Shown: piece after piece, positions 1-64,000 of the stretch
Layout: every line of letters begins with the position of its first letter
How positions within the stretch are numbered: the stretch's first letter is position 1
Source of the DNA: Neophaeotheca triangularis
Taxonomy: Eukaryota
Reading direction: 5' to 3'
Length of the DNA stretch: 64,000 nucleotides
NCBI GenBank assembly: GCA_054600435.1
Contig: BAAIJX010000038.1
Location: 62,001 to 126,000, forward strand
Made by a program: the position numbers and the translations under genes
The notes under the pieces: model-generated
What the model saw: only the letters and a program-made list of their open reading frames with translations
The model's database searches: none
Told to the model about the DNA's origin: nothing

Positions 1-51
1 TCAAAACGCCGCCGGAGAACGCATCACATAGCACCTTGCTCATGCCATCCT

Positions 52-683
52 CTAGTCCATCTTCACCACAGCACCCAGTCCCTTCATCGTCTCTATTATC
101 TTCTCCGCCTCCTCCTTGGGAACCGCTTCTCTCATCGTCTTCGGGCATGACTCAACAAATTTCTTGCTGTCCACTAAGCTCAACCCGAGCATGCTCTTGA
201 TCTCCTTGATAATCTTCGGCTTCGAGGCGGTGTCAATAGACTCTAGCTGGAGGTTGAAAAGCGTCTTCTCCTGCGCTGCTGGGGCGGCTTCCTCTGGCTC
301 CTCTACCGGCGCTGCAGCAGCTTGTGCTGGGCCTGCGGCGAAGCCACCGACGGGCATGTCTGGGATATTGAGACGGCTCTGCATGTGTGTTAGCCCCCTC
401 GCTTCCAGATCCTTCAATTCTCCCCTTTTCAAGTAGAACCACCAACCTTGAGGCTTGATACGAGATCCGCAGTCTCGAGCAGCGTCAGACCGCTAATCTG
501 GTCCACAATGTCTGCGACCTTGGGGTTGCTCGGGGCCGCCGCCGCATCGGTGGATTGCCATCTCCGCGTTGGTTGCTGTCGTCTCCTCACGTTCGTAGTC
601 GCTGCGCATCGGAAGGTGGAGGATTGAAAAGTTCGGGTGCTGCGAGCGCACTGCCTGACGGCATTATGGCAAGTGAGGGACAT
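52..683 (-). CDS. MNP1: Mitochondrial ribosomal protein L7/L12 (bL12m), 2 exons
   Basis: ATG at 683; Arg-rich presequence; intron 379-446 (GTTGGT...GCTAAC...CAG) joins 'VADIVDQISGLTLLETADLVSSLK' to 'SRLNIPD...KIIKEIKSMLGLSLVDSKKFVESCPK', the L7/L12 N- and C-terminal signatures. Confidence 0.93.
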
Positions 684-955
684 GGCTGCGGTGGATGAAT
701 GAACTCGATGATAGATTTGCTCCAGAAGTCTCAATAACGCTTCATCAATTGCTCTCGTGCTTCCAATCGTCTCGAAGACTGCGGCTTGACGTCTCCTTTA
801 GGCATAGCGTAGCGGTCGCGCTAAAGCCTCGGCTAATTTTGTTGCGACTTCGTTCGAAAACTTTCACGTCGCTATGAAGACGGCTTCGACCTGAAAGATT
901 GTAATTTTTTCCATCTTCTATCGACAGCTTAATCCTGTCGCTGTGCACTATAACG
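684..955. promoter_or_regulatory. Short divergent intergenic region (272 bp), probable bidirectional promoter
   Basis: Start codons of L7/L12 (683, minus) and midasin (956, plus) are head-to-head. Confidence 0.55.
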
Positions 956-3900
956 ATGGAGTGTGATTGGGAGAATGCGCTGCTGGAGAGAGCTCAGCAG
1001 TTGCCTTCGGAGCTGTTGGATGTGATTCGAGACCAGAACAGCAGCCATGAACGATATCTCGAAGCTTTCACGCACGCCACGGTGGTGCACAATGGCCGGC
1101 ATCTCCCACAACTTCTTGCCCACTGCGACAATCTGTTCCCTCATATCTGTGCCGTCTTGAGCTCACGACGGAGCTGCACAGCTGCAATCGCTACACTAGG
1201 ACGCCTCGTACCCTTTGCTCCGTACTTAGCTCCCTATGCGCATCAAGTGCTCTCAAGAGCCGACTTTGCTCCCAATCTCGAGGAGCCAGATGGGAGCGAC
1301 GACGATCAAGTGGCGATTTTACTCGGCCTTTTCAGATTACTATCACATGATCATTGCGCTTTTACGAAACACATCCGACCTACGCAAATACACCAGCTTC
1401 TCGCAAGTCGGAACCGTCCTGTGGTTTACCTTGCTCTACGGATACTGCAGATATGTTTGAAAGGATCTGATTCTTGGTTTGAGGAGATGATGAGGCAGCA
1501 TTTCGGTCCCGACTCCCCGGACGGCGGCATCCATGGTTCCTACGACGACGTGTCGATCGACTACCGTTTCCTGTCTCTATGGGAAGAGGACCGGAACGAG
1601 AAGATGCAATTGGCTTCTACAGAGGTAACTGCGCAGGGAGATGTCATTCGGTCCAAGTCTGGCCGCATGTTGCCCTCATCCTGCTTCCATCATTCTACCG
1701 CGCTTCTTGGGAAGATTTTATTGCCCCGAACACAGTCGTATAACGGCTCATCAGACTCACTAGTCTGGACTGAAACAGTTCAAAGCAATGTGCAGCACAT
1801 CGCCCAGGCTATAAAGTCGTCTAGTCCCATGCTGCTCAACGGCTTGGCTGGCTCCGGAAAGACGTTGCTTATTCGTCACGTCGCAAGGACCGTTGGGAAA
1901 CTCGATGACATGATCACTCTCCACCTGAATGACCAAAGTGATGCGAAGCTGCTCGTGGGTATCTACACTACCGGCAAAACCCCTGGAACGTTCGTATGGA
2001 AAGCGGGTGTTTTGACCACCGCAGTGATGGAAGGCCGTTGGGTGCTCATCGAGGATCTGGACCGAGCGCCGTCCCACATTATCAGCACTCTCCTACCCCT
2101 CATCGAGAAGGGCGAACTACTCGTTCCCGGCAGAAAAGAGACTATCCGTGCCAAAGAAGGCTTCAGAATCATCTCCACCGTCCGTACCACTATCAACCAC
2201 CGTGGGGAGGAGTCTCGGCCAATGCCCAACATGATTGGCGCCCGCCACTGGCAGAATGTCCATCTTTCCCTACCATCAACTGGAGAGCTCCAGCAAACCC
2301 TCAGCACGCTATACCCTTCACTTGCTCCTTTGATGCCGCAGTTCTTGAAAGCGTTCGAGCGACTGCAGTCGTGGCGGCAGAGTGCAACCCACGCTGGACA
2401 ATCGCGAACCGGTATCCTGCGCCCTGTGAGTCCAAGAGATCTCATGAAGTGGTGCAGCCGTGTAGCGAAACTGTTGCAGGGCAAGCCAACTTTTGCAAGC
2501 ACGGATCTCGACGATATACTCTTGGAGGCAGTTGATTGCTTTGTGGGCGCCTTGCCGGTCGGCCCCGTCCGCTCCGACATGGTATCAGTCATTGCACAAG
2601 AGCTACATGTCGACCCTCAGCGGTGCGATTTTGTGATCAATACTCGCGAGGCGCCGTATGCTGTTGAGAAGACACGGATCAAGCTCGGTCGCCATGTGCT
2701 TCCAAGATCTCGCACCTCACCACGAGCCAACGAGACGCAGGCGTCGTTCTCGACAAATCCCATCACATCACGCATGCTTGAGCGTGTTGCCGCCGCTGTG
2801 ATTAACAGGGAACCACTTCTCCTAGTCGGTGAGACCGGTGTCGGCAAAACTACTGCAGTTCAGCACTTGGCGTCACATCTCGGGAAGAAGCTCGTACCCT
2901 TCAATCTATCCCAGCAGAGTGAGGCGGGAGACCTTTTGGGAGGCTTCAAGCCAATCAGCGCCCGCAGCCTGATGGTTCCCATGAAGGATGAGTTCGACGA
3001 ACTGTTCTCTGTGGGCTTCAGCCATTCAAAAAATCAATCGTTCCGGGAGCTCCTCGGAAAGCAATTCGCAAAGGGCAACTGGAAGGCCGTGTGCAAGTTG
3101 TGGCAGCAAGCGCTCAAGATGGTCGACCAGCAACGGGGCACTTCGCCTTCGAAGCAGGGCGAAGCGCCAGCCAAGAAGCGCAAGGTAGATTCAGGAATTG
3201 ATTTTGCTCGATGGGATTCGTTCGCTGTCAACGTATCGGACGTCACCAAAAGGCTATCCGCCGGAAGCGAAGCTTTCGCTTTCTCCTTCGTTGAAGGTAC
3301 CATCGTCAAAGCGGTTCGCAACGGCGACTGGGTGCTTTTGGATGAGATCAATCTTGCATCCCCTGACACGCTCGATGCACTGGCTGACCTCTTCGACTCG
3401 ACGACCCCATCTCTGCTTCTCACCGAGGCTGGAGAAGTAGAGCGTATCGAAGCTCATCCTGAGTTCCGTGTTTTTGCTGCCATGAACCCTGCGACTGATG
3501 TTGGAAAGAAGGACCTCCTTCCAAGCGTACGTTCTCGCTTCACTGAGCTGTATGTGGAAAGTCCGGACAAAGATATCAAAAGCTTGCAGAGCATTGTTCG
3601 TGCCTACCTACGTCAGGACGCAGTCGCGGACACCGCCATTGCTTATGATGTCTCCCTGCTCTACCAAAAGATTCAGTCACTTGCGGAGGAAAATAAGCTT
3701 GTCGATGGCGCCGGTCAAAAACCGCACTTCAGCTTACGTACCCTCACGCGCACTTTGAGCTACGCTAAGCACATTGCTCCCATGTGCAGCCTACGCAGAG
3801 CACTGTACGAGGGCTTCCAGATGAGCTTTCTGACTTTCCTCGACCTGGAATCTGAGACACTCGTGCAGCCTCTGCTTGAACAGCAACTACTTAGCAAGCG

Positions 3901-6900
3901 AGTCAATGTGCGAGCCGAATTAAAGAAGCCCCTGCGCAAGCCTAGCGACGAGCACGACTATGCTCAAGGTTTCCCTGGCAGCAAGCACTGGATCCGACAA
4001 GGCGCGTTCGAAGCCGAGGAGCAACCGCAGTATATCATTACGCCTTTCATTCAACGCAACCTCGAAAATCTCGTCCGAGCAACTTCCACACGCCAATTCC
4101 CCGTATTGATCCAGGGACCGACTTCTAGCGGAAAGACCAGCATGGTCGAGTATCTTGCGAAGCGTACGGGAAACAAGTTTGTCCGCGTCAACAATCACGA
4201 GCATACGGATCTGCAAGAGTATCTCGGAACATACATATCTGGCAGTGATGGTCGTTTGCAATTTCAGGAGGGCGTCCTTGTCAAAGCGCTCAGAGAGGGT
4301 CACTGGATCGTGCTCGACGAGCTCAACTTGGCGCCCACCGACGTGCTTGAGGCTTTCAATCGACTGCTTGATGACAACCGTGAGCTTTTGATACCTGAGA
4401 CACAAGAAATTGTCAGGCCTCATACCAACTTCATGCTATTTGCAACTCAAAATCCAGCGGGTCTTTACGGCGGTCGCAAGACCCTGTCTCGCGCTTTCCG
4501 CAACCGTTTCCTGGAGCTTCACTTCGATGATATCCCCGTTGATGAGCTCCAAGAAATCCTCCACCGACGAACTCAACAGCCTGAGTCTCGCTGCAAGCGC
4601 ATCGTCACTGTGTACCGCGAGCTTTCAGTGCTACGCCAAGAAAATCGACTATTTGAGCAGAAGAGCTTTGCGACTCTACGTGATCTATTCCGATGGGCCA
4701 TGCGACCCAATGACACGATCGAACAGCTTGCTGCCAACGGCTTCATGCTGTTAGCAGAGCGCGTCCGCAAGCCTGAAGAAAGGGCCGTACTCAAAAACAT
4801 CATCGAAAAGCAGATGAGCGCTCGTGGTCCAAAGGTCACCATTGACGAGGATGCCTTATATTCGACTCAGGCCAACGAGATCCAGCAATACAACAGCCAC
4901 GCCAGCAGTCAAGGCGTTGTCTGGACCAAAGCTATGCGGAGACTCTATGTTTTAGTTGCTCGCGCCATTGAGAACAATGAACCGGTGTTGCTAGTTGGCG
5001 AGACTGGCTGTGGCAAGACCACAGTTTGCCAGATGCTGGCTGAGGCTTTTGGAAAAGAGCTCAATGCTGTCAATGCCCACCAGAACACCGAAACTGGGGA
5101 TCTGATTGGGTCTCAACGCCCTGTACGCAACCGCGCGGCCATCGAAGCCGAGCTGCGGAAGTTGGTGCTTGTATCTGCGCCTCTTCAAGGATCACAGACT
5201 GGAGGCTCGGTAGCAACTGATGAGCTTTTGGTTCTTTACGATCGCGCGATATCTTCTCGCCACGGTCCTGAAAAGCAAGCGTACGTTACCAGCGATCATC
5301 ACGCTCTCATCGAGTCGCTCCGGGTCCGTTACAAGGCCCTTTTCGAATGGCAAGATGGCAGCCTGGTGCAAGCCATGCGCTCTGGGTCTTTCTTCCTGCT
5401 CGATGAAATCTCGCTTGCCGACGACTCGGTACTTGAGCGCATCAACAGCGTTCTCGAAGCCCAACGCTCGATTCTGCTTGCCGAGAAAGGCAGTCTTGAC
5501 TCGTTCATCACTGCGGCATCTGGCTTCCAATTCTTTGCTACTATGAACCCTGGCGGGGACTATGGCAAACGAGAGCTCTCGCCAGCTCTTCGCAACCGTT
5601 TTACTGAGATCTGGGTACCCTCCCTCTCGGATCAGGAGGACATCTTTCAGATTCTGCAAGCAAGGCTGTCTCCAGCGGCAAAGAGCTACGCGGAGGCAAT
5701 GGTCAGCTTCGCCGTGTGGTTCAAGGAAAGGTATAACACCTCGGCGAGCTCCTCTGTTTCTATTCGCGATACTCTTGCCTGGGTTGCGTTCGTCAACGCA
5801 GCAACGGATGAGAACATCGGTCAAGCGGTCGTGCATGGAGCTGCAATGGTCTACACGGATACGCTTGGCGCTAATCCCGCCGGTCTGATGACTTTGACTG
5901 GCAGGGGCCTTGATGAGGAACGACGGGCTGCTATCGATGAACTCAGCCGACTCCTACAAATCGATGTCGCCACGATATATCATGATTCGGTAAAGGTTGT
6001 CCAAGGCCAACAGAGTCTGATCGTCGGACCTTTTTCGATTCCTTGCTACACTCCGGTAGATACGCCGGATCCGACTTTCAGCTTCGAAGCACCTACTACC
6101 CGCTTGAACGCTTTGCGGGTGGTCAGGGCCTTGCAGCTTTCGAAGCCCGTCATGCTTGAGGGTAGTCCGGGCGTCGGGAAGACTGCTCTAGTCGGAGCCA
6201 TTGCAGCATCGGTGGGCATGCCCCTCGTCCGCATCAATTTATCCGAGCAAACCGACCTCATGGATCTTTTTGGCTCCGACGTCCCGGTAGAAGGCGCAGA
6301 GACTGGAGCTTTCCGCTGGCGCGATGCTCCATTTTTGCATGCGATGAAGACCGGCGAATGGGTTTTGTTGGACGAAATGAACCTAGCGTCTCAGTCAGTG
6401 CTCGAAGGCCTCAACGCTTGTCTGGACCACAGAGGCGAGGTCTACATCCCCGAGATCGATCAGAGCTTCACACGTCACCCGAGTTTTCGACTTTTTGCGG
6501 CTCAGAACCCGCACCACCAAGGAGGTGGGCGCAAGGGCTTGCCCGCTTCATTCGTTAATCGGTTCACGGTCGTCTACGCCGACGCTTTCAGGGCCGAAGA
6601 TATGCTCCTCATCTGCCAGCGCGCTTTTCCCAACTTGCCTGTCGAATCTATAGGGAAGGCTGTTGGCTTTGTTGAAAAGCTCGAGTACGAGGTCGCACAT
6701 CGCCGCCGTTTCGGCTCGCAAGGCGGCCCTTGGGAGTTCAACCTTCGTGATATCTTCCGCTGGCTTACTTTGTCTTCCTCCGACAAAGGTCTACTCAAAG
6801 CCGGGAACGCTCGCGATTTCGTGCATCTGCTTTTCTCGCGGAGATTCCGCAGCACCTCTGATCGTGCACTTCTTGATCAGCTTTTTGACTCCATTTACCA

Positions 6901-9900
6901 CGACACCCCTTACGCAACGGACTTGTCTTGCAGCACTTCTCCACTAGTTATTCAAGCTGGGCTTGGGACTATCGCTCGCAATGAACTCGAGAGCGTGCCC
7001 TTGGCGAAGAAGTCTCCGCCCTCGAGGGATCAACTGGAAGTGCTACAATCACTCATGCTGTGCATTCAGCAGTCTTGGCCAGTAATTCTGAGTGGTCCAT
7101 CCGGCTCCGGCAAGTCATCTCTGGTAGAGCGCCTCGCCGCCGCTACAGGGGCGCCGCTGGTGGTGTTCCCCATGAACGCTGAGACCGACGCGATGGACCT
7201 CGTTGGCGGGTACGAACAAGCTGACCCAGGGCGGAAGGTACTGCAAGCTTTCAACCAGCTGCGCAGGGTTCTAGAGAGGCATTCGAAGCAGCGTATGATG
7301 TCTTCAACCAACGCGGAGAAGCTGCTTCTTACCGTTGAGCGCGCTGGCCTCGGTACCGAGCTTGCTCCCAGAGATACCGCCCTACTGGAAAGCACCTTAG
7401 CCCTCCTCGAGAACCCCGAAGTAGAAGCTCTGTGGAACATCGTCAAGTCGGCACCGAAGCAAGTCGAGAAGGCGCGCTTCGAGTGGATAGACGGCGTCCT
7501 TGTGGATGCGCTCGAAAGAGGAGAGTGGCTCGTCCTGGACAATGCTAATCTTTGCAGCCCCTCCGTACTCGACAGACTGAATTCCCTTCTCGAGCGCAAC
7601 GGTGCCTTGATCATTAACGAGCACGCTGATCACGACGGCTCTCCTCGCGTAATCAAGCCACACCCGGGCTTCCGGATTTTCTTGACGACCGACCCACGAT
7701 ACGGCGAGCTCTCACGAGCCATGCGTAACCGAGCTGTCGAGCTTTTCATGCCTCAAGCTGCCAGCCAAGACGCGTCTCTGCTTTGCGACCCGCTCTTTGC
7801 CGAGTCTGCGGTCGCCGCGTTTCGGAACGTCAAGTCGCTCAGCCAGCATCGGCCATCCTTTGACGGCAGGCTGGGGGGTATGGTGTTCGATCACTTACCC
7901 CAAGCTCAACTCAAGTTGATCTCCAGACTTCAAAGCCAGCTTGACGCAGGACTCTACAGTTCCCAGCAGCAGCCGCCTTTGCGATTGCCACTTCAGCATG
8001 CCAACATTGTTACGCAGCTGAACCCGGAAATCTTGGACGCTTCCGCGTCGATACTAGGTCATACGCAAATGTCTGCTGACTATGCAAACGTACAGGTCAG
8101 TAGCTCTGCTCCCCCGGTAAGTGAACGTAAAGCTGATGGTAAGTGCTTCTTTCAGACATTGCATCCTCTCAACAACCAGCCGTTCGTGCAGCAATCCCAA
8201 CATGCTGTCACACGCGCTTTGCAAGCGGGCTTCTCTTTCGATTTGGTCTGGGAACTTTCTGGCTTGAAACTGTTATTAGACGAGTCCCGCGCGAACTCTG
8301 CTACTGTTTCAAGACTGAAAGGTATCGAACGATCTGTACTAAAGCTCGCGAAGACCAAGAGTGGCAACTCTGCTTTGCTACAGATGCTCGAGCACTTGCT
8401 GCAGGGGATGTTGCACTTCACTCAGGACCCAGTCGCTCTTTTCGAGCAGTCTAGTCTCTCTTCGAGTGACGAATCGAGCGCTGCAATTTCACAACTACTT
8501 GCAGCATTGGCATTGAAAGCCGTTACAGCATGGAAGATGCTGTTCGAGACTGCGCATGATGACGCCTTTGATGGCGCCGTCTTCAATGCTTGCGTTACTA
8601 CCATCGAGCAAGGTTTAAGCAGAGCCATCGCAGCTGCACCATCAAGCAACACACAAGTGACGAACCGTCTTCAAGAGGCCATTGCAGGGCTTCGAAACCA
8701 TTCTAATACGGGCTGGGGTCTAGCATGCACAGCGCTTTGGTTGGCGTGCCGCCCGAAGACACCGAAGACGATCCAGCAATTGGACGCTCTTTTGAGGCTC
8801 GAAGCCGCGGCCGATCGCTTCGACGAAACGGCTGCGAAGTACTCAGCGCCCCTTGACAAGCTAGCAGCGACAAGAGTATCGTTCCAGCGAGCATTACGCC
8901 TTGCTCAGGCCGGTGAAGGGGCCGTAGACGATCTGCTCGAGAGGCTTGAAGGTTCTTTGCAGACTGCCCCAAATCTCTCCCCAGAGGCTCCAGAGGTTGA
9001 TCCCCGACCGCACTACGCCAGCGTTTTCGCCACGTTGAGTGCTCGCTTCCAGACGCAACAGGCCGCCAGCCGACAGAACTTGTCGGAAGAAGAGCTCAGT
9101 CTTCTGGAGATGCTCGCCGGGAAGGTGACCAAGACGGCTGGGCCTTCGATGCTTGTACTACCCTTGAACGGTCCAGAGAAAGCCATGGAGGTAGGCAGTG
9201 CCGGCTCCGGCGGCGCATTCCATCTCCACGAAATGCTGATGCGACATGCCGCCTCGACCGACAATGTCAGCTTGGGAAAGCTTGAATTGCTTAGATCTGA
9301 GACTAACGTCCTGGGCCGGGTCCTCGCAAGCAAGACTCACGATATATGTGCCGAGGAGCTCGAAAGCCTCGATGCGATTCTCGCGCAGCAACTTGGCGAC
9401 ATTCTCCGAACCTTGACTGGTGCTGAGGTTGACGCTTTGAGTCGCCAAGCTGCTCAGCTGCTTGTGAAACTGGACCCAGAGGCCTCCAGTGGGGTCACCG
9501 ACTTGACGCCCTCAGAGCCCCCCTATCAGTCCGAGCCTCTGCTAGCGGAGGCGCTGCAGTGTCTCGCCGTGGTCACCAACTATCTTTGCTCAGATTCACA
9601 AAACATTCAACGCCAGCGTAGCGCAGCAGGTCGAGCATGGCTGTCCTTCGGGATAGGCTGTCTAATGCTGTACGTTCCCGACTCGGTCTTCGACCCATCT
9701 CTGAAGCCTCGCCTTGAGCGTGACTTGCATAGGCGCTCCCAAGCGCACCTTGCTGGCAGACTCAATGCTCTCAATGCCTTTAACGCCTTGACCAACGGAA
9801 GCGCGTCGTCTCTTCGATCTCGGATACTCGAAGGTACTGCTCAGCAACTCGGCGAAGAGCCATCTGCGGTAGAGGTTTGCAGGCCTGAAAAGTCACAGTT

Positions 9901-12900
9901 GTCGCAACTCCACGGCGAGCTGGCTGCCCTGAAGCGAGCATTGGCCTCGGTAATCAGAGCGCAGAACATAAATGGCACCGGGGATGCGGCAACATGGAAC
10001 AATATCTTGAACATCCGCCAGCGACTTAGCGAGTACTACCGCGCTTATATGGACTTTACGGCCCCTATTGTGGGCTTCATTGACGGCCTTTGTACGGGTC
10101 GAGATCTAATTCAACAAGCTGCACTCGATGAAGAGACAGAGTCCTCTGCGCTTGCGCTCTCGAAGGTCGTGCCTCTCCGCAACGCTTCTTTGGCAACATG
10201 GTTGTCCGATGACAGCTTCGTCTATGCTTTGCGCGAAAGTCGCACTCCACAGCAAGCGGTACATTGTCTCACGGCTCTGGCCGCTCGCTGCACTCTCAAG
10301 GCGCTGAGCAAGGCATCACTCGAGCTGCGAGATGCTGTCAACGATCAATTGTCGCGCATCTATCAGCTCTGGCGTAGCGAACTGTCCATCGACCAGAGGC
10401 AGGCATCTGCCAAAAGCAGCCTTTACCGTTACAAGGGAGATGCCGATGTCAACGAAGATGAGACCGCTGCTGAAGAGATGGAAGAGCTGTTCCCTAGCTA
10501 TGAACAGCAGTCCACCTCTCGACAAGCCGCAGAGGCCGGCTCGAAGAAGACGGCGCAGTCTCTTGCCCCGACCTTAGCCAGGATCCATCGAGCAATTTTT
10601 GCACCAGCAGAAGCGAATCCGGAAACGCTCTTGGCTTTGCTACAAAACACTCGTGAAGCCTGTGCTGACAGCTCGCTCAGCTCGAGCATCCCGGCAATGA
10701 TCGATCTACTGCAAGCCCAAGTCTCGCAACTCTCACCCGCGGAGCGACCGGAGCGAAGCTACAACATCTATCGAGATGCTAACATCCACGAAGCGACTAA
10801 GCTCGTGAACCTCGTCAACACGACTGTCAAACGGTTCCAGGAGCTGCACGCTGCTTGGCCTGAGCATGCCACACCTTTTGAAGTCTTGCGTACTTGCGAG
10901 CAAATACTGCAACTCAGTCATGCTTCGCCGGTAGCACGGCTACTGCAGCTCGTTGAAAAACTACATGGCGCTGTCAACGAGTGGCAGAAGGTCGCGAGCC
11001 GCGAATATAGCGTGTACACGATTCTGGAAGATCTGACGAGCTTGATAATCAGCTGGCGCCAGCTTGAGTTGTCAACCTGGGCTGGCTTGTTCGACCACGA
11101 AACAAGCCGTTGCGAGGAAGAGGTCAGCTCTTGGTGGTATGTGGCTTACGAAAGTATCATTGCTGTCCTCGAGAGCCTCGAAACTTCAGAAGATGCTCTG
11201 TGCCGCCACACTGCACAATTACTTGAGACGCTGAGTGGGCTCTTGACGACCAGCGGCCTGGGTGAATACACTTCGAGGCTCAACCTGTTACGAAGCTTCC
11301 GTGCTCATCTCGAGTCTCTGGCCACCGACAGGCCTGTCCTCGGGGTCGTCCACTCTGGGCTTTCGAACCTGATCGCTTATTACGGTCATTTCGAAGACCC
11401 CGCTAAGAAGGCTCTCGAGGACGGACAGGCGGGTTTGACGAAAGACATGAAGAGTGTCCTGCAGGTTGCTAGCTGGAAGGACCGGAACATCGAGACGCTG
11501 CGACAAAGCGCCAAGGCCTCTCACAAGAAACTCCTGAGAATGGTTCGGAAGTACCGAAATCTGCTGGGCCAACCCGTTCAGCCAATCATCTCCAGTGGCA
11601 TTCCGGAGATGAAGATCGACAAAGATTTGCCTTCTCAACTCCGAGTGCTGCAAGCCGAAGAAGACCTTGCCCGCAACGAAATTCAAATCACCCTCCCCGC
11701 CTGGACTGAAAGATCTGCGCGTTTCAAGAACGTAACTACAACGGCAGGCATGATTCAAAACAGGGCAACCTTAGCAATGGAGCCCATAGATGCATCCAAA
11801 CGTCTGGACGACTTCATGTCCAGTGTCACGTCAGGCATGGCTGAACTTCAGAAAGCCACGCCGGCAAACCTCACAGCGAAGAACAAGGCCTTCGTCGGAC
11901 ATCTCAAGACGAGGAAACGCCGACTTCTCGCCGATGTGTTGAAAGATCTTCGAGCCATGGGCTTCCAAGCAAGTCTGAGCGAAAATGCGCTGTCAAGACA
12001 AAGGTCGTTGAGTGTCGTACTCGCGGGCTTGAGTGCGCTCGACGCTTCCCGCTCTTCGAACCACCAACACGCGGCAGAGCACAATTTTCACAGGCTGCTT
12101 GATGCAATGCCCGCGGTGCGAGAAGTGGCGAGGCAACACTCTGACGACCTCACGCCCGCTGAGATTAGCCGGTGCGTCTCGTATCTGGAAAGCATGCTTC
12201 AGGTATCAGCCACACAGCGCTCCTCTCTCGCGGTACATGTGCTGGCGGCCAATAAGCTCGACAGCGTCATTGATACGATGATGGCGTTCAGCAGGTCTGG
12301 CAACGTGTGCATTGCTGAGCGAAGTGGAAAATTCACACTTTCATCCACGGAAATCTCTTCCCTCCTCACCGTTGTACGGGCCGTGCTGCAGCTTGTTGAG
12401 ATCCAGGCCAAGCTTGCAGGGTCTCAGTATTCTGCAGTTGAGCAAGGCATGACTCAATGGCTTGAAAGTACGGCTGCTTTGGCACTCCAACTCTCTGCGG
12501 CTCCTGAGCTGCCCAGCGGTCTTGACACTGATGGCAGGAAGAGCCTGCAGTTGCAGATCGGCGACCGCGTTCGCGATCTAGAAGGCAAAGTTACCGAGTG
12601 GTCTGGAAGCCACCCAGAGCTCGCGCCTCTGCTCTCGCAGCTACATGCATGGGTGCCTAGTTTCACTCCAGGGCATAGTCAGTTGCAGGCTACAGGACAG
12701 GTATCAATGAGTGACAACGACTGGCTTCAGAAGCTTCTCATTACACTCGATCACATGCTGGTCGCTGTGCAGAACATCAAACCTGCCGAGGAGGAACAAG
12801 ATTCAAGCCGAGCTACTTGGCTCCTCGACCAGCAGCAGGAAGCAAGCAAAGCGCTGCACCAACTTCAGGCAATGCGTGTACCGCGAGCTTTGGAACAGCT

Positions 12901-15646
12901 GCTCGAACAGCTTCATCGAGTCAAGACCGCCGACGCGGATAACCTCCGGTCATTGAGCTCAGCCTGCAGTAGCGTGATTCCCATAGTGTCGGCCTATCAA
13001 AATGCGCAGCGCGTAGTGCTTAGCCGGCTCGAGAGCATGCATTCGAGTACCACGACCATGGCCGATTCTCTCGCGCGAACGTTCATTCGCCTCGGCAACC
13101 AAGGCTTCTGTACGCCACAAGAGAAGTCGTCTTCGACCGAGGACCAGAAGGGCGAGGCAGAAGCCGGCACTGGCTTGGGCGAGGGCGAGGCTGAAGGAGC
13201 CGAGGACATTAGCAAAGATGTCAAAGACGACGAGGATCTCTCGGAACTAGCTCAAGAGCCTCAGAGCAAGAAGGAGGACGGCGAGGAGGAGATCAAAGAC
13301 GAGAAGGATGCGGTCGACATGGCGGACCAGGAGATGGAGGGTGAAATGGGGGATGAAGGACCTGCTTCGGACGATGAGGGAGGAGGAGAGAGTGGCGGCA
13401 GTGACGCAGGTGACCAAGACATGGAGGAAGAGACAGGAGATGTTGACGAGAACGGACCGTCGGCGGTGGATGAGAAGATGTGGGACGATGGAAAGGCGGA
13501 AGACGAGAAGGAAAGGGAAGGCGATGCCGGCAAAGGCTCCGCGCCCGAAGATGACCTTGCTGCCTCCCGTGAAGCTGAGAACAAGGAGCAAGACAAGCAA
13601 GAGGGTGGCGAAGAAGAAGAGTTGGAGGCAGGCGCGGATGAGTCTGAAGAGGTCGGCCAACAGGATTCCGAGAAGCTTGATCAGCACCTTCAAGAGCAAG
13701 AGAATTTGGAGCTTCCGGAGGACCTTGATATCGAAGGCCAAAATGATGGGAAGGATGACGATCTAGACTTGGGTTCTGACGAAGGCGAAGATGAAAACAT
13801 GGAAGATGCAACTGGGGGTCAAGATGTTGATACTTCCGAGGAGCCTGCAAATGAGGAACCCGACAAGACTGAACAACAAGCATCCGAAGAGGATGATCTG
13901 CAACCTAATCAAGATGCCGAGCAAGATGAGGAGCAAGAGCACGATCTCGAAAACGAAGCCGAAGAAGACGCGGAAAGGAACATGTTGCAAGGCGAGCAGA
14001 ACGAGGACAATGAGGGTGACGAGGAGGACAAGGTGGTCGGCGACGAAGGCCAAGGACTCGACAAGGACACTTCGGAAGGTACAGCTGCGGCGGGAGAGGC
14101 AGCTCCTCAGGCCGACGACAATGACACTGAGCAAGACAATGGTGAATCTGATGCCCCTGCCGAAGGTGGTGCTAGCAAGACGGCCGGCGACAATGCGCCC
14201 TCTGCGGACCAGAACGATTCCGAAACCCGCAACAAGCAACCTTACCAGCAAATTGGCGATGCCCTTGACGAATGGTACAAACAGCATCGTCGTATCGAGG
14301 AAGCTAAAGAAGATCAGGCGCAGCAGCCGAATGCCGATGTTGACATGGCGGATGCACGTTTCGAGCACGTTGCCAATGACGAAGTGACGGCTGACACCCA
14401 AGCTCTGGGAGCTGCGTCGGCCGAACAGTCAACAGCCATCGAAGAAGACCAAGGCTTGTCAGTGAACGACGAAATGGAGCGAGACCAAATGCCATTCCAG
14501 GAGCCCGAGGAGGAGGCTACAGACCAGGATGCCGACGCCATTCCTGCCGATTCAATGGATCTGGACGTTGCCGATCGTCAAGAAGACCAGCCCAAAGCAT
14601 TTGTCGGTCAAAGCCAAAATCAAACCGACATGCAGGACGAGAAGATGGACGAGGGCAGTCCGCCTCCAGAAGAAGACGATGTTGAAGATGTCGATCAACA
14701 GCTGCTGGACACCCACATCTCGCGCGAGGACCAACCGGAGGAAGTATCTATGGAGGAGGCTCGTCAAATCTACGGCGAGCATGAGGCCAATACCCGAAAT
14801 TTGGCTCTCATGCTCACCGAGCACCTTCGCCTCATTCTACAACCCACTCAAGCTACGAAGATGCGCGGTGATTTCCGGACAGGCAAGCGGTTGAACATTA
14901 AGCGCATCATTCCGTATATCGCTTCTTCGTACAAGCGCGACAAGATTTGGATGAGGCGATCCGTACCCAGCAAGCGGAACTATCAAATCATGCTCGCTAT
15001 TGATGACTCCAAGTCCATGGCAGAGAGTGAGAGCCAGAAGCTGGCATTTTCCACTCTCGCGCTCATCTCAAAGAGCATGGCCATGCTCGAGGTCGGCGAG
15101 CTCTCCGTCGTCGGATTCGGCGAAGATATGAAAATGATCCACAACTTCGACTCACCCTGGACTTCGGACGCGGGTGCCGAAGCTTTCAAGAGCTTTACGT
15201 TCAGCCAGAGCAAAACGGACATCATCAAACTGCTTCGGGGTTCTCTAGAGGCTTTCCGTGAGGCTCGCCTCAAGGGAACGAGTTCAACAAGCCAGCTCTG
15301 GCAGCTCCAGCTCATCATCTCCGATGGCATGTGCGAAGACCACGCTACGATTCGCCAGTTGGTCCGTCAAGCGCACGAGGAGCAGATTATGATTGTGTTC
15401 ATTGTCGTCGATGCTGCCGCGATGGCGACGCAAGCGGGCAGCAAGGGCAATCAGAGCATACTTGACTTACAGAGGGCGGAGTTTGCGAAGGATCCCAATG
15501 GGGAACAGCGCGTGAAAATGATCAAGTACATGGATAGCTTCCCTTTCAATTACTACTTGGTTGTGAGGGATGTAGGGGAATTGCCGGGAGTTTTGGCTGG
15601 GGCGTTGAGGCAATGGTTTGCTGAGGTTGTTGATACGAGTAGCTAG
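956..15646 (+). CDS. MDN1: Midasin, dynein-related AAA+ ATPase for 60S maturation
   Basis: ~4900-aa ORF with six Walker A motifs (GLAGSGKT, GETGVGKT, GPTSSGKT, GETGCGKT, GSPGVGKT, GPSGSGKS), long helical linker, D/E-rich region and C-terminal VWA/MIDAS (IDDSKSM). Probable in-frame intron 8096-8155. Confidence 0.98.
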   Translation: MECDWENALLERAQQLPSELLDVIRDQNSSHERYLEAFTHATVVHNGRHLPQLLAHCDNLFPHICAVLSSRRSCTAAIATLGRLVPFAPYLAPYAHQVLSRADFAPNLEEPDGSDDDQVAILLGLFRLLSHDHCAFTKHIRPTQIHQLLASRNRPVVYLALRILQICLKGSDSWFEEMMRQHFGPDSPDGGIHGSYDDVSIDYRFLSLWEEDRNEKMQLASTEVTAQGDVIRSKSGRMLPSSCFHHSTALLGKILLPRTQSYNGSSDSLVWTETVQSNVQHIAQAIKSSSPMLLNGLAGSGKTLLIRHVARTVGKLDDMITLHLNDQSDAKLLVGIYTTGKTPGTFVWKAGVLTTAVMEGRWVLIEDLDRAPSHIISTLLPLIEKGELLVPGRKETIRAKEGFRIISTVRTTINHRGEESRPMPNMIGARHWQNVHLSLPSTGELQQTLSTLYPSLAPLMPQFLKAFERLQSWRQSATHAGQSRTGILRPVSPRDLMKWCSRVAKLLQGKPTFASTDLDDILLEAVDCFVGALPVGPVRSDMVSVIAQELHVDPQRCDFVINTREAPYAVEKTRIKLGRHVLPRSRTSPRANETQASFSTNPITSRMLERVAAAVINREPLLLVGETGVGKTTAVQHLASHLGKKLVPFNLSQQSEAGDLLGGFKPISARSLMVPMKDEFDELFSVGFSHSKNQSFRELLGKQFAKGNWKAVCKLWQQALKMVDQQRGTSPSKQGEAPAKKRKVDSGIDFARWDSFAVNVSDVTKRLSAGSEAFAFSFVEGTIVKAVRNGDWVLLDEINLASPDTLDALADLFDSTTPSLLLTEAGEVERIEAHPEFRVFAAMNPATDVGKKDLLPSVRSRFTELYVESPDKDIKSLQSIVRAYLRQDAVADTAIAYDVSLLYQKIQSLAEENKLVDGAGQKPHFSLRTLTRTLSYAKHIAPMCSLRRALYEGFQMSFLTFLDLESETLVQPLLEQQLLSKRVNVRAELKKPLRKPSDEHDYAQGFPGSKHWIRQGAFEAEEQPQYIITPFIQRNLENLVRATSTRQFPVLIQGPTSSGKTSMVEYLAKRTGNKFVRVNNHEHTDLQEYLGTYISGSDGRLQFQEGVLVKALREGHWIVLDELNLAPTDVLEAFNRLLDDNRELLIPETQEIVRPHTNFMLFATQNPAGLYGGRKTLSRAFRNRFLELHFDDIPVDELQEILHRRTQQPESRCKRIVTVYRELSVLRQENRLFEQKSFATLRDLFRWAMRPNDTIEQLAANGFMLLAERVRKPEERAVLKNIIEKQMSARGPKVTIDEDALYSTQANEIQQYNSHASSQGVVWTKAMRRLYVLVARAIENNEPVLLVGETGCGKTTVCQMLAEAFGKELNAVNAHQNTETGDLIGSQRPVRNRAAIEAELRKLVLVSAPLQGSQTGGSVATDELLVLYDRAISSRHGPEKQAYVTSDHHALIESLRVRYKALFEWQDGSLVQAMRSGSFFLLDEISLADDSVLERINSVLEAQRSILLAEKGSLDSFITAASGFQFFATMNPGGDYGKRELSPALRNRFTEIWVPSLSDQEDIFQILQARLSPAAKSYAEAMVSFAVWFKERYNTSASSSVSIRDTLAWVAFVNAATDENIGQAVVHGAAMVYTDTLGANPAGLMTLTGRGLDEERRAAIDELSRLLQIDVATIYHDSVKVVQGQQSLIVGPFSIPCYTPVDTPDPTFSFEAPTTRLNALRVVRALQLSKPVMLEGSPGVGKTALVGAIAASVGMPLVRINLSEQTDLMDLFGSDVPVEGAETGAFRWRDAPFLHAMKTGEWVLLDEMNLASQSVLEGLNACLDHRGEVYIPEIDQSFTRHPSFRLFAAQNPHHQGGGRKGLPASFVNRFTVVYADAFRAEDMLLICQRAFPNLPVESIGKAVGFVEKLEYEVAHRRRFGSQGGPWEFNLRDIFRWLTLSSSDKGLLKAGNARDFVHLLFSRRFRSTSDRALLDQLFDSIYHDTPYATDLSCSTSPLVIQAGLGTIARNELESVPLAKKSPPSRDQLEVLQSLMLCIQQSWPVILSGPSGSGKSSLVERLAAATGAPLVVFPMNAETDAMDLVGGYEQADPGRKVLQAFNQLRRVLERHSKQRMMSSTNAEKLLLTVERAGLGTELAPRDTALLESTLALLENPEVEALWNIVKSAPKQVEKARFEWIDGVLVDALERGEWLVLDNANLCSPSVLDRLNSLLERNGALIINEHADHDGSPRVIKPHPGFRIFLTTDPRYGELSRAMRNRAVELFMPQAASQDASLLCDPLFAESAVAAFRNVKSLSQHRPSFDGRLGGMVFDHLPQAQLKLISRLQSQLDAGLYSSQQQPPLRLPLQHANIVTQLNPEILDASASILGHTQMSADYANVQVSSSAPPVSERKADGKCFFQTLHPLNNQPFVQQSQHAVTRALQAGFSFDLVWELSGLKLLLDESRANSATVSRLKGIERSVLKLAKTKSGNSALLQMLEHLLQGMLHFTQDPVALFEQSSLSSSDESSAAISQLLAALALKAVTAWKMLFETAHDDAFDGAVFNACVTTIEQGLSRAIAAAPSSNTQVTNRLQEAIAGLRNHSNTGWGLACTALWLACRPKTPKTIQQLDALLRLEAAADRFDETAAKYSAPLDKLAATRVSFQRALRLAQAGEGAVDDLLERLEGSLQTAPNLSPEAPEVDPRPHYASVFATLSARFQTQQAASRQNLSEEELSLLEMLAGKVTKTAGPSMLVLPLNGPEKAMEVGSAGSGGAFHLHEMLMRHAASTDNVSLGKLELLRSETNVLGRVLASKTHDICAEELESLDAILAQQLGDILRTLTGAEVDALSRQAAQLLVKLDPEASSGVTDLTPSEPPYQSEPLLAEALQCLAVVTNYLCSDSQNIQRQRSAAGRAWLSFGIGCLMLYVPDSVFDPSLKPRLERDLHRRSQAHLAGRLNALNAFNALTNGSASSLRSRILEGTAQQLGEEPSAVEVCRPEKSQLSQLHGELAALKRALASVIRAQNINGTGDAATWNNILNIRQRLSEYYRAYMDFTAPIVGFIDGLCTGRDLIQQAALDEETESSALALSKVVPLRNASLATWLSDDSFVYALRESRTPQQAVHCLTALAARCTLKALSKASLELRDAVNDQLSRIYQLWRSELSIDQRQASAKSSLYRYKGDADVNEDETAAEEMEELFPSYEQQSTSRQAAEAGSKKTAQSLAPTLARIHRAIFAPAEANPETLLALLQNTREACADSSLSSSIPAMIDLLQAQVSQLSPAERPERSYNIYRDANIHEATKLVNLVNTTVKRFQELHAAWPEHATPFEVLRTCEQILQLSHASPVARLLQLVEKLHGAVNEWQKVASREYSVYTILEDLTSLIISWRQLELSTWAGLFDHETSRCEEEVSSWWYVAYESIIAVLESLETSEDALCRHTAQLLETLSGLLTTSGLGEYTSRLNLLRSFRAHLESLATDRPVLGVVHSGLSNLIAYYGHFEDPAKKALEDGQAGLTKDMKSVLQVASWKDRNIETLRQSAKASHKKLLRMVRKYRNLLGQPVQPIISSGIPEMKIDKDLPSQLRVLQAEEDLARNEIQITLPAWTERSARFKNVTTTAGMIQNRATLAMEPIDASKRLDDFMSSVTSGMAELQKATPANLTAKNKAFVGHLKTRKRRLLADVLKDLRAMGFQASLSENALSRQRSLSVVLAGLSALDASRSSNHQHAAEHNFHRLLDAMPAVREVARQHSDDLTPAEISRCVSYLESMLQVSATQRSSLAVHVLAANKLDSVIDTMMAFSRSGNVCIAERSGKFTLSSTEISSLLTVVRAVLQLVEIQAKLAGSQYSAVEQGMTQWLESTAALALQLSAAPELPSGLDTDGRKSLQLQIGDRVRDLEGKVTEWSGSHPELAPLLSQLHAWVPSFTPGHSQLQATGQVSMSDNDWLQKLLITLDHMLVAVQNIKPAEEEQDSSRATWLLDQQQEASKALHQLQAMRVPRALEQLLEQLHRVKTADADNLRSLSSACSSVIPIVSAYQNAQRVVLSRLESMHSSTTTMADSLARTFIRLGNQGFCTPQEKSSSTEDQKGEAEAGTGLGEGEAEGAEDISKDVKDDEDLSELAQEPQSKKEDGEEEIKDEKDAVDMADQEMEGEMGDEGPASDDEGGGESGGSDAGDQDMEEETGDVDENGPSAVDEKMWDDGKAEDEKEREGDAGKGSAPEDDLAASREAENKEQDKQEGGEEEELEAGADESEEVGQQDSEKLDQHLQEQENLELPEDLDIEGQNDGKDDDLDLGSDEGEDENMEDATGGQDVDTSEEPANEEPDKTEQQASEEDDLQPNQDAEQDEEQEHDLENEAEEDAERNMLQGEQNEDNEGDEEDKVVGDEGQGLDKDTSEGTAAAGEAAPQADDNDTEQDNGESDAPAEGGASKTAGDNAPSADQNDSETRNKQPYQQIGDALDEWYKQHRRIEEAKEDQAQQPNADVDMADARFEHVANDEVTADTQALGAASAEQSTAIEEDQGLSVNDEMERDQMPFQEPEEEATDQDADAIPADSMDLDVADRQEDQPKAFVGQSQNQTDMQDEKMDEGSPPPEEDDVEDVDQQLLDTHISREDQPEEVSMEEARQIYGEHEANTRNLALMLTEHLRLILQPTQATKMRGDFRTGKRLNIKRIIPYIASSYKRDKIWMRRSVPSKRNYQIMLAIDDSKSMAESESQKLAFSTLALISKSMAMLEVGELSVVGFGEDMKMIHNFDSPWTSDAGAEAFKSFTFSQSKTDIIKLLRGSLEAFREARLKGTSSTSQLWQLQLIISDGMCEDHATIRQLVRQAHEEQIMIVFIVVDAAAMATQAGSKGNQSILDLQRAEFAKDPNGEQRVKMIKYMDSFPFNYYLVVRDVGELPGVLAGALRQWFAEVVDTSS

Positions 15647-16018
15647 GGAGTTTGTGTGCAAAGGGTGTCATTAGCATTAGCTCGTTGTTGATATTACTGT
15701 ATAATTACTCGATTGCCCTCTGCTCATCCACTATGAGGTTCATGAGGTGTATCTACCTACACTGCACCGGTGCTTTGTAAGTTGTCGGTTTAAAAGATGT
15801 GAAAAGTGGAGACCCTCGGTATAATGAGGAGATGACGTCGCATTGAAGCATTACCCAGACTACATATCATCAAAGGTGTGCATAACCTTATTAGAAACAA
15901 TAATGATGTCTTTTCTTCATATCTTTGGATTATTCTAGCAACGTCACTTGGGTTGATTAGCAATACAGGTAGGTATCCACTGCCACCTATAAGGAACGTA
16001 ACATACCAAAAAACGCAC

Positions 16019-17263
16019 ATGACCTCTGCAATCAAACGCCTCACTTCAATCACATCGCAACTCCGACCATACTCAACTACTCCCTCACATTCAACGATAA
16101 TGAGCACCATGAAAGAAGCCATCGTCTCCGCCGGCCCGTCCGTCAAGATCGTCGACTCCCCAATCCCTAAACCAGGGCCCGATCAGATCGTGACCAAGGT
16201 CGTCTTCAGCGGCAGCAACCCCAAGGACTGGAAGATATCCGGTACATACGACTGGCCCGCCCCTTTGTACAAATGAGCAGATTACTTACCAGGCAACGCA
16301 CAGAGATGATGCCCAACATGCCCAACGCCGTCTCCAACCAAGGCGACGACATTAGCGGTATCGTCCACGAAGTCGGCGAAAACGTTTCCGAGTTCAAAAA
16401 GGGTGACAGAGTCGCTGCTTTCCACGAGATGATGACGTCCGGTGGCAGCTACGCAGAGTACGCTGTGAGCTGGAAGCACACCACCTTCTTCCTGCCCAAG
16501 AAGAACAGTTTTGAGGGTACGAGGGAAGCAAAAGACCAATCCAGCATCGGCCCTGCTAACCATCAACACCACAGAGGGCGCCGCCTTGCCACTCGCCGCC
16601 ATGACCAGCGCAGTCGGCCTCTACGCCCGCCTCCACCTACCCGCCCCCTGGCTCCCAGCCCAAGATTCCGAAAAGACGCCACTCGTCATCTACGGCGCCT
16701 CCTCCGCCGTCGGCTACTACGCACTACAACTCGCCCGCAAATCCAACGTGCACCCGCTGATTTGCGTGGCGGGCCGTGCGTCCGCACACGTAGAGCAGCA
16801 GCTCGACCGCAGCAAGGGCGACACCATCGTCGACTACCGCAACGGCGACGAGGCGGTCGTCAACGGCATCAAGGACGCTCTCAACGGCGCTAAACTCTAC
16901 CACGTCTTCGACGCCGTTAGCGAAAAGGGCAGCGTCGAGAACAATGCCCAGGTGCTGCAGTCGGATGGCGGCAAGATCACTTTCGTCCTGCCCGGGCGCG
17001 AGTACCCCGGTTTCGCCGACTCGGTTGACAAGACCACGACGACTGTTGGCGACGTGCACGGTCCGTTGAAGGACTTTGGGTACGTTTACTTCAGATACCT
17101 GTCCAAGGGTCTTGAGGATGGGTGGTTCCGGCCGCAGCCGCAGGAGATCGTTCCCGGTGGTCTCGAGGGCGTGGAGAAGGGTTTGGCGAACCTCAAGGAC
17201 GGCACTGCGAGCGCTGTCAAGTATGTCTTCAAGATTGAGGACACCCCTGGTGTCGGGAAGTAG
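16019..17263 (+). CDS. Medium-chain dehydrogenase/reductase (quinone oxidoreductase / enoyl-reductase-like), 3 exons
   Basis: Introns 16242-16303 and 16517-16574 give 'NPKDWK', 'GDDISGIVHEVG', 'GGSYAEY' and nucleotide-binding 'YGASSAVG'. Alternative in-frame ATGs at 16100 and 16109. Confidence 0.9.
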
Positions 17264-17944
17264 AGGTGTCGTTAAAGTTTATGTGCGTAATGAGACATTT
17301 GACACGACGTCTATTCTTGAGACGGCATTCTAGATCTGCGGTAAGAATGTTCACGAGGACCTTGTTGTCAGATAGCTGTGGCTAGCAGCTTTCGTGGACG
17401 AAAATGCTTAGTCGAACGGCCATCCGTTGCGCACAAGCGTCTAGACGTTCGTATCTTCTGCAGATGAGTGAAATGAGTAATCAAATCAGAGCCTTTTCTC
17501 GACATTCAATCGCATTTCCACAACTATTCTAGCGCTCCAACAGCAGGGGGCGCTGCTTGCCTCGCCAGTTAATGTTAATGATACAGTAAAAACACAAGCC
17601 GAGCAGCGGCATCGAGGTCAGCGCTAGTAGCAGCAGAAGTAGCGGGCGCTGAGGCAGCCACATTCGTGAAGAAGGTCGAAACCCGCTTTGGACTTCTGCT
17701 GCCACTTGACTTTCACCCAGCTGCCCAGCCGAGAACAAACCAGCTCTCGTAAAACCCGCTTTGACCTCTTCATGTTTAGGCTCAAACTACTGCATGCAAG
17801 CCACAGCACGTGAGCTGCGAGAGGAGGTGAACTGCAAGCTATGCGGCTCACATCATGCAATGACCCATAACATGCAATCCATCCCTCCCACAGCATACCT
17901 CTCCGGGTCCAACTAGGCCCGCCAAGTCACATCTCAAAGCCCCT

Positions 17945-20900
17945 TTAACGTCCCCCAATCTCATCCTCATACCGATAACTGATCCTTCTCCTCCTCCCAC
18001 CACTCTCCCTCCCATCTCTGCCACCGCCCTCCTCTCTTCCCCTCTTAACACCCCCGCCGCCACCCCCACCCGCGCCCTCGGCAAACCTCGCCTCCCTCTC
18101 TCTCTGTCGCTTAGCCCTCTCCTCGGCATAAGGATCCCCGGACCCAGCAGCGCCTCCAGAAACCCCGGCAGCTACGGTCGAAGAAGGCGGCGGCATGGCG
18201 TCCCCATCGGCAGTAGCCCCGGAAGCGGATTTCGAGCCTTTGATCTTGAACCCCACTTCGTCGTCGCGGTCGGGTTTGGTCGAGCGGCGGGAGGAACTGG
18301 TAGTAGTAGCGGGGTCATCAGCGCGGGAGCGGCGAGAAGACCGGTGCGACTCTTTATCTTTGTCTTTGGAAGACGTCTCGTAGTCGTCGCGGTCGCGGCG
18401 CGTGGACTTGCGGTAGCCGCTACCGCGGGACTCGGCTTGGTCGTCATCGTAGTAGCGGTCGCGATCGCGATCGCGGTCACGGCGGGAGGTGGAAGTGGCG
18501 TATTTCTCGTCTTCGGGGTCGATGGGGGAAGCGGAGCGGTGGCGACGGCGGCGCTTATCGCCACGGCTACGGTCGCGGCGCGATGAGCGGTGTTTGTCGT
18601 CTTTGTGAGAGCTGCGACGGTGGGCACGGCGGCTACTGGAGTCGTCGGCGGGGGACGATGAGCGGGAGCGAGGTTTTTTGCTTGCGCTTTCGCTTTCCAA
18701 CAAATAGGCGTCGCGCTCTTTGCGCTTACGTCGCTCGCGTTCGCGATCTTTGCGGCGTGCACGCGTTTCCTCGCTTTCGTAGTCGACGCTTGTAGAACGG
18801 TGACGGTGGCGGCGGCTGCGATGAGTAGAGCGCGATGGAGAGCGATGGTCGCGGTCACGGTCTTGGTCGGGCTCGTCACGGTCGCGGGTTCTATCGCGGT
18901 CTTCCTCTGGTTCACGTGGGGCTTCGGAGACTTGTCGAGCTGGCCCGGTGGGTACGTGACCACCACGAGGTGCAAATCCTACATTCGGCCTGCCCTCACG
19001 GAATGCTTTCGGACCTGTGGGTGCACCAGCTGGAGGAGCGGGCATGCTGTGAGCGTCTGTCATTCCTCCGTACCCACCACGACCGCGGAAGCCACCATAT
19101 CCACCACGCGCGCCGCCTGCTTGCATACCACTTAAGAAGGGAGTCCCGCCATACGCCGTCGGGTTGTTGGAGCGAAATCCGCCTTCTGTCTGCGTCATTT
19201 GTGAAGGTGTCATGCTCGTGCCGTGCATGCCCCTTGCCAGTTCGTCATCTGCAGCGCTGTTCTTGACAAGAGGTTCGTTCGGGTTGGGCTCGATAGATGC
19301 TGTGACGGATTCGCCTCTTAGCCGACTGAGCCTCCGCAAATTCTCAACGGTCAACCTACCTTGAGCTTGCGTCGAGCCAGCGTCTTGCTTCTCCTCTTCA
19401 TCGCCTGGCAACTTTCTCTCCTGTAAATCTCCTGCCTCACTTTGATGAGGGTTAGCTGGGTCAACAGGCGGGTTTTGCTCGTCTTTGTTCTCTTGCCTCG
19501 AATCTCTGGAAGCAGCATTCTCGCCTTGAGGTCCACGGTAATCCTGATAAGTGGGCGAGCCTCGACGACCCTCCTCAGGAGCTTCGGCTTGTGGGGTGTT
19601 GTTGTCCTGCACGCCACTGCGGAGGTCACTTTGCTGCTGCTGGGCTTGGCCATGCACAAAGCCTGGACCTTGGTAATGGCCTTGGTTGAACTGATTGTGC
19701 TGGTTGAACTGGCCGTAGCCGCCACGACCGCCACGGTTGAATCCATACCCACCGCGGCCTCGACCGCCTCGACCATATGGCCTGTTGCCGTGATGGTAAC
19801 CACGATCATGAGGGAACTGGTTGGACATGTGATTTCCGAAATTGTTATATCCACCCTGATGTGGGAAGAAACCAGGTCCACCATTCATGCCCATACCAGA
19901 CATACCGTTGTCAAAGCCACCCATACCCATCATACCGCCGCCCATCATGTTCATGTTCATGTTCATGCCATTCATTCCGTTCATGCCGCCAAAGCCATTG
20001 TTGAACATCATGGAAGGATCCATCATGCCGGGGTCTGCAGAGAAAAAGTTAGCGGCATGTTTACGACTGCGCCTGAAGGCGGATTTGCGAGCTTTCTTAC
20101 TCATGAAATTGTTTCCCATCATGTTGCCACCGAAAGGCATGCCCATACCGCCTTGCATGTTGGCCATCGGGTTGAAGTTATTCATGTTGAAGCCCCCCAT
20201 CCCCATGTTGCCAAAGCCGGCCTGTTGATTCTGATCGTAGCCGTAGCCGCCGTGCTGCTGTCCGTTGCTGAGCGATTCATCTTGTTGGTTCTGCTCGTAC
20301 TGCTCCGGGGCTTGCTGTTCGGTTTCGACTTCGTTCTGGCCTTGTATGGCCTCCTCATCCATGTCGACTTTGATTTGGGTGTCATCGGAGCCCGCGTCGC
20401 TGTGATCCTGTGCGCCCTCGGGAATATTTGTGGCGACTTCTCCTTCAGTCTGCATGGCCTGGTCCCCTTCGTTCGTGGCCTGAGGCTGGTGCGAAGTCAG
20501 TAAGCTCCCTGCGCGGTGCAGTTGGAAACTGCGTCTTACCTCGTTGGCAGATCCAGCAGAAGCTTGCTCAGCTTGTCCTAGAACTTGTACAGCAGCATCC
20601 TCACCAGGCGCGGCAACCTCAGTGTCTCCATTCTGTTCTGACACCTCCGCAATAGGAGCAGGGGTTTCTGAAGGCCGAGCAGCTGGTGTCTCCGAAGTGA
20701 CGTCTGCAGCAGCTGGAGCCTGAGCGGCCGCCTCCTTCAGCGCCTTGTTCTCTCTTTTCTTGGCTTGTGTCTTGACAAAAGCCTTGCCGGTTTTGCGCTC
20801 GCTTTTGTTGATGGAGCAGCTGTCGGGAGTCACGGGTGAATGCTCGCATACTGGACATGAGTCGTGTAGATTCTGCTGGCCTGGGCAACTGTTAGTACTT

Positions 20901-21145
20901 TGATGGACGTCTTAGGTAGACTGTGCAAGACTCACAGGTCTGGCAGATGGACTGATCGCAGCAAGGAAGCCTAAAGGCGTTGACGGCGAATTTGTTGCAA
21001 CCCGCGCATCGCAGCTTGGTTGGGATTTCGTCGTAGCTCAGGGAACTGTAGGATGTTGTTAGGGGTTGACAGCGCGAACGAGAGAGCGTTTGGGTACTCA
21101 CTTGACCAGCTCAATTGCCGCATCGTCCAATGTGAGTGAAGCCAT
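17945..21145 (-). CDS. RING-finger protein (C4C4, RBBP6/Mpe1-like spacing) with M/G/N-rich, RGG and RS/RD-rich low-complexity regions; probably RNA-processing related; 6 exons
   Basis: ATG 21145; introns 21046-21101, 20881-20935, 20486-20539, 20035-20100, 19300-19359. Spliced N-terminus reads CAGC-x11-CC-x4-CQTC-x7-CPVC; RGG boxes; 'APTGPKA'; long RS/RD tail. Confidence 0.8.
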
Positions 21146-21683
21146 GGTGGAAGGTGGAGTGTGTGAGGTTGCGGTTCTCCAGGCAGACACCTGAGTTTCT
21201 GTGCTTGAAACACACGAGGTTTCGAGGCTTAGGTGGGTGCCATGAACGGTCTTCTTCCTCTGAACTCTCCGTGCGCGAGATCAGAAATGCTTCAACTTGA
21301 GTCTCCAGTGGCGGAAATAGCGGTGAGATCAAGTGAAGTTTTGCGCGCGGTGGAAGATGTGCCTGTTTGGAAAGTTAGGTTGCATGTAGTAGTAGTGAGC
21401 TTCCGGAGCTTGAAGCTTCTAAGTCAGCGCCAAGACTGTTCAATCTTATCTTATCTTCAATCGCGGGACTCCATCTTGGAACAGCTACTCGCCTGCATGA
21501 TTGGATCTAGCAATAAAGTGGGCTGTCTTCAAGACAGTAGGGCACGCAGCGTGTGACTAGGACTACGGGCTTAAAAACAAAGGCATAACAATATCTACAA
21601 TTGAGGTCTATCTGGAGGTGCTGTCTGTCCTCTCCCTGGTCGAATCCTCAAGACTTCGTGCCTCCCTCCTGATCTTCGCGTTT

Positions 21684-23528
<1,845 letters not shown>

Positions 23529-24229
23529 GTTGGAAAGAAAGAAGAAAAGAAGAATGAGGGGACGGTGCTTGCTTGAGGTGAAGTCAACGAGTTTGTTGGC
23601 CCGTGAGGTGCATTGGTCTTATACTCGTGCAATCCATTCTGAGGATGCAAGCGTAAAACTAGTCGTCTGTGTGTCTATGTGATGAGAACGATCGAGCGTT
23701 TCATGCGTCCGTTTGAGGACTTGATGGCATTTCTGCGGAGATTATTGCTTGTCACAGGTCAACATAGACAGGATGCCTGGGGCAGCCAATGTACCCATGG
23801 TATGTTGGGAGCGAGACACCAGAGATGCTCTCGACAATACCTCTAATATCGAAGATGCCGCCATCGGCTGTTCCGTCCTCTTCACTGGAGACCAGAGGCG
23901 TCATATGTAGGCGAAAGTGACGGGATGTCCTGGCAGATGTCTCACACAGCTGTCTGGGCAACACCAGTAGCCGCCGCCTGGTACTGACTGTCAGGATGTG
24001 CATGTCGAGTCCCTCAGTGGAAGCAGTCGGGCATTTGGTGGCAAAGACATCTCGAGACACGAGTTTCGGAGAAGAAACGAGCGTAAGGGTGTCGCGACAA
24101 ACCTAAGTCGACCTCATGTTTCGAAGACCGCCCCGAACCTGACGGGGAATGCCATGGCAGTGAGGTGGAGACGGAGGTGTGCTGACTAATGCGCTGCACC
24201 GAGGCCCGGGCCCCAACCTAAAATTTTCC

Positions 24230-24267
24230 CTTATCATTCCTTATCATGTTGACCTTATCATGTTATC
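24230..24267. promoter_or_regulatory. Cluster of four TTATC (GATAA reverse) motifs, candidate GATA-factor sites
   Basis: CTTATC at 24230, 24240 and 24254 and TTATC at 24263, in the divergent intergenic region between two hydrolase genes. Confidence 0.35.
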
Positions 24268-24564
24268 CTAGCGCGGCTTGGCGCAGACCTCACCTCGTCA
24301 CATTCCTAGGTACCAGGTAACATTTTCAATTGCAATATCACTAAAGACATTATAAAAGCAACTCGCCGGGAAAGGAGTCTGCTTTTGTCGACGGTCGCTA
24401 TTTGTTCTTCGTTTCTTGTACATATCGGAGTTTACAGACTGCCGTCCAGGATTTGATCATGAGCGCCTGCGAAACGACATCATCCGACGATCTTTGAGCC
24501 TAACAACACTCGCTATACATTGCTACCATCTATCTGGTCATTCGGAAAAAGATTTCCAGCCACC

Positions 24565-25813
24565 ATGATTCTCGGCCAGATAGCATGGCTTGACTGCATA
24601 GCTTTCCTTGTCTTTCTTACCCCGCAACTCATAATACACGTCGGCTTCGTGACAACTGCAATATGCGGTATAAAAGCATTGCCTTTTCTCCGTAAGCTCC
24701 GCCCACCCGCACTCCAACACTATCTATACTCACTAACCTCTAGTAGCATTAATGCCTCTCCGTCTAATCCGCGAACGCTACTTCACCCGTAAACAGCAAC
24801 AATCCCCCTTTGTCCAGCGCGCTTCCCTCTTCCAAGACATTGTTATCCGCTGCGTGCGCTACGCCTTCGCCAACATCCCCGCTTCCATCGGCGCCGTCTT
24901 CTTCTCCAAGAATGTTGCCCTTCCCTTCCTCCGCTTCCGCATGCTGCGCCACGGCCACTGGAAAAGCCCTCTTGCCTGGCAAGAAGTCAACCGCAACGGC
25001 CTGCGCGGCATCTTCATGATCACCGACTCCAGTCGGCGCCCGGACATTGTAATCTACTACTGCCACGGCGGTGGTTTCAGTATGGGCTCCTCCTACTTCT
25101 ACATGGAATTCCTTTGGGCCTGGATGCACATCCTAGCGGAAAACGGGTACTCCAACCCCGCCGTCTTCGCTCTAGAGTACACTCTTGTCCCGGAAGCAAC
25201 CTACCCGACCCAAGTCCAAGAAACCCTCGCAGGGTACAAGTACGTGCTATCTCTTGCGCCCGATCCTTCCCGTATAGTCATCAGCGGCGACTCCGCGGGC
25301 GCAACTCTGATCCTCAGCCTTGTGCTCCTTCTCTCCGACTACGCGGGCATGCGAGCCAAGCTCCCCGCTCTGGCCATTCCGATCTCGCCCTGGGCGACCC
25401 TGATTTCGGAGAAGAACAAAGACACGCCCTCCGACTACCTCAACGCCGAAAGTCTGCATCTCTACGGCTCGCAGTACATCGGTACCAAGGCCTCGGCGAC
25501 GGATGCTCTAGTCTCGCCGGGTGCGTGTAAAGACAAGGCGTGGTGGCGACGGGCTTCGCCGACGAAGGGATGGTTTTTCGTTTATGGAGCTGAAGAGGTC
25601 TTCGCTCCCGAGACGAGAGATTTGATGGAGCTGTTGAGGGAGACGGGGGCGGAGGTTGTCGGGCATGAGGAGCCAGGGTGGATTCATGCTTGGCCAGTTG
25701 TGAAGTTGTTCTTGTGCGATTCGCAGGAGGAACGGCAAAGTGGGTTGAGGAGGATTGTAAAGGAGATCTGTGGGAAGGTGCCGGTTGGGCAGGATGGTAA
25801 GTCTCCTGACTAA
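24565..25813 (+). CDS. Alpha/beta hydrolase fold-3 (hormone-sensitive lipase family, Say1/steryl deacetylase-like) with N-terminal hydrophobic segment, 2 exons
   Basis: ATG 24565; intron 24692-24743; motifs HGGG, 'YPTQ', GDSAG, 'ISPW', 'HAWP'. Confidence 0.88.
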
Positions 25814-25969
25814 GCGGGACTCATTAAGGCGTGCTAACTTTTTGTGATCATTTCTAGGGAGCGACTGAGGAGTATCGTAACTTTCGTACAGCAAGGTACA
25901 TGCCGTGGTCTACCCATTAACATTATCATGATCCTTGGTATCGTATGAAGCCTTGCTCTTGCTCATTTC

Positions 25970-27231
25970 CTAGAAGATCTCATCAAGCTCAGCGGCCAGC
26001 GGATCCCTCGCGACAAGGAGTTTCCAATCTGCTTCGGACACCTCATGCTTGCCAAGGGGCGCGGTATCGTTGACCCATCCCACGGTTCTCTCCTCCCTGC
26101 CTGCTTCTACGCCCATGTCCGAGCAGAGGTCCAATAGGTTAGGATGACTGAGCGGGCGTTAGCTAAACTCGACTTAACCCTGCATGGCTTTCTCTACCCA
26201 GAGCCAGCCCTACCTGGTACTGGCAAGATCTGCTTTCTCAAATACTTTGGCCGGGCCGCACTGGACGGTCTAGACATCATTAGGAAAAGAAATCGACGGA
26301 AAGGCGACGCTCGACAAGCCTTACCTGAACCCTGCCAGCGCTTGATCCGACCCATGGCGCGAAATCCGAGCCCGATCCCGCGTCGGTCTTGGTCTTTCAA
26401 GGTGTCAGTATCCAGATAGGCCCCTCTGGCAAGCAAGCACGACTTACCGGAAAGTGTCCGACAGCATAATCAACAGCAATGTGAGACCCAGCCGAGCGAA
26501 CCGATTTGTCGTCGTACTGGACGGACACGGAGTTCTGGTCAGCATCCGTGGGAACCTAGATCATGTTAGTGCTTGATGGGATGACATGGCAGACGGCAAC
26601 GACTTACAACGACATCATCGACGGCTCCGGCCGAGAGCATCAATTCTTCGGAATGCGGACTAGACATTGAGCCTTCCTCAGCGCCGGAGGCACACTCGAT
26701 GCTATTAGTGCCTGACAGAACGATATGGTATGCTGGAACGGCGTACGATGACGATGGAACCTCCATCGTCGAGGCCAACCAAAGCTTTCTGTTCCAACAC
26801 GAGCGTGGGAGCATCCATGAACCCGCCATCCTCGTCGACCTAGGTCCCCGTCACTGAGGTCCTTGACGACGTTGCTTTTGGGGAAGATTGCTTACCTCGA
26901 CGACATGTTCGTTACGATGATTCTTGAATGTGTCGGCGACCGACATCTCGACACCGGATTGGAACATCGAACCGATGCCGGCCAGGTCGGCCTCGGTGCC
27001 GCCGATAGCTTTGCTGATACCGAGAAGGGACGCAGCGATGTCGTCGGCTGCTATGGCATTGGCGTTGGGAAAAGCGTCGATGTAGTCCCGGGCTGGAGCA
27101 GCACCTTTCTTGTTGTCGGAACCTGATTGAGGGATTTGGGTGGATCGAGACAAGGATTCGATGTTGCCGAGCATGTTGACAACGTGTTCTGGGGGCATGG
27201 TGGCAGGGTTTGAGTTCATGGACGTTGACAT
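25970..27231 (-). CDS. Orphan protein A (~308 aa, 7 exons), paralog of the gene at 28222-29248
   Basis: Exons 26896-27231, 26747-26839, 26608-26694, 26448-26555, 26325-26393, 26214-26269, 25970-26147 splice into one open frame ending 'DWKLLVARDPLAAELDEIF*'. Introns are 52-66 nt with GT donors and branch points; intron 2 needs an uncommon GAG acceptor. Confidence 0.7.
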
Positions 27232-28221
27232 GTTACTAGGTGGTGACGGGATCGTCGGTGGAGGTCAGGACTGGGTTGGGTAAAAAAGATTGGGACTCGG
27301 CAGTCGACGAGAGAGAGAAAAGCGAAGATGCGGTTATCGCCTCTGTCTCGACGGGATAAGTTGAGGAATCTAAGCTGGAAGGCGTGGAACAAATACTCCA
27401 GGACTCGGGCGAGGAGCGGGACTTAAATGTAGAGGAGGGCATCGCTGGCATCGCTGGTTTGTGTCAAATGGGATTCCTTGTCACTAGAGATTTACACCCA
27501 ATTAGGGTGGGGGTTGTGAAAGGGTGCATGTTGCTTGGCTTGCGAAATGCACCAGCAGCATTGGACTCGCTAAATTCTTAGGGGGCAACCAAGCTTTACG
27601 CAGCCTTCTCAGCTTCGTTGTCGGGGTCAGTACTAGTAGGTACAGTACATTGAGTACCTTAGCTTGCAGCCAAAGGACAATTACACGGGCGCCTGATGTA
27701 CTCGATTGGACCGAGCTTTGTGGGGAAAAGAGGCAAATCTCGCAATGCATCCTACGCAAACAACGATGAGTCTGTCAACTCCAGCTCACGTGAACCGTCC
27801 TGCAGCCTGCCTCACCAGGTTCACGTACAACTGTGCTGTAAGAGCTTTGGAAATGCCCAGACGGCTTCGATTCTGCTCTGAAATTTTTGAATGGCAGAAA
27901 GAACATGGCACAGGCTAATCATCTCGTTCCCAGCGAGACGCTGCGGATACCCACCATCCGTCAGCCCTGGACTAGTTCGTGACAAGGGTGCAGTCCACGG
28001 TGCAAAATCTCAGAGCAGGCAAGAGATATCACAATGAGAATACGCAATAGCGGCGTGCAAAGCCCCACGGTGCTATTGACAGCACCGGAACTGATTCCTT
28101 GCTGCTCAAAGCCGAAGATGTCGGCATAGCGGCGATGGCTGCGTCGGCTCGGGGCTTGCATTATAAAGACGCGGTCAAGAAACGAAGGCAGGCTGGATGG
28201 AATTGTATGTTACTGTTGGGC

Positions 28222-29248
28222 TCAATTCTGCCTGCCCATTCCATCGATCTCGGCAGCCAAAGGGTCCTTTTCATCAAGCGTCTCCCACTCGCCCTCGAGC
28301 ATTTCGACCCTACTTTTACAACCCTCGAGGCCTTGCAACCACTGCCTCACCATCGCATGCTTGTCGCCCTCGACGAATCCAGTATGGAAAATACTTGACG
28401 GAGCGCAGTGGCTTGAGGGGTGTCAGCGGCTGCAATCATTGATGGTCCGACCGACCGGCTCAGGACTGGACTTACATATCACCTCCATGGCCTTCCTCTT
28501 GAGCATCGTCGGTCTTCCCAGGCATATGTCTAGTCTTCTCTTGCATCAGCATCGGTTGGGCTCGGGTGACGCCAGGCGGTTACTCACCGGGACATTGCTG
28601 GCTATCGTATCAAGATCGAAGGGGCTGACGACCCGGGAGATCGATGTCCCATCTTCCTGGACGAACATCGGCGGCTCGTCAGTAGCCAGGTTGGCCTTGG
28701 TCTCGTTAGCTCACGGCGAGATGGTGCAGTAAGGCGACGACTTGCCGAAATTCTCTGGATGGTCTCGACGACATGTGAAGAGCCGTTGACAGGATCGACT
28801 GAGGCCTGACTGTCAAGCAAGAACCTCGAAGAAGCAAGCTTATCCGCGGTAGAGGACTAAGATTCGTTAGCGAACGTGAATCAACACGAATCCAACAGCG
28901 ACGTACCGCTGTGAGCTTGACGATACCACCGGCTCTGGCAGGCTCGTCGAGGTACCCGGCCAACGACCTGTGATGCGACGCAAATGCCGAGCCTATCCCG
29001 ACTAGATCGCTATCGATTTCGTGGAAGGCATTGATGGGTTCCGAAGACGAAGAGGCCTCTTTCGTAGAGTCGAAAGCGTGATTGCCATTGTCTCTGGTAG
29101 GGAACGGGTCGCCGTAGCGGTCGGGACTTTCTGTTACCGCGTTTAGGGATTGCCGGCTCTCCCATGATGTGACCGTGGCCAAGGTCGAGGTGATATCGTT
29201 GGGAGATGCTGATTGCTGGGCGTTTGCAGTGTTGGTAGGCGATACCAT
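28222..29248 (-). CDS. Orphan protein B (~269 aa, 5 exons), paralog of the gene at 25970-27231
   Basis: Exons 28907-29248, 28746-28856, 28588-28695, 28476-28534, 28222-28411 give an open frame ending 'EWETLDEKDPLAAEIDGMGRQN*'. Intron 28696-28745 has a GC donor (GCAAGT). Confidence 0.68.
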
Positions 29249-29414
29249 GGTGCCGGTACTGCAAGCTTTGGTGATAGTTTGAACCATAGCTCGACAAAGT
29301 TTGAGACCTATTAGGGTCACGAAAGCGCGACGGTTCACGGTGGTGTTGTTACGTGGTGGAAGCACGAGGGTATGATTCCGGTAAATATGGGAAGAAACAA
29401 GACCCGCCGAACAA

Positions 29415-29459
29415 GACCAGCGAGGAAGCGACCAGCGAGGAAGCGACCAGCGAGGAAGC
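29415..29459. repeat. 15-bp tandem repeat (GACCAGCGAGGAAGC)x3
   Basis: Three perfect copies read directly, upstream of orphan B. Confidence 0.9.
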
Positions 29460-30640
29460 CATCCTACTTATAGGAACGCCATCAATACCTGCCCTCGTCC
29501 GAGGCCAGGGTATCTTATGTCGTGGTGCTGTAAATTGCTGTCTAGATGCCAGAGAGATCGAAAAGCTGCCCTACCACCTGTAGTCCAATCAGCCACTGCC
29601 CTGCCTTACAATCCGGACCGGACCAGTAGTAGATCGAGCTGCTTAAATATGCAATGCGAACCGGTTGCCTGGATAATCCTGATCTTCGCGGCAGCCACGG
29701 AAGCCTCGCAGCCACAGAAGCCACGAGCTCTAGGGAAGCTCCCTCTCTGACAAGCGTGACCGATTTGAAGCCGCGCATGGTTAATAGTGAATTACGTGCA
29801 CACCCGGGTCTTGGAGCTGATTCTCTGGGCGCTCAACAAGGTAGGTACCTTACTAGATAGTTGACATTTGACACCCGATGTTCGGCTTAAGATATGCCGA
29901 AAGAGCAGCTCGCTTTTCAACTTTTGCGAGTTAGGTTGCTACGGTCTACCAAAACACCGTGGCTTCGTATTTGGGGGCGTTTGATATTTAAAGAATTCAA
30001 AAACCTCATGGCCTAATAGCAGTGCGCTAAGGTACCCAAGGTAATTTTCTTACTTGGCTAGGTCGTTCTCAACCGTTTTGTTCGTCATGCCCGTGACCTA
30101 AAGCCTAGAGTGGTTGGTTGGTCATTTTGCAACATTCAACCTCCTTCGTCTCCACTGTGATATTGTTATCTCTCTAAGAACTCGATTCTTCCTGGAAAAC
30201 CCAAGTGAAGTAAGTACCTGAGAGTGCAGTACCTAGGTAATGTTTGCTGATGAAGTCGCTTTTTGCACCTTCCTTATTAGGTTACCTTAAGGCACCTTAT
30301 CAAGTTATGCCTACTTGGTACCTGACTCCAGAGCCGCTAGAGGCACCATTGCACCGCCACTATCCACTTCCATACTCCTCCACATTCTCCGCTTCTCCAC
30401 ACTCTGCACGTTCCTTCCCACGTGCCACGATGCGAGGCAATTTAGACTTCATCACCCCTCTTCTTTACCGTCACATCATCCGCAATAGATCATTACCGAC
30501 GACCGAGGATATTCATTAAGACTGTATATTGGTAGGTACATTTGTGTCATTTTTGTTGATCCGTCAGTTACACAGCTCTTCTTCTTCCTTTCCACCTCAA
30601 ATTTCGTAAGTGGAACCTTCTTATCTAGTCCAGATTCATC

Positions 30641-32575
30641 ATGGGAGGCACAAAGCCATGGCCTGAGGTGGCCGTTGGCAACAAAGATCGCGGGACTGCG
30701 GCTGTCCTTATTATCGGTGGTGGGATCAGTGGCATGTGTGCTGCGATTGACCTCATCAAGAGGGATAACTGCAGAAACTTTATTATTGTCGAAAAGTCGA
30801 CTTCATTTGGGGGCACTTGGTATGGATTCCTCTATTCTCATTTCCCTCGATCATAGCACTAACGCATGTGCAGGAATGACAACCGCTACCCAGGTGCCTG
30901 CTGCGATGTCTGGAGCACCCTGTACAGCTATTCGTTCGCCCAAAAGTCTGACTGGACGAGGGAGTATCCAGGCCAGGAAGAGATCTTGGAGTACTTGATA
31001 AGAATGGCCCAAGAGTACGGCCTCTTGCAGCATGTAAGATTCAATACAAGTGTAGAGGAAGCAGTGTGGGACGACGAGGCGAGCAAGTGGCGGACCAGGG
31101 TGACCACGGCAAGTGGCAGCAAAGATTCGGAATTTAGTGGCGAGTATACAATCAGCAGCGACTTCTTGATCAGCGCGGTTGGGCAGCTCAACTCCCCCAA
31201 GTGGCCGGAGATTGAAGGCGTAGAAAGCTTTGCTGGGAAGAAGATGCATTCGGCGAGATGGGACTGGTCGTACGATCTGAAAGACAAGAAGATTGCTTTA
31301 TTGGGCAATGGTATGAGCACACTACCGATGGGATGATATTATCCCGCTGACAAGAAGACGAAGGCTGTACTGCCGCTCAGATCCTCCCAGAAATCGCACA
31401 AGTAGCGAAGGAGATTACCGTCTTCCAACGAACGCCCAACTGGGTCATCCCTCGCATGGACCAACCTGTCTCAGCTCTTCAGCGCAACATCCTCACATAT
31501 CTTCCTCCCGTACGCTGGCGCAAGCGAGCTGAGCAGATGGACTTCCGAGAGAGCTTCTACGATGCAGTCATTGATGGACAATCGCCCTTCGCCGGAGATA
31601 TCAAAGAGCAGTGCGTCAACCAGATGAAGGAGGCCCTGCCTGGCCAGCCGGATCTGTGGGAGAAGTTGACGCCAAAGTACAACGTCGGTTGCAAGCGTGT
31701 AATCATCTCAGATGACTACTATCCCGCGCTCGCCCTTCCTCACGTTTCTCTTGAAACTAGACCGATCGCGAACATTGGCGGCAACGCTGTAAACGTTACC
31801 AACGAAGACGGCAAGGTCGAAGCAGTCAAGGATGACTACGATCTTCTGGTCTGCGCCACAGGCTTCAACACAACAGAGTTCCTCCACCCGATCAAGATGA
31901 CTGGTCGGAACGGTCGCCAACTGGGCAACGTCTGGAAGAACGGTGCTCAAGCCTTCTACGGTGTATGTGTCGAAGATATGCCCAACTTCGGCATGCTATA
32001 CGGACCCAACACGAACCTCGGCCGTAAGTGAAACCTCAAAACCGATGCATGCAGACCTTTTTCAAAGACCCCTCACTAACCATTGCGACTCTGCAGACAA
32101 TTCCATCATCCTAATGATCGAGTCCCAGTCCCGCTACATCTCCGGCCTCCTCCGCCCGATCCTCTCCGCCCTTAAATCCAACCAAAGCCTCACCGTCCGC
32201 CCCAAACCAGAGCGAATGGCAGCTTACAACGCCCGCATACAGACGATCCTCCAAAATTCCTCCTTCAACGATCCAAACTGCAACAGCTGGTACAAAAATG
32301 ACGCGGGTGTCATTACGAACAACTGGTCCGGGACTGTGGTGGAGTATCAGAAGTTGCTGGAAGTAGTGGACTTGGAGGGGGACTATATTGTGGAGGGGAG
32401 CGGGAGTGGTAAGGCCGAGGAAGTAGGTGGGAAGGTTTGGGTTGGCAGGGTTAGGGAGGAGACGTATGTTAGTGGGACTGCTGTGGGTGTTTTGGGTGTT
32501 GTCGGGGCTGTGGCGGTGATCGGTGGATGGATGTTGAGGAATTCGAGGATTTTGGAGAGTGTGAGGGTGAGATGA
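30641..32575 (+). CDS. Flavin-binding monooxygenase (Baeyer-Villiger type I fingerprint) with C-terminal hydrophobic segment, 4 exons
   Basis: GGGISG FAD motif, 'GGTWNDNRYPG', FAGKKMHSARWD (FxGxxxHxxxWD), GNGCTAAQ NADPH motif, 'CATGF', 'YGPNTNLGHNS'; introns 30820-30873, 31311-31363, 32024-32096. Confidence 0.93.
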
Positions 32576-33044
32576 AGACTGAATTGTCCTCGTTTGCGAG
32601 AGGTCTTCGGACGTCAGGCTGTTTTGGGTACAGTTTATGCGGTTGTCGCTTGAAATGTTAGGAGCCCACACTTTGTGAATACACAAGTGACGATACCCAA
32701 CGGCGGTACGTCGTTGGTGTTGTAGAATTTCCCTCGCGAATCGAAGCATGCTATTCATGGGCTTTTCAGACTTGACTGCAAGCTCTACACAATGCGCATC
32801 TGAGAGTTTGATCCGTCTAGAGAGCCTCTGTGTTCGAGACCTGCAAAGTGAGGTCTAACCCCAGCCCTATACCTTGTAACAAGCATAATGCGGGAGCAGC
32901 CGCTGGTTGGGGTCCACCTTCACATGCAATGGAACTTCCAGCTCGCAATACTTGAGCTTGGAGCACAATAACCAGACCAACATCTTCAACCCGAACTCCT
33001 TATGAACTACCCTTATAAACTACAATCCTTTGCCATTCGCCAAC

Positions 33045-34031
33045 ATGCCGCCATCAGGTAATCACTTCTCCCGCGCTGTTCCCAGTCTACCCTCACTAAT
33101 CCAACTCCGCGAAGACACCGCGACCCAGAACACACCACTTGCGCCGAGCGTTGAGAAGGCCTACTACCGCAAATGTATCGAGCTAAAACGTCGCTTGAAT
33201 GAAGTCGAAGCCGCAAATGACGAGGCAAATCTACGTCGCGTGCGCCTCGACCGCGCGATCATGAAAATGCGCCTGGAACGGGCTTTCCTACTCGAACAAC
33301 TGAGCAAGCGGATGGAACAAAACAACGACGGCAGCGAGGGAAGCGGAGACGAGGGTCTGGCTACGGTATGCCACCGCTACATCCTCTATAGTAGCTCGGT
33401 GCTGGGAGCCTGAGCAGGAGAGTTTGAGGTACATCTACTAATACTGGCTCAACAGCCCCCGCCCGACCGTCCCCACCGCGACAAGCGCCGCAAACCCACC
33501 AACCCCTCCAACAATACCGCCAACAACGCCCCCAACCCCCCAGCTACATCTTCTCAACCACCTCCCGCGAACACAAACCGTGGCAGCTCCTTCCAGACCC
33601 CCCGCGCCAACTCCGGCTCAACCCCCATGGTCCAAGGCCCCAACGGCACCCTCGTACCCGCCAACGCCGCGACTGAATCCGGCGAACACCTGTACCTAAA
33701 TCCCCAAGAACTAGCAGCAGCACAAGCGGGCCAGCGCGGAAATGTCTATCCACTTCATCCACAGCAGCAACCGCAACAGCCACATCACAGTCCTTATGGA
33801 CAAGCGCCGACGCCTTCAGCCGCCAACGGCCACGCTGCTGCGGATGCTTCCGAGGAGAGGGGCGAAAGGGGCAACCAGAGCTCGGGTGCTACGGATGAGG
33901 CTATGAGTGCTGGGCCAGCGGGGCAGGAACTGCAGAATGGAGAGAGGAGGGGTTTGGCGGGGTCCGAGTCGTTGCCGCCGAGGGAGACGGAGGATCAGGG
34001 TGCTGGGGGTTTTACGGCCGTGAACCAGTAA
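33045..34031 (+). CDS. INO80-complex-associated coiled-coil protein (resembles the N-terminal domain of fungal Nhp10-type proteins); no HMG box seen; 3 exons
   Basis: 'SVEKAYYRKCIELKRRLNEVEAAND...MRLERAFLLEQL' coiled coil; introns 33058-33114 and 33366-33455 connect in frame to ORF 33627-34031. Family assignment is from recall. Confidence 0.62.
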
Positions 34032-34634
34032 TGCTGGATTGGGGCGTGGGTGTTGTTGCTGGACGAGTTTTTCGTCCTGGACTCCGAAGCAGCTAATTCA
34101 CGGGCTGACTTAGGGTTGAAATCGTTCTTCCAGCAGGTTTCAGGCATGAGCAGAGAGGTATTTGTGAGGTCGGGGTTTCCCATGTTGAAAAGCAGATGAA
34201 CCATAAGCTGGGGCTGCCCACGTACCAACTGGGCTTCCCTGCTAGACCAATGCGATTGCTGATGCAAGAAGGCAATCAATGATACCCCCAGAGTGAGGCA
34301 TTGGAAGCGGGACATTGGCACCGTGTATCAAAATCTTCGACTCGGGCTGTACAAGGATGCCGAGTCGGACTTCTTCACTTGTGACTGCCATGATCGTTAC
34401 TGCATCAAGAAAATATCACGTCCTTGTACGCATTCGAGACATACACCCAGGAAAAGGCGATATCGATAAGCCCTCGTAGGGTTAGGGTTGTTCGACGCGA
34501 GACACGCGCCTTCCCGAGAATGGCTTCAACTTTTCCGAACAGCCCCCAGGCAGCTTGAGTGTTTGGTAAAGTATCTTGCCAACGTCACCTACATATACCA
34601 CCCAACCCAGCGACACAACAAGAAGTCCTTCAAC

Positions 34635-36430
34635 ATGTCGCTTTCCATGCCGGGTGCGCCCAACAGTGGGCTCTTCAAGCAGGGCTACCAAAAGTAAGGC
34701 CCCCTTCTCCACCAACGGGCCACCCTCACAAACAACCACATAACTAACAAACACCCCCCTACAGCTACGATGCCGAAGATGGTGCCGTCCTCCGCAACAT
34801 CGATGCCTGCCGCACAATTGCCTCGACCGTACAGACCTCCCTAGGCCCCTTTGGCCGCAACAAAATCGTCATCAACCACCTGCAGAAAATGATCCTCACA
34901 AACGACGCCGCAACCATCCTCCGTGAGCTAGAAGTCGTACACCCAGCCGCCAAGCTCCTGGTCATGGCCTCGCAACAACAAGAAGCAGAGATGGGCGACG
35001 CGACCAACATGGTCATCGTGCTGGCTGGAGAGCTCCTCCGCAAAGCTGAGGACTTGCTACGCATGGGTCTCAAGACCAGCGAGATTGTCAGTGGGTACGA
35101 GAAGGCTGGGCGAGCGGCGCTACAGTTTTTGGAGGACTTGGAAGTGGACTCTGTCGAGAACATTCGCGATCAGACCGAGTTGGCAAAGGCAATCCGCACC
35201 GTCATTGCTGCCAAGCAGGCCGGGAGTGAGGATTTTTTGGCCGGCTTGGTCGCCGAGGCGGTTTTGGCAGTCTTGCCCAAGAACCCGTTCAACTTCAATG
35301 TGGACAATGTGAGGGTTGTGAAGATTATGGGTGGGAGCTTGGAGCAGAGCAGGGTTGTCAAGGGTATGGTGTTCGGGCGTGAGCCGGCTGGGACTGTGAA
35401 GAAAGCTACCAAGTCCAAGGTGGGAGTTTTCAGCTGTCCAATCGACATCTCGCAGACGGAGACCAAGGGGACGGTTTTAATCAAGAACTCAAAGGAGCTT
35501 ATGGATTTTAGCAAGGGTGAGGAGGCGCAAATGGAGCAAGCGATCAAGGAGCTGCACGATTCGGGTATGAGGGTTGTGGTTGCTGGTGCTACTGTGGGCG
35601 AGCTGGCGATGCACTACCTCAACCGCTTTGGCATTTTGGTCATCAAGATTTTGTCAAAGTTCGAGCTCAGGCGATTGTGCAGTGTGTTGGGAGCCACACC
35701 GCTTGCTAGGCTTGGTGCGCCCATGCCGGAGGAGATGGGCAACATTGAGGTTGTCGAGACTCTCGAGATTGGCGGCGACAGGGTCACAGTGTTCAGACAG
35801 GAGAACGAGCAGACTCGCACGGCCACAATCGTGCTCAGAGGCGCCACCCAGAACCACCTCGAGGATATTGAGCGAGCAGTCGACGATGGCGTCAACGTTG
35901 TCAAGGCCATCACAAGAGACCCACGTCTGGTACCTGGCGCCGGTGCGTCCGAGATGCAGCTCATTGAGCGCATTACCGCCATGGGCGACAGGACACCAGG
36001 TCTGGCACAGTACGCGATAAGAAAGTACGCCGAAGCTTTCGAAGTCATCCCACGCACACTCGCCGAGTCAGCCGGTCTGGATGCCACGGAGGTGCTCGCC
36101 AAACTCTACACCGCCCACGCCGCAACACCCCCAAGCATAGGCACTTCCGCCAAAAAGCCCAGCAAAGATACCAAGGACTCCTCTTCAGACGAAGACTCCG
36201 ACGAGGAAGTCGCGACTCTGGGTGTCGATGTTGAGAATAACGATGGGTCGGGGACGTTGGACGCGGAGGACGAGGGCATTCTTGATCTCATGGTCGCGAA
36301 GAGCTGGGCTATCAAGCTGGCTACTGAGGCTGCAAGGACTGTGTTGAGTGTTGACCAGATTATTGTCGCCAGGCAGGCTGGTGGGCCTAAGCCGCCTGGT
36401 CCTAATCCGAACTGGGACGATGATGATTAA
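34635..36430 (+). CDS. CCT8: T-complex protein 1 subunit theta, 2 exons
   Basis: 'MSLSMPGAPNSGLFKQGY', intron 34694-34764, 'TSLGPFGRNK', 'TNDAATIL', 'GDATN', 'TETKGTVLIK', C-terminal 'AGGPKPPGPNPNWDDD'. Confidence 0.96.
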
Positions 36431-36692
36431 ATGAGTGCTCATGCTGCTGCTGCTCGAGGGTAGTGGATGTCGTCAAGGCTGTGTATATTTTACTAGCAAG
36501 ATAATGCAAAGTATGAAGACTACACGCTTGAGCAGAACTGCTTTCTTCCTGCCAATGATTGTAATGTTCGACCCAGGGTAATAAGGTATTCAGTTTGGAG
36601 CGCGCACAGACCACTCTATGTAAAGTCGACATCTTCGGATTCGAGGTTCGCACCATTCTACGTAGCACTCCCCCCAAATTGCACTTCCGTCA

Positions 36693-38660
36693 ATGCTTTC
36701 ACGTCTTGCCTCCGGGCAAATACACCCAGCAACCCAAATTACCACCTCCGCATGCCGCGTCTGCATCTGCGCCTGCGGTTCCCTCTTCGCTCCAAATGCC
36801 GCCGTCATAAACCAGCCCCCCAAACGCCATGCGAGCAAAATAACTAGAAAACGCTCGACCAAGCGGGCCCCAAGCACAATTAAGCGCGAAAACGCCGAGC
36901 ATCGTCTCTCGAGAGACAAAGACTACGCTCGAACATTGCAACAATACCATGAGACGCAAGCCAGCGGCCTCTACCACCGCGCCAGGGATCGACACCTCAA
37001 TCTCGGCGGACCTGAGCCAGGCAGAGTCGTAGATTTCCTGAATGAGTTCAACGGGCTATGCGGGCGCGAGGGATACATGCGGCCCGAGGAATTCGGGCCT
37101 TTGGTCCGGCGGCACGGTCTCGCGGTGCAGGATTGTTACGATGCGAGCATGGATTTGCTGAAGAAGGGGGGGATTGCGAGTGTGTCGCAGAAGGTTGCGG
37201 GTAGGGCGCTCGTGTTCTCGCTCAGCTATGTAGGGGTTTTGGACGCGACGGTGCAGATTTTGAGCCAGAGCTTGTTGGCTGTGGAGAGGAACGGGAAGAA
37301 GACGAATCCATTTCGGGGCGCGCAGTTTAATGCTATCAGGGGACATTTGAGGAAAGCGGTTGATGCGGGGAATTCGAGGGCGCTGGTGTTGGAGGGCAAG
37401 ATTGCGGTCGAGTTGGGGGACGAGGAGTATGCGATAGAGTGTTTCAATAGGGCTATGGAGGGGGCGGTGTTGAGGAGTGAGCAGATGAGGAGGGATCGGA
37501 AGGCGGGCATTGGGCTGGATGAAAAGGAGGAGGTGAAAGATCCCGTTCAGTTGAGTGCGCCGTGGTATGAGTTGGCGCTGTTGCATGATGCACGGGCGAA
37601 GCGGGAGACGGATAGGGAGAAGCAGCTGCAGATGTGGGTGGAATGGCACAATGCGATTCTGGTGGGGACCGAGCAGGATGATCCGACTTGCTTTTACCTC
37701 TTCGCAGAGCACGAGCTTGGTTTCGTCAGCCCTGGTATCTATACCAGCAAGTGGCTGCACTACGTTACGAAGGCTGCCGTGAGTGGCATTACTGCAGCTA
37801 TGCACGACCTTGGGGTCTTCTATGCGAAAAGCCGTTGGCCATACGTGGACGATGAACCTCCTGACGAGCTAAAACCGACGCCTTTCGACCGTTATCCCGT
37901 ACAAAAGACGAGTAGTTTCGATATGGTAAATGCCATCAGGACATTTTTTCTTGGAGAAGAAGAAGGTCCATACTCGCAAGAAGACTCAATAGAACACATC
38001 TGGCGCCGAGCCATCTGGCCCTCGACGTCCGATCAGCGCGCAACACTCGCCCTCTTCTGGCTTGACTTGGCCGGCGAAATGAACCACGTACCCTCGATTC
38101 TCGTTGCCGCACAGCTCCGAGGCGGCTCTTACCTCTGGGCATCCTCCGGCGCTCCCAAAACTGCAGTAAACCTCGAAAATTCCCGCTACAAATTCGCTTC
38201 CGCGGAAGAATACGCCCAGTCCCCCTGGCACGAACGCCATCGCGTTGCCCCAGACGATGAAGGCCTTCCCTACAACATGATCCCCGTCCCACCCTCAAAG
38301 GAACAGGTCACGAACCCCCACTACGATGTCGAAAAAGCCAAAGAACACCTCCGGGATGTCGTCATGGCAGGGTACGCCGTAGTCGACCGCCATGAGCGCT
38401 CGAAACGCTTGCAGCTGGATGTTAAACGCAAGGGCATCGAGCGCTCACTTGAAACCATTGAGAGCCCGGAAGCAAGGTTGGCTAAAGAGACCCCGCCGGA
38501 CTACAAAAGGTGGTTTAAAAACCCAGAGGTTTGTGGATTGTGGGAGTCTGAGGCGGAGAGTTTGTACAACCTTGCTGTCGAGGTTTGTAATGAGAAGGGA
38601 TGGGATTTATACGATCTTGATGGAAATCTTTTGCTGCAGGCTGAGGGGAATAGGAAGTGA
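36693..38660 (+). CDS. Uncharacterised 655-aa protein with a likely mitochondrial presequence and Sel1/TPR-like helices
   Basis: Long intronless ORF; basic N-terminus 'MLSRLAS'; segments such as 'WLHYVTKAAVSGITAAMHDLGVFY' and 'ALFWLDLAGEMNHVPS' resemble Sel1-like repeats. Confidence 0.65.
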   Translation: MLSRLASGQIHPATQITTSACRVCICACGSLFAPNAAVINQPPKRHASKITRKRSTKRAPSTIKRENAEHRLSRDKDYARTLQQYHETQASGLYHRARDRHLNLGGPEPGRVVDFLNEFNGLCGREGYMRPEEFGPLVRRHGLAVQDCYDASMDLLKKGGIASVSQKVAGRALVFSLSYVGVLDATVQILSQSLLAVERNGKKTNPFRGAQFNAIRGHLRKAVDAGNSRALVLEGKIAVELGDEEYAIECFNRAMEGAVLRSEQMRRDRKAGIGLDEKEEVKDPVQLSAPWYELALLHDARAKRETDREKQLQMWVEWHNAILVGTEQDDPTCFYLFAEHELGFVSPGIYTSKWLHYVTKAAVSGITAAMHDLGVFYAKSRWPYVDDEPPDELKPTPFDRYPVQKTSSFDMVNAIRTFFLGEEEGPYSQEDSIEHIWRRAIWPSTSDQRATLALFWLDLAGEMNHVPSILVAAQLRGGSYLWASSGAPKTAVNLENSRYKFASAEEYAQSPWHERHRVAPDDEGLPYNMIPVPPSKEQVTNPHYDVEKAKEHLRDVVMAGYAVVDRHERSKRLQLDVKRKGIERSLETIESPEARLAKETPPDYKRWFKNPEVCGLWESEAESLYNLAVEVCNEKGWDLYDLDGNLLLQAEGNRK

Positions 38661-38916
38661 GGGATCATGACCTTTTGAGAGGTGTCAAGGCTGTAACAAT
38701 AAGGTATCGTACATGTATATGTGTCTTATTGTCAGGCATACTTTGGTATAGAAAGCGCATGTGACTTCGCGTGTGCCCCGCGTCTCCAACTTCACCTCTA
38801 ACATCACCCTCCAACTTGATAGTTCCCTCAGCTTTGACAAGACAACTGGCCCAATGTCTGAGCAACCTCAATACTCGTAGACTGAGTTGCTACGAGAGCT
38901 CATAGGGAGAATTACC

Positions 38917-40476
38917 ATGCCACCCCTAGCCTCAGTCTCAATACCAGCTCGGTCCCTCACCCCAGCTCACTCCTCACACTCAAGCAAGGGCAAAGCGCCC
39001 CTCCGCCCGATGCACCAACCGCGCCTATACGACGACGCGCCTCTTCCCATCGGACCGTCCCAAGATGCTCCCCGTGACTGCCGAATCACACAACGCTTCC
39101 TCGATAGCCGAACCTGCCAGGTCACCTACCGACTCAAAGTCGGCGACCTAGAAATTGGCGAAGTCAGCGTCGACGAGATCCTAGACTTTGTCAGCGCGCT
39201 TCATTTAGAGAGTTTCGAGAATAGGCAGTTTGAGGAGGAGCAAGAAGCCGAGGAGGTAGCGGCGGAGTTTGATCGGCAGGAACTAGAAGTTAAGGAGATA
39301 AGGCGGAAGGAGAGGTCTAAGACTAAGGGGACGGTAGTTTATGAGGAATTGGACGATTGGGAAGGGAATGAGAAGGGAGACACGGCGCAGACTATAAAGG
39401 AGAGGGAGGGGGCGGCGGCGAGGGCGGGCAGGTCTAGGCCGACTTATAGGCATCTTTACAAGGAGCCGAAGGAGCGTAGGAGGAGGAAGAGGGATCCGAT
39501 TACCGGTGAGCTACTGCCGCTGTCGCCTAGACCCGAGGATGGATTAGAGAAGAAGAAGCGGAGGAGGAGAAAGAGGCATCCTATCACCAACGAGCTAATG
39601 CCTTACGGGTGGACCTATAACCCGGACGAAGAGGCGTCAGGAAACGCCCAATCTGAGGTCTCAGATATACGAGAACTCAGTCTTGAGGACCGACAGACGA
39701 AACGCAGAAGACTGGAAAGTACCACTCCGTCAGTAAAGAGGTCGCGATCACCCATTGTCGCCTTGCCGTCGTCAGGACAGCCCAAAGCATCTGCTCGAGA
39801 CATCATCGAGATCGAGTCATCTGCTTCTGAATCTGAAGAATCAGAAGGGGAGAACGCAAATGCAAAAGGTACTCAGCCTCTGCGTAGAAGCGTAGGCGGC
39901 ATGCTAGCAGGAAAAACTGGCCCAACCGATGACAAATCCTCCTTGGAGCGAGACGTAGGACCTAGCTCCCAACAAAGTCGCAACACCATGACCTCTATCC
40001 TCCACCCTATACCCCAACAAATTGATGAGTCTTCGGAGTCGGAAGAAGACGAACTTTCCTCCAATCCTCTCCAAGCTTTCAAAAACGCCGCCACAACCGA
40101 AAAACGCCCAACACCGAGACCCTCAAGCCAGCTCTCCCAACCCGGGCATCGAACCTCCATCGCCCACCCCGTCGCATCAACCGCGAACAATGACCAAGCC
40201 ATCACCATCAACGACTCGTCCTCCAATAACTCCGGAGACGAGAACGTCGACGACGATAGCGAAGATTTGGGGGAAGGCGAATTCAACGTTGAAGCCATTC
40301 TGGCGCACCATCTTTCCGATCCGCGCACGCATCCTAAGGAGCTGGGGAAAAAGCCTGTAATGCTTTATCATGTAAAATGGGAGGGTTGGGAGGAGCCTAC
40401 TTGGGAGCCGGCGAGCTCTTTTGTGGATCCTGAGGTTGTTGGGGAATATGAGCGGGCGGTTGGGTTGTATAAGTAG
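38917..40476 (+). CDS. Chromodomain protein (C-terminal chromodomain)
   Basis: ATG 38917; C-terminal 'FNVEAILAH...YHVKWEGWEEPTWEP' chromodomain with aromatic-cage residues; basic NLS-like clusters and acidic tracts. Confidence 0.85.
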   Translation: MPPLASVSIPARSLTPAHSSHSSKGKAPLRPMHQPRLYDDAPLPIGPSQDAPRDCRITQRFLDSRTCQVTYRLKVGDLEIGEVSVDEILDFVSALHLESFENRQFEEEQEAEEVAAEFDRQELEVKEIRRKERSKTKGTVVYEELDDWEGNEKGDTAQTIKEREGAAARAGRSRPTYRHLYKEPKERRRRKRDPITGELLPLSPRPEDGLEKKKRRRRKRHPITNELMPYGWTYNPDEEASGNAQSEVSDIRELSLEDRQTKRRRLESTTPSVKRSRSPIVALPSSGQPKASARDIIEIESSASESEESEGENANAKGTQPLRRSVGGMLAGKTGPTDDKSSLERDVGPSSQQSRNTMTSILHPIPQQIDESSESEEDELSSNPLQAFKNAATTEKRPTPRPSSQLSQPGHRTSIAHPVASTANNDQAITINDSSSNNSGDENVDDDSEDLGEGEFNVEAILAHHLSDPRTHPKELGKKPVMLYHVKWEGWEEPTWEPASSFVDPEVVGEYERAVGLYK

Positions 40477-40746
40477 AATTCTGGTTTTCGAGCAGAGCTT
40501 GTGGCCGCTGGGGTATTCTTGTTCCAGGCATTAAATGCGCAAGATGAGGTGCGAACACGAAAAGCACGGGAAATTTGAGGGAGATTGAGTACCCATCAAG
40601 CGAAGTCATGAAAAGCGGATTGAAGTTTACGTCTCATACTCACAGTCGTACAGCTTCCACCCTAATTTGAATCATCAACGAGTCTTGAACCTCGCTCATC
40701 TTCTTCTCCAAAGGCGCAGAAAAAGCTCTGCGTAACCCCGCTTCAC

Positions 40747-41714
40747 TTGTCCTTGTTCGCAGGGCAGACGACGCTTGAACACGTGCTTGACGCACGACCC
40801 GTTCATGCTATATCACTGCTCTTACAAGTACGTATCTTGCAGGACCTTGCGGTTTTCTGCTCCTCTCTGACTGATACCTTCAAACACCACAGCCTACCTT
40901 CTCGAACAGCACGCCCTCTTCGATCAATCCACCTTTCCAGAGTTTTGGCACCTTACAACTTGGAATCTGAAAGCGACGTGACTGATAACGGTCGCGCAAT
41001 CACTCGCCTTATAGGTAGCAACGGAGACACCAGTTAATTCAGTGAAGCCCCGTGCGACTTCTACTACGGCATCAAGGATGGTACCGCCATTTCAGACTCC
41101 CGCAAGACAGTCCTCATCGTCATCAAAAATGTCGACGATCTCGAAGTCATGGGAATCAAGTTCGAGCTGGGCTTCACCGGCAGCCTCAAACATTGCCTGG
41201 AGACATTCAAGACGCCCTCTTACCACAGCTGCGCCACTAGATGGCAGAGTTACCGACGCAACACCGGTTATTTAGTCACCGTGTCTGAATACCTCAAGAA
41301 CCACCAGGGCATCACTCTTCCGTGTCTGTTCTGCAGCAGGCAAAGCAACCCGATTGTCAAGGACCCGGCTATCCCAAATTTGAGGTCCTTGTCGAACGTC
41401 TCGAAGCTGCGTCTCAATGGCTCACCACCGCTGAAGGGATCGTGGAACTGGTCTGCAGGGAGACGAAGTCTGCCCGTTCAATCCGGCACTTCAGCTACAA
41501 TGGCGAGGGCATCAACGAGCGTGATTCCATCGACGAGCTGAGCTTAGCTTCCGTATCGCGGGTATTCCAAGGCTGGAGCATTGGCCGACTAACGTACGGC
41601 ACAGCTCGAGATGCACCACAATTCCATCATAATGCAGGCGACGGGTGCTTAGGCTTGCGCCTCAGCGGGGATGTCTCGGCGATAGCTTTTGGAACAGAGG
41701 CGATGCGCTGTTGA
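40747..41714 (+). pseudogene. Candidate decayed gene of unknown family
   Basis: ORF 40747-41037 and the frame running 41038-41541 are the same frame split by one TAA (41035-41037); protein-like sequence appears to continue in a shifted frame (41322-41714); intron-like GTACGT...CTGA...CAG near 40828-40892. Confidence 0.3.
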
Positions 41715-43160
41715 CGGTCAGGCCGCCTGCGCCCTTGAGCAGTCACTCGGAAGCTTGTGACTTACCAGCTTCTGCAACCACGGTAGTATACCTACTACAG
41801 AAGATGACAAAAAAGCCACGATGTTTCTGAGGTTTACCTCTCTTCGCGGCCCTTCGAGAACTAAAACTGCTATTCCCGAGCTCGCCGTGCGCCTCTTGGC
41901 AGTGAAATAGGAGATGTGAGATCCCATACATACTACTGCCGAGCGACCTGGCATCAGATCAATACACTCCTCGACCGTAGCCTGTGCGAGGCCGAGGTTT
42001 GACCCAGAAATGATGCCATCTCTTATCTGCATACATACGCTTGCAGTTTGTAAGTCTTGACTACTCCCTGAATTAATTAACGGTCTCACGTCGCGATCGG
42101 TAGTAGGAGGTACGGAAGCTCGTCAAGGCGGTTTTGCCTCTTCGCGCCACTTCTGGCTCCAAAGTCGTAATCGGATCTGTCCGGTGTTGAACAAGTTGCA
42201 GGGGATTAATTGCGAATGCTCTGCTCTGCAATGCACTGTAATGTAGTGCAATTCTTCCAGGCGACCGGCAAAGCACAGTCGACAGCTACCTCCTAGCGTG
42301 AGACTGTCCATGCTGGCTTTTTTTCGGCCACTACGGGAAGATTCGCAGCAAACAAGCCGCGGAGAGGATCCGACTCATCTGATAACAATAAAATGATGAT
42401 GATATTATTGCAGAGTTGAAAAAAGCTACTACCTACCGAGTTACGAGCCTTTCCGTTCCAAATACCGGCTCGAAAAGATTTGCATCTTCACTTTAACAAT
42501 TACAAAGGGACGGACGGACGGCCATGACAATAATTATAATTGGACGTCAACCACGGTACCGACCAGCGTCTTCACACGGGCTTGACGGGACTATAATAAT
42601 AAGAATTGATTGCACCACCATTCCAAGACACGACGAAAGCACAGAAAACAAGCACATCTAAACTCACATCCAACGACTAAAGATAATAACATCACTTTTG
42701 CCCTTTTATACAAGCAGTCAAGCGACTCAAGAGTCAAGCACCCCCCAACAGACTTTTTTTTTGAATCCAGGAGCACGGAATGGAAGCATCTCATAAGGCT
42801 CATAAGGCTGACAAAAATAACCCCATATAATAAGAAGCCCTGCCCAGGTGCCGTCACCTTCGCCAATCAAAACACTTCGAAGCCTCCCTGTCAGCTCCGC
42901 GGCTCACCCACAAGTTTCCAACTTGACCAAAACTCAAAACTCGACTGTGACTCCTCCTCTTCTTCCTCGGTGACAAAAAAAAGCCCGGAACCTTTTTGTG
43001 AGTATTTATTATTATCACTTTGTGCTTTGCCCTTGCATCACACTCACGTCGCCATGACCTCTGGTCGTTCGTAATGGAATCTCTTGCGTGGGCCGGCCGG
43101 CCGAATAGCGAGCATGACGCGCCCCGGGAGCTCGCGGAAAGGGTTGCAAGGCTCTTGGAT

Positions 43161-43190
43161 AAATGCAAATGCAAATGCAAATGCAAATGC
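43161..43190. repeat. Microsatellite (AAATGC)x5
   Basis: Read directly. Confidence 0.9.
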
Positions 43191-43585
43191 ATGCGGCATC
43201 GACGGCATCGGCGCGAAAGAAAAAAAAAACCTAACTGAGTATGTATGAGTGGCATGGGAAAGTTTCCACACGGCCATCTTGTGACGTGAGCGATTTGTGT
43301 AGAACTTGACTTACCTACCTGACCCGAGACCAAGCTATGGAGACATTATTATAATAACAGACTGCAGTTCTGCTGCACATGACAAAAGGTTAGGTCGATT
43401 CTTCCACTTTCTTCAACCCTGTAAGCGCTATAAAGTTCCGGTCTACACATACATACATAACCTTCTCTCCTCCCGTCTACTCCCACGCGCATCCACATCA
43501 CTTAACCATCTCCAGCCGTCAAAAGACCTCCAAGCCCCCTCCGAACCACACACCCCAACCAACCGACCAAACCGCACAAAAAAGA

Positions 43586-44287
43586 ATGGAAAAGGCAACA
43601 ACCCCAAGCCCACGCCTTCCGAGGACGACACGCAAACCCAACAAAACCCACACCCTCACAATCGCCCTCGTCTCCCTAACCCAGCAAGCCCTCCTCGGCA
43701 TCCTATACCACCACTTCCTCCCCCTCTCCCCGGACGCGCCCCTCGTCACAAACCTCACACACGCCTTCGCAATCCTCAGCGGCAGCACCGCCAGCCTCCT
43801 AGGCCTAGTGGGAGCAGTAACCGTAAGCCCCGACCCCTATCGATTAAACCCAATCCCCCCCCTCCTCAATCCAACTAACCTCCCCCCGTACTAGAACTCC
43901 CCCTCCCTCCTACAAACCTTCGCCCTCTTCCTCCGTCTCGACGCCCTGCTCGCGACTTCCCTCCGGCTACTGCTGTTATGGGCGCTAACGCAAAAAGCGC
44001 CGGATTTCTGCCTGCTAGCGCTGGACGAGAAGCGCGCTTCGGCGTCGGTCTCCGGCAGCGTGGGCGGGCTGTGGTTGGAGTACAGGGGTTGCAGGGGCAG
44101 TGCTTGGATGGCTGGGAGCGTGGTTGGCGGGCTGGTTTGCGCGGTCGGGGTGCTGGAGTGGGTGGGTGGGGAGAGGATTGCGCGGGTCGTGGGGGTTTTG
44201 GAGGACTGGGAGGAGGGGGGTGATGAGGAGGAGGTTGTTCTGGGGTTCGAGAGTCGGGGTGGCAAGGGGGCTGGGTTGGATGGTTGA
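43586..44287 (+). CDS. Small putative 4-TM membrane protein, 2 exons
   Basis: Intron 43823-43894 (GTAAGC...CTAAC...TAG) joins ORF 43586 in frame to the frame of ORF 44060-44287; four hydrophobic segments with two Cys between segments 3 and 4; acidic tail. Confidence 0.62.
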
Positions 44288-46177
44288 GATGCTTTGGTCG
44301 CGGTTGCGTTTTGTATGATGCTTGGGGTCGTTCGAATGTGGTGTTTGGGAAAGCCCATGCCCTGGACCGACCGACTAACCGACCGACCGACGGACGCTGG
44401 CAAGGCGAGGCGAGGCAAGCAACACCGCCCGCCGACCCCACGCCCAGCTCAAAGCTCCCGGACCTTGCACCACTCGCAAACCCCGCGAAACCGACGCAAC
44501 GGCCCCCCCTCCCTCAACACCAACAATACGCGGCCCCAACAAATCCTTGCAACACAAACAAAGCACCGCCCTCCTCTGTCGCCGAAGAGTGGATTGAGTT
44601 TGATGGCTTGATGATTTGGTGATGGTTTCGAGTTGGACGGTCTGATGGTAGTTTGAACGATTTTGTCAAATTTGGGGGGGGGGTGGGAGTAATTGTTGTT
44701 GTTAGCGTTGGTTTGGGTGTGGATGTTCTTTTTCCTGGTTCGAGTGATGTTTGAGGGTTGTTGATGAGTGAAGATTAGTATTCACAAGTCACACGGCGGG
44801 ACTGGTTGTGGAGCAGTCGAACAGCAAAGAAGGACTGTCCGGAATAGGTAGGCTGTGGGGATGCATCAGTGGGAAGGGTAGTATGGAAGAAAGTTACCCC
44901 GGGATGACGAAGAAAATTCCATCCGCAGCTGTGTTGGAGAAGAAAAGAGGATTGTCGATTTGCTGATGATATGAAATATGTGGCAAAGGAAAATCAAATC
45001 CATGTAGGAAAATGGGAAGACCTTGGTGTTTTGGACCGACTTATCAGGGGTTCTTGGAATTCAATACCTGATGCGCGCGTCTAGGTTGGTATTAATGGGG
45101 GGTTTTGACGTCTCATCAGTAGGAAAGTACTGAGATGATAGTTCTGGAAAGAGATCACGTCGCTCGATAACTTTGATTATACGTCTCGCTTTTGTCGACA
45201 GAGGCCGAATTGACTTGGGACTTATCTTTGTTGACAGCGAGCGAGATGTCTAAGCTCGACGGTTGGTAGGTAGGCCTATTGACCGACTGGTGACCGGTTT
45301 TGTCTTAGGGGTTCACTTTTTCGTCTTGCGATATGGCGCTGCAAACGCATCAAGCGGTTCGTGTCAAGGGTGGTATGCCTCGTGTGGGGGATTCGGCTCG
45401 TTTCGTAAAGAGTGCCCATTTGATGCCGAAGGATGGATTTCGGCAGGTGATGTCTGAGAAAGGTCGTACGCGTGAAGGCGCTAGAGCACGTGGAGTGCCC
45501 GGGAAGCTCGTGAGTCGTGCTGCTATCATTATCTTGGTAGCTACCTACAGTGGTAACCTAGGTATGTAGGTACAGATGAGAGCTCTTGGTGAGGATGGAA
45601 GGCCTGGGTTTGTAGTAGAGATGATGCATAATGGCTCCATTGCTGCCCACAAGCACGGCGAATGGAGGTGTTGGTCAGCGAGACTTTTAGACTTTTCGTC
45701 TTTGGATGTGTACCAAGGTAGAAGGAATGGTGTGACAGGTGTATGTGTATCGCGAGGGGTCTGGGAAAGGCATTCATTACATGAGGTACTGCTGTTGTTG
45801 TGATAGTACTACTACCTTAGCTAGCTATGTATGGATACGTGTGTACATATATACAAATGTGGCCCTTCCAGACAATGCTTCAGGGATGTCGCCGTGGATT
45901 GAAGAGCGCGGCGCAAAGCCAAGCACGTGAAAGTGGAGAAAAGGCGGGTAGTGGGATATTTGATTTGTTTAGTAGCCGGGTACCTGACTTTCTCAATGAT
46001 GATGATAATAACAAGTAATCTGTCGAATTGGATGAAGACGTGTACAAAAACCAAGTCTAAGAGTGAAAGCAATTAATACCTAGTATTGTTAACAGTTTTC
46101 TACCGCCCTATCATCGAAACTACAGTACCTCCTACCTAGTCGAATGTTATCGAGAGTGGAGAAGAGACTCGGCGGAT

Positions 46178-46225
46178 GAATGGAAGAATGGAAGAATGGA
46201 AGAATGGAAGAATGGAAGAATGGAA
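46178..46225. repeat. Tandem repeat (GAATGGAA)x6
   Basis: Six perfect 8-bp units. Confidence 0.9.
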
Positions 46226-46484
46226 GAGGAGAAGTAGGAGGTAGTAGTAGTGCACTACTACAGTCAAGTAGAGGGAATAAGGTAGCATGTCACATGTAGT
46301 GGGAAAGGTTAGTTAGATTGGCAGATGAAGCCAATTATTATTATTATCATCATAGCACAAGGTGATAAGATGTAGCTTAAGCTCCACTGTCCGACTTTGC
46401 CGACCTGTCCGAACGGTAGACGGGAGGTTTGGTACGAGACAAGTCGATTGGGGGAAAGGGAGAGCGGGCAATCAATATTAATGA

Positions 46485-46512
46485 AAAATAAAAAATAAAA
46501 AATAAAAAATAA
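46485..46512. repeat. A-rich microsatellite (AAAAAT)n
   Basis: About four to five units read directly. Confidence 0.75.
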
Positions 46513-47007
46513 AGAATAATTCTCCTTTAATGCTTATAACGTTAGCATGTCGCTGTCCCTCCTACCTACCTAACTGGCAACGACTCATTAATACGCATCT
46601 ACCATTTGGCAGTGCTATACCTATGTATTCTCCGGTCGTTGGTTGTTATAATTTCCGTCGTCATTTTTGTATTATTCGTTGCAATTGGAAAAGAATCAAG
46701 TCTCAAGGTATTGTCTTTTTTTTCTTTCTTTTTTTTTTCCCACTTCCTTCAGCGCCCCACGCCGAGGACAGAGCGGGACCCGTTCTGCAAAAGCTTTAAT
46801 TTCCGCTTTGCTGCACGACATGGCAGGTTTGGGCGAACGAGGGAGGTGCAAAAAAACAATAGTCTGCTAGTCTCTAGTAGTCTACCATCCTCCCACCCTC
46901 CCACCCTCCCCCCGGCGCACGCGAGGTTGCAAAATATCCTCTTCATGCTCTTTCGTTCCTGAATCCTGCTGCTGACACCTGACACCTCTGAACCATAGTC
47001 CGTGTCC

Positions 47008-47051
47008 CCTACCTACCTACCTACCTACCTACCTACCTACCTACCTACCTA
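47008..47051. repeat. Microsatellite (CCTA)x11
   Basis: Read directly, ~210 bp upstream of ATG 47264; shorter (CACT)n and (CACCT)n tracts follow. Confidence 0.92.
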
Positions 47052-47263
47052 ACCTCTATTCTCTACACAATCTCCACCACTAATACTCACTCACTCACTC
47101 ATTCAACCACTACCGATCCTGTCTCAACCTTCCCTTCACTGGTCTCCCCCTTACCCAGTCTCCTACCTAACCACGAGACTTTCCTTATTCATATCCCTGC
47201 CTCACCTCACCTCACTTCACCTCACCTCACACCTTTCACACCTGTCCTTACCAAGACGCTGCC

Positions 47264-48592
47264 ATGTCCTTTTACGATCAGCAACCCTCCTGGTCAGGCC
47301 CCAATCGCCAGCCATCATGGGATCAGCAGGCACCCCCATCGCGCTCTGGCTCAGTCTCAGCCATGTCCCCTCCACCTCAGATCGACAGCGGCGCATTTTC
47401 CTCGCAGTTTGAAGAGATTGACAGGGCTACCGACAACCTCACAAAGGGCGGCAAGTGGTTCCCCGGCTCCGTGGCCAGTTCCTCAGCCAGCACCACACCC
47501 AGCAGGAGGGCATCTTCGGTGGCCATGGGAAGAGGTTATGACAGCTACGGAGCAAGTGGAAGCGGCGCTGCTGGTGGAGACGCGAGGTTGGGTCACGGGC
47601 CGTCGAGAAACAACAGCGGCAGCGAGCCCGAAGGTGGACGATCAGGCTCGGCTTCTGGACTGCAGGGTTTCTACCAAGGCCAACGTTTCCCTCCCCGACA
47701 AAGTGAGGCTGAGCAAATGCTCCAGGCGAAGCGCAGAATGGCCGCTCAAAGGGAGCGCGAACTGCGCAACTACCACCAAGAACAGCAGTACAACAGGAGT
47801 ACGTCCAACACTCCATCCAACCTCAACCGTCCACACCAAGCCTCTAACACCCACCTCCCAGACGTCTCCGGCGTAAAGTCCGACCGCGCAATGAGCCCAA
47901 ACACCATGAGCGAGGAAGACCGCCGCGAGCTCATCGCCCGCCAACACCGCGCTCTCTACGGCGACAACTCCAACCTCTACGGCTCCGAAAGCAGCTCCAG
48001 CCCGGTCGGCCGACGCCAATCCCAAGACGTGCGCGTGCCGAGCAGCAGCGGCGCCCGCGGCGCTTCCCCCTTGGCTTTTGATCCCTTTGGCGTCCCCAGC
48101 GCCAACAACACCGACAACAGCAACGGCGGCGCTCCCGTGCAAATGCCCCCTCGCGATCGCGAAAACAGCACCACCTCCCCAGCCGCCAGCACTCTGATCA
48201 ACGAGCAACAAGCTCCCCGCACCTCGTCCACCTCATCCCCAACCAGCGGCTCCCCGCCTCTAACCCAAAACTCTCAAGCCAAAGGCAACGTCGCTCCCAT
48301 TGGCACGCGCCCCGCTCCCGGCCAGCCCGGCAACAAGCGCTCCACGACGCCCCTGACGCCCAGCTCCCTCGCTTACGGCTACTCCAGCAGCGAGCAGGCG
48401 CAAGCCCAGCAGCAACAGCAACAGCAGCAAAAAGACGAGCGCGCCCCGAGCGTGAGCGCCGCTTCCCCAAACCCTAGTCTCCCCTCTGAGGGCAAGAGCG
48501 GGATGCCTGGCCTCGGCAACTGGAGCGGCAACGGCGGCGGTTGGGGGCAGAGCGGTAAGACGCTCGGCGTGCAGGCTAGTGTTTGGGGTTAG
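47264..48592 (+). CDS. Conserved-looking fungal hypothetical protein, low complexity (S/Q/P/G-rich), 2 exons
   Basis: Kozak gccATG; helical motifs 'QAKRRMAAQRERELRNYHQEQQYNR' and 'SEEDRRELIARQHRALYG'; probable in-frame intron 47799-47861; ends 'VQASVWG'. Confidence 0.8.
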   Translation: MSFYDQQPSWSGPNRQPSWDQQAPPSRSGSVSAMSPPPQIDSGAFSSQFEEIDRATDNLTKGGKWFPGSVASSSASTTPSRRASSVAMGRGYDSYGASGSGAAGGDARLGHGPSRNNSGSEPEGGRSGSASGLQGFYQGQRFPPRQSEAEQMLQAKRRMAAQRERELRNYHQEQQYNRSTSNTPSNLNRPHQASNTHLPDVSGVKSDRAMSPNTMSEEDRRELIARQHRALYGDNSNLYGSESSSSPVGRRQSQDVRVPSSSGARGASPLAFDPFGVPSANNTDNSNGGAPVQMPPRDRENSTTSPAASTLINEQQAPRTSSTSSPTSGSPPLTQNSQAKGNVAPIGTRPAPGQPGNKRSTTPLTPSSLAYGYSSSEQAQAQQQQQQQQKDERAPSVSAASPNPSLPSEGKSGMPGLGNWSGNGGGWGQSGKTLGVQASVWG

Positions 48593-49961
48593 AGAAGCAA
48601 GGTCTCAAATCGCCATTCCAAGGAGGGAGTGGGACAATTGACAAGGTGTGGGAGTTTTTGAATGTTGGTTTCCTGGGGGCTGGTTGGCTGGCTGGCTGGC
48701 TTGCGGATTTGTCTTGTTGATGATTGGCGTAGCTACAGATTCGTGGGTTTGTGGTTCGGGATGGGAAGCAGTTTTTCGGGTTTTCGTCTTCGAAAAGGAA
48801 ATGTCGAGGGGGAACTTTGATCCCGTTTTAATTTTTTTCAGACACCGGCGGAATGGCTGGGCTGGGGTTTGCGAGGAGCCAACCGAGATTTTGTCGATGT
48901 TTGGAGGGTATGCCCTTTTGCGTTTGCGCAAGGCTGTGGATAGGGGGATTTCTTTCTTTATCGAAAGGCGTCATTATCCACTGTCGATGCTATGAAAGGG
49001 AAGACAAGGGAGGGATGCAATGGAATAGGGATGGATCGGGGGGTTTTGGACGGCCTCTGGTGGTCGAAGGTTCATTGCTAGGGATGGCGTCTTATCTGTC
49101 TGTTGCTTTGGGTCATTGGTGCTGGCTTGTCGCGGGGTTGGATGGATGTCACTCGTGGACGCTTCGTTAATTACTCTTGCCTGTTGCCTTGCCTTGCTTG
49201 CTTGCTTTTATCATGGGTCATCAAGAGGTGGGGGCAGAGTCAAGGGCGGGTTGTTGGGTTGGGATTAGTAGGGTTCGGTTGTGCGTTACTGGGTTAGGTC
49301 AGGTTAGGTAGTTTGATATGGGTTCAAAATGGGATTGCTTTTCTTTCCTTTTTGGTTGGTATTGGTTCATTTGAAGATTGCGCGGTTGATGTTATGTTGT
49401 GTTGATTCCCTGGGACTTACGAGATCTCTATTACCTTGTCCGTGGACTATATGAGAGTAATGTCCTCTACATCTATACGTAGTGAGGCTCTCTAAACGCT
49501 AGAGCGAGTAAAGTGAATATGAAACGTTCCTGCCTAATAGATAAGGCACGCACCCAACCCCAGAAAAAAAGCCAATTCGGCTAGGTAACCATCCTCCTGA
49601 CATCAAAACAGCAACAGATATTGGGCAAAACAGCGGCAAAACAGCGACGCTACGGGTACTCCCGTTGCGGTTTTGCTGTCCACACCTTGGTAACCTAAAG
49701 TAGTACAACAGTACCCTACCTTAGTAATCAGCGGCAAAGCTGGTCCCAGCGCTTCAAGCTAACCCTTTACGGCTTTGGGGATGTTGCAGCGTGTCTTCTG
49801 TAGATGCGAGCTCGCTACAACCACAGCTACGACTTCCAATCATCTCAAACTATACCCGCCTACACAATCCACACAACTCCATCTCCAAAGCCATTGCCCT
49901 GAGATTGACGACTTCGAGCTCGCGAAGATACCGTAATCGACACCACCGCCCTCCCTTCACA

Positions 49962-50846
49962 ATGGTACGTCAACCCCCATCCCATCTCCCATCTCCTTTT
50001 CCCGCGCACGCCGGCGGCCACGACAACCGCCCAAACTCCCCCAGCAACCTCTTCCCCCCCTCCATCCCAACACCTCACCCAACCACACCCAGCTAACCCC
50101 CCCCCGCGCTCACAGTCCGACGCCAACCCCGCCTCCCCGCCCACTTCGGCCACGAGCACAGGCGCGCGCCCGGCTTCCCCGAAACCTCCCGGCGGGCCCG
50201 CGACGGCTATCCGCCGCAAGGCCGCCGCCGATCGCGCCGACAAGGTTGCCAATGCCCGGCCTTCGAGCACTAGAGCTGCTGGCGCTGGCGGGAGTAGTAG
50301 TACTATGTTGCGTGAGTTTTTTGGATTTCTTTTTCTTTTCTTCTTTTCTTTTTTTTTGAGAGGGGGAGGGTTTTGGGTTTTGTTGGGGTTTGCGGTGTTG
50401 GGGTTTGCGGTGTTGGAAGCCTTGGGGGTGGGATAGGCGGGACTGGGATGGGTGGGGGTGGGGATGAGGGGGACTTTGGTTTTGAGGATGGGGTGGGTGG
50501 TGTTCAGGGCGAGGAGCCGGGGGAGGGGAGGAAATGCAAGAGATGGGATATTGAGGCTGGGGGAAAATGAGGATTTCGAGGGTTTGCGGTTTTGGTCAGA
50601 GGGTCTTTTGCTGACTTCTTCTATCACTCACACAGGTCTCTACACCGATGAGTCGCCCGGTTTGAAGGTCGATCCCTTTGTCGTCATGGTCTTGTCTATT
50701 GGCTTCATTATCAGTGTTGTCATGCTGCACAGTGAGTTCTATCTATCAATGCTTCTCGGATGGGAAGGGGAAAGGGGATGGAATGGTTGGATTGCTGACA
50801 CCCTCACCCAGTCCTCGCCAAGGTCTCGAAGCGCTTTTCGTCGTAG
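49962..50846 (+). CDS. SBH1: Protein translocon subunit Sec61 beta, 4 exons
   Basis: ATG-only first exon; introns 49965-50115, 50312-50635, 50732-50811; spliced product '...[54 protein letters not shown]'. Confidence 0.93.
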
Positions 50847-51991
50847 AAAAGCTAGTCTTACGGAGAAGGGAATGCGACAAGCTAGCGAATCGCAGCATCG
50901 TCAAGCGTGCCCTTGGGGACGCCGCGATTTCCCCAGTCTGGGGAGGAGGGAAACCCGTTGTCTTTTATTCGGGTTTGGCTAGAAGATCAATCCTCTTACT
51001 GCGCGATGTCGGTACAGCAGAACTCCCGTGTGGTGAGGGAGGCAAGGCGTTATTTGGACTTTGACATGGCGGAGGAAAGACTTCGCCCCAGCGGGTTTGG
51101 GGGTGGAGAGTAGCTTTCGTCTATATCTTGGTGTACTATTATACATCTGCTGGTGATGAATTTTGGGTGGTCTTTCTTGTGTTACACATTCAAATGTGAG
51201 GATTTCTGGTTATCATCTGGAACGAGATGCCGACAGCTCCTCGCCCAGGTTCGTAGTATTGATACAGGGAAGAGTGTATTGCATGGCGAGGCTTCTGAAC
51301 AAATTACACGTTACATGTCGCCAGCTACGTTCTACCGGCACGCAACCCATAAACAATACCAAACTGTAGAGATTGATTTCCTGATCAAAATCCGCCCAAC
51401 AGAGTCCAATGCGTCCAACAGCGCGGAGTTGATACCAACTAGAGTTAGTTTAACCCCTCCCCTGACGTCGGACTCACGAATTAATGGACGATTAAATCGA
51501 ATCCCGACGGCAGAGTCGAAGTTACATTTACAATGCTCCAATCCCGATGGCGAAGAGTCTATAGCAGGCTGTCGAAACTGCAGGTCTTAATGCATTTGAT
51601 TAGGCTTATTGGGAGGCAGGTGGCTGGGCAACTTGGCTCAAGAGACGTGATCGGGGGAACGAGTTTTCGCCGGGCCTTTTTCGCGACTTGCCATCATTAT
51701 GTACTTCTCGAGGTCTCTTTACCAGCTACATAGTAATTGGCGAGTTGATGCCCGTAGCCTTGTTGTCCCTGATTTGAATCTGGTGAATCCCGCTTCGCTA
51801 AGGTGCTGTTTTCTCGGAATTGATTTTTTTGACAATATAGTTTTAAAACCAGCTTGACTTCCAACGGTCGCGTGGTCCCAATCTGTTGCCCCCTAACTCA
51901 AGGTGACTCGGCCTGGTCTTGGAAAAAAAAGAGACGGAGAGACAGCGATGAAATGTGAGACATAAAAGCGCCAAGATATGCAATTGACTAA

Positions 51992-54111
51992 CTATTCGTC
52001 CTCGTCCGGCAGTTCCTCGCCGTACATGGTCTGCTCGTGGAAACGTTGGTGTATATGCTGAAGGGTATATCGGTAGCGGTGTGGTTCTCGAAGGCAGCCT
52101 TGCGGGTGCTCAAAGTTTTCGAGATCCGTGAAGCGATTGAGAAGTGACCACAGCGACGACCAACACGACTGCTCTGTTGTTTCAAAGCAGAGTGGCCCCC
52201 CCACCCCCACTCCGTACTCTGAAGCGACCAGACCCGACTTGAACATGGCCGATGTGCTCGGGTTGTAGCCTCTTGAAGATCCCTCGGCGAGGAGTGTGCG
52301 CTGCGCCTCGGTCGGTTTGTAGTCGTCGGTGGGAATCACAGCGCATCTGAAGGGCAGTGTTGTCGCGTCAGGGCCTCCGACATCCCAAAGCATCAGGCGA
52401 GGTTCGAAGCTTGCATCTAGCCGGCGGAAGGTTGCGGCGGACATGTTTGGTCCGGCGAAACCAGCCTCAGCATGCTGTGTATAGTAGGAGATTGGTACGA
52501 GCTCAGTTTGCGAGGGCAGGTGGTGGCAGCATTTGGGAGGCTTCGCGTGCTGGAAGAAAGCCAAGCTTTCCTCCGGAGTCCATCGATAGCGACAGTACCC
52601 AAAGTCTCCGAGTGGATGGCTGGTAGCGAGGACCACGAGAAGGCCGGCACGTCTATGCAGGCGTCAGCAAATCACACCACGAACGCTCAAGGGACCCGCG
52701 CTTACTTCCTAGCGCATTCGCTCATCAGCTGGTAGAAAAAGGTGCGGTGGCCTCGCCTCATCGCAACGGCCGACACATGACGCCCGTGAGTGGCAGACGG
52801 CGTCTTGCCGGCGAGTTCCGCAGGCTGCGGTTCATCCTCCTCGGGCTCCTGCCGATAGTTGCGCAGAGGTCGCTCACCGATACGGCGAGGGCTCGGGGTA
52901 TCTGCCACGATGCGTTCGATCAACTTGAGCCAAGCGCCATCTCCATCTAGCACCACACGAAATTGCGCCAGATGTGGGAAACGGCTGAAATCCGTCTCCT
53001 TGTCCTGCTGTGTGTACCATTCGTCCGGCAGCTCTTTCTCGGGGATGAAGTAGATGACCGTTCGGATCGTCGGCGGTCCGGTAGAAAAGGTGAAGTGAAA
53101 CCAGAGAAAATCGAATCTGTACACCTGTCGTCAGCGCCAGGAGTCGCGGCCTCATACCAGCAGACTTGCACACCTATCGAACGCCGTAAAATAGTGCCGG
53201 CGGAGCGACCTATCACCGCGTGCGAGAGTGACCCTATTCAGACGCGAGTTCTCGGATCGCACGGTCGAGTCGATTTTGTGCTGCACGTAGTACTGCTTGC
53301 CGTCCAAGAGGATCTTGAGATCTGCGAGGCTGGGCTGATGGCCCACGAAGTCTATCTGTAACCGTGAAGTTGCGTCATGCCTTGACCAGCGGATGATCTC
53401 CAGTACCGCTTCGTACGCAGTGGCTTGGTCGGACGAGTCTGCCGGTCGAATGAATCTGGTGTCAGTGGTAAGGTGGGGCTCCCAATCGCCGTGCTCAACT
53501 CCCGTCCAAGGGTTGATATAAGAGTCCCCCCCACACGCATGCTCTTGAATCCGGCGAACTGCCTCGGTCACCAGTGCCAAAGGTACTCTGTACGGCGCAT
53601 TGCATTGATCGATGCCACCGTAAGCACTTGGCGGAAGACGGCATTGGCGGCTGATTGTGACCGCAACTTCACGCTTCCCGGAAGGGTCGTCCGTGTAGGC
53701 TGTAGTTTTTTCACGTAGTGCTGCTGCCACCTGATAGTAGTTCGGTATGATGTCGACAAAGGTTGTGTCGGCCGAGTTCATTCCGATGTAGAAGGCGACG
53801 TGCTGTCGCTGGCAAACAGGCGTGATATATCGTTGGTCCCCTGCTCTTTCCCCCACGCTGCTCTTGACGTCGAACAAAAGGAGCTCGCTTGCATCTGTGT
53901 GTCGTCGGTTGTGCAGGTCATAGAACCGGCTGGCGTAGCTTTCGCCGTCTTGGTAAGAGTTGCTGCAGTCTAAAGCGCCGTCAGCAAGGCCAAACTCAAA
54001 CGCCCTCACAACGAACGAAGAGTGCTTGAGTAACGAGAAGACGTCTGCCTCATAGGAAGCGCCATGGCATTGCAGAATGCGAGGACCGCCTTGTTCGAGA
54101 GGTTGGACCAT
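51992..54111 (-). CDS. Putative tandem PD-(D/E)xK (restriction-endonuclease-fold) protein, ~669 aa, 3 exons
   Basis: Introns 53117-53173 and 52653-52705 join three ORF-track fragments in frame. Repeat 1: YEAD..ADG..FDVKSS..VAFYIG..DIIP. Repeat 2: YEAV..LADL..VQHK..FDFLWF..YFIP. Repeat 3 is degenerate: LGDF..LMLWD..AVIP. Gene model is well supported; function is inferred. Confidence 0.6.
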
Positions 54112-54588
54112 CGCTTTGCGGCCTGTAGAGCTAGAGGGTCGGCGGCGACATGTGTGAAAACGATGAGGCAAGTCGAAACGCCGGAACAAACAACATTTGC
54201 GCAGATCCGGCTACGCGCATAAAAGGCCTGTAGTCAGCAGACAGGTGGGCTCGTGCGCAAGCATGATAGGAGGCTACGCTGAAAGAGATTTGGAGAGGGG
54301 AAGCTGAAAGCTGGCGTGATATTGAGTTCAAAGACTTCTCTATTTGCAAACTAACTGCGAAATGTCGAGCCTTGCTTGACCCGATCGAGCTAGCCTTGCC
54401 CAATCATGCCAATCAACCATATCTGCCCAATCGTTGCCGACGATGATCGAATGATCAAACCAAAGGTGGCCAACCAAACTTGGGGAAAACTGTTAGCATT
54501 CCGTGACGGGATAACATTATCGATGCTGGGGCACGAACCTTCACGTACCATGTGTTTGCTCTTGCGGGTTGTGGGAACGGGCTAGCGG

Positions 54589-55395
54589 CTACTGAGCCCA
54601 AACAATACCGAACCGGGCCTTGAACATGTCCTTCACGTGCTCGAACCTCTGGGCCGGTGTCGTTTTGGCGAAGTTCGTCGCATCCGCCAACTCATCGACC
54701 CAGCGCCATCCACGACGCCCGTCCGGCTGCTCGGTCCACGCCGACGTTGGCACGTCCGGCATGTTGATGTCCTTGGCGCGGAAGACGACATCGTCGGAGC
54801 CGGCGTACCGCATTTTCACAAGGAACTTGATCTTCTTGCTTTTGACGTGGAGGTACTGTTCGACGCGAACTTCGATGCCGACCCTGCCTGGCGTGGGGCT
54901 GCCGTGCATGTCCGTGACGACTTTGCCGGCGGAGTCCAGCATGGTGATGAGCTCCTCAGCAACCACCATCCATTTGCCATCATCGGCGACCTTGCTGTTG
55001 TTGCTGTTGTTGTTGGTGGTGCTGGTGTTTCCCTTCGCCCCGGCTTCCCCTTTGCCATCCCCGATCTCAGCAACATCAGAGTATCCGCCGTCGTCCTCGT
55101 TCCTCTTGCGCTTGGTGCCGCGTTGCTCTTGAGTCGTGTCCGAGTCCGTGGATGGAGAGACGTGCGAGGGGACTCCGGTGCCGTAAAGGCCAAAGTCTTT
55201 GGTGAGGTTGCCCGGCTTCATGGCTGACGAAGGCGGGGTGGCCGGTCCAAGGGGGCTAGTTGCGTTGACGTCGGTGGTGGAGGGGGAGGCGTTGGAGGGT
55301 TTGCCGGTGGCTTGGTTGATAGTGGTGGAGGAAGAGTTGGTGGGGGGTTTGACGGTGGAGGGTTTGGCGGTGGGGGGGTTGGTGGTGGTAGACAT
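54589..55395 (-). CDS. Orphan 268-aa protein: S/T/P-rich N-terminus, NLS-like KRKR, globular C-terminal domain
   Basis: Intronless ORF with ATG, C/G-ending codon bias and a protein-like C-terminus. Confidence 0.68.
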   Translation of the reverse strand: MSTTTNPPTAKPSTVKPPTNSSSTTINQATGKPSNASPSTTDVNATSPLGPATPPSSAMKPGNLTKDFGLYGTGVPSHVSPSTDSDTTQEQRGTKRKRNEDDGGYSDVAEIGDGKGEAGAKGNTSTTNNNSNNSKVADDGKWMVVAEELITMLDSAGKVVTDMHGSPTPGRVGIEVRVEQYLHVKSKKIKFLVKMRYAGSDDVVFRAKDINMPDVPTSAWTEQPDGRRGWRWVDELADATNFAKTTPAQRFEHVKDMFKARFGIVWAQ

Positions 55396-56060
55396 GTCGT
55401 GATGAATGGTTGTTGATAAGAGTGCAAGAAGCTGAAGGTGTAGTGATGAGAGAAGATGAGGAAATTGGAGAGAGTGGACGGCTAGTAATAGCTCGCAGGT
55501 GTTCTTACTTTGTACCGTGTCGCATCACAGATGCGTGAAGGGTGAAGCGCTGTCTCGGACGGTAAGGAACATGGGTTGTGCTGCCTGAGACGATGATACT
55601 CCCAGCAATCGCATGGCAGCGGTATTGGGGGGATGGTTTAGAGACGTGCCGCCTTCGTGCCGGTATAGGATTACTTCTTGAGTTATGTAGCTGCCTGGAA
55701 GTCGTTGTAACCAAAGCAATAATGCGAAGGCAGCCTCGAGAGAAATAGCGAGGAAGGTGAGGTCAGATGTCAGGATGTTGGAAGATTAGAACACAGTCAT
55801 CACCCGATCTCGCCGAGCTTCCCGAGCACGTGCCGAGCTACTCGCACGCTCGGCTAAGCAAATCCGAACAACTGCAACCCTCCTCAACACTATACAACAT
55901 AACAAATGATCCAGGAACAGACCCTGCGAAAGGCCTCAATTTCCCCTAGCTATGCGCTCGTGATGTCAAGAGGCTATCACCCGGCTCGTTAGTTCCACTC
56001 GGCCTTGTCTCTAGCGACTGAGTTGGTGGCTTACCTTCTGCTTGCTTCGTCGGATATCAT

Positions 56061-56627
56061 CTAATCGAGGTCCATCATGTCTTCTGACCAGTCGGCACTA
56101 CTCGGATCTTTGTCGTCCTCTGGATCGCTGGCTGTTTCGTCGGCCTCCTCTACCACGGTCGCGCCCATGTCCATATCAACGTCCGACAATTCCTCTCCGA
56201 CCCCGTCGTCTGGTTCATGTCGCGTCTCTGCCTTCTCGCCATCTCCCTTGGCGTCCACCACCGAATTCTCATCCTGACCCTGCTCTTCGCACTCGGAATC
56301 TGGCGTTGTGCTTGAAGCATCATCATCATCTTCCTCCTCGGCGTCCCCACCATACTCTTCGCTGCTGCTTGCTGCACTGCTGCTGTCACTTCCGCAACTT
56401 TCAGTCAGACACGAGACTAGCTTGTGGAGAGTTGCCGACAACTGAAGAGCATGCATGCGCGCTTTTTTGGCTTCCGCATAAGGTATCTCGTCCAAGATTT
56501 CGTCGATACCCAGGGCGTCGAGGTCTGTGATGAGGCTCGTGACTTTTGCAGCGGGGGTTGTCTTGAGTGTAGTCTTTTTCGTTGGAGGTTTTGCGTTCGT
56601 TTTCGGCATGTCGCACGGTGTGGACAT
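56061..56627 (-). CDS. Orphan ~188-aa protein: basic N-terminus, short helical core, long D/E-rich tail
   Basis: ORF with ATGs at 56627 and 56609; 'LITDLDALGIDEILDEIPY...LHKLVSCL' followed by an acidic tail. Confidence 0.55.
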   Translation of the reverse strand: MSTPCDMPKTNAKPPTKKTTLKTTPAAKVTSLITDLDALGIDEILDEIPYAEAKKARMHALQLSATLHKLVSCLTESCGSDSSSAASSSEEYGGDAEEEDDDDASSTTPDSECEEQGQDENSVVDAKGDGEKAETRHEPDDGVGEELSDVDMDMGATVVEEADETASDPEDDKDPSSADWSEDMMDLD

Positions 56628-57166
56628 CTCGAAGGCTGTAGCTGTCGTTTAGTGAGAGCACCTGCGAATGAGCATTGACATCGCGGTAGAAGAGCAGCGC
56701 CAAACGTGAAGGCGTTCTTCTGCAGCGTTTTTGTTGTTTCACATTCTCGCAAACGCAAGTCTCATCCATTGCCCGAAATATTGGTAGGGGGCGAGATTCG
56801 GCATAAGTTATAACTGATAGGGTGACTGGTAGTTTAAGACCAGACAGCAGCTGCGTATCTCGGCACATTTTTGCTTTGGTCTGTAGTAGATGCGGTAGAT
56901 AGAGGAGGAAGCTCGATACTTATATAAGGGCAGGACGTTGTAATACTGTTAAACTTGATCGAGTAGCATAGCTATATCATCGACAGTACTAGTTATACAA
57001 AGCGGGTGCCGTAGCTTAGATCCTCTCGAAGCGTTTACATTAATGCTAGAAAAAAAAAATTAACTATACACAGGCGCTTCCGGAAAGAAGGTGCAAGATT
57101 AGGTATAGTGCATAAGATGATGTTCAGAATAACTATCCCGAAGGGCGGACAAAAAAGTTGCAACGA

Positions 57167-57239
57167 TAGTTCTGCTGGGTGTCGAACCCAGGACCTTGCC
57201 CGTGTGAAGGGCATATCATAACCACTAGACTACAGAACT
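57167..57239 (-). tRNA. tRNA-Val (anticodon CAC), intronless
   Basis: Reverse complement folds as a cloverleaf: acceptor AGTTCTG/CAGAACT, anticodon arm TGCCC-TTCACAC-GGGCA, T-arm CTGGG-TTCGACA-CCCAG, discriminator A; T6 Pol III terminator at 57151-57156. Confidence 0.93.
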
Positions 57240-57641
57240 TCGGATACCATCGAAACGGTAAATTAAACTATATACACCAAATTCGTAGACGGAAACAGAA
57301 GGGTTTAGCTTCCTTACGATCTCTACGACACTTTTCGAAACTTGGACGATGCACTTTAAGGTTTTTGATTAAAGGCGAATAGCAAAAGTTAAATATATAG
57401 CTTAGCTTAGCTTAAAGCGTCGTCAGGATGCTGAGAGATTTGGGGATCCTGGCTAGCTGTACTGTCCAATACGCTGGTAGCAATGGTGTCGTACACCAGA
57501 CCCACCCTCGAGAGTTTCGCTGCTGCTTCCCTAGACCCGACCTCGGCACTTGAGTAGTAGCTGGCGTGTAAAGAGAGCTTCGGCAAAGTTGCTTCGGGAC
57601 ACAGGCTCTGAAGCATCACCGGAGTGCTGGTTGGAAGCTAC

Positions 57642-60146
57642 TCAAGCTGGAGCAAACTTGTAGATGCCGAAGTAAGGGTTTCCGTGAACGGGTCGCGTTA
57701 GACGGCCCTTGGGCGCGCGGACGTACTTGGGTCCCTCGCCGGCGGGCTCGCTAGCCTTATGAAAGCCTGGGAGAGCTTTCGAAGCCTTCCTGTCCTGAAT
57801 ACCCGCTCCATTCATCCTGCGATTGGCGTTCACTCTGTCGTTGTCAGCTGTAGATGGATCGGTCAAGACATCGGCTGCGCGGTCGCTAGGATGATGAAAG
57901 TTTTTGAGGGCTTTCGGAGCCCTGCTGTCCGACGCGTCCTCCGTAGCCTTCCTTTTGTGATTGGTCGTAGCCTTGCTCTTTCGATTGGCCTCCAGTACGT
58001 CGTCGGCGACATCTCGACCCTCGCAACTACTATGCTGATGGAACGCGAGCTCGTAGTTGTCCGCGAATGGCAAATTGCAACCCGTGCAGCGGATGGCGGC
58101 GACCTCGGGTCCAATTTTTTCGTGTCTGTGGCTGGCGCTATGCCTGACCAATAGGCCGATCGTTGCTGCACTCTCGCACTTGAGGCCAGCATCGTTCCAT
58201 CTGCACTTCAGTGTCTTGTCCCGGCGCCCTTCAAACACTACAGGACAGGCGGTATTGCCTTGGACGGTAGCGCACACGGCGTGCTTTTCCGCCCAATAGT
58301 AGGAGGGAAAAGTCTGGCCGCATCTCAAGCGGCATGGGATACCCACGGTCTCGTTACTGTGGTTCTTTGACAGGTGAGACTGCAACCCGACCCCGATCCA
58401 GTCACAGATACCAAAGCTGGACCAAGGGCAAGTCTCACGAGCAGCAGACGCCGCACCGTTCCGCTTCGATTCTTCCTGGGCCTGGTCGTCCTGAGCAGCA
58501 ACGCGAGCAACCTGCTCCTCGCTGGGGTGTGAACACTCGTCAGTGAGGTGGAGAGCGAGCTGGTAGACATCTGCGAAGTGCAGAGAGCATCCATCGCAAG
58601 CTATACCTTGCCCACCTTGCTCGTGTGCAGTTTGATGATCCGGCTCTCGGGACAGGTTATACTCGTCGCAATGTACACCCGGAGTCGCGTGCCATCTACA
58701 GGAGTCGCGCTTGGCTTTCCTCCTCTTGTAAGCTTCTTTGCAGTAATTGTCTGCGTTGACCCTGAAATCTTTGGGGGCATGTCTGTAGTGCTTTTCTGCC
58801 AGGCTGTAGGTCGGCAAGTACTTGCCGCAAGCAAGCGGGCATGGAACACCAACTACTTCGTGCTTGTGCTTTATCGCAAGGTGTAAAGTCAGGGTTCTTT
58901 CTGAGGTGTGCAGATGTGTGCAGCCGGTTACTGGCTTCCAAGGGCATGGTCTTGTCAAGCGGAACAATTCCTGCCGTGCGGCGATGGAGTCGGGTTTGGC
59001 AGTGCGAGTCGGCGCATCAACTATGGATTCACCGCCATCTTCGTCTATTGGGGAGTCATCATCATCGTCTGTTGGGTGAGTGTCGGTACTAGTCGAAGGC
59101 GCCATGAGAGACCGCCGCAAGGGATCGTCGTCGTCTGTGCTGATTCCGCCAAATTCGTCGACCAAATCTGGAGGGAGCCAAGACTTTTCGCTGGCGCGTT
59201 GATGATCGAGTCGTGCGATAGCACGCGCCCGTTCCTGCTCGCGGAACCCTTCCCGGAGCTCTTGCCGGTGATGGTATAGTCTTACGGCAGCTCGACGCTC
59301 GCCGTGAGTTTGTGAACCAGTTCCATAGGTATGAGCACTGTCAGGCTCGCGACGGGGGCGACGACAGAATGTTGCGGGGAGCTTGCGAGGGATAGCTTTC
59401 TGGGTGGCATGGTCCTGGGCTGCTTCGACGGCCGGCAGAGCTGTTGTGCCTTCGTGATTGGCGGCGAGCATGGACCATTTGACCAACGCATTCGCAAGCT
59501 TGTGATCGCGCTCAACGTTTGAAGGCTCGTCGATATCGAGCGGACTGATTGCTCCAGCGGCTATCAAGGGAATCCAATGTGTCTTCTCCCGCCAGATGCG
59601 GAACTTATCTGTAACGCGTCGGTATGCCTTGACGGCGGCGCTGTGGCGCACAAGTCGACCTTGCTGCTGTGTCAAAAGGCGGGCAACTTCGGACCATGGA
59701 AGTTGCTGCTCGACTTTCAAAGAGATCAGGAGACGATCGAATTCGCATGGGTACATGGCCGTCTCGTCTCCTTCTCCGTCTTCCTCTCCGTCTTCCTGCC
59801 AGGCTGCTACCCCATCATACTCCCCATCATACTCCTCGTCATACTCCCCGTCATACTCCCCATCATACTCCCCATCATACTCCCCATCATCTTCCTCTGC
59901 TTCCTGCCAGGCCGCCATCTCGTCATCCTCCTCATCAAACTCCCCGTCATCTTCCTCTCCGCCGTTCACCTCATGGTAATCCCCAACTTTACCTGCGCCG
60001 ACGACACCTCCTTGGGACTGACGCATCTCACGATGCCTGAGACTGATGGCGCTGTCGAAGGGAAGGATGTTTTGTGATTGGGCGGTCGGTTCCTGGTGAC
60101 CTGTCTCGGGTACCGCTCGGCCAATAGCGGACTTGTTGCGTTCCAT
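57642..60146 (-). CDS. 834-aa protein: acidic repeat, Myb/SANT-like domain, two copies of a 4-finger C2H2/C2HC-like zinc module
   Basis: 'FDRLLISLKVEQQLPWSEVARLL' helix-turn-helix-like segment; repeated CPW-x4/5-C..H-x3-H, C-x3-C..KH, CRW..C..H-x3-H, C-x2-C..FAD-x-Y-x-LA-x-H-x4-C. The 5' end may extend through upstream exons. Confidence 0.72.
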   Translation of the reverse strand: MERNKSAIGRAVPETGHQEPTAQSQNILPFDSAISLRHREMRQSQGGVVGAGKVGDYHEVNGGEEDDGEFDEEDDEMAAWQEAEEDDGEYDGEYDGEYDGEYDEEYDGEYDGVAAWQEDGEEDGEGDETAMYPCEFDRLLISLKVEQQLPWSEVARLLTQQQGRLVRHSAAVKAYRRVTDKFRIWREKTHWIPLIAAGAISPLDIDEPSNVERDHKLANALVKWSMLAANHEGTTALPAVEAAQDHATQKAIPRKLPATFCRRPRREPDSAHTYGTGSQTHGERRAAVRLYHHRQELREGFREQERARAIARLDHQRASEKSWLPPDLVDEFGGISTDDDDPLRRSLMAPSTSTDTHPTDDDDDSPIDEDGGESIVDAPTRTAKPDSIAARQELFRLTRPCPWKPVTGCTHLHTSERTLTLHLAIKHKHEVVGVPCPLACGKYLPTYSLAEKHYRHAPKDFRVNADNYCKEAYKRRKAKRDSCRWHATPGVHCDEYNLSREPDHQTAHEQGGQGIACDGCSLHFADVYQLALHLTDECSHPSEEQVARVAAQDDQAQEESKRNGAASAARETCPWSSFGICDWIGVGLQSHLSKNHSNETVGIPCRLRCGQTFPSYYWAEKHAVCATVQGNTACPVVFEGRRDKTLKCRWNDAGLKCESAATIGLLVRHSASHRHEKIGPEVAAIRCTGCNLPFADNYELAFHQHSSCEGRDVADDVLEANRKSKATTNHKRKATEDASDSRAPKALKNFHHPSDRAADVLTDPSTADNDRVNANRRMNGAGIQDRKASKALPGFHKASEPAGEGPKYVRAPKGRLTRPVHGNPYFGIYKFAPA
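59810..59890. repeat. Coding 12-bp minisatellite (CCCCATCATACT consensus, ~6.7 copies) encoding (EYDG)n
   Basis: Read directly; flanked by duplicated AAWQE-coding segments. Confidence 0.88.
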
Positions 60147-60585
60147 GTCGGTGGTTGCGCCCGACGATGAGATGGAGCTTGTTCAGCAGAGGCAGCCAAG
60201 GTGGAGAGAGACATTACTCCAACTTCAAAGCGTGTCGGGGCGAGTTGTCGTAACGCGTCGCTTCGGTGAGAGGTGAATAGGCTGGTCATGCAGCAACAAC
60301 ACATCATCCCATCGCGGCATTCAACATATTTTCGTGGCCACCATACTGTTCTGTGTATGGGGATGCCATCATCTCGACGCTGGGATTGGCAGCGTGTCGC
60401 ACGGTCAGGAACTCAGGATAGCAGTGGAAATATTTGGGAAAACAGAACAGTACAGTGGAGGAGCTAACATTGCTGATGTCGGGTGTAAATACGGCAGAAA
60501 ACAAATCCCACGCGAGCCCGGGTCGAATCGGAAAGTGTAGCGAGCTTGTCATATGCGCAACAATGCCCATCGATGTCCTGCATGT

Positions 60586-62993
60586 TCACGTCTCGTTGGT
60601 GTCCATCTCTGACCAGCGTACCAATTCCGCTGCTAATTTTGGGTCTTCACGAATATCTCCGGGTTCGCCGAACTCTGTAAGCTGGAGGCGACCCTCTTTC
60701 ACGAGAGGCATGTAGAAATGGAAATCTTTCCACATCCGGAACCTCTCGCACGCGGCCTCATATATCAGTTTCAGGTCGTCCCCTGTTGCTATCCTCATAT
60801 TATGAGGGCTGCGTGGATCCAGACGGATGAGCCGAGCTACTTCAAACCAGGTCTTTTGGCTCTTCACTCTGTATGCGATGATCAGGCGGTCCATGTGGTT
60901 TGGCATCATATCTAAGCGAGCACGCGTTCTCAATGAGCCTGCACCCGATGTTTCGTGGCTCGCAGCCAGCATTCCCTGGTACGTAGAGCCTGCGGAAGAG
61001 GCACTGGGCCGAGGTGTAGCAGGCGGCGCTGCGCTCGCCCTCTGTTTCGACCCCTTCGCGCCTTTCGTGCTTCCCATGACACGAGCGGGGTCGCCTCCTT
61101 CGCGAAGCAATGACCATCTTATCAGGCGCGCGCGGACCTGGCGATTTTCGATACCGGTGGACAACATCCGGTCAAGCTCGTCAGGAGTCACCTTGTCTGC
61201 GCTCACCATGTCGCGGTAGTAATTCAGGTCAACCCAAGCATTGAATCGGTCGACGGCGCCAGTAAAGTAACTGCGAACGGCTGACGCCTTGACCATGGCG
61301 CCCTTTTGCAATCGCACATGGCGAGCTACGACGTGCCACTTCAGCCGTTTTTCCACTCTGTACTTGACGATCATGCGATCATCCCTTGTCGGCTGGCACG
61401 TGTCCAAACTGTCCGTCGTACGAAGAGCGGGGACGGCGCAAGAGTCGGAGCAGTCGTCACCACCCTCTTCACTACTCTCTTCGACAAACTCCATGGCTTC
61501 TTCGCCGACCATGCCCGCGTGATCAGTTGACTGCACGCCCCGGTCAAGTGCGTCTACAGGGCTTTCGACTCGTCGTCCGGGACTCTCGGCGTGAGGAACG
61601 ATGTGAGTCGGGGCGCTTCCCGAGCCAGACAGCTGGCTGGTCGTGAAACGCTCTTCAAAAGGCCCAAAAGGCTCGACGCCCGTGGTCCTGGCACGCGGGC
61701 TGCCACGGTGGCGCGCCCATCCATCGCTGGCCGCGCCACTATGCTTGTGGGAAGGACGCTGAAGTTGCGCTGGGGCCGGGACTCTTGCACGTTTGTGGCC
61801 ACGACGAAGTGGTGCGAACGGCCCCGGATCTACGCTCTCATCGAGTGAATGGGTAGGCCCGCGTTTCCGTGATCTCGTTGGCGGCTTCGAAGCCTCGCCG
61901 GGGTTGTCGCGTGAGCGTGGCAGACCGGGCAAGGTGTCGGAGAATATGTCTGCTCCAAAAGTTGCGTCTCCGTGTCCTTCCCTGGAGGAAAAACCGGCGG
62001 GCAAAGTGTCGGAGAATATGTCTGCGTCGAAGGTTCCGTTTCCATCCGTCTCCTCTGAACGAGACGTCAGAGGCTCACTTGGCGACATGTCTTTTGAGGG
62101 ATCGGGTCTCGGAACCGGCGGCCGTGAGAGTGGAGGAAGCGCCGTTGACTCCTGCGCTTGAACCAGCGCAGCTCGGAGCGAGGCTGACAAACAGTCAGCT
62201 AGGTACTATATACGTGCGGTCCCGTCACCTTGGCTATTTGTGCAGATACCTGAACTTTCCAGAATAGTCTTGGAGGCGGACTGCAGCTCCACTGCCGCCG
62301 GACCAGGGACGCATGTTTCGGAAAGCGTGCGCAGGTCGTTGCTTATCAAAAGCACGAAGAAGAGAGCAGCCGTGTCTCGAAGGCGGCTGTGCTCTACGAC
62401 TTCGCCGGGGAGGTCTTTCACAGGCCCTAATTTCATCCCCTTCGAGGGCAGCACGGCAGCTCCGGTGCGGTCATCGACCAGGCATGCGGCCAATGTCAGC
62501 GAATGAAGACTAGTCAACGTGAAACAAGACCTACTATCGAGACGACGGAGAGCCCGCGAACCGGCAGTGTGTGCACGAGTGAATTGACTGGTTAGCTCGT
62601 CCTCGCCCTCAAGCGCCATTCTGTGACAAAGCACATTTTGGTGCCACCAAACCGAGAACGCCCCGGGCATTGCTCTTGGTACTGGGCGCGGAAGCGATTC
62701 CCCCAACGCCGCCGGCGTGAAAAGGACTTCTCTCGCCTTGATCACGCTCGCGTTAGCAGGGCCCAGACATGCTGCCTCTTCGGGTCGAAGCATTGGGCAA
62801 AGGTCGTGGATCTGCGTCTCAGGGTCAGTGCATCGCTACTCAGGTCGTCCTACGGGTGTCTTACAATTGTCAATAGATCCGGATCCTGCTTGGCTCCGTG
62901 AAGGGAGCGCAAGTCGCTGTCGCTCAGACCATCTCCTTCGATGCGTTCCAGGATTTTGCGCAATTGCGCTAGACTCGGTTTCCCTGTTTCCAT
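60586..62993 (-). CDS. ~762-aa protein with two copies of the same Myb/SANT-like domain, 3 exons
   Basis: ATG 62993 (gcgATGg); introns 62812-62864 (GTAAGA...CACTGAC...CAG) and 62184-62249 (GTATCT...GCTGAC...CAG) join ORFs 62850-63176, 62206-62793 and 60586-62190 in frame. Confidence 0.66.
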
Positions 62994-63249
62994 CGCCAAT
63001 GTCGTACTTACCACATAATGGTGAGCCAGGCGACAACAGAGGCTCCGTGGCTTCGCGACGAGCTTGGAATTAATAATTCGCGCAGTGTCGAGGCAGCACT
63101 TTCCGGAAAAACGCGCAATGTAAAGGGCAAAACACATAAACGGAGTTTTCCAGTAATAGCATGCAGGTGGCAACAAAACGCCACCAACCCCCGCGGCGCC
63201 TCCCCCCTGGTACCTTTGATCGCATACCCTAGTCCCACTAGCCTAGTCT

Positions 63250-64000
63250 CTACTCGTCCCCCGAGGAATCAAGGTCTTCTTCCCCCTCGACTTGCTCCTC
63301 GCCTTCTGTAACTTCTTCTGAACCTTGTAGTGACATATCATCAGGCTCGCTCGACAAACATTCTCCTGTTGCTTCTTGGCCCTCATGTTGGCGCTTGCGC
63401 CGGCGGCGCACCTTCTGGCGGGATTTGCGAGCCTCTTGTCTTGGCCGTTTGCGGCGAGCGTCTATGATCATGGTTAGCAACAGTAGAAACACCTTCATCG
63501 CGCGATGGCTCACATCCGTAATCCCAGGCTGCTTGGTGGACGTGTCTCAAGGTTGTATGGTACGAAGTCGCGTCGAAACTTTTGTTCGCGCTGGTCGATT
63601 GACGATTCACGATGCTGACGGGGCCCGAGGCGTCCAGTACCCTTCGCAGCTCGCGCCAAAGGCTGTGATCTTGCACGCTCAAGACATAGCGTGCAACATT
63701 GACGCCCTCGAGCACGAGAGGATGATCGAGCCGGGCTACGCCGGTCTGTCTGCGTTCGGCAAAAATGGCTGGGCTCTGCTCGGCCGTGTAGTCAAACAAG
63801 TGCCGAGCTTCAACCTTGAGGGCGGGGTCCGGCAGCTGCATATTCTGGCCGCAAGCATAGGAGACAATGAATTCCGCCGGCAATGCAAAGTAGCAACACC
63901 AGGGCCCACCGCCAGCCGTAGTATCGCCTCCGTCCATCAGACTTCCGATAATCATAGGGTAGGGGCTGACTGCGGTTTTGAATGGCGCAGGCTTGCGCCA
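63250..64000 (-). CDS. 3' part of a gene running off the window; apparent paralog of the 51992-54111 nuclease-like gene, with a basic then acidic tail
   Basis: Frame is open to position 64000; intron 63462-63513 (GTGAGC...GCTAAC...TAG) joins to 'YARRKRPRQE...DSSGDE*'; 'SYHTTLRHVHQ' matches 'RYRYTLQHIHQ'. Confidence 0.6.

Follow-up and report, generated by a model that had tools for sequence, protein, structure and literature searches.

The gene described here lies on the minus strand of a 64,000-nucleotide stretch of Neophaeotheca triangularis DNA (the window, to whose positions and minus strand all coordinates below refer). It consists of three exons and two GT..AG introns of 57 and 53 nt and encodes a protein of 669 aa. 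Exon 1 (53174..54111) begins with the ATG at 54111 and encodes aa 1-312 and two bases of codon 313; its 312 aa are 100% identical to P0001, an NCBI 'hypothetical protein' of N. triangularis. Intron 1 (53117..53173, 57 nt, GTGTGC..ACAG) contains a CTGAC branch-like site and, if retained, leads to a frame stop after ..FDRCASLLV. Exon 2 (52706..53116) provides the last base of codon 313, aa 314-449 and two bases of codon 450. It is followed by intron 2 (52653..52705, 53 nt, GTAAGC..ATAG, with a TGCTGAC branch-like site) and by exon 3 (51992..52652), which carries the last base of codon 450, aa 451-669 and the stop codon TAG at 51994..51992. The spliced coding sequence of 2010 nt yields a product that equals P0001 letter for letter, in agreement with an earlier note on this DNA, in which two canonical introns joined three open reading frame fragments into a protein of about 669 aa.

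Comparison with homologues likewise supports both splice junctions. In the family alignment both exon junctions are spanned by homologues free of gaps. A metagenomic homologue, L001, has no intron at the site of intron 1 and reads straight across, and at intron 2 it has an intron at the identical site and in the identical phase. When the gene was compared with L001 by tblastx, the similarity broke at 53173/53118 and 52705/52654. The junctions proposed earlier thus appear to withstand comparison with intron-less and intron-sharing homologues. Around the gene, a mobile-element setting was considered and rejected, as there are no flanking terminal repeats, the base composition is ordinary and the neighbours are housekeeping genes. 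The region 49000-57000 had no match in Rfam, and no partner gene in the style of a toxin-antidote pair was seen at the locus.

The 669-aa product is a member of an uncharacterised family that is restricted to Pezizomycotina and comprises 309 representative clusters. All named members belong to Dothideomycetes or lichen fungi (two lichen-forming Lecanoromycetes), and none of them has an assigned function. Among the genera are important plant pathogens and extremotolerant black yeasts, including Zymoseptoria, Bipolaris, Alternaria, Ramularia, Hortaea and Aureobasidium. The family is multi-copy, with paralogues older than the split of Hortaea and Elasticomyces, and it diverges fast: end branches carry 0.92 changes per column in the median, the mean column identity across the family alignment is 27%, and about 57 positions are near-invariant. 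No synteny was found between the two family loci compared. A literature search of main texts found neither a mention of six member accessions or locus tags nor a publication joining 'restriction endonuclease-like' with 'Pezizomycotina'.

Against this background of divergence, two regions of the protein carry motif residues that are 89-100% conserved. Unit 1 (aa 15-130, 53722..54069) has the canonical E..D..DxK layout, with E21, E39, D44 (codon 53982..53980), D81-V-K83 (codons 53871..53863) and Q101, and with the strands VAFYIGM and FVDIIPN; the strings FEFGLADG (38-45), LFDVKS (79-84) and IIPN (121-124) are present. E21 is kept in 88 of 93 homologues, E39 in 89 of 94 and D44 in 91 of 93; residue 81 is Asp in 88 and Glu in 8 of 97, and K83 is found in 97/98, Q101 in 96/96, P123 in 100/101 and N124 in 98/100. 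The set E21, E39, D44, Asp or Glu at 81 and K83 is jointly kept in 84 of 88 homologues. Unit 2 (aa 236-345, 53020..53406), which spans intron 1, shows a D..QxK layout with a step of 13 residues from D to Q. It comprises a helix bearing E238, Q259-P260, D264 (codon 53322..53320), Q277-H-K279 (codons 53283..53275) and the strands FDFLWFHF and VIYFIPE, and it contains the strings LADLK (262-266), VQHK (276-279), FDFLWF (314-319) and YFIPE (335-339). Its conserved residues are D264 (92/96), Q277 (85/93, with Glu in another 4), K279 (91/94), D315 (40/45), P338 (54/56) and E339 (49/54), and D264, Gln or Glu at 277 and K279 are jointly kept in 85 of 90 homologues. E238 is weaker than its unit 1 counterpart E21, being Glu in 41 and Asp in 19 of 91. 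The candidate catalytic residues assigned earlier to these two units have thereby passed the check then proposed for them, namely conservation among homologues.

The third region is of a different kind. Unit 3 (aa 436-565, 52307..52749) spans intron 2 and contains GLLVVLA, G-D466, Y472, W474, G517-P518, R527, RLMLW-D540-V-G-G-x-D545 and AVIP-x-D-D560; the strings GDFGY (465-469), LWDVGG (538-543) and VIPTDD (555-560) are present, so that every motif string listed in the earlier note is found in the protein. Conservation is considerable at D466 (72/78), residue 540 (Asp in 63 and Asn in 12 of 79), G543 (66/77), D545 (64/80), P557 (77/81) and D560 (73/80). D466, D540 and K542 occur together in 0 of 71 homologues, and Lys or Arg anywhere in 538-546 is found in 10 of 77, which bears out the description of this unit as one with the GD and the strands and no obvious Lys. 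The C-terminal half (aa ~436-669) retains several Asp and never the Lys, and we consider it more likely to be a non-nuclease partner, with a structural, regulatory or substrate-binding role, than a third active site.

Further conserved elements lie between and behind the units. A conserved insert separates units 1 and 2 (aa 136-235, 53407..53706; R175, P177, Y198, N200-P-W-T203, W210 and P212). An otherwise variable linker with a pI of 9.9 contains the conserved basic motif P-x-P-R-x-x-G-x-R-P-x-R (aa 387-398, 52861..52896), in which P389 is kept in 56/59, R390 in 55/59, R395 in 57/61, P396 in 56/61 and R398 in 55/61 homologues; a role of this motif in nuclear localisation or in minor-groove contact is possible. 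The C-terminal region (aa 566-669, 51995..52306) has an invariant Y596 and P633. The protein as a whole is acidic (pI 6.0), which is not expected of a DNA binder and speaks against a reading as a nuclease with two centres.

The earlier note had regarded the three units as tandem repeats. No sequence or profile test of this homology gave a significant result, so that the claim lacks support. Self-BLASTP of the protein returned the diagonal alone, HMMs built for each unit gave no match to the other units at E<0.01, and profile-profile comparison of the three units by hhalign gave E 0.006 to 0.96 with probabilities of at most 6% (unit 1 against unit 3, at best E 0.006 and probability 6%; unit 1 against unit 2, E 0.25-0.9; unit 2 against unit 3, E 0.23-0.96). 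Three homologous restriction-endonuclease-like repeats, generated by internal duplication, two of them active and one inactive through loss of the Lys, would make the protein a single-chain pseudo-trimer. Such an origin would account for the order of elements common to all three parts (helix, (A/G)D, hydrophobic strand ending in D, strand ending in I-P) and for the fact that the best match of unit 1 and unit 3 always falls in one register, R62..LLLFDVKS on R527..RLMLWDVGG, with E 0.009, 0.006 and 0.19 in runs that are not independent. With the HMM of unit 3, 10 of 92 unit 1 segments reached E<1. Apart from the missing significance, however, the two weak alignments of unit 3 place its RLMLWD on different strands, one on that of DxK in unit 1 and the other on that of FDFLWF in unit 2, and the conserved Asp that follows (A/G)D comes after 37, 13 and 74 residues in units 1, 2 and 3. 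We regard an origin of the three parts by internal duplication as unlikely.

What units 1 and 2 may be is suggested by the definition of the PD-(D/E)xK superfamily. According to PMC3424549, the common core has an Asp at the N-terminus of strand 2 and (D/E)xK on strand 3; its last strand is very hydrophobic, and some families add a Glu from the first helix. The fungal protein resembles this definition in FEFGLA-D44, LLLF-D81-V-K83, E21 and VAFYIGM, the acidic residue of the first helix being represented by E21 of unit 1. At the level of sequence, the Asp and (D/E)xK feature is found as D44/D81-x-K83 and as D264/Q277-x-K279, residues that would lie on core strands 2 and 3; it is not found in unit 3. 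A crude Chou-Fasman average over the family alignment gave helices and strands compatible with the fold. QxK in unit 2 can be viewed as a natural active variant, since 20 Mrr catalytic stretches, when aligned, show the motif E..D..Q-x-K-R.

Profile searches did not tie the protein to any known family. The three exon pieces had 0 matches in Pfam at E<=1. With 118 members at E<=10, each Pfam family matched had a single member to its name, and among the 25 listed of 26 there was none of the PD-(D/E)xK kind; sets of 28 and 14 members likewise gave no recurring family and none of the PD-(D/E)xK kind among the matches listed. Neither PF04471 (Mrr_cat) nor PF10356 (DUF2034) was matched by the 118 members at E<=10. 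PADLOC gave 0 matches, and PHROGs gave single-member matches alone, at E>=0.16. The earlier statement that the architecture could not be placed in a named fungal family stands; there is no match to a curated family. Sequence and profile searches of the PDB had a best E of 0.57 and led to unrelated proteins or to the wrong region of Cas4: the match of the unit 2 profile to Cas4 (4r5q, E 1.2) was rejected because it aligns to the N-terminal region and not to the catalytic strands. The matched N-terminal region of Cas4 is, we presume, the one bearing the C-P-R motif.

The unit 2 profile had 8 matches among 5.8 billion proteins (73-254 aa), of which the strongest 5 (E<=1.4e-9) are family sequence and the remaining 3 (E 0.003-0.65) extend over only 19% of the query; a name or a Pfam domain is attached to none of the 8. 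Among viral contigs 590 pattern matches were obtained and 0 confirmed; with P0001 as query, genome contigs gave 20 pattern matches and 0 confirmed. Metagenome contigs gave 197 pattern matches, of which 1 was confirmed, L001. The 1 phage match in tblastn (E 6), located upstream of the nuclease motif in a type III Res-like open reading frame, was judged to be due to chance. The 3 tblastn matches in plasmids all had E>=2 and lay under unrelated genes, and a profile of exon 1 found nothing in the E. coli K-12 chromosome.

Language-model neighbours in the ESM Atlas, retrieved with the whole protein and with aa 236-350, were all of the PD-(D/E)xK kind as far as the nearest named clusters are concerned: PDDEXK_16, PDDEXK_5, NOV_C, DpnI and 'Restriction endonuclease (Fragment)'. 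The scores of 0.85-0.89 fall under the tool's line of 0.9 and are rated as leads only, and the tool itself cautions that one third of shuffled proteins also yield ten concordant matches. The lead to PDDEXK_5, the Pfam family of the homing endonuclease I-Ssp6803I, is weak, as 15-18% of the members in the matched clusters carry it.

The relation to Mrr was examined further. The catalytic domain of Mrr, PF04471, is grouped with the eukaryotic DUF2034 in PMC3424549. Aligned by hhalign with a Mrr_cat profile built for this analysis, the units reached E 0.04-0.8, and three known members of other families of the superfamily reached E 0.03-0.4; the test is powerless, since known superfamily members score alike. 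In these non-significant alignments the expected register was obtained, with aDGAidC of unit 1 on gDgGIDg and fVQHK of unit 2 on yvQaKR. The likeness to Mrr_cat extends to gDgGIDg ... yvQaKR against LADFK ... fVQHK in unit 2; the hhalign values, by contrast (E 0.04-0.34), are no better than those of unrelated superfamily members. With PF04471 and PF10356 unmatched and hhalign at the level of the controls, the fungal protein is not a member of Mrr_cat by the available tests.

Taking these observations together, we give even chances to one chain carrying two PD-(D/E)xK-type centres, one canonical and one Mrr-like with D..QxK, followed by a C-terminal α/β region that lacks the Lys. For this reading speaks the joint conservation of the two motif sets (84/88 and 85/90) at 27% mean identity; the order and setting of the residues also fit the definition in PMC3424549. 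Short acidic and Lys motifs can arise in other folds.

It is conceivable that the conserved Glu, Asp, Lys and Gln serve another fold and another chemistry, as in a hydrolase, a transferase or a metal or ligand site, and that the likeness to PD-(D/E)xK is coincidental. The motif is short and degenerate, no profile method ties the family to any PD-(D/E)xK family, and invariant Pro, Trp, Tyr and Asp residues without a PD-(D/E)xK counterpart are numerous in unit 3 and in the insert between units 1 and 2 (aa 136-235). On the other side, PD-(D/E)xK families are known to evade profile searches (PMC3424549), and three known members of other families scored no better against the Mrr_cat profile (E 0.03-0.4) than units 1 and 2. 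Two regions have the right order of residues, the right predicted elements and typical spacing, and the language-model neighbours all belong to the PD-(D/E)xK clan. We hold a coincidental likeness to be rather improbable. Less probable still is a PD-(D/E)xK-like fold that does not cut and has a binding or scaffolding role like RecC, the N-terminal domain of Rpb5 or Sen15. Inactive members of the superfamily are common according to PMC3424549, unit 3 has clearly lost the Lys, and the protein is acidic overall. Yet inactive homologues usually lose their catalytic residues, and here the full sets are kept in 84/88 and 85/90 homologues despite a median of 0.92 changes per column on end branches.

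If the two-centre reading is right, the product would cleave nucleic acid as a metal-dependent phosphodiesterase, by means of two separate catalytic centres. The centre of unit 1 would be formed by E21 on the first helix, D44 at the start of a strand, D81-x-K83 on the next strand and the hydrophobic strands, and that of unit 2 by D264, Q277 and K279, a variant that also occurs in the restriction enzyme Mrr. Small enzymes of the PD-(D/E)xK fold normally act as a dimer or tetramer. Two sites in one chain might allow the protein to cleave both strands, or two arms of a branched substrate, with no need to form an oligomer. Fold, catalysis, substrate and the division of labour among the units are in this respect what we infer from the motifs.

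Known systems resemble the fungal protein in part. The spacings of archaeal Hjc presumably resemble those of D264-Q277 (13 residues) and E21-D44 (23 residues). Compared with small members of the Hjc/Mrr type, however, the fungal protein has no match to a curated profile and carries two motif sets per chain; in unit 1 it has an extra 37 residues between D44 and D81, and its conserved insert of 100 aa and large C-terminal half have no counterpart in them. Upx is a monomeric single chain as well, with two PD-(D/E)xK-type domains, one canonical and one atypical, and a regulatory domain, but it is bacterial, has about 143 kDa, arranges its domains in another order and showed no relation in sequence; according to the Upx paper, dual-nuclease variants 'remain underexplored'. 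The Podospora spore killer SPOK is also fungal and patchy, and a predicted PD-(D/E)xK domain matters for it, as K240A abolishes killing (PMC6660238). In domain composition SPOK differs by a coiled coil, a single nuclease domain with QxxxY and a kinase domain; a kinase domain is absent from the family described here. CinB of Wolbachia carries tandem nuclease domains, nuc1 and nuc2, on one polypeptide (bioRxiv 10.1101/2025.03.04.641471); in contrast, it is bacterial and serves as the toxin in a toxin-antidote operon, and there is no sequence relation. The homing endonuclease I-Ssp6803I, a small PD-(D/E)xK unit that works as a tetramer with only two subunits in contact with the DNA and the other two structural, is a precedent for the cooperation of active and non-catalytic units, though of identical subunits and not of fused, diverged domains (PMC3384342).

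The finding would matter in several respects. If fold and activity hold true, this is a fungal nuclease family absent from Pfam, PADLOC and PHROGs, and its combination of two unlike PD-(D/E)xK centres with a Lys-less region in one chain would be rare and poorly explored even in bacteria; if the fold differs, it is still a well-defined orphan family whose structure would be worthwhile. Multi-copy occurrence and fast evolution form a pattern typical of conflict-related genes. A lineage-restricted, fast-diversifying family of single-chain two-site nucleases, in which two active restriction-type units fused to a degenerate partner make a monomer that does the work of dimeric or tetrameric restriction enzymes and junction resolvases, may conceivably act in genome conflict, be it as a selfish-element toxin, as a factor of allorecognition or as a defence that targets mycoviruses or invading DNA, although we consider this distinctly unlikely, and a defence role of the fungal protein, drawn by analogy, is speculation. 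Were it true, eukaryotes would possess in this family an equivalent of the single-protein nuclease defences of bacteria, Upx among them, or of the killing domain of SPOK.

The gene lies on the reverse strand and is assembled from three stop-free stretches (53152..54210, 52702..53130 and 51992..52663), which are joined over two short introns. Exon 1 runs from the ATG at 54111 to 53174, exon 2 from 53116 to 52706 and exon 3 from 52652 to 51992, with TAG at its end. Intron 1 (53173..53117, 57 nt) has the form GTGTGC...ACAG with a CTGAC branch-like site and intron 2 (52705..52653, 53 nt) the form GTAAGC...ATAG with TGCTGAC. The spliced CDS of 2010 nt encodes 669 aa. By homology search this product is letter-for-letter P0001, the NCBI entry 'hypothetical protein MBLNU230_g4866t1 [Neophaeotheca triangularis]', from a fungus which taxonomy look-up places in the Dothideomycetes; the coordinates and length in an earlier note on this DNA are exact. 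Comparison with homologues also supports the two introns proposed there. When 28 full-length homologues are aligned, the spliced protein crosses both junctions without gap; unusual insertions sit precisely at junction 1 in P0018, P0025 and P0008, and we infer these to be introns left unspliced in those gene calls. At the intron sites many database fragments stop at residue ~313 or start at ~457-466. L001, a metagenomic homologue locus (40% identity), continues uninterrupted across the intron 1 site (..DIDRFDFLFYQF..) and carries an intron of its own at the codon position and phase of intron 2; in tblastx of L001 against the window similarity ends at 53173 and restarts at 53118, then ends at 52705 and restarts at 52654. 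L001 (8001-10057) seemingly holds one more intron within unit 3 (aa ~436-565), with a frame change near 9825-9845.

The earlier note had described three tandem restriction-endonuclease-like repeats, the third inactive, and all motif strings it named are found in the protein. Mean column identity of the family is only 27% among the 28 full-length homologues, and the motif residues of unit 1 (aa ~15-130) and unit 2 (aa ~236-345) rank with the best conserved positions of a 150-row alignment. For unit 1 these are E21 (88/93), E39 (89/94), D44 (91/93), D81 (88 D and 8 E of 97), K83 (97/98), Q101 (96/96), P123 (100/101) and N124 (98/100); for unit 2, D264 (92/96), Q277 (85/93), K279 (91/94), D315 (40/45), P338 (54/56) and E339 (49/54). 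The full set is retained in 84 of the 88 sequences covering unit 1 and in 85 of the 90 covering unit 2, and the counterpart set of unit 3 (D466, D540 and Lys at +2) occurs in 0 of 71. These joint counts make the motif description right residue by residue. Unit 3 keeps its aspartates (D466 72/78, D540 63 D and 12 N of 79, D545 64/80, D560 73/80), and 10 of 77 sequences have a Lys or Arg at some position within 538-546. The two acidic/Lys motif sets are conserved independently, and the third region has conserved Asp and no Lys. Residues 389-398 form a conserved basic motif, P-R-x-x-G-x-R-P-x-R, within an otherwise variable linker. Both the retained sets and the missing lysine bear on whether the protein is a catalytically dead binder, which we consider very improbable.

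Library searches gave no match that would assign a fold. Pfam had no match for the three exon pieces; among 28, 14 and 118 members no Pfam family was recurrent and no PD-(D/E)xK family was among those listed, and at E<=10 the 26 families matched (25 of them listed) hit one member each. PADLOC and PHROGs returned nothing for the family, no PDB sequence matched the protein or any of four profiles, and by these tests the family belongs to none of the curated families tried. The PD-(D/E)xK superfamily is, according to PMC3424549, notoriously hard to detect by sequence libraries and defined by an Asp opening core strand 2, (D/E)xK on strand 3 and a strongly hydrophobic final strand, often together with a Glu from helix 1. 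The candidate elements in unit 1 are E21 on a predicted helix, FEFGLA-D44, LLLF-D81-V-K83 and VAFYIGM, those in unit 2 are E238, LA-D264, YYV-Q277-H-K279 and FDFLWFHF, and a crude secondary-structure estimate agrees with the expected elements of both. QxK is a natural variant, since the catalytic stretches of Mrr, which share the D..QxK of unit 2, read gDgGIDg ... yvQaKR throughout an alignment that combines E. coli mrr with 14 plasmid genes bearing the annotation 'restriction endonuclease'. In the ESM Atlas, a fold-sensitive resource queried with the full-length protein and with aa 236-350, the nearest named clusters were of PD-(D/E)xK type only (PDDEXK_16, PDDEXK_5, NOV_C, DpnI and 'Restriction endonuclease (Fragment)'); their scores of 0.85-0.89 are classed by the tool as leads, not evidence. 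An improvised hhalign comparison with the Mrr_cat profile fell into the expected register at E 0.04-0.8; it discriminates neither way, because known members of other superfamily families (HsdR, McrC and a type III Res-like domain) score E 0.03-0.4 with the same profile. Support for the assignment is anatomical, with superfamily features at the level of motifs only. Set between these null searches and this anatomy, a fold or chemistry other than PD-(D/E)xK seems rather unlikely. We hold with even confidence that units 1 and 2 would be PD-(D/E)xK sites in one chain and the C-terminal half (aa ~436-669) a non-catalytic partner.

No comparison showed the three units to be repeats of one another. 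Self-BLASTP at E<=100 gave the diagonal only, and HMMs of the units found nothing at E<0.01 in segments of the other units, the best cross-match being unit 3 on unit 1 (E 0.036; 10 of 92 segments at E<1). With hhalign, sub-alignments of unit 1 and unit 2 matched at E 0.25-0.9 and those of unit 2 and unit 3 at E 0.23-0.96. The best pair was unit 1 and unit 3 (E 0.006-0.009, probability 4-6%), aligning R62..LLLFDVKS with R527..RLMLWDVGG, a match seen again with other alignments (E 0.19). The two hints involving unit 3 disagree, because in the weak alignment with unit 2 RLMLWD falls on FDFLWF, away from the QxK strand. That all three units are homologous restriction-endonuclease-like repeats, a proposal which overlaps with the two-site layout, is doubtful.

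If units 1 and 2 are PD-(D/E)xK domains, each would bind a divalent metal via Asp and Glu (or Gln), and its Lys would activate or position the attacking water, as in the generic mechanism described in PMC3384342. With two sites per chain, a monomer could cleave a substrate on two strands or at two arms. The C-terminal half could be a non-catalytic partner comparable to the two subunits without DNA contact in the I-Ssp6803I tetramer (same source) or to the middle domain of Upx. The closest known systems are analogies of architecture, not relatives: Upx is a bacterial monomer with two PD-(D/E)xK domains and a regulatory domain, alike in its two-site layout, CinB has nuclease domains in tandem, SPOK is a fungal protein killing by a PD-(D/E)xK domain, and Mrr has the D..QxK motif.

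The gene sits at an ordinary chromosomal locus that has normal G+C and genes for midasin (905-15646, forward strand, a 4913-aa open frame with AAA_5 and Midasin lid domains) and TCP-1 chaperonin. No flanking repeats of the gene were found there and no synteny with L001, whose neighbours are unlike those in the window. The TCP-1/cpn60 subunit and a chromo-domain-like ORF lie at 34748-36430 and 38881-40476 (both forward strand), the C-terminus of the latter barely under the cut-off (25.0 vs 25.1 bits). Directly upstream on the same strand as the gene is a Pfam-free 311-aa open frame (54589-55524), its N-terminal half rich in Ser/Thr/Pro/Asn, with three imperfect G-rich 55-nt direct repeats inside (55275-55392). 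On the same strand follow a tRNA-Val (CAC) at 57167-57239 and two adjoining long Pfam-free ORFs of 846 aa (57645-60182) and 539 aa (60589-62205). These share a ~100-aa domain (BLASTP E 9e-16 and 1e-12), present twice in the 539-aa ORF; the 846-aa ORF also has C2H2-like Cys/His patterns.

An exhaustive phmmer search over 1.84 billion representatives yielded 309 proteins at E<=1e-3, of which 236 reach E<=1e-10 and 138 reach E<=1e-30. Source names were obtained for 20 of 30 further representatives looked up and for 5 of 9 matches of the homology search; every named member is labelled 'hypothetical' or 'uncharacterized', and the literature searched, supplementary tables aside, makes no mention of six accessions from the family. 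Named genera include Hortaea, Elasticomyces, Friedmanniomyces, Vermiconidia, Aureobasidium, Zymoseptoria, Zasmidium, Ramularia, Bipolaris, Alternaria, Didymosphaeria, Paraconiothyrium and Microthyrium, which we take to be all Dothideomycetes, as well as a Dothideomycetes sp.; Bacidia and Calogaya are Lecanoromycetes by taxonomy look-up. Relatives were absent from the viral contigs, prokaryotic genomes, phages, plasmids and E. coli chromosome searched. A chance match was to an unannotated phage scaffold (MT838753.1, 1-2007), whose product resembles a type III restriction Res subunit over its C-terminal two thirds and ends in a presumed nuclease motif, ..D..ETKG. The annotations of P0003, P0028, P0160, P0004 and P0006 add long stretches of up to 1100 aa at the N or C terminus, Pfam-free except for a sub-threshold NPR3 match on P0003; these stretches might reflect fused gene models or genuine extra regions. 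A maximum-likelihood tree built from 30 members places two copies each of Hortaea and Elasticomyces apart, one in P0001's own clade (support 100/98) and the other in a distinct one (100/100), and Aureobasidium melanogenum occurs in three separate places. Paralogy in the family is old. Terminal branches have a median length of 0.92 changes per column, and evolution is therefore fast. The family is fast-evolving, multi-copy and confined to Pezizomycotina. As an orphan family it is clean and testable, and its putative two-site layout is unusual; the central claim about it rests on motifs.
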